Shown here: one piece after another, positions 1 to 64,000 of the stretch
How the letters are laid out: each line of letters begins with the position of its first letter
How positions within the stretch are numbered: position 1 is the stretch's first letter
From: Nageia nagi
Lineage: Eukaryota; Plantae; Pinophyta
Reading direction: 5' to 3'
Assembly: GCA_050084985.1 (NCBI GenBank)
Contig: JBITNC010000001.1
Span: forward strand, 171,492,001 to 171,556,000
DNA length: 64,000 nucleotides
Made by a program: the position numbers and the translations under genes
Notes under the pieces: model-generated
What the model was told of the DNA's origin: nothing
Database searches by the model: none
The model's input: only the letters and a program-made list of their open reading frames with translations

Positions 1-1034
1 CCTTAGAAGCATGCTATAGAAAGACAAGATTTTGTCTTTTGAAATGGTTCTCCAAACCCTCTAGTCATGCCAGCTTGAGCGCATTTTCCAAAAAGATAAG
101 ATTTTGTCTTTTTGAGGCATGCACTAGGTTGCTCTTGCCTAGTTTGTCCTATTTCGGGGCTTTACCAAGTGGGACTTAGCCAAATTTTCATATTTTTCTT
201 GAATTACTGTCTCCCTGGGTTAGGAGCATGCTACAGAAAGACAAGATTTTGTCTTTTGAAATGGTGCTCCTAACTCTCTTGATCATGCTTGAGTTGGATC
301 CTGATTTGAGGAGTTCGTGACTTAGCCAAATTTCCTCATGAGATCAGACTAGATGACTCTTTGTCATGAGCACATGCCCCCAAAAGACAAGATTTTGTGT
401 TTTTGAAGCATGCGCTTGCCTCCTGGGTACTTGGACTCCACTTTCTCATCTTCGAACTCGACCTATGTGGCCTTCCATCTTGAGCGCATGCTCCCAAAAG
501 ACAAGATTTTGTCTTTTTGAGGCATGCGCCAAACTTGAATTGCCTCTAGCTTGCCTTCTTCATCCTCCGTTCCAATCCAGACTACCCCAAACCCAAGCAC
601 ATGCCCCAAAAAGACAAGATTTTGTCTTTTGGAGGCATGCATTGGGCCTAAGAGTGGCCCAGTTTGCCTTTCTTGAACTTGACTATGATTTGGACAGCGA
701 CTAGACCCAGGTGCATGCCCCATAAAGACAAAATTTTGTCCTTTGGAGTGATGTGCTAGACTTTGGAGTGACCTAGTTTGGCTTGGCTTGGTCCGGACTC
801 ATCCTAGGTTCCCCTACTTAGCCTAAACTCAACTTATGGCTTCCAAACTTAGTCATTTTTTGAAGGATTTTGGCCTTTGTTTTAACATAGCTAAGACCAG
901 GTAGACAATAACACTTAGGCTAGGGATGATAGGCATGATACCTATGTAGGTGAAATTTTCGAATGTTTAAGACAAGGACAAGACATTCTGTAGACCTGAG
1001 TTGTTGTTTGGGGTGTGTTGTGTATGTCACAACA
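1..1034 (-). mobile_element. 5' end of a giant LTR-like unit (truncated by window start)
   Basis: Ends in tttggggtgtgttgtgtatgtcacaaca, the reverse complement of the family terminus TGTTGTG(N4-5)CACAACACACCCCAA also seen at 8774, 10747, 26290, 50823 and 52801. Contains a motif array. Confidence 0.75.
9..760. repeat. Array of seven ~46-bp palindromic repeats separated by largely dissimilar spacers
   Basis: Core AAAAGACAA-GATT-TTGTCTTTT, usually flanked by (GC)GCATGC...GCATGC(GC). Core starts at about 20, 92, 237, 383, 497, 610 and 724 (spacings 72, 145, 146, 114, 113, 114). Confidence 0.92.
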
Positions 1035-1316
1035 ATTTCAACATTATTATTTTCATAAATCTATGAAGAGTGTTGTATTCTACAAGGGGTTACAGTTGTT
1101 TATCACAGGTATTCTATTAAATTCAATGCTGACTTAAATTTTCCATAAAGGGTTTCAGGCCATAAACAATATCCTTGGGTTTGGGGATAAGGGCAATAAT
1201 TAAAATCAACGAATATGAATATCAAAGATACAAAAAGTCTTGTAGTAAAATAAAATTATAAATAACTCAAAAGAAAACAATTACAAGGAATATACACGTC
1301 CATGAAATGTACTTAC

Positions 1317-1657
1317 AATTTTATAAGTCCTTCTAGAAAAGGAGCGCTCTTTTCAATTTTTTCAATAGTGGCCAATGATTGAACAAATGTAATTGGAACC
1401 ATAAATAGAATATAAAGTAAAAAGATAGCACCAGCTATCAACAATCTCCGAATTGTGATCTCAACAAATGGAATAGGCAGATTTTGCCAGTATACATCAC
1501 ATGGTTCAGGAGCCCAATCTGTTAGCCATTTTGTTGGATCCTTGCTCTGTTGTGTTTGTGCACACACTGCTGCTCCCCAACGTGTTTTAAATGAAACAAA
1601 TGCTACAGGCATAATTGCATTTGAATCTCTAAGAACTCTCTCACGCTCAACTGCTAT
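1317..1657 (-). CDS. OSCA1: OSCA1/CSC1-like channel, internal exon (last in window; gene continues below position 1)
   Basis: gtacag|ATA GCA...ATA AAA TT|gtaagt, 341 nt. Encodes IAVERERVLRDSNAIMPVAFVSFKTRWGAAVCAQTQQSKDPTKWLTDWAPEPCDVYWQNLPIPFVEITIRRLL..., with the diagnostic AFVSF.TRWGAAVCAQTQQ and WAPEP.DVYW.NL motifs. Confidence 0.97.
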
Positions 1658-4459
1658 CTGTACAAGCAACAAGTACTAATATCAAGCGAAAGTTTCATAA
1701 TGAAGTACAATAAATCCTGATAAAGAAATTTCACTTGTTGAAAGCATGTCATTTTGGGAATCAGAATAGGAGATAGCTTGCCATGAAATTTTAACTAGCA
1801 TAAAAGAAAGAGAAAACAATCAATTATCGGAGAACAAATAAGGTTTCAAATCTTTGTGGGAAATTGCACTACGACTGTCATTCTTAAGAGATATTGGATT
1901 TACTCATTACATGAACAACCTAACACTGTAAAATCTCAAACCATATAGAATGGAGATCACTGATTCAGATTTTTTGCATGTGTTTAGGTCTGTAACTTCA
2001 AATATTTCTGCCTCAATCTTTAAGTCTCTCTTTTTTTGCCCAAATAATTTATTATTCACTTTACAAATTCATGTACATGTTTATGAACTAAGGTTAATCT
2101 TCAATATGATTTCATTTTCTCCATCATGTATTTGCCATGTATTATAGGTTTCGATGCTTTCCATTTAAGAAGACCATCTTAACAGTTGATGTATTTTGTT
2201 GTGCTTCTACCCACATATCTTCTATTATTAATGCCAAATAAACAAAGATAAAAGCTACCATGTTATAGTACGATGTAGAAAGTCCTTAGTACTAATGCAA
2301 AGTTTGATATCCAAGATCTCTTGATATGCCATTGAATAAAGATTGGTACTTTTGTAGCATAGTTTTTCTGGTTCATTCACCATGGCATCAAAACAGCTGT
2401 ATCTTTGTATGTGTAATCCAAACGAACAGTGGTCCACAAATATCATCTTCTTGAAACTTAACCTACCATTGTTAGCGTTTGCTAGATTTGTTGCCCAGAA
2501 ACCATGATAGCATTTCACAAACTGTATGCCATTTTTACGACCATCACAAGAACTTTGATTCAATGAGAGACAATCTGAAAGTATCAAGCCAGATTCAATG
2601 CTAATGAATACAGAAGAGGAATTGCAAGCAGTCTATCTGAGATTTCTATCCTCATTATGAAAGTTAAGATTGGCTTTTAGTAACAACAGATTGTGAGCAT
2701 CCTTATGAAATTTGAATAATTAATATAATGTTGTACTTGATAAACTATCCACAAGGACTTGAACAGACCAAGCACTGATTACAAATAAATTCTTGATAAC
2801 CTTTGCATGCTGTTAAGAATAAGACTGATTATGCGGTTAAGCCATTAAGAGGAATATGTATTAATATTTGATTATTATATATAAATGCATGTTGATAAAT
2901 AGCAATGGAGAATTATGATCAGTACTGGAATATTAACTTGAGACCAAAGTAAAATATCATTTAAATCTGATCTCATTTGCATTCTATTTGTTCCTGATGG
3001 GGGAACTCTAGTCGTTGTAACTTCTAAATGCTTCCATATCAAGAAAGAATGGTTACTGCATGCAAAGTATGTTGCAAATTTTAAGCAAGCTTGGATTTAA
3101 GAGTATTCAGCATTATAATAAATTGTGCCCTCTCTTCAAAAGCATTAAAGATATGATTAAGTTATACGATAATTCAATAAAGGCTGGTATAACATGCTTT
3201 TTCCTATTTAAACTTGGTAAATAAGAATATGAACCCAAAGAGTTGGTAATGTCATGAATTGGACATGAAAGTGAAAAATGATGAACTTGACAGGGAGGTT
3301 GTAGAGCTTGCTGTCCAAGAGGAAAAGGGTGGTAGGCCCTTCGAATGAAGGCTGTTCAACTCATTTCTAACACACTTTGTAGGCACTTGTTTGCATGTCA
3401 TTGACATCTATGAATTTTTCCACATTCATGTTTGTTCATGCGCGTTGTTTATGTTATGTTATATTGTGTTGACATTGTACATAACACAATACAATGTTGT
3501 ATGTTATAGATGTTATTATGTAAGGAATTATGAGGTATAATCCTTATTGGTTATGCATGTTAATTGTCAATAATTGCCCCTATTTGGTGGTGAAGTATTT
3601 ATGTCACATCTTATACAGCACACTGACATAGATGCTGATGAGTCATTGCAATTGTGTGATGACTATGCATCTCGGCATATCGATGCACTTGTACTTATTA
3701 GACTAAAACTTGGCAAAAACTTGTTTGTCTTTCAATTTGGAAATACCCAAACTCTAGCAAAAACTTGGCAAAAGAAGCATGAAGAAAACCATAGTTTGAC
3801 ACAAAAGAAAGAGTTTTCCAAAAAAACTCATCAAAAATTGCATTAAAAAAAAAACAATCACCAAGATGAGTCACAATTACTTCTTATGAGTCATCCAACT
3901 TTGGATTGCACTTAATCGCCAATTATTAGTTACCTTGGCTGTTATGGATGCACTCGTGATGATGTTACAATAATAAAAACATTTGTATCTTATTGTCTTG
4001 TGATGTATTGTTCATGGATGTGTTTTTGTACTTAGTTTCGTTTATTATTCTAACAATGTTTATGTTCATTATACAATTTTTGTAGTTGTTCCATAATAAA
4101 GTGATTCCACTAAGAAGAGTTAGTGACAATCGATTTGTTATATAATTATCTACAAACATATTCCTTGAAAAAGTTCTAATTCTTTGTCCCTAGCTATAGA
4201 TTTTGTACTATACAAAGGAAAAGGTTTGATTCGTCAAAATTGTATTTGCAACAACACCTTGAGGTTGCTATTATACATCTTTAATAAATTTGACAACTTA
4301 CACCATGGTGAAATTTGAAATAAATTGAAAAAGCACATTAATTAGAAGGTTATTATAAATGTTTGGCATTAAATGCATGATTGCTCAAGTCACATGGAAT
4401 TATTATTTAAAGAGCAGAATCCAACTTGTGCCAGTGAAATCGTTTGAAGTGCGACTTAC

Positions 4460-4540
4460 CTCCTTTCCCAATTGACTGATCTTAGCTTTATAATAGTTGA
4501 TAGAATCCACTTGTTCACCCCAAAGTCCAAGGAAACCCTT
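4460..4540 (-). CDS. OSCA1: OSCA1/CSC1-like channel, internal exon
   Basis: ttgtag|AAG GGT TTC...AAG GAG|gtaagt, 81 nt. Encodes KGFLGLWGEQVDSINYYKAKISQLGKE (GFLGLWG..VD.I.YY motif). Confidence 0.96.
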
Positions 4541-4772
4541 CTACAATACAAAACAATGAAATTTTAGTAAATTATTCTTCTATGTTTTCTAAAAATAAAG
4601 TTAAAATCACTTTTGAGTTTTATATCTATTCCCATAGTTAGTACTTACGTTAAATTATCAAAAAACATTACTATATTTGTCTACTTTAGCCTGTAAATTC
4701 TTGCAGCCAACAATTATATAACAAAGTATATAAATAGCAAGATTTGCAGTTCCAAAGGGATATGAGACACAC

Positions 4773-4892
4773 CTTCTTGATTGGCCTATTCTTTGGATTT
4801 CTTTCATACTTGTTCTGATTATAGTCTAGCCAGTTTTGCTGAGCTTCTCTTTGCTTTACAAGCTTGGATAATTTGTTTGCATTGTAGACAAC
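4773..4892 (-). CDS. OSCA1: OSCA1/CSC1-like channel, internal exon
   Basis: ctgtag|GTT GTC TAC AAT...AAG AAG|gtgtg, 120 nt. Encodes VVYNANKLSKLVKQREAQQNWLDYNQNKYERNPKNRPIKK. Confidence 0.96.
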
Positions 4893-5342
4893 CTACAGTT
4901 TAATAGTTCAGTCAGTCTCTATTACATTCACAAACAAAGGAAAAAAATCAAACCATTGTAAAGCCTGTATTAATTGTCAATGACACAAGTAGGAAAAAGC
5001 AACTAGGTATTACAAGAGAACAAACATGAAATTGCCTAGAAAGCTAACAAGATTGAAAAGGAAATATCTTTTAAAGTTCTGAGGACCCTATTTTAGCTAG
5101 AGCAAAGAAGAAGTTGTCTTGGAGGCACGAGACAAGGAATATCTCAAAGAAAATAGATGCTAGAAGGAAAAAAATGCTAAATCCATGCCAAGACTACCCT
5201 AGAGAGTTAAAATGCAAAATTCACCATCAAAGAGTTTTACAAGGGTCTAAAGGCAAATCATGTCACCCAGAAGATGAAAAAAAGGTTTTGGGCCAAATCA
5301 AGATACAATTAGGTAAAAATGGCTAAGATGCATTTAAACAGG

Positions 5343-5612
5343 TGTAGTGTCCCCTTTTATTGGACGTTCCCCTTTGGGAATCATTTTGTAATTAGGAGAG
5401 TTTACTTAATTGTTGCGTATGTTATTAGACATCATTGTAACTTAGGACAGGAGACATATGCGTCCCATGGACCAATTGTGAGCCCCAAGTGGGACCTCTC
5501 CCTCCTAAGAGTAGTTTAGGAGCATTTAAGTGAGATAGTGCAAATCCCAAGGCACAACACATGATTAGAAGCTAGGCGCATGGTTTGGTGTGATCCCGAG
5601 GCCCAATTCAAA
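5343..5612 (+). mobile_element. Truncated 5' portion of an older LTR, interrupted by element A
   Basis: Starts TGTAGTGTCCCC. The segment ccatggaccaattgtgagccccaagtgggac is paralogous to 5731-5765 of the following LTR and to the LTR end at 22634. Confidence 0.55.
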
Positions 5613-7855
5613 TGTAACATTCCCTTTTTGTAAAAATTAATTAATTTTGGAATCCTAAGGATTCCCTTTTTGTACATATTTATTTTCTCATGTAATTGTT
5701 GTTAGTTCCTTGGGATAGAATTATAAAGGTCCATTGGACTCACTTTGTGAGCCCCATGAGGGACGTTTTCCTCCCAAGCTAGGTTATATTATTTTATTTG
5801 TCATTTAATACACTTGGAGATCCTAAAGATGATTGTGGGAATCCCAAGTCCTTTATAGCACCTACATGATGCTAGAGCATGGATTTGCCCCAACATTGGA
5901 TTTCGAAGCACTTGTACACATGCACCAGCCTTGGGGAGACTCCTAGACCCACATGTTGTCCCATGATGACTCCTGAACACCCCCGCATGCACTCTAGCCC
6001 ATGTTGGCTCATTATGACTCAAAGACACCCACGCATGTGTTCTTGGACCCCCACGTGGCATGGGTGACACCCAAGCACCCATGTTGAGCATGTGAAGGGA
6101 ACAGATACCCATGTTGGGCCTTGTTTTACCCCTAGGCACCTTCATTGGGCTTTGTGGGGCTTCTAGGAAGCCAACGTTGAGACATGGGCCTAGGTGATGA
6201 CTTTGAGGTGAGATCCACATCTAGTGATGAGCTATATAAGGTTAAGGAGCCTCAATCTAGAGATAGACTAAATTTGATATTGAAACCCTTCTCTTCGAAG
6301 TTACCAAAGACTTAGTGGTGTCAAACACCCTTGAGCGCAACGCACAAGGAGAGCACAGGAGGTGTCGAACACCTTTTGTCTTACGGTTGAGGTGTTTGTT
6401 CGTGCGAATGAGGCTGCCCTACCCTGAGGCGTCCACAAGTGGTTTGCATCTTTGAATCCATCTCGTGGCATTCCGGAACCATACCCGTTCTCTTCACCAG
6501 GAGCTAGTCTATGAGGGAGCCCTTCGATAAGGCATTCATAAAACTGGTAGGAGGTGATTGTTCTACTATAGTTTCAGAGTATATCTCAGCTCAATGTATG
6601 CCCTAGTTGGCTCCTTGGAGGCCAACATTGAGCCCTTTGGGCTAATTTGGTATTGTACTCATTTATTCATCAATAATATTGTCGTGGCATACTTAGATCT
6701 CAGTAATTGTCTCATTGTGTGATGTTCATGCTTTCATATTTCCCAAGTTGGGCTATTTTTGTATGTGCTTGTGTAATGCAACGTTGGCATATTTGGATGT
6801 AATTTGCATAATATATGAGCCTTGGTGTATGACGTTGGGCATTCTAGTGATATTGGTGCTCATCTAGTGAGTCATTGGCATTCTTGGCTTGCTATTTTGT
6901 GTATTTGATGCCCTAGTATGGTTCATGGCATGCCTAGAAGCATTGTATGATTTTGTTTTGGCATTTACTTGGCTAATTTGTGTGTGAGAATATTTTTGGG
7001 AATATTACAGTGTTATTAGAGCTTGGATCTGGCCAGCCTATGAATGACACCTGCAATCCACAACTACTATACTAGATCTAGCACCAGAAGAGAGATGTCT
7101 CCAACCAAGAAGGGTGGAAAGGGAATGCTACCAGAAGATACCCCATCTAGAACCACTCAAGATAAGAATCGCAAACCATGGATGGAGGGCATCCCAGAAA
7201 AGGATGCTTTTGGCGAAGAAAATTCGGCTAGAAAAGGCAGATCCCCACCATCAAGGAGAAGAAGCTCTACCCTAACCAAAGAGGCCACAATAGAAACAAA
7301 GTTTAACAAACTTATTGCGGCCATGAGGAGTATGAGAGAGGTAGTGCAAAATCAATTGGCCACTATAAATGCTTGGTTCTAGAATAAAGAGACAAGTGAG
7401 TCCCCCATTTTCCATTCCGAATAAGGAGAAAGAACTAAGGTAGGAGGACAGAATGGAGAAGGAGCCCAGCTTGAGGAGATTGCACAGCTTGAGGGATAGA
7501 GGATCCACCCATCACAGATCCATGAGTCACCAAATGCATGCATTCATAAGGTCCCATTCCCATAGGGCACCACAGTGGACTAACCCTCTCCAAGGGAGCT
7601 TCCTAGAAGAAGACGTTGGGAAGATAGGAGAGCAGCCCATCATTCCCAAAATGTCCAAGCCCATGTTCGAAAAGATATATGCAAATGAGGTAAAAAATTG
7701 GGTTCTGAATACTCTTGAGTTAAATCAGACTTTTAGAGAATATTCTATGTTAGATCCAAGATTGAGGAGAGATGAATTTAAATGGTTATTTGGAGATTTT
7801 ATTTGGAGATTTTGGGCTTGAATGGAGGTAGTTCTAATGGCACCCACTCTCAAAG
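5613..7855 (+). mobile_element. Element A: LTR retrotransposon 5' LTR (5613-7009), degenerate tRNA-Met PBS and decayed gag-like start, truncated
   Basis: TGTAAC...TATTACA termini and a TATA-like tatataag near 6233. TGTTATTAGAGC at 7011-7022 matches the Met-i PBS TGGTATCAGAGC with 2 mismatches. Broken basic ORFs follow from 7044. A closely similar LTR lies inverted at 37253-38590. Confidence 0.8.
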
Positions 7856-8949
7856 TGTAAGGATCCAAAATGCAACTCAAAGCAAAATCAGCAAATTCGA
7901 TTAAAATAATCCTAACGTTAGGCCTTGGGCATCAACACAAGCATTCAAACCCTCCAGATGACAACGTTAGGGTTAGAACATTCAGATTGAGCTAATACAA
8001 TGCCAAGATGTCAACGTCTATTCTAGGGTTACCAAATCAAGCTTCCATATATCAACATCTGGCAATAGCATGCATATGACAATGAATTATACCCCACAAT
8101 GCCAACATATGGTTACTACATACAATGAACAATGAACAACATCCCACAATGGCAACGTCTGGCCAGTACAAGCATATACAAGAAGGAAAACCCAACGATT
8201 GCACAATACAAGTATACAACATACAAAATATGAGATCTAATGCCCTCATGTTGTATATATGATATGATATGAGTAGCAATACAATACCAAGCCCAGGAGG
8301 GTTGATGTTGGCCTCTCAGAAGCCAACTAGGGCACAACAATGAAAATCCTCACAATTGGAACAATCATAAAACCGTGGAAGAGTACGCTCCCTCAGAATG
8401 AGAATCTTCTCCATCGAAGGAGTCCTCAAATTCTGGATAACCACTAAAGGTAGAAGCAATACCTCGGATGCCACCGGATGGGTAAGGGCGTTGCACCAAT
8501 GCCATAGACAAACAAGATCCCTCAGCCTGAATGCCCTCCTAAGTGTTGCACTTAGGGAGATTGATTAGCACAGCTAAGATTTGTGTCCTTTGGACGAAAT
8601 GTGTGTAATAATAATAATTTGTATATCCAGTAATGAGGCTCCAATGTCTATTTATACATTAGCTCTGTCCAGATCTCACCTAAGAGACATCACCTAGCTC
8701 CTCTAATCCAACGTTAGCATCCTGGGGGCCTGAAATACCTAACATGGGTGCCTAGGGGTTAGGCATGCCAACATGTTGTGCGTACACAACACCCCCCAAA
8801 TTTTATTGCATTTTGAGGACCCTCAGGAAACAAAAAAAGGGGAGAGAATTGCATGGAAATTTGTCAAGAGGATGCATACCTTTCAAGCTAGTGTTAAGAA
8901 AATGTTCAATCTGCATTTTAGTGGTAGTAAGGGCCAAAATCATGCACCT

Positions 8950-10560
8950 TTCCTCCTATCGCATGTTTTCCATTGAGTGCTTTTGCACCCCCCTCAAGCC
9001 ATGAGACCATCCAGCCTTGTCTTTGTCATTTGCATCATCAAGTTTAAAAAATATCCTGAGGGTCTCCCATGTTGTACAAACCCCATTTGCATCTCATGTA
9101 TTGTTTTGTGTCGAAAAATGCAAGAGAAACACCCATTTTTGGCCTATCGCATGTTTTTGAGGGAGTGCTTTTGCACCCACTAGGAAAGGTGCAACTGGGT
9201 TGGACATCATCTCACACTTAGCATTTTTCAATACATTTTGTTGTCACATGCATTTCATGGAGTCCTTTTGCACCCCTTCAAAAGGGTGCGACCAAGGTGG
9301 CAACTCATACATTTTTCAGTACATTTTGTTGTCACATGCATTTCGTGGAGTCCTTTTGTCATTTTCACATGCTTTGGAGTGAGTCCTTCTTGCACTCCTT
9401 CAAAACCATGCGAAAAGGAGATTCCATACTTAGTCAAATTTTGGAGCCTCAAAGGCTATTGCATGCATTTCATGGAGTCCTTTTGGCACTCACCCAAAAC
9501 CATGCGACCAGCAGATTCTATACTTAGTCAAATTTTGAAGTCTCAAAGGCTGTCACATACATTTCATGGAGTCCTTTCAACACTCACCAAAAACCATGCA
9601 ACCAATGTGAAAGACACTTAGTCGAATTTTGGCACCTCAAAGGTTGTTGCAAGGATCTAGATGAGTCCTTTTGCACTTGTCCAATACCATGCAACTAGAA
9701 GGGAGAAAAAAAATTGACTAAGTGTTAAGCCTTGTTGACAAGTGGAAGCCCATGCACTAGACCTCTTCCTACGCCTATCCCATGGTGACACGTGTCTCAC
9801 CTAGAAGGCTATAAAAGGGAAGTCAACCCCCTTCATTTCAGTTTGCAAATTTGACAAGGAGCAAAGCGTGGGAGAACTGAAGACAAAGAACCCCTTCCTA
9901 GACGTCCGACCAAGGACTACTTGCACTTTTTTCAAAGTTTTCAGGTCCCAAGCCTTGGGAAGCATGCCAGGACTCAGGCGCAAGGGTTAAAGCATGTGCT
10001 TTAGGCACCCATCCAAAAGGGTGCGACAAGGGGTTAAGGCTTCAAACTCAGTGTGAAATTTGGCCAAGTCACCCCCCTTTCCCAATCGCATCATTTTCAC
10101 CCTATCCTTTTTGCACACTCCAAGAAACATGCGACCTTGTTATGGACCTCCTATTTGACCCTTAGGCCGACCATTAAGAAGGTGACACCTGGCAATTACA
10201 CAAACCTATAAATATCCCATCCCTTGAGCATTTCAAACACATAATTCCAGAATCAACCCTCTTCTTAGTCGCACCATTTCTCTTGCATGCCTAGGAACTC
10301 ACTCTGAAACGTGCAACCAAGGAGGAAAGAAGGATTTAGGGACATTGCACATTCAGTTAGCTTTTTTTGGCTAAGGCATTTCATATGAACCCCCAAACCT
10401 AATCGCACACTTTCAAGGCAATGCTTGAGGCACTCACTCAAAACCATGCAACCTGATCTAGAGTGAGGAATTGTCTAAAAATCGACTAAGTACCCTTGGG
10501 CCCAATCGCATACTTTTCAAGCTGTGCTTTTGCACTCATCCAAAACTGTGCGCCTAGATT
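8950..10560. repeat. Array of ~52-bp cassettes bounded by inverted GTCGCA...TGCGAC motifs
   Basis: About 12 cassettes, e.g. tgtcacatgcatttcatggagtccttttgcaccccttcaaaagggtgcgacc (9242-9293). Ends and length are conserved, the interior varies. Confidence 0.8.
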
Positions 10561-12381
10561 GGTCAAACATCTGGAGTTGAGAAGGGAGGAGTGATTTTCT
10601 CTATGGCTTTGAGCATCAAAGTACCCCCGTTGAAAGCTAGAAAGGCCCAAAGCCAGTTGTTCGAGAGGCGTATGACTCAAAGCCAAATGACTCGGCTTTT
10701 GAAGGAAAGTCTGATAGAGTTTCAGCAGAAGGACAAATCAGAGCTCTGTTGTGCCCGCAAAACACACCCCAAGATGTAGCATTTTGGGGACGCTACTTTT
10801 TTTGGAGGCAATGGACGACATTGCCTGAAGGTGACTATACAACGGCTAGAGAAAAGAGTCAGAGCAATCAAGTGATGAAGCAGTGCACACAAATGTTCAC
10901 AGAGGAACCAAGTCAGTTCAGTGCGTCTAGGGGCGATTCATGGTCCGGTTTCAAACAACATCAAGCAGGATGCAATTTTGGATCGCACCAACAACCAAGA
11001 AGGGAGTTTTTCACCAAGTGACCAACAGAGCATAAAAAGGCGTGTTTTCACAGCATTTGAGTGCAAGACTGACAGAGTTGACAAAACAGAGCATTTTTTC
11101 AGGAATTGAGCTCATAGGTACCTAGCATCACAAAAGGCGTGTTTTTTGCAAAATTTGTGTGCAAAGGTACCTAAGTAGCAAAAATGAGCGTTTTTGTCAC
11201 TTTTGAGTCCGAGTGCCTTGAAAATGATAAGGATGACAAAAATGGACGTTTTGTCAAAGTTGACCCTAGAAAGCTAGAAAAGGGCACGGTAGAAAGGTGC
11301 GTTTTGGTCTTTTTTGGGCTCAAAAGCAGTCAATATGGTAAAAAGGTGCGTTTTGCATGATTTGAGTTTGGAAAGCTTGGAAATGATCAAAAGTGACGAA
11401 TTGAGCCTAAAATGGCCAGAAATGCTCAAAAATGCCGGAAATGTTGGAAAAGGTCTTTTTTTTCACACTAAGGGCCCGTCCAATGAGGTGAAAAATGGCA
11501 CCTAGGATCAAGGAATTTGATAAATTTTGGTCAAAAATCAAGTTTGATGGGTCTACAAGGTGTAAAATGTGATTTCTAGCACATTTAGGTCTTAAAAAAT
11601 TCGAAAATGAGCAAGTTTTGACCCTCTAAAAGCTAGGCACAGGTTTGCAGATGTTTCTAATTCCGTAGGGATGAAAAATGGCGCCTAACTTGGAGTGATA
11701 AGTGAAAAATGCATAAAATTTTGATCCCAATGTGTCAATTGCATGGAAAACCCTATTTTGAACACATTTAGAACTCCAAAATTCGAATTTTGAGCAATGG
11801 AAAGGCACCTAAAGGCTAGGCGCAGGTTTTCATCCCATTGGAAATCCAATGGAGTTAAATCTAGTGCCTAAGATGGAAATATTTTGCAAATTTTGCTCAA
11901 AACTCAAGTGTGAAGGGTCCATTGGGTCAAAAACATCATTCTAAACACATTTAAACTTGCAAAATTCGAATTTTAAGCAATTTTGAGGCACCTAAAGGGT
12001 GAGCATTCCAAGCATGTTTAAACTTACAAATTTTCAAAATTGAGCACTAGAAATGCCCCAAAAAGTCAGGCATAGGTTTCCAAGCCATTGGAGAACCCAA
12101 AAAAAGTGAAAATTGGTGCCTACATACAAGAAAAAAGCCCCAAAAGTCATCAAAATTCGATTCTGGGCACATAGATGGGTGAAGGAAGTGATTTGAATCA
12201 CATTTAAACTTTGATTTTTTTCAATTTGACCCAAGGAAGTGCCTCAAAAAGTTAGGCACAGGTTTGCAATCCTATGAAGTGTTCAAAGGCTCCAAAAACT
12301 TAAAAATTATGCAAAATGCACCCTTAGAGCACTTTTTAGGTCAAAAACCCACTAAGGAGCATGCAAAAGGCACAAAAAACC

Positions 12382-12389
12382 TATAAATA
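12382..12389 (+). promoter_or_regulatory. TATA box upstream of the unit 2 ORF
   Basis: ccTATAAATAccc. An equivalent TATAAATA sits at the same relative place in unit 1 (10207), unit 3 (48656-48663, minus) and unit 4 (61403-61410, minus). Confidence 0.6.
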
Positions 12390-13130
12390 CCCTATCAAGC
12401 CTCTCATTTGCTCCACAAACATTCTCCTTGAGCCTCCACGCACCCATTTTTGAGCAAAACCTCACAAATTGCTCAAAAACTTCAAAATTGGTCACAAGAT
12501 CCAAAATAAGCCAAAACCTTGTCAAATTTTTTCAAGGATCTTAAAATTCCATCCTCTATCAACCCATTAGGTCAAATCTACTTTTTAAAAATTTTCAAAA
12601 ATTCGGACCCCCTATCTTTTGGCCATTTTCACCATTTTCAAGTTTTTTGAAAAAAAGTGTAAAAACACAAAAAACAGTTTTTCAAGGCCAAAAAACTCCA
12701 AAATTTGAGTGATCCAAACTTCGAAGTGAATATCAAAGTGATAGATCCCATATAGGAGAGCAGCCTCCATCATTCACTTCCCAAAAATGAAGCTTGAAAA
12801 CCCATTTTACATCCCTATCTTTCCAAGCTTCGAAGCTGCAAAAACCTGTCAAAAAACAAATACATAGGCTAAAAAAACAGTGAGTTAATTCAGACCCTGA
12901 AAAACTCGAAATGTTTTTTCGAGACTTGGCCACAAGTCTCCTAGATTTATTTGCCAACACCCCATGTACTTGTTTCCTAGTTTCGACGAACTTGAAAATT
13001 TGCAAAAATCCACAGCTTCTAAAAAAGCCAAAAATAAGCCAAAAATTTTACTCTCTTTTTTGCTCCAAAATCGCTCCAAAGATACCCAATACCACTCCTA
13101 ACACCTTGTTGTACTCGACAGGTTGGAATC

Positions 13131-16100
13131 ATGAGCATTGATAAAAAAACAAAGACGGAGAAGCTCATGAAGACTAGCCTGATCACCCTGGAAAAAAAAG
13201 AGAAGGCTCTCTTCCCTACAGTTGTGCTAGTAGATGGACTTGGACAAATCAAAAACACTAACCGGGCGCATACTGACCCCATCAAGTCATTAGAGAAGAT
13301 GGCCAAGATCCCACACAAACAACTCTTCAACAACACACTTGCTCAATCCGGAATCATTGAAGCTTCTTTGATCCTTTTCACCGCTCCATTCCCAAAGTTG
13401 TGCCTCGAGGTAGCAAGATATTGCGACACAAAGGAGAGAGTCTCTCGACAATGAAGGCACAAAAATACTAGATTTCACTATGGAGGGAATAGAGAGCGTA
13501 TTTGCATGGAGTAACGAAAGTATCATATTCTCCATGAAAGAGTTCGTCAAATTCTACAATAGCCTGACCAAGCCGGGGAACTTGATAAGAGATTGGTTGG
13601 TTGACGAATGCAAAGATTACAAGGCAAAAGCCCTAAGTCAACCAAGAAGGATAGACTTCTATCCTACAATCTCAACCATCATCAGTATGCTATGCAAAAT
13701 CACGAGACAAGAGAATGATCAAAGATTCAGAAAGGAATTCGTGGGTTTCATACACTAGATCAGCAGAGGCAAAGGGATCAAGTGGAGTAAGGTGATCAGT
13801 GACTGCATGGCCCAATAGTTATCCAAACTCGTAGAAACGAAGAGATTCTACATGAGCTCTTTCTTGGTATTCCTTCTTCTACATGGCAAAAATAGAAAAT
13901 TCGCCCTAGCAGATACCAAGTACCTATTTGACCCAAAAATGCCAATATGGCGGAGTTACCCTAGATTCATGTTGGAAAACCGATGGGATGAATTCAAAAT
14001 GATGAATGAAGGATTCGTGTGCCGTATATATGCAGAGATAAAGGGGACCATCAATATGACCAGGATATCACAAGTGGCAATCCAAGTTCTTCGAGGACAT
14101 CCAAATTTTTGTCTCAAAGAGATAGATGCCACATATATCAAGGTTTACGGGTCAATTGAGCCACCTTATAGACTTCCTTGTTACGCAAGTGATCGATTCA
14201 TCCTTATGGAATTTTGCAGACACTTGTCATACTTACACGAGAAAGTCTAGTGCAAAAAAGGTGCCACCACATGCAAATTACCTATCCACATAGGGGAGTA
14301 TCAATGCACGTCATGGTGTCAAGTTAAGATGATGAAGATGGAGCTAGCATATTACGGCTTCAAAGTAGAACATGCAGTAGAGTACTATGATCCTAAAGGT
14401 GTAATCAGTGCATTCTACAAGAAAACCTGGCAAACTAATTACCCTCAAAAGTCCCTAGGAAAGCTCGAAAGGTACAGAAATATAGATGAAATCAAACAAA
14501 TCAGCAGGATAAACAGGGACTTGGCGGCAGAAGAGAAGCTCAAGCAGACCATGACCAAGAAAAAGAAGAAAAGAGGTCTGCAGGAGGAGAATGCAGTAGC
14601 CAGGATACATCCTTCGATAATTCTTAAAAAGAATCCCCAATTCTGTGTGAACCGCCACCAATTTCACCTTCTGTGAGATTGACACAATGGCAGTCTGGTT
14701 AGTATGCCACATTCATTGTTAAAACCAGGGCAAACTATTGATCAGACCATACAAGGATTATTGTAAGAGATAAGAAGCACTAAAGTGATTGGAAGCACTT
14801 CACACGCATACAAACGCTTAAAACAGCTAGTGGAAGTTCCTCCCAGAGGTCCATCCCGAGATGGACAATTATATTATTCTGGCCCTATTTCTCCTACTTC
14901 TCCTCCTTCCAGTGATAGCAAGGATGAATATGGGATACTGGCCATAACTCCTCCTACCATGGAAGAACCCGTTCATGCAACAAGACCTACGTCTACACCG
15001 GCATCCACACCTTGGCAACCAAATAAGACACCACCTTAGAGAAAACCTCCACCACTTGCTCCAAGAAGGATCCCAACATCCAAGAGAATAGCTTCCTCAT
15101 CAGGAGGGGATGGAGGAAATGAAGAGGATGAAGGTGAAGATGAAGACCAAAGGAAGAAAAGGAAAGAGGAAGAACATCAAGGGAATCCGGAGAAACAGGT
15201 GACTGTAATGGCTAATCCTGAGCTGAGTTACAATTTCGACATGGCGGCGCTCTTAAAAAACTTAAGTGCATATCATTCATCCGAAGCCCATGCTGACCTG
15301 GAAGCCGATCAGGATTCAAAGAGTGAATTTGAGCATGTAGCCACCTACATCTCAATGAAGGATGATTCCATCGTCACAGATACTGTTGCTGCAGGAAGAA
15401 AAAGGAATGTCGATGGAGAATTTGCATTAGTGGTGGAAACACAAGAAGAGCCATGCAAAGCAATCGGGACTTTGGGCAAGCAACATGCAATAGTTTTTAA
15501 TGTTGCAGCGCTGACAAAGGAGAACACATCACAGAAGGTAGAGCTCAGGGAGCTGAAAAGAGAATTGGCTAACAAAAGGAAGCTAACAATTGATATCCAA
15601 GCTACTAACCTAACAGTTAAAGACATCAGGAAGTAGATGTCACTGAATACCGGGATTCAAGCGGTCAAACAAGAGTGAATTAACGAGACCAAAGAGGCTA
15701 TTCAAGAGTTATTCCTAGGAATAACTAATTTCTTTATTGAAGACAATGGGTCGTTCGTCGCTCAAGACAGGATCCATGAACTGATTGCCAAGTGCGGCAA
15801 TAGTTAGCATGTGATGCATGAGCTAAGAAGGAAAGCTGTTGGCACACCAATAATACTAGAGTACTGTCATCAATTCTTTTACCAGTATGATTGGCTATTG
15901 TACGTTATTTCAAAGTGTCAGGATTTGATCCAAGTCTAGCCAAATTTCAAAGCAAACATGAAGAAACAGCTGGTGGAATACCAATTTGATCTAAGGCTGA
16001 TCGAGGAAGATGGACGCAGCAGGGACTATTCCACAGTAATAAATGAGGTACAGTTGATGATCAACACTTACCTCAAAACTAAAGATATTAATGTCCTCAA

Positions 16101-16311
16101 ATCTGGCAAACAACTCAAATATGGTAGCAATATGGCAATATGGTGTAGCGAAATGAAGAAGACTTCAAAGACCATCACCGCATATCTATTGGCAAATGAT
16201 AGGATAATGGAGATTCTCAACACTGGAGTCAAGAACAAATAAATCTTCATGGGCATGGACTTCAAGGCCACCATCACATCACATGTGTAAACTGCAAATC
16301 AGCCACCATAA
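13131..16311 (+). pseudogene. Decayed ~1,050-codon accessory ORF of unit 2 (unknown function)
   Basis: Collinear ORF fragments broken by stops and frameshifts: APFPKLCLEVARYCD, WSKVISDCMAQ*L..KRFYMSSFLVFLLLHGK, TYIKVYGSIEPPYRLPCYASDRFILMEFCRHL, a Pro/acidic linker, coiled-coil-like ELRELKRELANKRK and a conserved C-terminal block. No RT, IN or gag motifs. Confidence 0.85.
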
Positions 16312-16513
16312 TTTTCGTCACTTTCAAAAATTTTGTAAATCAATCAGCCGGAAAAGTTGAGCACCAAAACTCGACTAACCCTGCTCTCATGATCAGTCAG
16401 CCTGGCAAGTAGAGCACCAAAAATCAGCTTACTTAGTAGTAGCAAGCAACTATGTAATATTTTAATATTTTTTTATATAGAATTAGGGCAACACTTGGAA
16501 ACCCTAGAAATTC

Positions 16514-16521
16514 TATAAATA
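16514..16521 (+). promoter_or_regulatory. Second TATA box (candidate LTR genomic-RNA promoter) downstream of the unit 2 ORF
   Basis: aaccctagaaattcTATAAATAgacccc, about 1.07 kb from the 3' end. An equivalent site is at 59946-59953 (minus) in unit 4. Confidence 0.55.
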
Positions 16522-19500
16522 GACCCCATGGGGTCACTTTAATGTAGATTGAAAGTTTGGAACTTTTCAAGGAATGAAAATTTTGAGAAAAAGTTCAAAT
16601 TTTTTGTAAAAGGAGAAAAATTGTGAAAACTTTTATGTAACTCTTTTTCAAAGAAAATACAAAGTGGTTAATGCAAAGACTTGAGTTTGACACTTTTCAT
16701 ATTGATGCTATGTATTGATTCTTTGAGGGCACTCTTATTGCGTTTGTGTACTTTCGTTCTATTCCTTTGAAAGCTCTTGGGCTTTAAGGAAGTTATCTCT
16801 GAAAAATATTAAAAAGTGCTTGAAGCCCACCTATGTTTGTTGCTTGGTCGTTAGCATGCAAGTTGATTGGGTATTCTATGTTAGTTTCTACTTCTATGAC
16901 ATCTTCTTAGGTCCTTCATCCAAAACCATGATCCATTCACTTTGAGACCTTCCATTTCCATGCAATTGAATCGGTGCTATTCGTAGAGAACCGACAATTG
17001 GCGTTCCTTCCCGCTCCTCTTTGAAGCATTTCGATCATGAAGTTGTTTGCTTGCAAGGTTGGATGAATTGGATGAAGAGTCCTTAACTGATCCGAAAGAG
17101 ATTAACTCTTAGACACTTTCCCATCAGTGAACCTCAACCTCATATCTAACCAAGTATTCTTTCTTTCTCCAAGGTGTTTTACTTCACCTATTTCCAGTAT
17201 TACCTTTACTCTTTCTTTATGCTTTCATACCAAATATTATCGTTAAGTCCACACACAAAAGCTCCGAACAAACTCTATACATCAAAGAATAAAACATCGT
17301 TGGTTAATAGACTATATACCTCTCATTCCATTCCATTGAGGCTGATTCCAAAAAGGGATACCACACTTTATTTCTATATCTATCGCTATTCAGAAAACAC
17401 ACCGGGCAAACAAACCTTACGTCACGACGTTGGGGTCGCTAGTAGGGTGTTTCAACAAGAGCCTTGGAGGTACACAATACTTTTCAACCAAGGAATTGGT
17501 AACGTATTCCCAACTATGTTGCTTGAGGTCTTGTGAGTTCCGCCCGCGATATTCAAAGTGTCCCACATGAGAAAGAAAAGCATCCCAACAAGCTCCCTAA
17601 AGCCAAATTCAAGGGGAAACACATCTTTGTTGGTGACACTAATTGGGGAAACCTGGACCCTATTCTAACCTTGGCCTCCACGACCTCCATCAGTAAAGAA
17701 GACCTATCATAGGAACTTATCCACACATGCAGTTTGTTCAATGCCACTATGATGCCATTTGCAGTACCTTTTCCTGACTTGTGCAATGAAGTGGCCAGGA
17801 AGTGTGACTGTAGCAAGAGGATTTTGTAGGACACAAAAGGCAATGTGATCATGAACTTTTCCCCTATCGGAATTGAAGCGGCCTTTGGCTGGAAAAGATA
17901 TGGGAATGATTATACATTGGTTCATTCTGAAGAGTTCCATGACTCCACATCACGGCCTGGAGACTATATTCAACCCTAGCTACTCGAAGAATTTCAAAAC
18001 CTTCAAGGGCAGACGCTGATTAGTGCATGGAAAGATGAATTCCTGCTAGTTGTGGCAAAGTTGATCACCCTCTTGTCAAGGGTAACCGGTCAAGAAAGTG
18101 ATGCTAAGTACTGGAGAGAGTTCACAGGTTTTATTGTTGTTATCAATTCGAGGAGACCTATTCGATGAGTTGGGGTAATCAGTGATGCCTTGGGCTATCA
18201 GTTGTACTTTTTCGGCTCCTCGAAGAGATTCTATATGAACTCTTATCCGGTGTACCTATTGCTACATGGCAAAGCCAACTCCAAGGAGTTGGCTGATGAA
18301 AGCTATTTGGGGCAAAAAAACGTCCCCGTGTGGAGGGCATACCAAAAATGGTGGTGCCAAAACAAGTTCCAATACCTCTATGAGAGGATCGATTTCTAGG
18401 AATATGATATCTACAATGATATGAAAGGAGAATCCGTGGTGAAGAGGATTTCTGATACAACTACTCAGGCCATCAGCGTACATGCAAACTTCTTTTTGCA
18501 GGACGTCGATTTTACATATACCAAAGTCTTTGGTTCAGAAGAACAACCCCCTGCTCTTGCCTAGATTCGCCAGTGATAGGTTGATCCTCATGGAGTATGC
18601 TAGGCAGCTCTTGTTCCTAAAGGAGAGGGTCTAGAAGAAGAAGAATGCCACAATAAATTTGCTATTACTATATCCGAATGTGTGCCAAACATGGGTGGAG
18701 GCAACGCATATGCGAGAGGAGCTACAACAATACGGCTTCTTCAAAGAGGCTGCTGCTAAAAATTATGATCCTAAGGAGGTAATTGCGCATTTTTATAATA
18801 CAGTTTTTCATTGGCCCATCGCATTTCCACACAAGCCTTTGGGAGATGAGGGGAGGTATAGAAATGGACATGACAAAAGAGAAATTGCACACATAAAGGC
18901 TCTTTTGAGCAAGAAGAAGGCTCCCCTTCAAGGAGAAAAACCTCCTCAAAAGCCTCAGACTACCAAGCCCCGATCTAAAGAGGCCCCCTTGAAGATCAAG
19001 TCTCCTACTCACACCATGTCCTCACAAAAGAAGACACCCTTGCATCTTGCAGGGAAAAGACAACAAGCCCCAAGGGAGCCCATCCCGTGTCCCAGCAAGC
19101 GCAGTGTAGTAGAGGCTAATCTTAGAGATGTTGGTCATGTTGTTCCCTCGAATGTGCTGGACAATGTGGTGAATACAGCATGTGGTAGTGGTTCGTCCAC
19201 CAAGACAATTCCTTCTAAATCCACCCATTCTCTTGGTCCAAAGGAGAAAGTTCCCCTTTGCAACCAAGTTCTAGCTCTAGTTCTAAGCGTTCATCTTCTT
19301 CTTCTAATGAAGAGACTGAAGATCCTGACCGTACGATGGAAGATTCTGCAGAAGAATCGAAGAGCCGTAGCGTGAAAGAAGAAGAAGAAGATGATGTTGA
19401 CAATGCTGCCAATATGCCTGAGCTAGAGGACATAGTTGTAGGTGTTTCCGCACCTGATGAAAACGAGATTGAAACCATCCCGGATGATGAGATAGTGGAC

Positions 19501-22500
19501 GTTGGAACCTATGATGATGACGTCCAAATAAGTGGGAGGAAATGCGCTAGAGAGGTGGCTGCATCTAAGTGCTCTCTTGCCGAACCTAGGAAGAAGCTTC
19601 CTTTTTTGCACAAACCCTCTACCAAGAGAAGTCATGAGAGATCTCCCCATCTCCAAAGCAAAGGCTTATCTATAGGCGGTGACGGAGGAGATGAAGAAGA
19701 CGAAGGAGAGACTGAGGAGCAGAAAAAGAAGAGACGGCAAGAAGAGCATCAAGGCAAGGAAATGGCCATAGTGTAGACCACTCTAGTGAAGGAAGTCAAG
19801 AAGATTAATAAAGGAAAATTGTTGGTTCAAAGGTTTCCCCGTCAGCTAGCAACCAAACATCCAAATCTTGACCTGGATGATTGCCTTAGAACCCTCAGCA
19901 TGAGTATAGCTCATGATGAAGATATAGACCAGGACCTATGTTCTGAAGATGAGGAAGGACTTTCAGATGGAGAGAAGATTCAGAGGGTGAACACTTTTGT
20001 CTCCACCTCTCAAAAGGAGATCTCCATCAACCATTGCTACTTGAAAGAGAAGCACCCTTAGAGAGTGGAGGACTATCATTGAGACTTTCAAGATGCCAGT
20101 GAAACTAGGGTTGACATCCAGAAAACACATTGTTACGTAGAATGCTGCAATCATGGAACAGGAAGGCTATGAAGCCAAAAAGGAGGTGAAGAGATTGAAG
20201 AAGGAACTCACGGTTAGCAGAAAGATTATAAATGAGTTCCAAAAAATTATCACCACCCCTTTGCACCTACAGAAGCAGACTTCATTCCATGAAGGATGGG
20301 GACTGATGAAGGAGTAGCTTAAGAACGAAGTGATGGAGGCCATCGAGAAATTGTCTTCACAGATTTACAAGCTCCTTGCTGAAGGTGTTGAGGTCAAGGA
20401 TCTCAAAACTCAAATTTTAGCACATCTCGGCACATTGGATAGTTACCTTCCCAACATTTCCCATCTGCAGCATATTTTTGCTGATAACCTAGCAAAGTTG
20501 GTCTACTGTCATGAGTTCTCACCATGATTGGTTGAACCATGCACTTGAGAAGTGCAACGTTGTCCTAAAAATCAAGGTCCCCTTGCGAAAGGATGTTGAG
20601 GACCAAATGAGTGAATATCTTTATCAGCTCAAGTTCCAAGGGGAAGATAACAATGTCAGGAAGAAGGAAGCGGTATTGGAAGAGGCCCAAAACCTAATCT
20701 AGGAGCATCTTGAAGTTGACGATCTCAACTTGTTGAAAGTAGGGCATCCCATTATTCATGAGATACGGATGGTCATCTGGAGATACCAGATGCAAGCTAC
20801 GATCAAGAAGATTGAGGGATACTTCTGGCAGAATGGCAGCATTGTCCGCATGATCTCCAGGGGCATGCGGAAGATCTTGGCATTTTTGGGGGAGACTGTT
20901 GAGTCCTATGGTCTCACCAGTGAAGAGTGGAACTCTGTCCATGCCGAATCGGATCTGGCCGAGATTTGATTCACCCGCAAACTTCATCTGCGGTATTTTG
21001 TTTCTGTGTTCAATGCATATGGTTATGTCAGACTTTATTTTGACTTGACTAGTGTAGGGATGAGGTTCTGCTCCCGCCAGATCAAATCCGTCAAACTCAT
21101 TTATGACATAACCGGTGCAGGGATGAGGTTTTCCTCCCGCCAGTTTAGATGTCAGACCTTTTTCAGACTATTTATTGCATCTGAATTTTTTTTTTTGTTG
21201 CATAGATTAGAGGTAGAGTACATGCATTTCGGTGGTGGCATTTATATTTTGTCAACTTTAAATGCCACTAACATAGTTTTGTGTGAAGATATCTGATTTT
21301 GTATTGGTATGTGTGTTGGGTGTGTGCACACCATATTAGATTTGATGCCTTTAGGGCATCACTTCTAGTGGCCTATTTATACCCAACTCAGGCCAGTTAG
21401 AAAGGGGATTTTGGCATACGGATGTTTGCATGAGGAATCTATGCATATGATCTCTGTACTATTTTTTGCATTGGACTTTTGCACGTAATGAAACCATCAT
21501 ACACTAGAGTTCTTGCATCTTGAGATTGAGGCTATTTAGTTTATTTGTACAATCTTTTGAGCCTTTGCATGTCGTAAGATTCACATTCCATTGCATAGAA
21601 GATTGTTGCATAAGGGGTTCCATGCATATTTTGTTGTTGAAAACCATTATGAATATGTCTGTTTAGAGGAATAAAATCATAAAGTTATACTGTGAGGAAC
21701 ATCATTTTTTGCGATTATGTATATTTGAATGGTTCTCTCTATGAACTGCATGTTGATTACCTTGTGAAAGAGTTTGATCCTTCTTTGCATAGTTGCACGC
21801 AAGCGGATATATTCCGAGGCTTACAGCTTGTCTTTATATCATTCGGTTAAGTTACTGCACTTAGCCTTCACTCCATCTTCACCCTTTCCATTGAGTCTTC
21901 CATAAAGACCCCAAAGCTTCCTACTCTCGTCTGGCAGTGATTTGAGCATATCCTCACATTCCCTTGCACTTATCCCTATGTCTGTCCCTGCATTTGTGAT
22001 CTTTCTTCTCTTTCGTTCACATTCGCACTCTTTTCTTATTAAGGAAAGGAATCTCGATGCAAGTTTCCCTTGTATAAGGTTAAAAACATGCATTTCTGAA
22101 TTCTGAGCCAACAAGACCATATTCTATGTGAGCGCTTGGGGTAACCAGTTGTTTCAGGCGGGAACAAGTAACGTTGTTTCCTCTAAGTCATGTGCATGTT
22201 TTGAGCAAGGAAAGAAAAACATACCAACACAACGTAGGGGGCCAAAGTGCATTAAGTGCTAACGTTGAGTCCTAAGTGTGCCACGCTTGCCCACGTGGGT
22301 CAAAGAGTCATGCGTGGGAGTCCTGGTGTCCAACTTAACCAACGTGGGGGTGTGGGGGCCTCCCCAAGGCTAGCATGAGTAAATAATGATCCATCCATCA
22401 TCTACATGTAGCTATGGACCTTGGGATTCCCACAATCATTATTGGGATCTCCAAGGACATAATAGGTGCCTAATCTATACTTAGGAGGGAGATGTCCCAC

Positions 22501-23074
22501 TTGGGGTGCAAAATAGGGTCCATTGACCCATTAAGTATCCTATCCTAAGTTACAATTATGAAAGTGCAAATACATAAAGTATATTACAAAGAGAAGTCTT
22601 TTGGACCCACTAACTAAACAAGGGGGACATCACAAAGCCTCCCCTCTGGAATTGATTGCCCTCAAGCAATAGTAGAAGACTGTAGCATAGTCTTCCAAGA
22701 ATCCTTTGGTGTTGGTAGCTAAGACTCATGATGATGGAATGCAACTTCAATATGCTTCACCCAAGATAGTGGTAGGCAATACATTGTTGAAGCTCCATGT
22801 CCATGTGTCGATGTAAATTGCAAACACTCTGGTTTGTTGTAGTTGTCACTCCTCATCAGCTGCTCTATGAATGTCCTCCATAACTATGAAAATGTGTGTA
22901 TCGAAGTGGAGGTATCCTTGCAAGAACCTTAAGAAAATCATGGTTAGGAGAAAACAAGGTGGGCCTTTGCTCCATGCATGAGGCAAGGTCTCCTCAGAAG
23001 TCCACATGGAATATCCAGCTTCCTCAGGCTTCAATGTGAAGCTCCCAAACTCCTAGTAGCTTGACATGACATGT

Positions 23075-23430
23075 CTAGCTCTCCAGATGTCCAACGTGGG
23101 CAGCTCATCCATCCTTAACCTCAACGTCAGGTGACTCTCTCTCCAAATGCCCAAAGTGGGGTATCCACCCTCCCTAAAACTCAATGTTGAGTAGCAATCC
23201 TTCCAAGTACTCAACGTGAGGTGCCAAACTTCTACCTTGTCCAATGTCGACTACATATGCTTCCCCAGGTCCAATGTGGAGTGCATATGCTTCCCCAAGT
23301 CCAACGTGGGACACCAAGACTCCTTCAAGCTCAACGTCTGGTGGCAAACTCCCCTAACGTCCAACGTGGGGTGAGGCCCCCTTCCAAGGCCTACCGTAGG
23401 ATGTCTGGCCCCCTTATGACCCAACATGGC
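23075..23430 (-). repeat. Degenerate 30-bp (10-codon) tandem repeat with CCAACGTGG-like core
   Basis: About 11-12 units spaced 30 bp apart (ccaacgtggg, tcaacgtcag, ccaaagtggg, ...). Translates on minus as repeated PTL/LTL decapeptides (PTLDLGKHMH STLDLGKHM). Confidence 0.8.
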
Positions 23431-23599
23431 CCCTTCTGGCTCCCTGAGCTGTGACATGGGGCACAAAAGTTCTTTAGTGCCCCCCATCTCCTATTGAAAC
23501 TCTCCTTCTCCCAACGTGGTCCCATCATTTTCTTTCTCCTGTTGGTACCACTCAATCACCTCTAACCTCTTGTTGTCTACCTACGGACAATCATCTCTA

Positions 23600-23760
23600 A
23601 TCCCTCACAGAGTGTGAGTCTTCCCATCAATTTCGAAACTCATTGTGAGTTTCTGATAGTTCGTGTGGGTATCACCCAAGTCAAAAAGCCACTGCATGCC
23701 TAAGATGATGTGAGGAAGTCCCTTCAAAGGATAGATATAGAAGTCTTCCCTCACCGTACT
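23600..23760 (-). pseudogene. Ty3/gypsy aspartic protease C-terminal remnant
   Basis: TVREDFYIYPLKGLPHIILGMQWLFDLGDTHTNYQKLTMSFEIDGKTHTL*GI matches the gypsy protease pattern DFY...ILG.QWL..LG...N...L.M.F...G....L.G. Contains an in-frame stop. Confidence 0.8.
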
Positions 23761-24449
23761 GCTCCAATGCTTTGTGAAGAATGAATGAATGAAGTGTTTT
23801 ATATTTTCTTATAGTTGCTTTTAGGGTTTCATAATTTATTTTTTTTTATTCTAATGACTTAAACGTGGGACCCACAAGCTTGGAAGGAGAAAAAACAAAA
23901 AAAACAAGTGCCATTTTAAGTTAACCAGTCGAAAACATCTGCCCAGAGTCCGAAATGTTGTTTCCAAATTAGGAAATGTTTCTGAAACATTTTGGACGAT
24001 GGAAATGTCCACGGAAACGACAAAATGGCATTTCATCCCCGTTTTAACATTTCCAAGCATTTCCAATATAGGGACAAAGCTTCAAACGGAGTTTCCTAGC
24101 TCCTGTAACGTAGGAACTTTCCCTATTTGAAGTCATCTCTACATTCATTGGGATCATGGATCAGCCAAGACATCTCTCCCATTAAGTATGGAATTCATCC
24201 CGGTTTTCACAACTTTAGAGTTAAATATCAAGAACCAATGGCAACAATGTATTTGATGAGGTTGAAAAGGAATGACAAGTATGGGATTGTAGCACAATGC
24301 TCATTCATTCTTTCACTTTTCATACGGGTTGCATGTTTGTGGATAGCTAGAGCACTTAATGAGACTATATTGGAAAATGAATATGTGAATGAGGATGTAG
24401 AGCTTGGAATTTCCTACTCATTATGCATTAAATCAGACCCAATGTAAAT

Positions 24450-26290
24450 GAGACTTGCGCTTGCACTCCCTTTAGATCATGCGACCTCCTCCTTCTTGAT
24501 TGGAAAATGAAGTCAATTTGTACTACTAATATCTTTGGTATTTCACGTGTGCTCCAATCACGAACCCAAATGTCCATTTTCATGAGGTCACATGTTTTGA
24601 CAAACCAGGCCAAGATGCATGTTTTGTGATGCTTGCATTTGTACTCCTTTGAAATCGCACGACCAACTTATACTTGAAAATCCTTTTGGTCGCATGTTTT
24701 GGAAAACTTGCACCTTGCACATTTTTGGAAAAGTGCAACCTACTTATACTTGGAATTTTTTTGGTCACATGTTTTAAGAAACATAACCTTTGCATCATAA
24801 TGAAAGTGTGTGACCTCTATGAAACATAGAAATTTTTCCACAAAATGAAGTCCATCATCCCTTTATGACCTTTTGATGACACTTAGCAACCAACCATAGG
24901 ATGAATCTACCCTTTTGACCAGGTCGCACGGCTTGGAGAAGATGCCTTGGTCGCATAGTTTTGGGGATTTACCTCTTGCATCTATGTGAAAACATGTGAC
25001 CTCTACTAGACTTGAACAATTTCTTTCAAACAAGGTCTCATCTCTCTTTTTGTAGCCTCTTATTGACATATATCAACAAATTACTAGGTGAAACTGTCTT
25101 TTTCTCTTGGTCACATGGTTTTGGAAAGATGCCTTGGTCGCATAGTTTGACATACATGCAACTTGCATCTTGATGGAAACACGCGACCACCCTTTCTAGT
25201 ACTTAGAATTTTCACAAAATGAAATTCTCTCTTACTTTTATAAGCCCAATGACACATGTTACCTCCCCACCATTTTTGGCCTTTGGTCGCGCGATTGCAT
25301 GACTATGCCTTGGTCGTGCGGTTTTTGGACCATGTCTTTTGCATCCTTTTGGAAACATGCAACCACCTTAAAAATTGCATTTTTATTGCTCAAATGTGGT
25401 CCTAGCTTCCTTTTATGGCCTTTTGGTTGACAAAAGGGGACCTTAGACCAGTTTGAGTTCATCTTATCATGGTCGTGCATTTTGGACATCATGCCTTAGT
25501 CACACGATTTGAGGAAGATGCCCTTGGCATTGAGGTGAAAACATGCAACCTCCTCAAAACTTAATTTTTGCAATGGAATTAACACTATGCTCTTTTTAAC
25601 ACTTTCCACAACACATGGCATCACTCTACATACTGAAATCACCCTCAAAACCTGGTCGCATGGTTTGTGTCTCTTGCCCTTGTCGCACAGTTTTGGTCAC
25701 TTGCCTCTTGCATCTATGTGAAAACATGCGACCACTTTAAAACTTAAAATTCTTTGGCTGAAATGAAAGTTTGAAGTCCTTTTATAGCTTTTTAATGATA
25801 CTTGACATGAAATTATAGTCTAAATCTGCCCTTTCGATCAGGACGCATGGTTTGAGGAAGATGCCTTGGTCACACACTTAGAGGGATATGCTACTTGCAT
25901 CAGGCTGAGATCATGTGACCTCTTCCAGACTTGAGAAATTTTGCTCAAATGAGGTCTTACTCCTCGTTTTAAAGACTTTTGAAGCTCTCCAGATGATACT
26001 TGGCACTTTTGGACTGAATTTTGGATCAAATTTGCACAACATAAGGAGACATATTAAGTCACATCTTTTATGGAACTAACTTGTGCATTATCCTGAAAAT
26101 GCGCAACCTCAAGGGCAAAGCTGTGAAAATGTGCAAACTTTCCAAGATCAACTTGTTGAAGGTGCCATCTTGATGATTTCACTTTTTTAGCTCTTGCTTT
26201 TCTAGGATCGACTTGTTGAAGGTGCCATCTTGCAAAAAAGTAGGGTCCCCAGATTTTGGAAAATTTGGGGCGTGTCGTCCGGGCACAACA
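24450..26290 (-). mobile_element. 5' fragment of a giant LTR-like unit with ~185-bp tandem motif array
   Basis: Terminus aatttggggcgtgtcgtccgggcacaaca ends at 26290. GGTCGCA/GGTCGCA/TGCGACC cassettes start at 24922, 25109, 25285, 25471, 25654 and 25841. Confidence 0.8.
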
Positions 26291-26375
26291 GGGATTTCAT
26301 GGGTATTGATGAGATAACATCTTGAAAGGTACTAGGAGAGAACCATTACAATTATAATAGGAAACAGAGATTTTT

Positions 26376-27057
26376 TGTAGACCCTAAATAATGTGATGGT
26401 GTAATTAATTCAAGGAATTAACACATGCACTATTTGCTCTATTAATTAGTTGACATAAAGCGAGAATATGACAACAGATGATTAAACATACAAGTTTGTT
26501 TTGTTAACATACATATTCAATCAATCAAGGAAAGGCACAGGCAATATCATATGCATTAGTACGATGCTGGCATCGTGCTAATGATCAAATAACAGATGCG
26601 ATAAAAGACGAAATGATAAATGAACGAATGATTTATCAATATAACGGAAGTATGATAATATTTGAGATAAGAGATTTGCTTGTTACAGACAAGAAGGCTT
26701 TTTATGATGATATTTGAGATAAGAGATTTGCTTGTTACAGACAAGAAGGCTTTGCAAGTGTTTGGTTTACAAATGATGTTCGAGTCCTTTGATCCTATAT
26801 CTGATCTTTAATTGATAGAAGCCTTAAGTCTTCTGTAATCTGCCGCTTGTCTAGTCTCCTCTTGATGACAATCCCGTCCTCCTTTCTTTGTATGTCTTTA
26901 ATGCCTTTATATAGGAATGCTTCTATTATAGGATTTGACCCCTTGTATAATTAACAAGGGTCAAATATATGGCCTACACCTCTTTTATATATTTTAAATC
27001 CCTTTTTAAATAATACATTGTTAAGAAATTAAAATGATTCATTTTGAGATGTCTACA
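26376..27057 (-). repeat. Element C 3' LTR (682 bp)
   Basis: Direct repeat of 34548-35198, adjacent to the PPT. Carries a ~53-bp internal tandem duplication (26652-26752) absent from the other LTR. Confidence 0.92.
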
Positions 27058-29514
27058 TTTGCCCCTCTTTGGATGTGTGATTGAAGCAATGAAATTACAT
27101 GTCCAAAGAAGAAGTGCAGCCAAGGCATACAAGAAAATTTTCTGATCTTTTTATTGATGTTGTCTTTTGCTGAATGATGTTGAGGGTCTTTATGCTGCCC
27201 CCCATTTGACTTGGGTGCCCCAAGAAAGATCCTTGAGTGGAGTAGCCAAGGGAAAAGTTGTTGAAGAAGCTGTCTTCAGGAATACTGTTTGGATGATGAT
27301 TGGATAACTATGAAAATCCATATCCAAGGCTGGAGATGGAAGATATAATTTGCCTTCCTGATACTATTTCGATCATGAATCTGGTCGTTCTGTTGTGTCT
27401 AATACTCGGGAAACTAATGCACTCACATTCATGCCTTGAAACAAAGAGGTGATGGTTTGAATGAGTGGAAATAATAAACTTTGGTACGCCGCTAGTGGCC
27501 CATCAGACTGTGAGCACGGCACCAATGCCCTGGTTTTGACTATAAGTGTTTTTTGTTTTTGTTGTCTGTGTACCTGCAATGAAATGTCAGTCAGAAAACA
27601 ATGATGGATGTATAGTAAGTTGTTTCGTCCATTGGAGATGATCCAATGTCAACATCTTGCTATGGCTGCATGATCGGTTTATCTTTTAAGTGAGTGAACT
27701 CTCAATAGCCGTATAGATGGCCATCGGCTATCATACGTTTGTATGTCTATGATCCAAAGACAATATGCTTTAGATGGGTTTAAAGCAAAAACCTTATGGA
27801 TACACAGTAAATTGTATCATCCATTGGAGATGATCCAATGTCAACAAATTACTCACAGCTGTATCGCCGGTTTACTTTTAAGTGAGTGAACTCTCACTAG
27901 CTGTAGCGTTGGCCATCAGCAATCATGTGTTTTTATGTCCATGATTTGAAGACATTAACCATGCAAAGCAAGGATGAAATAAATATAATATATTAGCATA
28001 TGCTAAGCTGGGATAATGAAATTCCTGATATTCAAACCTGTAAAGATATGAGAGCTAGAGTTTAATTTGACACTAAGGGTGTATACCGCCAGCACCATGA
28101 AAACAAGTCAATGTACACTGCCGACGCAGTGTATGCAGTCTTCCACACCGTTGATGTTGTAGGAATCTTCGAATTTGGCTCAAATAAAATTATCTTGACT
28201 TCTATTAGCCATAGTCTCTTGATTCACCATACTTATAGCTGAATATGAGATTGCCCCAGCTAATGCTAAAAAAAAGAAGGTAAAGGAAGCCATCTTATCA
28301 CATGCGTAATGCGTGCAGCCGAAATCCACCACATCATCATTCAATACATGGAGGAAAGCAGAGTTATGCCAAGCTGGGAGAAATGTAGCGCAGAATGCAG
28401 AGCAAAGTCTAGAAGGGGAGATAATGCCCCGTTGTTCTACATATTTCTTCATGTCGACTTTAGGTCAACCAATAGATGTCGATTTATTCACTTGGCATGC
28501 ATCAATCCATGTTAACAAATATCAACCTTTCCGAATGCAAAATTAGCATGCTTAATAACGTCAAATGAAAAGAGAAAAAACAAAATATCTGTACCTCACG
28601 ATGGGAGCATAATTGTGGTACCGGTACTCATGTCAAAAAGGTGCAATTAAGGATAAGTACCAGAGGGTTTTTAATCATTTGAGTAACTTACAAATATTTA
28701 TGCCACCAGTGCCCTTATGTGCACACACCGTCGGCACCGCAAAATAAGTGGAAAATGTTGCCCAATTAAGCATTGCCTTCTTATTTCACCAAATCTTGAA
28801 AATATCATGGGCCTGGAGCTACCTAAGAGCAATTTTCTTGAAGGTATAATTTTACTCTGCCACATGACTAAAACCAAGTATACATAATCCGAGTTTTTTA
28901 ATTACATATCATAAATAAGAACTCATTATCATATGAAATTGATGAAAATAGATTAGGCGCATTGGAAACTCATCGAAATAGCAAATTAGCACACCGCTGG
29001 CACCCTAAACCCAATATAAATTTTAATGAAAAATACAAATTCAGCAATACTTACCTGGGACATGTTGGTGTCATTCGAATAAATTCTGAGAATATATTAG
29101 ATCCAAGTTCCATTAATAGCACACACAACTCAAAGAATTGGACGCCGCCGACGTTGTGGAAATAGCAATTTTTAGTATCCGAGAAAGGACAGGAGGGATT
29201 TAAAATATTTACAAGGCAAATAAAACCTCCACATAAGAATGCAAGAACTGTATGGAAACAAAGACGCGATGCCCTAATTTGAGTGCCAAAGTCAACCTAT
29301 AAAATCAAAATATTTGGAAAAAATAAGTTAATTTGACTTTGACACCTTTGCCATTTGGAGCTCTGACAGGTAGGCGTCAATTCCTTGCTGACCCAGCCAA
29401 ATTTGCCACCTTGCAAACAACGTTGCACTGTTGGAGTGTCTGCTCCATTTCTCATTTTAGCACAGTGATTGGATTAGCAGAAGGACGACTATAAATGATT
29501 TGTGACTCTGAAGG

Positions 29515-31482
29515 AATGGCTGCCATCAATTGGAGGAGTATCCAGCAGCCAATCACAGGAAAGACAGGTCATCTAGCGGAGTATCTCCGCAACCTGTCAG
29601 GCGAGCATGTGATAAGTAGATCTAAACTCTATATTTTTAATATCTATGAGTGTAGAGGAGAGACTAACAGACACATGCGCTACCTTGCAGGATTGAAAGG
29701 GGTTAATTCGGGGCAAGCCGATGAGGACTACAGCATTAGATCTAGCCCGAGCCTTCCCACGAACTCAGCAATCAGGCAATATTCTAGACCGATGCGGGTT
29801 AGGAGAGCTTGCACACGCAAAGACAGTACAAGTAGATACACCTCTTCTCACTACCTTGGCTGAGAGATAGGATCAAGATTGCTACTCGTTTCACCTTCCC
29901 ACTGGTGAAATGACAATAACTTTGAAGGATGTGTACCGAATCTGGGGTATACCCAACAGGGGTGGTTTGATATATCAGCGTGAGATGGGGGATGATTACA
30001 TCCATGGGGCGGAATGTTTGTGGTTGACCAAATCGAATGACCATGACTTGGATCACCGATCAGTGCGACTTGCAGAGGGCTGTAGGTTTGCCAAAGTAGG
30101 GAGACACCTGAGGTTGCATGTGGTGGCGATTATTACCACCTATCTGTGTCCCGATAAAAGCCATTCAGCTTTTCCTCTTGGGCTGACATGGGTAGTACGG
30201 GAGATATGCGCTCGGAGGCGATAGTTCGCATGGGGGCCAGTAGTACTGGCACAGCTTTATAGAGATTTATATTCATTCATCAACATTGACAAGGTCAATG
30301 TGACGATTGCTCATGTTGGTCTCCTATAGGTCTGGGCCTATGAGCACATCTCAGTTATCATGCCAATGGGATTGCAGAGGGTGAGAGAGGACCCATCAGA
30401 CGTGGCCCTACCACGCTGGACTAGTCCATTAGGTGGATATAGGCCTCCTTGATCCATGGAGAAAAGGAGGAGAGACATCGACGGCCTCTAGTAGGCGGAC
30501 ATCATATGGGTATGCTATGCTGACTATGTGTGGCATGGGGATGCTCATCATTGGGCATGGGTGAGGTAGACCCACTTCTTCCAAACAAGGTGGAAGATAA
30601 TGGAGCCATATCATCCAAAGCGGGTGTTGAGATAGTTCAGGATACAATAGCCAATTCCAACAGTGCCCCCAGTGTACCGTCAGTACACAGTTGAGAGAGA
30701 CATTCTTGACGGGGCACAGGATATGCCAATGTGGGTGATAGGATGGTTAGAGCTATCGGTAGAGGATGTTGCCATGGAGGTAGCCATGGCTCCTAGGGTT
30801 GCCCCCATTTATGCAGCATAGTGGGCAGCTATGCGTCCAGGCCCTTTGGGCCTAGATGAATCGGATCATGGGAGTAATGATGCGGTGAGCTTACCATCAG
30901 AGAAGGATGATCAAATGAATGTAGATAATCCTATCCATGACAGTCCTCCATCAGTTGGGGGATTAGAGATGCTAGCAATAGTTGCCCCCGCTCCAGGTAA
31001 GAAGGATTCTTCTCATAATGCTTCATGATTTTCGAATATTTCAATATAGCTAAGGAGAGACTAATTGGTATTATGTATGATATGGCAGGGGTGTCAGATG
31101 CACAGGTTTCAACCATGAAGGCTGAGCTAGCTAGACTGAGGCCAATGGAGACCGAGGTGACATGTCTCTAGCCATTGGAGGCCAAGATGGCTATGGTGAG
31201 GTCACCATGCCCCCACCAAATCAGCAATGGACATTCGTGCAAAGTCAACACGATCAAATTGCAGCGCAGGCTCTAGAGATATCCAGATTGCGGGCCAAGA
31301 TACTTTTGGAGACTCATGGACTCACGGCGAGTGATATCTTAAGCGGAGTCTCTATATCTAGAGCGAGTGGTAGTGGTAGGAGAGTACTCTCTACGAGTGA
31401 AGCATCTAGTCTAGTGTCCACCCATAGGGGTGGACGATGTAGGGCTAAGGCCCATGTGTACTTATGTTGTACCAAATTTTGA
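29515..31482 (+). pseudogene. Plant Mobile Domain (aminotransferase-like, MAIN/MAIL-related) ORF, antisense in element C
   Basis: SFHLPTGEMTITLKDVYRIWGIPNRG, FAWGPVVLAQLYRDL and LL*VWAYEHI are PMD signature motifs. ctataaat at about 29489 lies upstream. Multiple stops and frameshifts. Confidence 0.88.
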
Positions 31483-32097
31483 CTTTTGAGATATATATAT
31501 ATATATGTATGACCCATTTGGTGGATTCAATACTCTATGCTTTTTTATATTTTTGTGTTATATTTTTAAATGGTAGTCATTGGACACACATATAGGCAAT
31601 GAACTCTAAAAATAGACTCATTAATAGTAAAACATGCTAAACATGCCTACATTATGTTATGTACAACTGATAAGGATCAAAAGACAAACGCACAAACGGA
31701 AATGACACACATACTGAAGGAACCAAAATACTTTAGGAGAAATCAGTAAAGGTTAAGAGGGTGTATGTGAGCATAGATATCACGGCACAACACCCCAGAT
31801 CCTTCTAAAGGCTAGGAAACACGGTTTAGAATGATAAAAAGTTGATTTTAAACATTCTGTCCAAGGAAACTCACGACGTTGGTGCCCTGAAACAAAGATA
31901 ATAAGATGTTGGCACCGTGCACAAAGAGGAATTGAATCCCCAGATTTCGGACACAAAAAGAAAACATGGAGAAGAAGAAGAAAAAGAACTGGAATGGTGG
32001 ATACACAGAATAGAAAAGCAAAATAGATACAAAAACTTAGCTACTAATGTACACTGATTGTGATGTCAAAAAGAGCTCAAGGAATAACGTTATGTAC

Positions 32098-34482
32098 CTA
32101 GGGAGTTTTTTCTACCCAAATACACTTTACGGAGGCAGGCACAAAAAGAGGCACTTTTGTACTGGTCATCCCCATGCTACTGGTGCTTTGAAAGCAAGAA
32201 TTCATGCCGCTGGCACCGCGTCTTTTTATTCCATTCCTATTCATGTTTGGAGGAAGATGCCTATATGCACGAGTATTATCCGAAAAAGAATGTGGATTAC
32301 GGGAAATACTTACTATATCGATGCACCCTCGAGATTGTGAAGATGGTAGGGGATCATTGAATATCCCTAGTTGTGCATTATCCAGATGTACAGGTCCTAT
32401 CTGTGCAGCTGGTGTTTGATCCATCCTGAGTGCTCCATTATCAATAAAATCATGTATAAGATTACGAAGTGTCCTGCAATCCCAAGTTAGATGACCAGGT
32501 ACCCTATGATAATTGCAAAATTCCTCATAATGAAAATTTTTAGGCACACCATTAGGAAACTCAGGTTCAACAATAGGAGGAAATTCAATCAGCTCCTCAT
32601 CTAATAATATATTCAAAATATTATCAACAGTACCACTCAAAGGAGTATATTGGCGAATATGTTTGAAAGGGGAGTTACCTCTTTTTTTGCGAGTGACATT
32701 ATTTGCTTCAACCTTGAGTCGATTTTCTATAATAGGTTTTGTAGGTGAAGTATGCTCAACATGTTTCATAACACTCAATTTTTTAATGCATGGTTCCTTT
32801 TTAGTGACAGTGTCAATCATATCTCCTAAAGACATATCATGATTAGAAATGAAAAATAGCTTATATATAGGCAAGAGACCATCCACAAAAATATACTTGA
32901 GTTCATGTTCATCTATGGTGAGTTTATTAGCAATTTGTTTCCATATCCTTACAAAATCCTTCATTGATTGGTTAGGGAGTTGTTTAATTTTACACAAGTC
33001 CTTAAGATAAACCTTCTCAGTAATGTTATAACCATAATCATGCAAAAATATGAGAAGCAAATCCTCATACCTATCAATGCTACTTTCGGGAAGCCGAAAG
33101 TACCATTTGAGAGCCTCATCTTTCAAACTGTAAGAAAACAACTTAGCCAACAAATCTTGATCATGCATATATTCAATAGCTTCTTCATGAAATTTAAGAA
33201 CGTGCATCCTAGGATCTTGTATACCATCAAATTTAGTAAATTTGACACTTTTTTTCCCAAGGATTACTTTGGCAAGAATCCTAGCAGTGAGGGGTCTTTT
33301 TAAACATGAAAGAAAATCATCCTCACGACTCTCCTTGTTGCTAAGTCCTACATTGATTTTTGGGGATAGTGGTGGGGGAGGAGGAGGTTGTTGTGCATTG
33401 TTTGTTGTTTGAGGTGGAATATGTTTCAAAACAGCAAACTTATTAGTAGGATTAACCCTATCCTACTCAAGTTCATGCACTACCTCTACTAGGATTGCCA
33501 ATTGTTCATATTGAGGTTGTTTATACCAATCAATGTTTTCTTGGATATTCATAATAATATCAACTTTAATCTCATGTTCCTTGAGAGTCCAAGTTGGTTG
33601 TAGCTTAAAGGCTTCTCTAATAACTTCAGTAAGTTGCTGCGTAATGAGAGATGTAATTTTGTCATCAGATGAAATAACTGGACCCTTACCTTTCTTCTTC
33701 TAATCGAAGTATTGTGGATTAAGGATCAAATCACTGTAAGATTCATCCTCCTCATCTTCAGGTTCTGATTGATCATTTTTGTCAGAGGCATCGTCCGCAT
33801 GCAATGGTTGTTCCAACACAGCATCCACCTCTGATTCGAACTCTGCTCCGTTAGCATCCACACCGCCTGCACCCTGGGTACAGTCAATCACACCGCTCGT
33901 GCCGTGTGTTTCATGTATAGGCTGGAGACGTTTCGATGATTGCACATAACGGAACAAGCTATCTTCAAATTCTGCAATGTCCAACTAGTTACCAAGTAAA
34001 TTTGCATCTGTAAGAAGTTTCACCACAATAGGAGCGTTATTACAAACAAAAAATTGTAGCTTTTCCTTATCAAATAACACCTGTTGAATGGACCGAGCAT
34101 TATAGGGAATCCTATCAAGACTGGGAAGTTCATCATCATCACAAGGTTCTGGATGAGAAACCAAATTATCCAAGTTACTAGGATCAAGAATAGCATATCA
34201 ATTAGGGGTGTCTCCAATAATGGACATTCGTTTACTAGAATCTGAAGATTCAGAATCCCATATGGTCCTAGGAGGAGGGATTTGAATAGACAATTCAAGA
34301 TTAATTCGAAGACTTCTCCTAACCTTCGAAAAATGTGTTTTGGATTTAGATATTGTAGGGTTATCTGTATTAAGATCCATCTTTGGGATATAAGCAGAAC
34401 AAACCCTAGTTTTATCTTGCTCTTTGGCTACTATTTGGAGCACTTCCTCTGTGGAGAGAAAAAGTAGCGAAAATGGATTCAT
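32098..34482 (-). pseudogene. gag: Element C gag (N-terminus decayed; 32098-33429 open)
   Basis: KFDGIQDPRMHV...LLAKLFSYSLKDEALKWYFRLPESSIDRYEDL (retrotransposon gag domain) and a Tat/Ogre-type knuckle FCNYHRVPGHLTWDCRTLRNLIHDFIDNG. Upstream part is broken by stops and frameshifts. Confidence 0.88.
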
Positions 34483-34532
34483 GACTTTACAAAAGGATTT
34501 TGCCCTAGAAGAAGACCTAGGTGTGTAAGAAT

Positions 34533-34545
34533 GTCGAGTTCACCA
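34533..34545 (-). promoter_or_regulatory. Primer binding site complementary to tRNA-Trp
   Basis: Minus strand TCTACA-tt-TGGTGAACTCGAC. The 3' end of plant tRNA-Trp (...GTCGGGTTCACCA) predicts TGGTGAACCCGAC, a 12/13 match. Confidence 0.75.
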
Positions 34546-34547
34546 AA

Positions 34548-35198
34548 TGTAGAACCTAAATAATGCGATGGTTTAATTAATTCGGGGAATTAACACATGC
34601 ACTATTTGGTCTATCAATTAGTTGACATAAAGTGAGAATATGATAACAGATGATTAAACATACAGGTTCGTTTTGTTAACATACATATTCAATCAATCAA
34701 GGAAAGGCACAAGCAATATCATATGCATTAGTACGGCACCGACGTCGTGTTAATGATCAAATAACAAATGTGACAAAAGGTGAAATGATAAACGAACGAA
34801 TGATTTACCAATATAACGAAAGTATGATAATATTTGAGATAAGAGATTTGCTTGTTACAGACAAGAAGGCTTTGCAAGTGTTTGGTTTACAAATGATGTT
34901 TGAGTCATTTGATCCTCTATCCGATCTTCAATTGATAGAAGCCTTAAGTCTTCTATAATCTGCCCCTTTTCTAAACTCCTCTTGATGACAATCCCATCCT
35001 CCTTTCTTTGTATGTCTTTAATGTCTTTATATAGGGATGCTTCTATTATAGGATTTGACCCCTTGTATATAATTAACAAGGGTCAAATATATGGCCTACA
35101 CCTCTTTTATATATTTTAAATACCTTTTTAAATAATAAATTGTTAAGGGATTAAAATGATTTATTAAATATATAAAGGTTCATGTTAAGGCGTCTACA
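34548..35198 (-). repeat. Element C 5' LTR (651 bp)
   Basis: Direct repeat of 26376-27057 with TG...CA termini, adjacent to the PBS. Confidence 0.92.
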
Positions 35199-36417
35199 AT
35201 TTCATTAGCCTCATGTAAGACCTAGGGGCAGTGTCATTTAGAAGGACCAAGATGTGACCACCCCAGAAGGTGGGGGTGGGGGGTTGTCATTAATGATGAC
35301 TTTGTAGTTGTAGATGATAGCCAATTTGTTATCTTTCCTGGTGGTTGCAACTATAGTACAAGATTTCAAGAGCTACTCTACTTGAAATCAACATCTAAAA
35401 AAATGTTGTGGAGAGAATAATTTCTTTTTCAATGTCAAGCCTTGCAAACGTTCCTCTATTGTGTAGAAATGGATTAACTAAAGTGTCACTAAGAGTATTC
35501 CAATGCTTATATGAAGAAAGGTTTTTTAAATCCAAGGAGTTGTGTAGAAAGACATGATCAACCTACAAAGGGGTCATAGTTTTAGGGAGGCCACAAACTC
35601 GAAGTTTGAGTTCCTTGGTATGGTGCATGCTCTCCTCTTCAAAATTTCAAATTTCACTTGCACAACCATTTCCACCATATAAGCAACTAATAAACATAAC
35701 CTCAATGCCAAAGCTATTGACAAACACAACTAGATGTTAAATCAATCAACTGCACAACCTTAAGGGATGCAAAACAATCCATATAAGCAACTAATAAACA
35801 CAATAGAATACAAGATATATTTACTTGTCATAATTTTGAACAAAGACACTTTGAGAAAGAGATAAAAAAAAAAAAAAAAAAACTTAAAAACTTTTCAATA
35901 TTCAAAATAAAATACTATAAACACAACAATCAAGCCTAGTTTCTAATCTTCTTGGTCTTCCTCTTGCTCCTTTTCTTCCCCAATTAGCCTTCTAATTCTT
36001 ACTTTCTATTAGCTTTCCTTCCCCTTTTCCTTTTTTCATACACATTTAGATTTCAAATAGTATGTGCAAATTCGAGACCAACAAAGAAGATTAAATAGTG
36101 AACAAAAAACTGGCTAAGAAAGTTTGTGTCAAGTTGAAACATGTAAAGCTGAATAAAGGTTGAAAAAGTTTAGATATGTGCCATTGGCCACATCAAAATA
36201 CACATTAATGTTGATAACAAGATATATTAGCTTCCTTAAACCTCAATTATATATAGTACAATGACCACATAATACATGCTATATCTCATTAAATTTAACA
36301 CAATGCTGAAATGATCTAAAAATGCAATTTATCTGCAAAGCACATCTATCTTTTCTTTTGAGACTCTTAACTGCATACTTGCTATAGACAGGCTAAGTCA
36401 CAGCTGAATATTGTCAC

Positions 36418-36519
36418 CTGATGAGTCAGATAGTGTTCAGGATGGTTAACACGGAAAAAATGTTCAACATGCTCACTCACAGACTCATCGGGATCAGCAG
36501 GCACATTCCTGACTAACAC
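36418..36519 (-). CDS. OSCA1: OSCA1/CSC1-like channel, internal exon
   Basis: ttgcag|GTG TTA GTC...CAT CAG|gtgac, 102 nt. Encodes VLVRNVPADPDESVSEHVEHFFRVNHPEHYLTHQ, a highly conserved OSCA1 cytosolic segment. Confidence 0.97.
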
Positions 36520-37252
36520 CTGCAACAAATATATCAGTCAATTTGCATCGTTGTCTTATTTTCCAACTAATTGAGAGAATTGGAATATAATGCAGGTCTT
36601 TGATTGCACCACATCAAATACTTTAAATGGACAATCTCAAACAATTATCTTACCAAAATGAAAAATAGTGATACCAAACTTCAAACAAAGACCAGCATGA
36701 AACTTAAGTTGCTGACTGAACATTCCCAGTGGGTTATATCATTGTTCATAACTTCATATACAAAAAAAATAAACAAATGTTGTGTTCTTGAAAGAATTAT
36801 CCTATGAAACATGTTCAATGGTATTAATAATTACACCAACAAAAAATGTGCAACTTGAGGTTTCATACTGATACACGCATGTCTTCGAACAGCACCTGGA
36901 AATCGAAGATAGAAATTGTAACATGGAAAAATTGCTATGACTGGAAAAATTGCTATGACATTCTGGGTAATTTCCGCAGGAGAATAATCTTAAAATATTA
37001 TGTTCTTGTAATGTTTTAAGTGTCAAAATCAGTTTTGTTAATTTAGTTTGACATGAATCTGTTTAGAGGAAATACATTGCAGAATAACCAGCTACTACCA
37101 TACCCAAATGAAAAATCAGAACATGAGATCTTAGTCCTCAAACAAAAACAGAATCCCAAAATATCTTTAAAGGATTCATATTGTCCAATATAAATGCTAT
37201 TGAGTTTATAGAGTAATAATTCTACCAATAATGGTACAGTAGTATGTAGGGT

Positions 37253-38590
37253 TGTAATATCCCCAAAATATTCTCATGCAGATATTAGCCAAATAAAAAT
37301 TCAAACTATCAAAATTCAACCTCAAGCATGCCACGTCTGATCTAGGGTATCAAATATACATTAATGTGAGCCAGGAATGCCAAAGACTCACTCTACAATC
37401 ACCAGTGGCACTAAAATACCAACCATCATACACAGGAGCTCATATACTATGCAAAATACATCCAGAAATGCCAACGATGCACTACTCAAGCATATACACA
37501 CAAAAATAGCTCAACATTGCAAATATGGAAGCATGAACATCACACAATGAGACAAATATTGAGATCCAATAATACCACAGCTTCAAGTAGGAAGAGAATG
37601 ATGAATACAATACCAAACTGGCCCAAAGGGCTCAACGTTGGCCTCCAAGGAGCCACCTAGGGCATACACAATGCTGAGATAGATCCTGTAATTGATGTAG
37701 AAAGATCACCTCCTACCAGATCTGTGGATGCCTCACTGAAGAGCTCCCTCATAGGCTAGCTCCCAACGAAAAGAACGGATGTGATCCCGAAATGCCATCG
37801 GATGGGTTTAAAGATGTCAACCGCTTGTGGATGCCTCAGGGTAGGGCAGCCTCACTCGCATGAACAACCACCTCAACCGTAAGACAAAAGGTGTTCTATG
37901 ACTCTTGAACTCTCCTTATGTGTTGCGCTCAAATGTGCTCGACACCGCCAAGTCTATGGAACTACGAAGAGAAGGGTTTCTTGTATAAATTCAAGTCTAT
38001 CTCTAGATTGAGGCTCCTTAGCCTTATATAGCTCATCACTGGATCCGGATTTCACCTAGGAATCATCCCAAACTCCTCCAATCTCAACGTTGGCCTCTTG
38101 GAGGTCCAAGATCTCCAATGCGAGTGCCTAGGGGTTAAGCATGCCCAACGTGGATACCTAGGGTCATTAATGCCAACGTGGGGATCCAAGGTGCCACACA
38201 CGCCAACGTGGATGTCCAAGGTGCCACACATGCCAACATGGGAGTCCAAAATGCCACGTGGGTCTAGGAGTCAAGTGTGGGTGCGAGGGGGTCATCATGG
38301 GCCAACGTGGGGGTCTATGAGTATACCCAAGGCTGACATGTGTACAAGTGCTCCCAAATCCAACGTTGGGGCAAATAAGTATTTATCCATGTACAAGTGT
38401 CCCCTAGGTGCTATACAAGCCTTGGAATTCCCAAGTGCATTTAATGATAAATAAATAACACATCCTAGCTTGGGAGGAAAATGTCCCTCATGGGGCTCAC
38501 AAAGTGGGTCCAACAGACCTTTATAAGTCTATCCCAAGTAACTAACAACAAATGCATGAGTAAATAAATATTTACAAAAAGGGATCCTTC
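37253..38590 (-). mobile_element. Truncated solo LTR of the element A family
   Basis: Reverse complement aligns along 5658-7009 (e.g. ctcaaccgtaagacaaaaggtgtt and ctctagattgaggctcctta). Starts tgtaatatcccc, the LTR 3' end, with no PBS next to it. Confidence 0.85.
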
Positions 38591-40444
38591 AACTGTTGTT
38601 TGCACCTTCCTAAAATGTTAGAAATGTATCTTTTAAAAGGGGTACGACCAAGGCTAGAGGGCTAGGGACTTAGCCAAAAACTTCCAATTTTCCAATATAC
38701 CTTGATATTTATAGACCAAACTAGCACCATGTGCCTACTATGTGGACGGCCACCTAGGGAGGATGGTGAGGGTCTTGTGTGTGTGGTCACACCATCTTCA
38801 ACAATTACAAACATATCTTTACCCAACCATGCGACCATTGTTTTGGGTGTCCATACTTAATGAATCTTGCTCAATTTTGGAAATATGATCATTTTCAATG
38901 GATATCTTGTGTCTTCTCAATTTTGGGCCAACGAATGTTTTGGTCTTCTGTAGTCCCGATTGAGTATCTAGAAAGCTTTCTTTCATCTGTTGTAAGCAAG
39001 TCTTCCATCCCAAAATGATCTTCATGATTCTTTGGACTTCTTCGGGGTGGACTTCAAAGTTGCACTTCGGGCTATCCGATCACTATTTATGCAACTGCGT
39101 TCATAGAAGCAAACTTCTCACTTCTCAAATCTCGCTCAATCTTCATTCCCAACTCTTGATAGAGGGTCCCCAAATTTCGCAAAATTATGAGGTGTTACCT
39201 AATCAACACTAGGGAGAATGAAACTAATTCTCGAGAAGAGAGCAAATGCGTGCAGATTGCAAACTCTTTTTCAATTGAATGAAGTTGCGGATTTGAAGAC
39301 CCAAGTGGAGCTTGTCATTTGGTGGAGTTGTGGATTGAATTTGTGAATTGTGTATCTTTCTTGTGGTTATCTAATGTTTATGCCTATTTTCTTTAAAAAC
39401 TTATAATTTTAAGAAGTCTCTTGAACATATTTTAGAAGCATTTGGATTGTTATTGGATTGCTACTCTTTCATAACTTTCATGTTAAATGATTGTATTTTG
39501 AATGTTACTTTCTATGGTATTTGACTATAATTTATCATTCAAATTGTTTGGCATTTGCATCTTTTCATTTTATCCATCTTTGACTGATCCCTAAAGGATC
39601 AAACTGCTACTTGCTCCTATTTTCATATATTTTGGACTTTATCATTTGTTATGAATTGGATGAATGAATGAGATTTCTTAATCAATTCGGAAAGAAAGTA
39701 ATTTAGGCAATGCATCATTGGTGACATGTTATCTACTTTGAGCATAACTTGAACTTCTTACATCATTCTCATATTTCATTTTCCTTTCTTCTTGCTTTCT
39801 TTTGTTTTTCTTTGAAACTGATACAACCTTTGAACATTGTAAAACACTTTAGAGGCCTTAAGACATGGGTTAACAGCTGCCATCTCTCCATTTGAGTTAT
39901 TACAAGAATTTATCAAGAAGCTAGCATATTCAAAGATATAAACCTTGGGGTTTCAGTCCTTTCAAGTGGGGATAGGTAACGCTATCTTATCTAAATCTTG
40001 TGATGCTTTCCCGGTTTTCCATCTTCCGATGGCTATTGTAAGAGAAAAGGAAAACATCCCAACAGTCCCCACTAAAGCTAAAAACAACTAATAAACAAAA
40101 GATACAAATGATTTTGGAGTTAATGATTCTGAAGATGATTTTGCTTCGGATGACGCTAGAACAAATGCATAAACATTTCAATATGAATCGGTTCAACCAT
40201 AGAGGTTGTCGAGGCTTGAGACCAAAACATCCACATTTTGGGCCTGTGGTGCCAAAACATTGAGCATTTTGACGTTGGCTCCTGTTTCGACCTGCATTTG
40301 AAGCCTTTTACCTCTTCAATGTTTTTGATAATCATATTGTGCTGATTGAACATGATCGATGATAATTGCTCACTTGTTTGATATTTCCTACTTTTATGAT
40401 TGTATATTTTCAAATGAGCACTTATAGTGCCTTGTGTCAATTTG

Positions 40445-40615
40445 GCAAATTTGATTTTGATTTCACCTAAGTGGACCCATTTGGACCATTGTGCATATAA
40501 GATAATGCTAACTTAAAGAATTTCCCTCAAGTAAGCCTAGAATTACCCAAAGTGGGTCCAAATTGACATTTACATAAATAAAGTAAATCACTTAGATAAC
40601 ATCATTTTTAGATAG
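40445..40615. repeat. Dispersed repeat, inverted homolog at about 57190-57350
   Basis: gataatgctaacttaaagaattt...ttacccaaagtgggtccaaattgacattt matches the reverse complement of aaaatgtcattttggacccaccttgggtaa...aattagcattatc. Probably old LTR remnants. Confidence 0.6.
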
Positions 40616-41837
40616 TTGAAATGCAATTTTAAGTGTTTATAAGATATATTACATCATCATGAGTAAATCACCTATCCAATGTGAATAGCCATGCATACAA
40701 TGAGAACAGCTCCTAAGCAATGTTTTCACATCCTTGCCATATTCACTTTAACATCGTGTATGAGGAGATGAATAATTATCTATCATACAACTACAACAAT
40801 TGCTCAAATCATGTTGTACTCCTCGTAACTCATTATATAATCAGATCTGTTACTCATGACGCTTTATTATGATATGCACAACCGTAGGAAAAATACAGCA
40901 TAAATGTGCAAAGGAAAAAATTAATGCACAAATAATGCGGATGCATGTAGATGACATGCATTAACAATGCAAATAACTACCTGCAACTAGTTTGTTGTTC
41001 TAGATTACTGATACATAGAAAAATCACCAATTTTAGGAATTTTCCTATTCTTTCCAAACTGATCTCACCATCTGAAATGAATATTTTTCATAAATTCTAC
41101 AACTGCATATTGATTGGTTTTTCAAGCACCCAAAACCATACCATAAGCTAAAGCAAGATGTGAGAAACGTGAATTTATTTAGCAAAACGTTTGCATGAAT
41201 ATTGATCAGATATAGGATCCAATGATACAGAATTTACTTCCATTTGTGCACTGTAGAGGAGATACACTTCCTTAAACTGTTTATGACACTCATAACTCAC
41301 AATGTGAAAATGACCAATGAAAAGCGGGCATTATTACAACATGCTAAACAATCTTTCAATCGGTTAAATGGTCTCTCCTTGAACATCAAATTACCATACT
41401 TATCCTCATTTGAATGCAAGCCTCTACTTGGGGTACTTTTTCACTGACTACATTCATTAATATATCTGTATTTGACATATTAATAGATCAATAACCGTAT
41501 ATTGAACCTAGCAAATATTTCAACATTTTTTGTCTTCGTAGCCTTAAGAAAATTCCATGTGATGTTAAATAATCAATAACCATTAAAATAGGACAATCTT
41601 ATTCAGCATTTCAACAAGATATATGGTCCATATATTCTCCCACAATTAAGAATAATTTATCACCAAACTTGTTATTCTTCAATGTCATAAGACAACTTAA
41701 AATGCAGTCACAATTGTTACCATTGATGTACATATAAAAGGGAAATGGATAAACAACTAAAACACACTGAAATTGTTTGGCTTCTGAAATAAAACTATTC
41801 TATACAATTAGACGCTTTATAAATTTAAGGCACTTAC

Positions 41838-41973
41838 TGTGAATTGATCAGGCCGGCGGTGTTGTGCTTCTAAAAACCGAAGTCTCAAGGATTTTATGAT
41901 CTCGTACTCCATAAAGAGTACATAACACGTCCAGATTGCAAATACATATGTCATAGTTACATGAGCCCAAAAC
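41838..41973 (-). CDS. OSCA1: OSCA1/CSC1-like channel, internal exon
   Basis: aatag|G TTT TGG GCT CAT...CAA TTC ACA|gtaagt, 136 nt. Encodes (R)FWAHVTMTYVFAIWTCYVLFMEYEIIKSLRLRFLEAQHRRPDQFT with the OSCA RRPDQFT motif. Not in the supplied ORF track. Confidence 0.96.
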
Positions 41974-43767
41974 CTATTCCACAACGTAAACTAAATTTAA
42001 TTAGAAATAAAACACTGCTTTCGTACAACAACAAAAGAGATGAAAGAGATCAACAACAAAATGTTACTCAACTCCCTTGAGATTATATTCATTGCTGGAA
42101 GGATAAAGAAGAATTAGCATCAGCAAAATTGATAATAACATAAAACAAAAAATATGAATGACATGCAGGTACAAAGATGGTATTTTTCTGTTATGTATAC
42201 AACTGCTTTTGTATTTTGAGAGAGTGAAATTCTACAAAAATTTCACATGTATCAATTGAGTAAAAGTGTTCTTAAAGATTGTTGTTTGGGATCAACATTG
42301 CTAATAGTTCAAGCTGATGGCCTAAAATATCAACATGGAGAACTCTTGGTCTAAATAGATTTTATAAATGAACTTCAACTTTGGTAAGCCTTGGAAACAA
42401 GTATAAAATGCAGTACTTTTATTCAATAATCATGGAGAGGCTTGATTCTCCTGTCCATATCATTGGACTTAATATTCTCTTTTCTATTCCAGGAATAAAA
42501 GAGATCAGCATCCCACTAATGCTTGTCAAGTACTAAAGAGCTGGTGTTGGGAGGTATTTCTTTCCCGCGGCAATTCTTTAAAATTACCTTAGGCTTTAGG
42601 ACTCCCCAACATCATACTCGGGAGAGTTTTATCAATTCTCCCATTTAAAAAGGACTATCTACCTCCAAGGTTCTTGTCGAAACTCCTACTCAATGCTCTG
42701 ATGTTTGTAGGTAACTTGCAAAGCAAAATCCAATGCTTGTACAAATGTTTGTGCGTAGGGATGTATTATGTGTGTGCGGTATCCCTCTTTGGAATCAGTC
42801 TCAATGGAAAAAATGTATGGAATAAGAGATGGTAGCTTGTTTAACCAACGTTTTTTTTTATGATGTATAGAATTTGTTCGTAATATTAGTGTGTGTACTT
42901 AAATATCGTATTTGGGTTTGGAAAGCATAAAATAAGGCATAAAGGTAATACTGAAAAAGGTGAACAACAACACTTTTGAAGGAAGAAATGAGTACTTGAT
43001 CAAGTATGAGTTTAAGGTTCACAATGGGAAGTGTCTAAGAGTTAATCTGTTTCGAAACAGTGAAGAATTCTTCATCCAATTCTTCCAACATTGCAAGTAA
43101 ACAACTTTCGTTTGAATTGCTTCAAAGAGGAGAGGGGAGGAATGTTGATTATTGGTATTCGTGAAAACGGGCCAAGCCAATCGAAGGGACACGTATGGTT
43201 CAACACATGAATGGAACTAAGTTTGGATGAAGATCCCAAATAGATGTCATGAAAGGAGAACCTGAAATAGAATACCCTATCAACTTGCGTGTCGAGAATC
43301 AAGCAACGAACATAGGTTGGTTTCAAACACTTTGTGAAATGGAACAAGGATAATTTCCCTAAAACTCATAAGTTTTCAAAGGAATGAAGCGAAAGTGCAC
43401 AAACCAACTATGAAAGCTTTTAAAAGGATTCAATTCACAACACCAATATGAAAAGTTTCAAACTCAAGTCTTTTGGTATAACCACTTTGTATTAATTTTG
43501 AAAAGGGATGTACAAAGGTTTACAAATGTGCTCTCCACTTTCAAAAAAAAATTCTTTCTTCAATAATGAAGTTCTTACAATAATGAGACCCTATGTCTCT
43601 TACTTATAGACTTTTACGAAACCCTAAAAGTGAGTTTTGAAACCCTAATCTCTAATTAGAAAATCAAGAGCTAATTGAATGCTAATTGAGATTACATTTC
43701 GACTTAGTGGAAATCCACTAAGTAAGCCAAAATTTGGCTAAAATATCAAAATTGCTAAAATAGACCC

Positions 43768-45590
43768 TGTTGGGCCGTTTCTCTTTCCTACCCTACGAAT
43801 AGGCAAATTGACTTGCAAGGCTTGCGGAAGACACCAACACCTAGGTGGAAGGCCTACCCGCTATGAGGACTACAACCTCAAAGGTCTCATGAAATGGGGG
43901 TGCGAGAATTGACTCAGGAGACTGGTTAGGATGTTTGAAGTTGACACCAACTCAAATAAAATTTGTTAATCAAGGACTTAGATTGTCTTCGTATCTAGAC
44001 AAGGGTTGTTTCGCAAATAAGGTAAATAAAATTGGGGGTGCGAAAGCCGCGAAAAAAAGTGAAAAATAAAACAAAAATAGGAGGGGAGATAGAGATGATT
44101 AGAGGCACATGAGTTCAGCTCTTTGCATCGGGCTCCACTGGCAAGTACAGTGTCTAAAGGCCAAGTTCCTCAGAGTTTCTTGTGAGTTCCACACATCCTC
44201 TCATTCTAGCCAGACTACACGAAGGTTCTTGAAGGAGGATACATCCACTTACAATAGCCAACAACACAAATGGACTACTGAATGAAGGGAGCATGCGTCT
44301 AAGGGGACAAGGATGACACTTTCCATATGTGGATGAAGTTCACACGCTAAACGTCATAAAGGAACCCACTTTCAGAGTTGTAGAAATCTAGTTGCATACT
44401 ATGAACAATCATCAATCATGCATCACATTCAACACTTCGAAAAGATATTCAACTACTCTTTCACTCACCCCTTGAGGAGTTTGTGAAATGTTCCAAGTAT
44501 CTCAAGCAACACACATCAATAACTAACATCACATGTCAAAGTTCATAATACCATAAAAATGGAATTGTGCAATTTTCATTTCAAAGATCATGCCACATTC
44601 ACAATAGACAAGTGTGAGATAGAAAGAATTACTGTACTCATCTAGTTGTAAAATGTTCAAAGTTCCATTCTCAAAAATTCCTCTCCCTCACAAATGAACC
44701 CTCTAGGGCTATTTATAGTTTGCAAGGCAACCCTAAGTGTTTCCCTAACCCTAACTAATATAAAATAATTAAAATACCAATAAGTCCAGCACTTGTGGGA
44801 GCAAATCCTCATCGATCACAAGGCTTTAACAAAATTTATAAAATTTGAGGTCCAAAATATTGATTTATGCAAAAATAAAATAAAATTAAAATATTGCATC
44901 CAAGATGCAATCGGCTTCCACTAGCTGGCATTCATGAGTCCATCAATTTCTTCATCTCCATCCATGGCACTTGTCTTTAAGTCATCTCCACCCGCTGGTT
45001 CCAGGTATGCTTGTCCCTGAGTGGTTTCCTCTTCTTGAGGATGGCATGGCTTAAGGAGTATGATCTCCTCTTCAGGGCATGTCTTCTTCTGGCTTTCCTC
45101 CAACTCCCTAGCCATCCGGGTGATGTCTCTAATACACTCTGCTCCAGTGGTCTCGACCTTGTCAATTTCAATCTTCAAAGTCTAAGTCTCCATGTCTTGG
45201 GATTTTTTTGGGTCCTTGTTCAAGAAGACTCTGATCATACACAGTGTCGTTAACCTTGAAGATGAACCGACTCACATGGTGAGTCTTCATGGACTCATCC
45301 TTCACCCTCTGGCTAGGATCCTCATGTAGTGCCCTCATCATAGCTACTAGGTCAAAGGGAAGCCTTGTCTTTGGTGGAGCTTCATCCACAATCACTGCCC
45401 CCTCCAACTTGACCTCTTCCTCTTGTGTCTTAGGATTCATCTCTACCATAGGTCGTGGGATGGTGCCTTGGGTGTCTTAGCGAACGAAGGTAAGAAGTCC
45501 CTTGGCTTGTCTCTTGGATGGGCTTCCAAGGTCTCAATTTCAGTGCTCAGGTGGGTTCACAAGGAGAGACTAGTGTTGGTCGTGCAAGAA
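43768..45590 (-). mobile_element. Nested 3' fragment of a further related LTR-like unit inside unit 3
   Basis: Begins TGTTGGGCCGTTTCTCTTTCC (family 3' terminus) exactly where unit 4 continues aaatagaccc-ctttcta into the ORF stop. Has its own TATA (ctatttatag near 44709) and a different ORF tail (44921-45449). Far boundary approximate. Confidence 0.6.
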
Positions 45591-47780
45591 TGAAGGCTGG
45601 ACACAATTGTTCCTCAATAGTGGCATGGACTGTTGTCATCACCATCATGTACTCATTTATTCTACCATCTTCTTCAAACAAAGGTATTTGAAATTCATAT
45701 TCCTTTGCTTGCTCGCTGATAGTGGCCTTGAGTTGAGCCCTTGTGTCAATGAAATCAATGGATTTGACTTTGACATAGTACAAATAATCACAAAGCTGGA
45801 ACCAATCGTGACAGAAATCTAGCACGATTGGATGGTGGGAAGCCCTTTTCCATAGGTCATGCATTATGGAGTATCCCTTCCTCCATCAATTGATTAGGTT
45901 ATCTAGTCTTTCCGCTAGAGAATGTGAACCCTCCTCAATATAAAAATTTACCATACTTGAGTGGAGTGCTTTAATAGCATCAATAAGGTCTTTGGTCCAC
46001 TCGTGTTTGATGGTGGTAAGTCCAATGTTCAAGTTAACCTGCTTCCTAATGTCTTTGACGGTTAGGTTAGCAGCCTTAACTTCACTAGCAATCATTTCCT
46101 CACTAGCCACTTTCCTTTTTAGTTCTGGATCTCTAAGTTCAATAAGGTACTAGTTTCTCTCAATGCCATGCATTTTAGATGATGTTGTGTTCCATTCCCA
46201 ATGGGCCAACTACCTATGTAGGGGCCTCTTTGTTTCTCCTGTGAGAGAGAATTTTTTGGTACCAACCTTATTCTTTCTTGATTAGAGCTTGTCCTTGTAG
46301 GTGACTTTATCTACAGTGGTGGTGAAAGTATCAATCTGTCGACATTCGTAGGGATTATTTGAACTCAATTTGCCAACACTGCAACCATGTCAAAGCATGA
46401 TTCCTTAGGTGGATCTCCATAAGGGACCATATCTCATCTTCAATAATATTGGTATCATGCTCTACTTGTCTTCGCTTCCTACACTAATCTTCATTTTCTC
46501 TATCTTCCTCTTGATTTCCATCATATCCCCCAAAGATGATGCATTGTTCTGGATCGTGACATTCCCTTTTGAGTTGTTGTCGATGTAGTCTTCTGAGGTG
46601 GTGGCATTTGTGACACCTTCTTTTGAGGAGGGGATTTGAGTGTTGATGCTCCTACAGCTTGTTGTATAATCATATCAATCATGAGATTTTGTTCGTCAAG
46701 AATCTCTATTGAATTACGAACTTCGACTCTATCAAAGGCAATGTCTCAGTTCACTTCCATGTCAGTGTTGATGATTGCATTAAGACCCATCTTTTCATTA
46801 GACTTTGTTGAGCTACTCGGTCCATATTTGTCAAGACTAGAACTAGATGATGGTGTATTGGGGTTCGGATTCAGGCGAACACCGCTCTGAGTCAAACCTT
46901 GTGGAAGATTTATCTTTCTCTATAATTGTTTGGAAGGATGGGAGATCAAGCCGATCTTTCTTAGGTCCATGATGCCATTCTTTGTACCCGTGATAGTGGT
47001 TTCAATAGTTTGTCCACGGATGCTATTGGTAGCATACTCCCCATTTTGTCCTTGAGCCAAGGTAACCGAAGGTGATATTATAGGGATAACATACCCATGG
47101 CTTAGGGTACTATGACCTGTGCAGGAGCTTTCAGCCTAGCAGCTTCTTGTCGTTTTTGCTCATTTTTTAAATCTTTGTGAATTTGCTAAACCTGCAAGGT
47201 ATCTTGAATGTTCTTGTGCCTCTCTATACTGCCGAGGGACATATGTGGATATGATGAGCCCCATGTTTTCATGAAAAAGGCATTAATCACTCCGTCTAGA
47301 TCGTAATGTTCCGTAACTACCTCAGTCTTGAATTGATAAAGTGCTAACTCCTTCTCAATCAAGTTGATTTGATGCCAGGCAGTGCACTCATACTTTCCAA
47401 TGATAATAGGTAATTGGTAAGTTGGTTAATATTTCTTTACCCATACCTTATCATGTACGCTAAGCAAGTGTCTGTAAAATTCCATAAGGATGAGTCAATC
47501 ACTTGCATAATGGTGAGGCAAATGGCACCATGGATGTCGTTACTAGCAAGGATGTTCTCAATGTGTCTTTTGCTAGCGTAGCAAGATCCATAAACTGTAT
47601 CTTTGTCAATGTTTTTATTGGATCCAAAGAGTTACAATTGGTATCTCCAATCTCACTCAATCAGTCAGTGAACTTCACCATGGGCATCACAGGCTCTGTA
47701 GTATGTTCAAACGTGATGGGGTCTCCATTGTGAGCCTTCTTTGCTTTCGATCTTTGATATTCTATGCAACTAATGTCATT
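45590..47780 (-). pseudogene. Decayed, internally deleted accessory ORF of unit 3
   Basis: YASD*LILMEFYRHLLSVHDKV...LPIIIGKYECTAWHQINLIEKELALYQFK...HYDLDGVINAFF and AANLTVKDIRKQVNLNIG align to unit 2 (YASDRFILMEFCRHL...; ATNLTVKDIRK*MSLNTG). Confidence 0.8.
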
Positions 47781-49089
47781 TTGTCCTTGTTATGTGAACA
47801 ACAGTGTTAGGACAGTCCTAGCAAGTATCTAGCACTTTTTGGGTAAAAAGAGGAATTTTGGAATTTTTGGATTTTATCCCAAGTATACATCATCGAAAGT
47901 GAGCCAAAATTGGAAAGTTTCAAGGTGTTTTGAGTGAATCTGGAATGATACCAAGGTAACTAACTCTAAGGGGGAGGTGCCTTTAAAAGAATTTGGGATT
48001 TTTGGAAGCTTTTTGGAGATTTTAGCTCAAAAATAGAGCTTGCTGGAAAAAAGACAGACCTGTCATAATTTTGCAAAGGAAATAGAGGGTAAATTTGGAA
48101 ATATTGCCAAATGATATCAGTATTCGTTTCTAACAACTTGGATAGATGGGGAATGAGTAGGGAAGGTGTTTTAGCTTTTGAAACGGCCAATCCCGACTTA
48201 AAAAACACCTTTTAGAGAACTTTGAAAATTTTCATAGATTTTTTGAAAAAATCTCGAAAATTTTTGGATTTTAGGCACTCAGATCTTGGACCTTGGAATT
48301 TTTTTGTGTTTTTTTGGCTGAAATTAAAAATGATCCCAAGGGTAATGGGTATCCAAATATGTGATCCAAGTTGAATTCTGAAAAAAAAAAAAATTCAAGG
48401 GTTTGGGATCTTGGAAAATTGGTTTTGGAGCATAAATCCTCAAAAATCTTGAAAAAATGAATATACGTGATAGAATACCTTAGGATCCTGGAGTTTGGTG
48501 ATGACAAGGTGTTTCGCTATGGTTTCAAGACTCCAAATCTTGGTCCAAGGCTGAAAGTTGGGTTTTCTTCCTTGTTTAGCTCTCCAATTCTTCAAAAAAA
48601 AAGGCTCCAGGTGGGTGCAAATGAGAATTATGAGGAATACGCAGGAGTGGGGGTGTATTTATAGATTCTAGGGCCAAAATAAGCCACATGTCAACACCAT
48701 ACTAACCCCAGAATGTATTTTTTTGCACTTTTGAAGTATCCTCCTCAAACCCAATGTTGGAAAAAAGGCCAAAATATTCAAAACTTGGCAATGTGTGCCT
48801 AGGAATGGGAGGAGGAGGATTGGTCCATCTTGCATGCTCCAAGAGGCAAAGTTTGAGGTTTTTTGCATGCTCTTCCATTTCCATGTTTCACATTTGGATT
48901 TGAAAATTTGAACTTTTTGAAGAAAATAGACAAATACTTGGATCTTTTTCATTTTTTCATCATTTTGGAGGACAAATCCATTGTTCGGAGGAGTAATTCT
49001 TGTCCAAATTGCACACTTGGAAGACCAAAATGGTGTAGAATCACACCACCTAGCTCATGAAGACCATAAATTGCAATTTTGACAAGTTT

Positions 49090-50340
49090 TAGAGGGCCCT
49101 TATGCTAGGCACAAGTTTTGAGGAGCATAGGGAGCTTTGGAAAATTTTGAAAAGATCCAAAACTTAGTAAATCCCTCCCTAGGATTTTGGAGGGAAAATT
49201 TTGAGTTTTTTCAATGATTCCAAGAGCAAAGATGTTCAATTTGATATTTTCCACCTTACCTATCTCTCCAAATTTGATTTTGCAACTTTTGAAAATTTGA
49301 GAAAATTTTTAAGCTCTCATTGGCTGCCCACTTTTTCATGATTTTGGAGAAGTAGATCTTAATTTTTGGAAAACTTACATCATCAATCTTGTGTGGAATC
49401 AAATTCTATGCTCCATGGTGGTCAAAAATCTCAATTTCCATCAATTTTGGGGCCTTGGAATGCTAGGCACTGGTTTTGGGATGAATAGGAAAGTTTTTGA
49501 AAATTTTGAAAAGATGCAAAATTTGGTAAATCCCCACCTAGAATTTTGGAGGGCAAATTTTGAGTTTTTTAAATGATTCCAAGAGCAAAGATGTTCAATT
49601 TGATATTTTCCATCCTACCTATCTCTCCAATTTTGATTTTGCAAATTTTGAAAATTTGCGAAAATTTTCAAGCTCTCTCATTGGCTGCCCACTTTTTCAT
49701 GATTTTGGAGGAGTAGATCTAATTTTTTTAGAAAACTTCTATCCTCAATCTTGTGTGGAATCACATCCTATACCCCATGGAGGTCAAAAATTTCGATTTT
49801 AGCCAATTTTGGGGCCTTGAAATTCTGGGCGATGGTTTTGGGATGCATAGTGAAGTTTTTGAAAAGATTCAAAACTTGGTAAATCCCCCCCTAGGATTTT
49901 GGAGGCCAAATTTTGAGTTTTTTCAATGATTCCAAGAGCAAAGATGTTCAATTTGATATTTGGCATCGCACCTTTCTCTTAGATTTTGATTTTGCAATTT
50001 TGAAAATATGGTATAATTTTCAAGCATTCCTATTGGCTTCCCTCAACTCTTCTTTTCTCATTTTTCTGTTTTTTTCTTTTTTAAAGGAGCAAATATTTTC
50101 AAATTTTTAAATTTAGAAAACCAAATTCATGTAGAATTTCATCCTCTATACTCCCAAGCTCAAAAAAATCGATTTTGGATCAATTTAGGCCTACCAAAAT
50201 GTAAGCGCAGGTTTTCCCTCTTTTGGAATGTTTGAAAAAAGTTTGAAAATGTGGCAAACCTACACCTAGGCATAGGAGGGTCATTTTTGCTCATTTTTGG
50301 AATTTTCCAAGAGCAAAAGTGCCTAATTTGTCATTTGGCA
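49090..50340. repeat. ~360-375-bp tandem repeat (about 3.5 units) with TAGGCGCAGGTTTT-like motif
   Basis: Motif near 49104, 49463, 49826 and 50202. Long near-identical blocks such as aatgattccaagagcaaagatgttcaatttgatattt occur near 49213, 49572 and 49925. Confidence 0.88.
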
Positions 50341-51947
50341 TCACACCTTTATCTTAGATTTTCATTCCAGCTTGTTTGGAAAAAATGCATTTTTCTATGT
50401 CTAAGCTCAACTCCACACTTCTTGGGAGCAAAAACTTCTATGTCTTCATCTCGTCCCTAGGGAGCTCCTTCAGCCAGAACTGAAAAGTTCAAAGCCCAAA
50501 TGTGTTTGGAACTGTATTCTTCATCACCCCATGTCATCAAACTCTCCATTATCAAGAATCTATACTGCCTATGCATCACTGGAAGCCTCTACTTGGTCAC
50601 TTGATCACTCTCGACAAGCCCTAGTTTGGTGCCTAGATGCCCAGAATCCTCTAGTGATTGCTTCATATTATCCATGGTAACATTCCTTGAGAATATCTTA
50701 GAACTATCTCTTAAGTCGTTTGAACTATCTCACTTGTGAGCCTTGTCCATCCTAGATGGCCAAATTTGGAAAAATTGGGTCCCCAAAATGCTGAATCTTG
50801 GGGTGTGTTGTGCGGGCACAATAGTTGGTTGGTTTAAATGAAACACTGTCCAACTTATTGTCTCGCCCCCTATTATCTATCTAAATACATTCCAATCTCA
50901 ACACTTGGCACACCTAAATTTGTTGTGGCTCTAACAATCTAACCATAGTTTCATTGAACAACACTTGATTGAGAGGGCAACATTTACTTAGGTGCTTTGT
51001 TGGAATATGATATTATCCAAAGGACCTAATGTAAGGTTGACATTGTGGATTGCAACTTATCTAAAGTATAATAGATTATTTTAACTTCTTGCAACATGTG
51101 TCACTTAGTGGATGACAACCAACCATTTACGTGGATGGTTGCCTTTTTAAACACAAAATAAATAAAAATGCATATTTATTATGTCTATGGAATGAAACTA
51201 GATTAATACCTAAATCCAGTATAGAGATCTAGCAATTAGGATTTTGCAAATTGATTGTTGAAAACCTAATCCTTAAGGTTTGTGGTTGTATGTAAATATT
51301 ATTAGATTTAGATGTTATAAGTGTGTAGGTGTGAGAAAGTATTTATATTTATGTATTTTTGGATTTGTAAGTGGGAAAGATTCAAAAAGTTATTAGAAAT
51401 TGTATTTGGAGAGTCTTTAAGGAGTTAGAGAGTCTCTTGAGAAGTTGAAGTGATGAGACACTTCTTCTATCAATGTATGTTATGTGAGATGTAATACTTT
51501 AATTTTGGGATTTAATCAAATTCAGGTTTGGGTCTTAGAGTGGTATCAGCGTTTGGTGCATCTTTCACCTTTCTTGGCTCTCCATGTGAGTTAGTTTTGC
51601 AAATCTGAGTAGACTCCATGAAGAGGATGACATCCATGAAGATCAGGATCAGTTTGTTGTTACAAATAATGAAGCTTCTATAATGGTTGAGCACATACGC
51701 CATGAGTTATGTAACGGGAAAAAATTTCCACCTACTCCGGAAATGATTCATCTCAATTCATGGAAGGGATGTCCATATGGATTAACCTCTCATTCCTGTT
51801 TCTTGTGACATTTCCAGGCTTCTTGCTATGTTCATTCAACTAGCACGAAGACATGTTGAGTGGAGGCACAAATACACTATTGCTCCACATAAGAATAAAT
51901 CACAACAAAGTCTTTGACCCTGGTATCAATAGCAAATTGTTATTCTA

Positions 51948-52095
51948 GTAGTTTAGTTTTGCTTTCAGTTTTCTGCATTAGTTTAGTATTGCTTTCAGCT
52001 TTCTGCTATAGTTTAGTTTTGCTTTTGGTTTCCTGCATTAGTTTAGTTTTGCTTTCAGTTTTTTGCAGTGTGATAGTTTTGTTTTCAGTTTTGCA
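51948..52095. repeat. 30-bp minisatellite (~5 units)
   Basis: agtttagttttgctttcagttttctgcatt repeated with 30-bp period inside an LTR-like AT-rich segment. Confidence 0.85.
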
Positions 52096-52800
52096 TTTTG
52101 TTTTGTTTGTTTTTCAATTTATGTTTTCCTTTGTTTTCTAAAGTTTTCAATAAAGTGTGATCATAGACCTCTAAGACTTAATTTGAATGTAACGATTGAA
52201 GTCTAAATTTTCTTAACACAATTCAAGTGTGAAAACTTAACAAATATTTCAGAAGAGCATACCGAGCTCATAAACATTTTATTTCGACCTAGAGATTACA
52301 ATTGGCACAGGCACTCTAGATGATACTAACGGATTATTTGATGAAACAGGAAGTTGACAATGGTTCCCTGCCAATCGGTGAAAATCCAAGAAAGAGAGAC
52401 CATCCCAAGTCAAGGATGACAAGCGACGGATGTAAAATGGGAGTGCAACCAACAAGCCTCTTGCTATTGGTGAAGCACAAACATGGGATGGCAAGCCTCA
52501 TGCTACTATCCTACTGTGGTGAGGGAAAAGTAAGACAAGGACATTTGAAATGATGCTATGGACCATTCAAATTCATCTAGTGAGCAGGAAACAAGGAAAT
52601 TGAGCCACAAACATGTCCCCAAAAGCTAGACTATAACATAGGTGTCTCATGGCTACTCAAATAGACAGCGAGAGTTCACTCACTATAAAGTAAACCGACG
52701 GTATACCCATGAGTAAAGATGTTGATGTCGGTTCATACCTAATGGACAATGCACTTTCCTATATACCCAATTTTGTTTGTTTTGTTTTTGTTTTAGCTAT

Positions 52801-53600
52801 TGTTGTGCCCGCACAACACACCCCAAATTTTCACAAATTTGAGGACCTTAAGCTATAGGAGCTACAGAAGAACTTACAAAAAGACCTATATTGCAAATTG
52901 GAAAAAGCATGCCCTCTAGTATCTCAAGGAAGTAGAGATCCAAAAAAATGGAAAGATGACAAATTTTCGGCCAAAATCCCACCAACAATTCAGAATTCTC
53001 GCATTTTTTCATGTCATATGAGGGTTTTAGGGGCCAAAAGGGCATTTCACACCATTCTTCTTTCTTGGTTGCAAGACGGATTTTATGTGCTACAAGGTAC
53101 CTAAGGGAGACTTAGGGAACTTCAAAAAAAATTTGTAGGATTTTCCTTAGTCGCACCATTTTTGCCTCTTGGTCTAGTCACACCATTTTCATGGTTTCAA
53201 AACACAAAATTGAATTTTGGTGCTACAAGGTGCATAGGAGAAAGAGTTAGAAAATCAAGTCAGGATGCTTTGTCATTACTCCAGAAAAACCAAGTTTCCT
53301 TTGGTTGCACCATTTTTGTGTCTTGCAGAAGGTCACACCATTTTATGTAGGGAGAAGAGGTGAGAAATAGTAGAACAAAGAAAACTTAGAAAAATTCGAA
53401 CGCATTCATCCTAGTCGCACCATTTTGAGTTCTTGCGGCCATTCACTTCATCTCAGAAAGTTGAAAAACCAACAATTGATTTTGGTGCTACATGATGCTA
53501 AGGGAGCCTTGGGACTTGAAAAAACACACTTTAGCCAAAATCACCAAATTCACACCACACACCACTCCACACCTATGTACAAGTAGCAATATCAAAATGG
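52801..53600 (+). mobile_element. 5' fragment of a giant LTR-like unit
   Basis: Starts TGTTGTGCCCGCACAACACACCCCAAATTTT and carries repeated GTCGCACCATTTT and GGTGCTACA motifs. 3' boundary approximate. Confidence 0.7.
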
Positions 53601-54645
53601 GGTCATTACGACAAATTGGATGCACCATTGAAAGACTCCCAACTGTTGGACCTACACCATCGAAACAATGACTTAAGGGTTTTCATCCTCCTAAACCACT
53701 CTCTTGCAAGCTTTCGTCCACAAGAGGTTAGAAACCGACTTTGCAGCCAAGTCTCAAAAGGTATAATGAATGATAGACAAAAGATAATCCTCAAAGTAGT
53801 GTGCTTCCCACCTTTATAGCTAGATATCCCATGTTGGGATCTAGATCTCACCTTGGAATCATGAAAAACTGGATGTCCCATATAAAGTCTTCTAATTGCT
53901 CATTGAGATCTTAGATTTAGTGTTGAAAGCGAGGCTCCTCAATATCATTTAATAAGAGCTATTAAAATAATAAAACACTCCTATAACTAGGCATCCCACT
54001 TTGGGGATCATAATTCGTTCTTGGACTATAATGTTCTTATTTTTATGGTGTTTTCCCCATTTCACCTTTGACAAATGGGAGCATTAACTTAGGTGTGATT
54101 TTGTCTATTTTAGTAGTTTTTGGCCAATTATTGTAAGTTCCACTTAGAGACTTAGGTAAATGCTCTAATAATGGAAAAATACCCTTTTTATTTAGTTATT
54201 ATGTATAGTTGAGTTCCTAAAATGCCAAATGATGTATTAACAATACCTGGGCAATTATATTTGTAAATGCAATATTAGTCTCCCTAAACGAGGTGTTGCA
54301 TATTTTTAGCCTCGACAGATTTAATATTGGCATATGATGAACCTCTAGCCGTTAATGCTCTTCTCTTCGAGGTAGAGTATCCCCCTAGGTGATTGCATCG
54401 ACTTTGAGGCATGTTAAAGACACCCAAGCTTGGATGTGGCACTTCTAGGAGTAATTTGGCATCCCAAGGCATTGAAAGGCTCCCATGCTTGGGCGTTGGG
54501 CATTTATGGCTTATTTCACCCCACATTCAAGGATTGGGCATTCCAAGGCCCTATGTCACCCCTCTTGGGCATTTGGACATATGGCATTGATCCCAAGGCA
54601 CACTGGCATCACCCCCACTTGGACGTTGCATTTATGGGCCCTTGG

Positions 54646-54812
54646 ATGTGATCTCACTTATACCAAGGCTCTCCACCTTGGACGTTGTCAACATGAGTAC
54701 ATGGATCACATCTCTCTTCGCCACTTGTACATGTGATCTCACTTATACCAAGGCTCTCCACCTTGGACATTGTCAACATGAGTACATGGATCACATTTAT
54801 CTTCCCCACTTG
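54646..54812. repeat. 85-bp tandem duplication within an LTR-like remnant
   Basis: atgtgatctcacttataccaaggctctccaccttggac...ccacttgta at 54646 and 54731. Confidence 0.9.
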
Positions 54813-55934
54813 TAGGGCAACCTGCATTTGAGGTCTTGAGGTGAGAGGAGGCTAACCTCAAGCTTTCTCTAGCCGTTCCTAAGAGGAACACTATCAGTTC
54901 CATCCAAAAGCTATAGGGAAGTCCTGGACTTGGCCTTGTCACTACTGTAATTGGTGAGGCCCTGGAGCCATCCAAAATAACCCTATTGGAGGTCGTCTTG
55001 GTGCAAGTTCCTTAGGTCAAAAATATATTTATGTAATTGCGCTTCTACATTTCTCATATCTCCTATATATATTTTCAAAATCTTGCTATATGTCTCCTTG
55101 TGCTTAGACGTTGGATTTGGAGTAATCATTGCATTGTTAAATTCCTATTATTGCTTCATTATTGCAACATTGGATTGCTAGAGGTATTTGCATGTTCAAT
55201 TTTGTATTTTGCTCAATTTAGCTAGATGTTGGGTATTTTATGCAATTTCAAGCTTGTCTAGACAAGTGTGGATCAATAAGGCAAATGTCCCTCTCCTAGG
55301 GCATGTTTAGGGATCATCACATGGAATCATAATTTCATGCCTTGATATCTCCAATTGCATTATTACACCCAGTAATGTCCTATTATTATTGTGAAATATC
55401 AAAAGTACTCCTAACTATCCTTAGAAGAAGGACGTCCCACTCCATGTGGAAGAATAAAATCATTACAATGCAAAGATGAGTGAGACTCTAAAATTAGGGA
55501 CATTACATCTCCAATCAGCAAACTCAATATAGATCTTCTCTATTTATCCTATTGTAAATTTGCATGATCGTAATTGTTAGAAATTCCAATTAATATATTT
55601 TCTTTCCATTTACATAAATAACTTGTAAATATTTTTATACATTGTTTTTTATATTGTTTACAATAGCCAAAATTGTACTAATAGGAATAAAGGCTATCAA
55701 TCTACATTTTCAAAAACTGGAAAAAGGAATTGTCAACCACAAAATTGATTTCCAAAAATTATCAATTATATTTTAATCATGTTACAAGGGACAGTAGTTG
55801 AAATCTAGTGCATTCTAGATGAAATTCAAATGAAACCTTTTATATGATATTAGTCTCAATCTAATAACAACATCCAACTTAATAATATGGAATGCTGAGT
55901 CTAGAAAACTTAAATGAGCATATTCAGAGCCAAC

Positions 55935-56087
55935 CTTGCAGAACCATCATTGACATTTGAGATTGAAGCTTTATCAATATCACTGAATCCTATGTCAGTC
56001 TTCAATGCTTCTGAAATTCCACTCGTGATATTTACTGGCACAAGAAGTGCAAAAGCAAGGATCATCAAAGGGACAAAAATTTTCAGG
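55935..56087 (-). CDS. OSCA1: OSCA1/CSC1-like calcium-permeable stress-gated channel, internal exon (first in window)
   Basis: Minus strand tttcag|C CTG AAA...TCT GCA AG|gttgg. Encodes LKIFVPLMILAFALLVPVNITSGISEALKTDIGFSDIDKASISNVNDGSAR, the OSCA N-terminal TM region (LVPVN, IDKxSISNV). Phase matches the next exon. Confidence 0.95.
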
Positions 56088-58562
56088 CTGAAATACACAG
56101 AAATTAGAGTATCAGGTTCTGTTCTCCCACTTGACAATGTAAAGGAAAATGCATCAAATATGTGTGAATGTATATATGATATCCAGAAATGTAGGAAATG
56201 AATATGAATACTGGCTAGAACCTTAACACTTACTAAGGAATAGATACAACTCTTTAAGATCTAAAATCCCAGTACAACCTCTGAAATCTTTTGGACTTTA
56301 GAAAAATGGAATTTATTCATCAGATGCATAAAGTCACACATTACTAGCTTCTACATATAAACCAATTAAAATCGAGTATTACATGTTGATGCAATTAATT
56401 TTCCACATCTTATAAGTCACAAGAATTGAATCAGCTATGGTGCAGTATATAGGTACTATCAGACATTTGCTTCTATGTTTGCCTCACATGTGATGTTTTC
56501 ATTTACCCTCTGAGTCAGGTACCATTATTGTGATCTCTGCTCATGCATCTATTCAACATCCCCTCCAACATTTATACCCTGTAATCTCCTAAAGCTAGTT
56601 GACTTACTTTGTAAGTTTACTGGCCAAACTCATTGGAAAATTTTGTAATCCGCCTGTCTATCTTCCTAATAAGGTCTTTGATATGTTGGCATTCACTGTG
56701 TGATTCAAAATGAAGATATTTGAATTGAAAGAATATGCTATGCACACTGGATCTTGGAAAGAAGTCCCAAAATTACTAGTAGTAGGAACGGAATGGAAAA
56801 GTTGTAAACCATCATCACATTGTTGCCTCATATCAGCACACTCTTCACTTTCATGGTGATGGCATCACGTTGTTCGTCAAGCACCACTATTTATTTATGA
56901 ATGCCCCTTAATTCTTACACAAGAGGCTTTATTCTATTTTATATGATCTGATGCATATCTTCATTGCATCCTAGTCCATAATTGAATCTGAGATTTCCTT
57001 ATTGAATTAATTACCCCAAATGAGAATACCTGAACCAGTATTGTGCCAAGAAGAAAGTAGAGTGATTATCAGAGGCTGATGGTTCTCATAAATGCATGAG
57101 AGGCACCAGGAAGAGAGAATTGGATACATCAAGAGGAAATTTATAAGGATGTTGTGGACAATTAAATTGCATTTTAATTATCTAAAAATGATTTTATTAA
57201 CGAGATTTACTTTATTTGAGCAAAATGTCATTTTGGACCCACCTTGGGTAAATCAAGGTTAATTTAAGTAAATTTCCCCAAATTAGCATTATCTTCTATA
57301 CACATTGTTCTAAGAGGATACACCTAGTGGAACTCAAAATCCAATTTGTGAATGTTTCATAAAGCGCTCCCAATTGCCCATTTCAAAGAGTGGTGCAAAC
57401 TTACAAATTATCATTAACAAAGATCAAGCAAGAAAACACAGTATCATCTTCTATCATCGCAATTGAATCACAAAAATATCCCAAGAAGCTGAAGCATGCC
57501 TGCTGAAAGAAATGTACCCTGAAATGGGCATCCAATGCAAAATGCCCAATGTTTCAACACCCAAGCCTAGGCTGCCCAACTTTCTAGTACCTTACAATGG
57601 GAACACTCTAGCCCAAATCCCTCATGCTTGAACAAGGTTGTTTCATAATGTCCATGCATATGTTCTATCATCATGTTGTCAGAATCATCATTTTCAATAT
57701 GATTGCTTAAAAATTATATTCAAGTTTATCATCTTCAGAATTATCTAGATCTATCATTTGGCAACTAGATTTCATCCTCTAAAGACCACAAGTTGTTTGC
57801 CACCTAACCTCCAATCCTCCACCTTTTAAATGAGTTTTATGATTCTCCAAAACAAATCATTTTTAACTATTTCTCAATATTGCATATCAAATAAGACAAC
57901 ATTCTATATCAATTGAATCACAACAATATAAGAAAATACAATATCATCTTCTATTGCTATCAAGCAACATAGAATCCTTGCAAGGGTATATATTTTGAAT
58001 CTGCTTCACCACCACCTCTGAATATTCGATCACTTGCAGGTGCTTGACGCCTTTTTTGAGAGCCATATTTAGTCCGAGGACCAAAGCTTCGTATTCAGCT
58101 GAATTGCATGTGCATGGAAATTGAAGCCAACATGAGGCCTCATACCTCTTTCCTTTTGGATTATGAAGCTTGACACTAGCTCCGCGTCCAAACTTGGACT
58201 TAGAGCCATCGAACTTAAGGACCTAGAATTGGTCTTCTTCAACAGGGTCAAATCCTTCAACAAGTGGAATATCCTTCATTAATCGAGATAGGGGAAGGAA
58301 TTGAATCACTTTAATTACCCAGGCCTCCTCTCAGCAACTGATGACATCTCTTCATGTTCTCTGAAATATCAATGACTTGTCTTATTCTCAGGTTCTTGGT
58401 TTTTGGGTAGCAAGTACCCAACTCTCTCAAGCTTGGCCAACTGGTCTTCAGCTTCTTTCTTCATCCAGTCAAACATTTCATCTTGAGGCCCTTGACTTAG
58501 AGCTTCTTGCTTAGTGACTTTTCTCAAACTGTCTGAGCTTCGATTTTTGCTCAAATGATTAA

Positions 58563-58910
58563 TTACAAAGAAGGCTTCTGATATTCATCAATCCTTTTTT
58601 CAATGCCACCTTTGTCTTCAATATTGATGTCCGTGTATACACCCAACTCTTGTGCAAAATGAACCTCGTTTGCATTATTGTACTCCATGATCATTTCTTT
58701 GAGGCAGGGCTCATTGTATACTCTAATTTGATTTGGTTGCCCTTTCCAAGGAAGCCACATATGGGAGAAATCAATAGAGATGTAACCATTCAAGTCCTTG
58801 GACCAATCTTTGCTCAACAAAATCCCATATGAGTCTAGAATATCCACCACTTGAATGTTGGTGTATTGTTGAATCTAGAGCTTAGAAGCTATCTAAATAT
58901 GCATGTTGGG
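58563..58910 (-). pseudogene. Ty3/gypsy gag-pol remnant (protease C-terminal region), interrupted by unit 4
   Basis: IQVVDILDSYGILLSKDWSKDLNGYISIDFSHMWLPWKG fits the V.DI..SY..LL.R.W protease tail of Tat/Ogre-type elements. Confidence 0.65.
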
Positions 58911-58913
58911 TAG

Positions 58914-61900
58914 TGTTGGGATGCTTTTCTTTCCCATGCGGGACACTGAATATCGCGGGCAGAACTTAGAAGATCCCAAGCAACATAGTTGGGAATGCGT
59001 TACCAATTCCCACGGTTGAAAAAGATCGTCTACCTCCAAGGCTCTTGTTGAAACATCCTGCCCAACGACCCCAACTTCGTGACGTTGTAAGGTTTGTTCG
59101 CCAGGTATGTTTTTTGAATAGGGATAGATATAGAAAGAAAGTGCAGTATCCCTCTTTGGAATTAGCTTCAATGGAATGGAATGGGAGGTATGTAGTTTGT
59201 TAACTAAGGATGTTTTATTCTTTGATGTATAGAGTGTGTTCGAAGCTTTAGTGTGTGTACGTAATGATCATATTTGGTATTTGAAAGCATAAAAAAAGAA
59301 TAAAGGCAATACTGTAAAAGGTGAAGGACAACACCTTGGAGAAAGAAATGGATACTTGGTCGGATTATGAGTTCGAGGTTCACTGATGGAAAGTGTCTAT
59401 GAGTTGATCTCTTCCGAAATGATTAAGGACTCTTCATCCAATTCATCCAACCTTGCAAGCAAACAACTTAACATTTGAATTGCTTCAAAGAGGAGCAAGG
59501 AGGAACGTCAAATGGATGGTGATGGAAAATCTTAAAATGAAAGGATCATGGTTTTGGATGAAGGACCCAACAAGATGTCATGAAAGTAGAAATCTGACAT
59601 AGAATACCCAATCAAATTGCATGTTAAGGATCAAGCAACAAGCATAGGTAGACTTCAAGTGCTTTTTAAAGTTTTTTAGAGATAACTTCCCTAAAGCTCA
59701 TGAGCTTTCAAAGGAATAAAATGAAAGTACACAAATCCACTATGAGTGCCCTTAAAGAATCAATCAATAACACCAATATGAAAAGTTTCAAACTCAAGTC
59801 TTTGCTTTAACCACTTTGTATTAATTTGAAAAAAAGTTATGCAAGGATACATCAATTTGGTACTCTCTTACAAAAGTTCTCTCTTCAAGCTTGAAGTGTT
59901 TTGCTTCAGAATGAAGTCCTTACAAAAATGAGACCCTTGGTCTATTATTTATAGAGTTTGGAAACCCTAAAAGTGACTTTTGAAACCTTAGAAATGAGTT
60001 TCAAAACCCTAACCCTAATTATGAAATTAAAAGCTAATTACAAGCTAAATAAAAATGCTAAATAGAGATTACAATTGAACTTAGTGGAAATCCACTAAGT
60101 TGACCAAATATTTGGTTTACATATCAAAAACATGTCGAAATAGACCCCTTTCTATTCTGGCGATTGTGGGAAGATGACTTGCACATTTGTAGCGAATTTG
60201 GCTTGAAAATCATCTCCCATGAACACTTCTACGTTCCTGATGGCACCGTGGATTGTCTGAAGGGCTCCTTCATTTGATAGCAAGTGCTCCGGGATGGCCT
60301 TATTGGTTTTGACCATTTCCTTAAACCAATCAGCCAATCTCATTCCGCTTGTCATTTGTTTTCCTGTTTTCAGGCTATGTGGATCCTCAGAACATATCTG
60401 TTCTATGATAGTGGCATCAATCATTGTCATCACTATCATATACTCAATGTTGTCATTCTCCTCAAACAAGGGTACCTGGAATTCGTATTTCCTTGTCTGT
60501 TCATTAATGATGGCTTTGAGTTGAGTTTTGAACGACTAACGCCACTGTGCCCCCATCTAAGAGAACAATAAGAGTTAGAAGAGTCCTGGAAAGCTTATGG
60601 CACTTTCTAAGCAAGAAAAGAGGGAGTTTTGAAAAATTTGGATTTTTTGGGCGTTTGTCACTCTAAGTGTGCCATCATCAAAAAGTGTCCTAATTTGCAA
60701 TTTTCATGGCCTTCTAAGCAAGTTTGAGATGACACAAAGGTAACTAGCTCAAAGGGGAATGCCTTGGCAAAAAATTGGGATGTTTGGAGAAATTTCAATT
60801 TTTTCATTAAAAAGTTGACTTTTTCAACAGGAAAAAGTGGTGAAATTTGGCAAAATTGGCAAATGGTGTCGGAATCAAATTCTGACACCTTAGATGGATG
60901 GGGAATGAATGGGGAAGGTGTTTCAGACTTTGAAACGGCCAAAATGGACTTCAGAAACAATTTTTGGAATTTTATGAAAAATTATGGATTTTTTTGAATT
61001 TTTTTCAAGAAATGAGGATTTTGAGCACTTAGATCTTGGATCTTAAGAATTTTGTGTTTTTTAGCTGAAAATAAAAGTTGATCACATGGATAAAGGGTAT
61101 CCAAAAAGGTGATCAAACTTGAAATCTGAAAAAAGAAATTTTCAAGTGTTTGAGGGTTTGAAAAATGGGTTTTTGTGACAAAATCCTCAAAACTTGGAAA
61201 AAATGGAGTTCAAGTGGATGGAGGATGATTGGATTTCGAATTTTAATGGAGTTTGGGTGAATGCCAAGATGCTAAGTATTTGAAAAATCCTCCATGGCTG
61301 GAAAAATGGCTTCTTTTCTCACTTGGCTCTCAAATTCTCAAAAATTTGGGAAGCATAAGGGTGCAAAAATGAGAGGTGAGCAAAATGGAGGGGGTATGGT
61401 CATATTTATAGACTCAAGGGGGTCAAAAGTGCCACTTGTCACTTCCATATCAACCCTAAGTGAAAAAATTGCAATTTAGACCATTCCCTCTCATGCCCAA
61501 TGTTGAAAAAGGGAGGAAAAAGGGGAAATAACCCAAAATCTGCGCCTAAGTGTGGAAGGGGCAGTTTTGGAGCAACATGGGGGGGTCTTGGAAGCAAAGA
61601 TGATGGCCTTGGAATGCACTACAACCTCCATGCTTCAGATTTGGATTTCAAATTTTGAGATTTTTGAAGAGAAATCCAAATTTTTTGAGTTTTCTCAGCC
61701 CTTAGATCCTTTTTGAATGCAAAAAGGTGGTTTTTAGGAGTTTGTGTGAGCCAAATTGCACAAATGATACATCAAAATGGTGTAGAATCACACCATCTAC
61801 ATCATAGAAGTGAAAAATTGCAATTTTGGGCACTTTTAGGGACCAAGGAGGCTAGGCACAGGTTTTAGGATGTTTAGGCAAGTTTTGAAAATTTTGAAAA

Positions 61901-64000
61901 TGGGGGATAACTTACAAAACCAACGACTACCATTTAGGGGGGCAAAAATTAGTTTTTGAGCAAATTTGCAAGAGGCAAAGATGCTTGCATTTGGATTTTG
62001 AACCCTACCTTTCTTTCCAATTTTGTTTTTGGGATTTTTTAAATTTTTGAAAAATTTTGGAGCTCTCTCATTGGCTGATCCAAATTTTGGGATTTTGATG
62101 GAGTAGATCAACTTTTTTTCAAAAACTTGAAACATGAAAGAGATGCAAAATTGGATTTCCCATACTCCTAGAATCAAAAATTTTGATTTTTGAGCAAAAA
62201 TGAGGGCTTGCAAGCTAGGTGCAGGTTTTAGGGGCTTTGGCATGTTTTTTGGAAATTTAGAAAATGGGGGAAACAAGCCAAAACCGCCTCCTAGCTTTTT
62301 GAGGTGGTAAACTTGATTTTTTTGCAACATTGCAAGAGGCAATTTTGATCTCCTTTGAATTTTGCACCCTACCTCACTTTCCTTTTTTGATTTGACAAAT
62401 TTTGGAAAATTTTGAGAAAATTTGGAGCCCTCTCATTGGTCAATCGAAATTTGATCATTTGAGGAGGTAGATTTCATTTTTTTAGGAAAGTCAAATCATC
62501 AAACTTGTGTGGAATCCCATCCTACACCCCATCAAGGTCAAAATTTAAAAAAAATTTCAAATTTGGGGCTCAAGAAGGGTAGGCGCAGGTTTTGAGGCAT
62601 TTAGGCCATTTTCCAAATTTTGGAATTTGAGGGAAACAAGGCAAAACCAGCGCCTAGCTTTTGAAGGGTCAAAATTTGCCCAATTTCGAAAATTCCAAGA
62701 GGAAAGGTGCCTAATTTTTTATTTGCCACCCTACCTCACTCTCAAATTTTCATTTTGACACTTTTGGAATTTTGGAAGACTTGGAGCATTCTCATTGGCT
62801 GTCCTTTTGCTCATTTCCCTGTTTTTCTCACTTTTGGTGTAGCAAAACTCGTCGAAATTGCGAACTTGAAAGACCAATTTGATGTAGAATCGCAATCCCC
62901 ATGCTCCTGAGCTCAAAAATTGCCATTTCGGATCAACCTAGGCCTCTCAAAAGGTAGGCATAGGTTTTGAGGAGAATGAGCTATTTTTTGAAATTTGACG
63001 AAGAGAAAACTTGGAAAACTCCCCCCTAACTTTTTGGGGGTCAAAAGTTGAGTTTTTTCGAAATTTCCAAGAGTAGAGTGGCCTTAATTTGTCATTTCAC
63101 ACCACACCTCTCTCTCGGATTTTTATTTCAAGCACTTTGGAACAAACTCATTTTTCGGGCTCAAACCGAAGGTTTTTCGAAGGCCGAAATGCTCATTTCT
63201 TGATCCTGGCCCACAAGGATGCTCAAACTTGTTTCCCTCATTCATCTCGGGCTATACTGTACATTCCCGACCTTCTCCGTCTTTTACAGGCCCAAATTGT
63301 GCATTTCCAGCCATTTTCGGCAATTCTGAGCTCTAAGTATGAATTTCGACCATTTTTGGTTTTTTCGGACATTTCTAAGCTTGAACGGTGAAAAAACGAT
63401 CATTTCTGGCATTTCCAGTATTTCGAGCTCAAATTCTAAATTTCCAACCTTTTTGAACTCAAGATATGCAAAAATGCTCATTTCTGGCCTTTCTGAGCAT
63501 TTTCGAGCACTTTGAGCTCAAACTTGCATTTTTGGTCATGTTTGAGCTTTCTGAGTTCAAATCGTGCAAAAACGCACATTTTCAACATAATGACCACTTT
63601 CGGGCTCAAAATTGACCAAAACACGATTTTCCATGCTATTGACCATTTTCTGGCTCTCCAAGCTCAAAATTGACAAAAACACACTTATTGGTTGTAGATG
63701 CCCTTTCTGGGCTCAATTTGTGCAAAAACACGCATTTTCGTCATCTTAACTGTATTTATTGCTTTCGGGCTCAAACTCGATGAAAAACGCACCTTTTGTC
63801 GTCTTGGCACCTTTGTTGCTCAAACTTGCCAACATGACACCTTTTCCGCCTTGGAGGTCATTCACTCAAAACTCCACTGTCTGGTTGTTGTTGCAATCCA
63901 CAACTCCATCCTCTGAGACACTGCTCGAGACCGAGCCCTAACTTGGCCACTGGCTGAGTTGAACTGTTTCCATGACTATGGGGCATGCTTATCTGCTACT
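58914..64000 (-). mobile_element. Giant LTR-like unit 4 (runs off window; most of the ORF deleted)
   Basis: Starts TGTTGGGATGCTTTTCTTTC, the exact reverse complement of the unit 2 3' end. 58914-59960 aligns to 16510-17590. Only the ORF C-terminus remains (60152-60530: LKTGKQMTSGMRLADWFKEMVKTNKAI, cf. unit 2 LKSGKQLKYGSNMAIWCSEMKKTSKTI). Confidence 0.85.
61850..63110. repeat. ~363-375-bp tandem repeat with TAGGCGCAGGTTTT...AAACCAGCGCCTAG inverted motif pairs
   Basis: Motif near 61853, 62215, 62580 and 62955. Homologous to the 49090-50340 array. Confidence 0.85.

What the first reader, a model, noticed from the sequence alone, without database searches (positions are those of the whole stretch)
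8774..22229. Family of ~6.6-8 kb LTR-like units that carry a >1,000-codon gene inside the TG...CA boundaries
Seen: three units have both ends (TGTTG...CAACA) and 5-bp TSDs (8774-22229 CAACA/CAACG, 10747-17590 AGCTC/AGCTC, 42545-50823 GCTGG/GTTGG). None has an internal LTR pair, PBS, PPT, gag or pol. All share the layout motif array - TATA - long ORF - TATA - 3' end. Further fragments occur at 1-1034, 24450-26290, 43768-45590, 52801-53600 and 58914-64000. Established: TG..CA plus a 5-bp TSD is the retroviral-type integrase signature. Extra ORFs of plant Tat/Ogre/Athila elements normally lie between the LTRs, whereas LTR-encoded genes are best known from retroviruses (MMTV sag, HIV nef overlap). 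Inference: these are giant solo LTRs whose U3 holds a complete transcription unit, so every solo LTR leaves a gene copy behind. Alternatively they are a single-unit element mobilised in trans.
Basis: partly seen in the sequence, partly recalled or inferred. Interest (0 to 1): 0.88.

Follow-up and report, generated by a model that had tools for sequence, protein, structure and literature searches.

The report
Giant retrotransposon LTRs carrying a gene
This tree genome holds many 6.4-6.8 kb mobile-DNA units, each wrapped around a long gene that is now broken; they are likely the oversized end repeats (solo LTRs) of a retrotransposon that carried its accessory gene inside the repeat, an arrangement I did not find described for plants.

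Summary
The units are real. Three have both ends and 5-bp target duplications. Unit 2's empty site exists in other copies of unit 1. None has an internal LTR pair, PBS, gag or pol. Corrections: the gene is a pseudogene in every window copy. Only units 1 and 2 span over 1,000 codons. Unit 3 is 6.4 kb without a nested piece and has lost much of its ORF.

New evidence: the ORF evolved under purifying selection (dN/dS 0.10-0.24), and near-intact relatives exist. Its N-terminal domain folds confidently and has only sub-threshold links to plant mobile domain (PMD) families. Unit 2 is a mosaic: its last ~950 bases are 86-88% identical to another subfamily whose ORF is only ~35% identical. The switch lies just downstream of the second TATA box, where an LTR's R region would be, as reverse-transcription strand transfer predicts.

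Best reading (0.67): giant solo LTRs of a gymnosperm Tat/Ogre/Athila-like element with the accessory gene in U3. The weak point is that no paired parent was found, and 0 of 8 3' ends had a PBS. An unpaired single-unit element is not excluded. New variant of a known kind.

The parts
8774..22229 (+). Unit 1 (outer; 6607 bases without nested unit 2), TGTTG...CAACA, flanks CAACA/CAACG, inserted in the LTR of another element
   Evidence: (both flanks match one paralogous LTR near 38124-38232)
8774..10205 (+). Unit 1 5' terminus and motif array (94-bp tandem unit); TATA boxes at 9809 and 10206
10603..20969 (+). Unit 1 broken ORF, about 1,170 codons (10603-10746 and 17596-20969, split by unit 2); at least 10 stops and 4 frameshifts
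21373..22229 (+). Unit 1 second TATA (TATTTATA variant) and predicted R-U5
   Evidence: R-U5 is inferred
10747..17590 (+). Unit 2, complete, 6844 bases, exact AGCTC target duplication, inserted in unit 1's ORF
   Evidence: empty-site joints
10747..12380 (+). Unit 2 conserved 5' terminus and diverged motif array
12381..13130 (+). Unit 2 first TATA (12381) and leader with a predicted 3' splice site (CTAAC...AG ending 13121), also seen in unit 3 and the 58914-64000 copy
   Evidence: splicing is inferred
13131..16242 (+). Unit 2 broken ORF, about 1,037 codons: folded N-terminal domain (PMD-like lead), acidic/Pro-Ser-Thr linker, helical C-terminal part; 1 frameshift, 11 internal stops
16513..17590 (+). 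Unit 2 second TATA (16513) with telobox-like words upstream, predicted R-U5; mosaic switch near 16640
42545..50823 (-). Unit 3 (6446 bases net), TATTG...CAACA, flanks 4/5 matched; 359-bp tandem array, TATA at 48664 and 43609, ORF remnants 47779-45616 with most of the N-terminal domain deleted
43768..45600 (-). 3' piece of another family member nested in unit 3 (ORF tail, TATA at 44718, 3' terminus at 43768); its 5' part and about 250 bases of unit 3 are deleted
58914..64000 (-). Member with 3' terminus, both TATA boxes (61411, 59954) and most of the ORF deleted; runs off the window
1..1034 (-). 5' terminus and motif array of a more distant member; runs off the window
24450..26290 (-). 5' terminus and motif array with two TATA-like sites; no ORF or 3' end
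52801..53600 (+). 5' terminus and short motif array; truncated

Best explanation
These 6.4-6.8 kb units with TG...CA ends and 5-bp target duplications are likely giant solo LTRs of a gymnosperm Ty3 retrotransposon (probably Tat/Ogre/Athila-like), whose U3 region would hold a whole accessory gene that is now broken in these copies. Shown: boundaries, target duplications, no internal LTR pair, the layout array-TATA1-ORF-TATA2-3' end, purifying selection on the ORF, and a mosaic switch about 125-135 bases after TATA2. Inferred: TATA2 starts the genomic RNA (R about 16545-16680, U5 to 17590), so U3 is about 5.8 kb. TATA1 plus a spliced leader would express the ORF and end at the shared poly(A) site in R. 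A parent LTR-PBS-gag-pol-PPT-LTR of 20-30 kb would copy the gene into both LTRs at each round of reverse transcription, and recombination between such long repeats would leave solos. The likely origin is a 3' extra ORF with its own promoter that was drawn into U3 when plus-strand priming moved upstream of it. Protein function is speculative (about 0.35): a PMD/VANC-type DNA-binding anti-silencing factor acting on the subfamily-specific motif array in its own LTR.
For: Integrase-type ends and target duplications. No terminal repeats, with a working positive control. The termini are the best-conserved part across subfamilies whose arrays do not align. R-U5 identity of unit 2 to four other copies is 86-88%, the same as among them (88-90%), while its C-terminal protein is only 35% identical to the two of them compared (L001, L009); unit 3 shows the reverse (69-72% DNA, 61-64% protein). 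Identity steps from about 55-60% to 78-88% some 950 bases from the end. dN/dS is 0.10-0.24 in 6 of 6 unsaturated pairs, and the other 8 of 14 pairs have saturated synonymous sites at 29-53% amino-acid identity. Near-intact relatives of 758 and 838 aa exist, and 130 relatives were found at E<=0.001. AlphaFold pLDDT is 83 for the N-terminal domain. Tat extra ORFs with PMD plus coiled coil are described (PMC4408406). The main plant LTR survey capped LTR length at 6,000 bp (PMC6317226), so a paired parent would have been missed by design.
Against: No paired copy and no PBS-gag junction was seen. 0 of 8 3' ends have a PBS-like TGG and 0 of 7 5' ends have a purine tract. In four public runs the 59 contigs leaving the terminus agree only 0.39-0.44, and none of the four consensus strings starts like a PBS (24 of 63 rows shown). 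Seeing only outer junctions has probability 0.024 at a solo:paired ratio of 2.8 (the Cupressus figure) and 0.26 at 10, so the model needs an unusually high solo ratio; legume values were mostly 0-2 (PMC4659654). The PMD link is below every threshold: no Pfam hit in 53 of 53 aligned members, HH-align probability 0.5% against the canonical PMD in this window, and Atlas hits under 0.9. R, U3, U5 and splicing come from sequence only. The mosaic rests on one copy and could be gene conversion.
Confidence: 0.67

Rival explanations
1. The unit is itself the mobile element: an LTR-derived, unpaired cassette that keeps integrase attachment ends and is moved in trans without a PBS-gag-pol-PPT parent of its own, for example by DNA-level excision and integration or from head-to-tail forms.
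For: All 15 ends inspected (12 independent loci) are outer junctions. There is no PBS consensus among 59 terminal contigs. Contig depth is high and continuous over the whole unit, with thousands of contigs laid per run.
Against: The inverted termini are only 5 bp and no transposase or integrase is encoded. The mosaic switch at the predicted R region points to reverse transcription, which needs PBS and PPT. Contigs that overlap the terminus by only ~30 bases may not have been laid, so a PBS junction could be hidden (inference about). I know of no such plant element (recalled).
Confidence: 0.17
2. Giant LTRs of a non-autonomous parent (LARD-like or gag-only) rather than of a full gag-pol element. 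The gene-in-LTR layout is the same, but the parent borrows its enzymes.
For: No pol is linked to any copy. The window holds another pol-less LTR element with gag and an antisense PMD ORF, so such parents exist in this genome.
Against: It also needs PBS junctions, and none were seen. Nothing here separates it from the best explanation except the content of an unseen parent.
Confidence: 0.1
3. Ordinary internally deleted or decayed elements, with the ORF between two short LTRs that are no longer recognisable.
For: Extra ORFs of plant elements normally lie in the internal region (PMC7264820). The two TATA boxes share a similar context.
Against: No terminal repeat in 3 of 3 units, while the control pair scores 10-30 times its null. 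The largest class of laid contigs is 90-95% alike to unit 2, so an LTR pair would still be obvious. The 5' terminal motif occurs once per unit.
Confidence: 0.04

Closest known systems
Tat-clade Ty3 elements with PMD or PMD-coiled-coil extra ORFs (gymnosperm TatII/TatIII, Ogre; PMC4408406, PMC6317226)
   Same: 5-bp target duplication, very long LTR-like sequence with tandem arrays, and an extra ORF with a folded N-terminal domain, disordered linker and helical C-terminus.
   Different: Described extra ORFs lie between the LTRs (5' of gag or 3' of pol, often antisense). Here the ORF is sense and inside a single TG...CA unit. The protein has no Pfam PMD hit.
Solo LTRs of long-LTR plant elements (rice Retrosat2, PMC3485330; Fabeae Ogre, PMC4659654)
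   Same: A single TG...CA unit with its own target duplication, no PBS or PPT, and solos in excess.
   Different: Those LTRs are non-coding (Retrosat2's ORF0 is upstream of gag-pol), and their solo ratios (0-2; 2.6, up to 10.5 on one chromosome) are mostly below what is needed here.
Retroviral U3-encoded genes (MMTV sag, HIV nef overlap; recalled, not checked in a paper)
   Same: A coding sequence inside U3, copied to both LTRs, with a splice acceptor before it.
   Different: Those ORFs are about 200-320 codons in LTRs of at most about 1.3 kb (recalled). Here it is about 1,040-1,170 codons with its own TATA box, in a plant.
VANC/VANDAL anti-silencing modules (PMC5735166) and PMD-C protein-motif modules (10.1101/2024.09.27.615353)
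   Same: A transposon-encoded protein beside fast-evolving, family-specific tandem motif arrays; PMD-C and VANC domains are reported to be structurally similar.
   Different: VANC is on Mutator-like DNA transposons, and MAIN/MAIL are host genes. No binding or anti-silencing was tested here, and the fold link is only a lead.

Membership tests
Solo LTR of an LTR retrotransposon | TG...CA termini | tested here: met
   unit 3 reads TA at its 5' end, one substitution
Solo LTR of an LTR retrotransposon | 4-6 bp target-site duplication around a single unit | tested here: met
   5/5, 4/5, 4/5; empty site of unit 2 seen
Solo LTR of an LTR retrotransposon | No internal LTR pair, PBS, gag, pol or PPT | tested here: met
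Solo LTR of an LTR retrotransposon | U3-R-U5 organisation (start site and poly(A) site inside the unit) | tested here: inconclusive
   TATA2 lies 857-1078 bases from the 3' end in 8 of 8 copies and the mosaic step follows it; no RNA data
Solo LTR of an LTR retrotransposon | The same sequence occurs elsewhere as a pair flanking PBS-internal-PPT | tested here: inconclusive
   Not seen at 8 3' ends or in the terminal contig consensus; no genome held
Ty3 OTA clade (Athila/Tat/Ogre) | RT-RH-INT phylogeny and aRH position | not testable with these tools
   No pol linked to any copy
Ty3 OTA clade (Athila/Tat/Ogre) | PBS type (tRNA-Asp, Asn, Arg, His or Lys) | not testable with these tools
   No PBS found; lineage table in PMC6317226 supplement 5
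Ty3 OTA clade (Athila/Tat/Ogre) | 5-bp TSD, very long LTR with tandem arrays, extra ORF (typical, not exclusive) | tested here: met
   described
Plant mobile domain PF10536 / PF20167 / PF03078 | Pfam profile match | tested here: not met
   0 of 53 aligned members; P0002 and P0004 none; the canonical PMD in the window does hit at 1.6e-33
Plant mobile domain PF10536 / PF20167 / PF03078 | Shared fold or remote homology | tested here: inconclusive
   Atlas feature hits 0.80-0.87; 8 of 10 structure rows are land-plant clusters, several with PMD or PF20167, all under the naming bar; HH-align 0.5% with two motifs in register; Foldseek PDB and viral gave 0 hits at E<=0.001
LARD / TRIM / TR-GAG non-autonomous elements | Two LTRs flanking PBS and PPT within the element | tested here: not met
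Integrase-type DNA transposons (Ginger, Polinton; features recalled) | Long terminal inverted repeats and an encoded integrase | tested here: not met
   Inverted match only 5 bp; no integrase domain

The most novel reading that the evidence does not exclude
A high-copy gymnosperm element that has given up the paired-LTR form: one LTR-derived cassette with integrase ends that carries its own DNA-binding anti-silencing gene and the motif array that gene recognises, and is mobilised in trans.
Probability: 0.15. Interest if true: 0.88.

Novelty: new variant of a known kind. Interest (0 to 1): 0.64.

Why it matters
If the best reading holds, a plant retrotransposon placed a ~1,050-codon selected gene inside its LTR, as some retroviruses do on a much smaller scale. 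Each solo LTR would start as a self-contained transcription unit with a promoter array, gene and poly(A) site. The family fills about 48% of this window. Its paired parents would exceed the 6-kb LTR limit of the main plant survey, so an abundant part of gymnosperm genomes may be mis-annotated and solo:intact ratios miscounted. The layout also makes an open question testable: what retrotransposon extra ORFs do (called enigmatic in PMC4408406). Subfamilies pair a diverged protein with a diverged motif array in the same unit, which gives matched and mismatched pairs for a binding assay.

Tried and rejected
No genome is held for this window, so no genome-wide count of solo and paired copies was possible. 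Sequencing-run search: 12 of 24 listed runs hold part of unit 2 and no RNA holder was listed; this says nothing about expression. Metagenome scan with the 3'-terminal 20-mer: 10 loci, 3 family members, 7 chance matches with no BLAST hit to the window. Viral and prokaryote collections: no relatives; the 1 match (L011) was unrelated. Search for proteins of 855-2440 aa: 0 of 4796 candidates (weak evidence), so no fused or full-length form was found. PDB by sequence and by fold, and viral folds: nothing significant; the wider structural search never ran because the machine was busy. Atlas on the C-terminal part gave only generic helical hits under 0.9. Rfam: 0 matches. Folding of the last 130 bases beat shuffles in 1 of 5 ends, so a U5 structure is not claimed. 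The recurring letters after the 3' terminus (S-N-W-T-C-T-A for 7 bases, then no agreement between runs) were considered as a non-canonical PBS and read instead as target-site preference. Reverse orientation was considered: TGG follows 2 of 7 5' ends on the other strand, but both are explained by the target duplication and the following letters differ. My PPT control slice was misplaced by about 10 bases, so the purine-tract count has no valid positive control. Literature searches for LTR-encoded ORFs or giant LTRs in plants (plus 40, 59, 80) listed no such description; most subscription journals are not covered, and two large supplements of PMC6317226 (element table, FASTA) could not be read and may list similar elements. 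Earlier findings of this scan: nothing relevant.
Full report
Context. The window lies in very long introns of a minus-strand OSCA/CSC1-type channel gene (exon near 1322-1702, Pfam PHM7_cyt and RSN1_7TM). It is probably a gymnosperm. The only named relative of the ORF among 10 proteins looked up is a Taxus chinensis hypothetical protein. A protease-like region followed directly by an RNase H (RVT_3) at 58913-57989 fits the gymnosperm TatII order described in PMC6317226 (passages). No genome was held.

Observation. The three units and their flanks are as stated, with a joint chance of about 4.5e-7 for the flank matches. Unit 2's boundaries are independently fixed: contigs in 2 of 4 runs join 10741 to 17591, i.e. 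unit 1 without unit 2 and one target copy, and unit 1's frame continues across the site. Unit 1's two flanks match adjacent parts of a paralogous LTR in the window. No unit has a terminal direct repeat, while the ordinary LTR pair at 26376-27043/34548-35165 scores 245-893 against nulls near 30. Net lengths are 6607, 6844 and 6446. The gene is broken everywhere: unit 2 has 1 frameshift and 11 stops in about 1,037 codons, unit 1 at least 10 stops and 4 frameshifts, and unit 3 and the 58914-64000 copy have large deletions. So 2 of 3 complete units carry a >1,000-codon pseudogene.

It is a high-copy family. Four public runs gave 4,220-14,097 contigs laid over unit 2, covering 30 of 30 bins, with 90-95% alike the largest class. 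A metagenome scan with the 3' 20-mer gave 10 loci, 3 of them family members ending at the same base with unrelated flanks. L001 also holds a nested member of about 1.8 kb that keeps the 5' end, array, the last codons of an ORF, TATA and the 3' region, so it is an ORF-deleted derivative. Members are nested in each other three times (unit 2 in unit 1, 43768-45600 in unit 3, and in L001).

The ORF was a real gene. Relatives of 758 and 838 aa without stops exist in metagenome assemblies (they may be collapsed assemblies of several copies), and 130 relatives were found at E<=0.001. Of 14 pairwise comparisons, 6 were unsaturated with dN/dS 0.10-0.24 (upper bounds 0.21-0.47) and 8 had saturated synonymous sites at 29-53% amino-acid identity. 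The N-terminal 439 residues fold with pLDDT 83 and pTM 0.77, followed by an acidic, Pro/Ser/Thr-rich linker and a C-terminal part whose Atlas hits are generic helical proteins. Its family is not settled. Pfam finds no PMD-type hit in 53 of 53 members, and PDB and viral fold searches are empty. HH-align to the canonical PMD in this window gives 0.5% with two motifs in register. The Atlas returns land-plant clusters, some with PF20167, PF03078 or PF10536, all below its bar. It works like a PMD-coiled-coil extra ORF (PMC4408406, passages and section 11) but is not filed as a PMD member.

Why LTR. TATA2 sits 857-1078 bases from the 3' end in 8 of 8 copies, with 1-3 telobox-like words in the 120 bases before it in 5 of 5 window copies, against 0.1 expected. 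The first ~50 bases are conserved across subfamilies whose arrays differ in unit and motif. A branch-point-like CTAAC and AG precede the start codon in 3 of 4 copies. The most telling result is the mosaic. Over the last ~900 bases unit 2 is 86-88% identical to four copies that are 88-90% identical to each other, yet its C-terminal protein is 35% identical to the two of them compared. Unit 3 is the opposite: 69-72% in DNA and 61-64% in protein. The step lies near 16640, about 125-135 bases after TATA2. Strand transfer during reverse transcription joins U3 of one RNA to R-U5 of another inside R (established knowledge, recalled), which fits. Gene conversion in this one copy is the alternative.

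Against. No paired parent was found. 0 of 8 3' ends have TGG within 8 bases, while the control LTR does, and 0 of 7 5' ends have a purine tract (the PPT control was misplaced). At the terminus, 24, 10, 13 and 12 contigs run on into other sequence with agreement 0.39-0.44 and no PBS-like consensus (24 of 63 rows shown; short overlaps may be missed). With three solos and nine single ends, all outer, the probability is 0.024 at ratio 2.8, 0.26 at 10 and 0.49 at 20. Published ratios are 2.8 for Cupressus and about 1:9 for spruce (10.64898/2026.07.23.736688, passages), 0-2 for most Fabeae elements (PMC4659654, passages), and 2.6 with up to 10.5 on one chromosome for a 3.2-kb LTR (PMC3485330, passages). 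A 6.7-kb LTR in introns could plausibly exceed 10 (inference), but this tension keeps the unpaired-unit rival at about 0.17.

Comparison with what is known. Reviews place plant extra ORFs in the internal region (PMC7264820, parts 1-2 of 3 read). PMC6317226 (passages and supplement 5) reports LTRs up to about 5 kb, searched only 100-6,000 bp, and lists sense 3' extra ORFs in 26% of TatII elements, a possible ancestor state. PMC10508981, PMC13468544, PMC11539532 and PMC13477047 (term passages only) say nothing on this layout. Searches listed no plant gene-in-LTR case; subscription papers and two unread supplements limit that. For function, VANC proteins bind motifs that expand as tandem repeats (PMC5735166, passages), and PMD-C proteins act through promoter motifs against Polycomb and resemble VANC structurally (10.1101/2024.09.27.615353, passages). 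The array-plus-gene layout suggests the same logic but is untested. MMTV sag and HIV nef are recalled, not checked.

Verdict. A real, abundant, old family with an unusual anatomy. Most likely giant solo LTRs with an accessory gene in U3 (0.67; 0.77 with a non-autonomous parent included). New variant of a known kind, interest 0.64. One look at the host assembly would settle it.

Noticed in passing
window 26376-35165 (-): Ordinary LTR element (LTRs about 670 bp, 85% identical, PBS starting TTTGGTGAAC) with gag (Retrotrans_gag, 1.4e-9) and an antisense canonical PMD ORF (29622-30650, PF10536, 1.6e-33) but no pol seen: a gag-plus-PMD non-autonomous form, used here as the control.
   Followed up: partly
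window 1322-1702, about 36420-36520, 41837-41975, 55975-56090 (-): Exons of an OSCA/CSC1-type calcium-permeable channel gene spread over more than 55 kb; all the units lie in its introns. Only the first-listed exon was checked by Pfam.
   Followed up: partly
window 57989-58913 (-): Decayed protease-like and RNase H (RVT_3) coding region directly after the 3' end at 58914; the unit appears to be inserted into it rather than being its LTR.
   Followed up: partly
L001 780-830 (matches the window near 17500-17530): A ~50-base stretch 55-105 bases from the 3' end has about 20-70 times the contig depth of the terminus itself, so it is shared with much more abundant relatives. It contains a small hairpin with a GTAACG-like loop, also visible in units 1 and 2.
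   Followed up: no
L001 5002-6688 (+): ORF-deleted 1.8-kb family member inserted in the ORF of another member, in the opposite orientation.
   Followed up: partly
window 5657-7009 and 37253-38589: Two 76%-identical LTR-like copies with 30-bp CCAACGTGGG-type repeats; the same family hosts unit 1 (flanks at 8680-8773 and 22230-22630).
   Followed up: partly
window 50823 and 52801: Two nearly identical 5' termini face away from each other 2 kb apart, on opposite strands.
   Followed up: no
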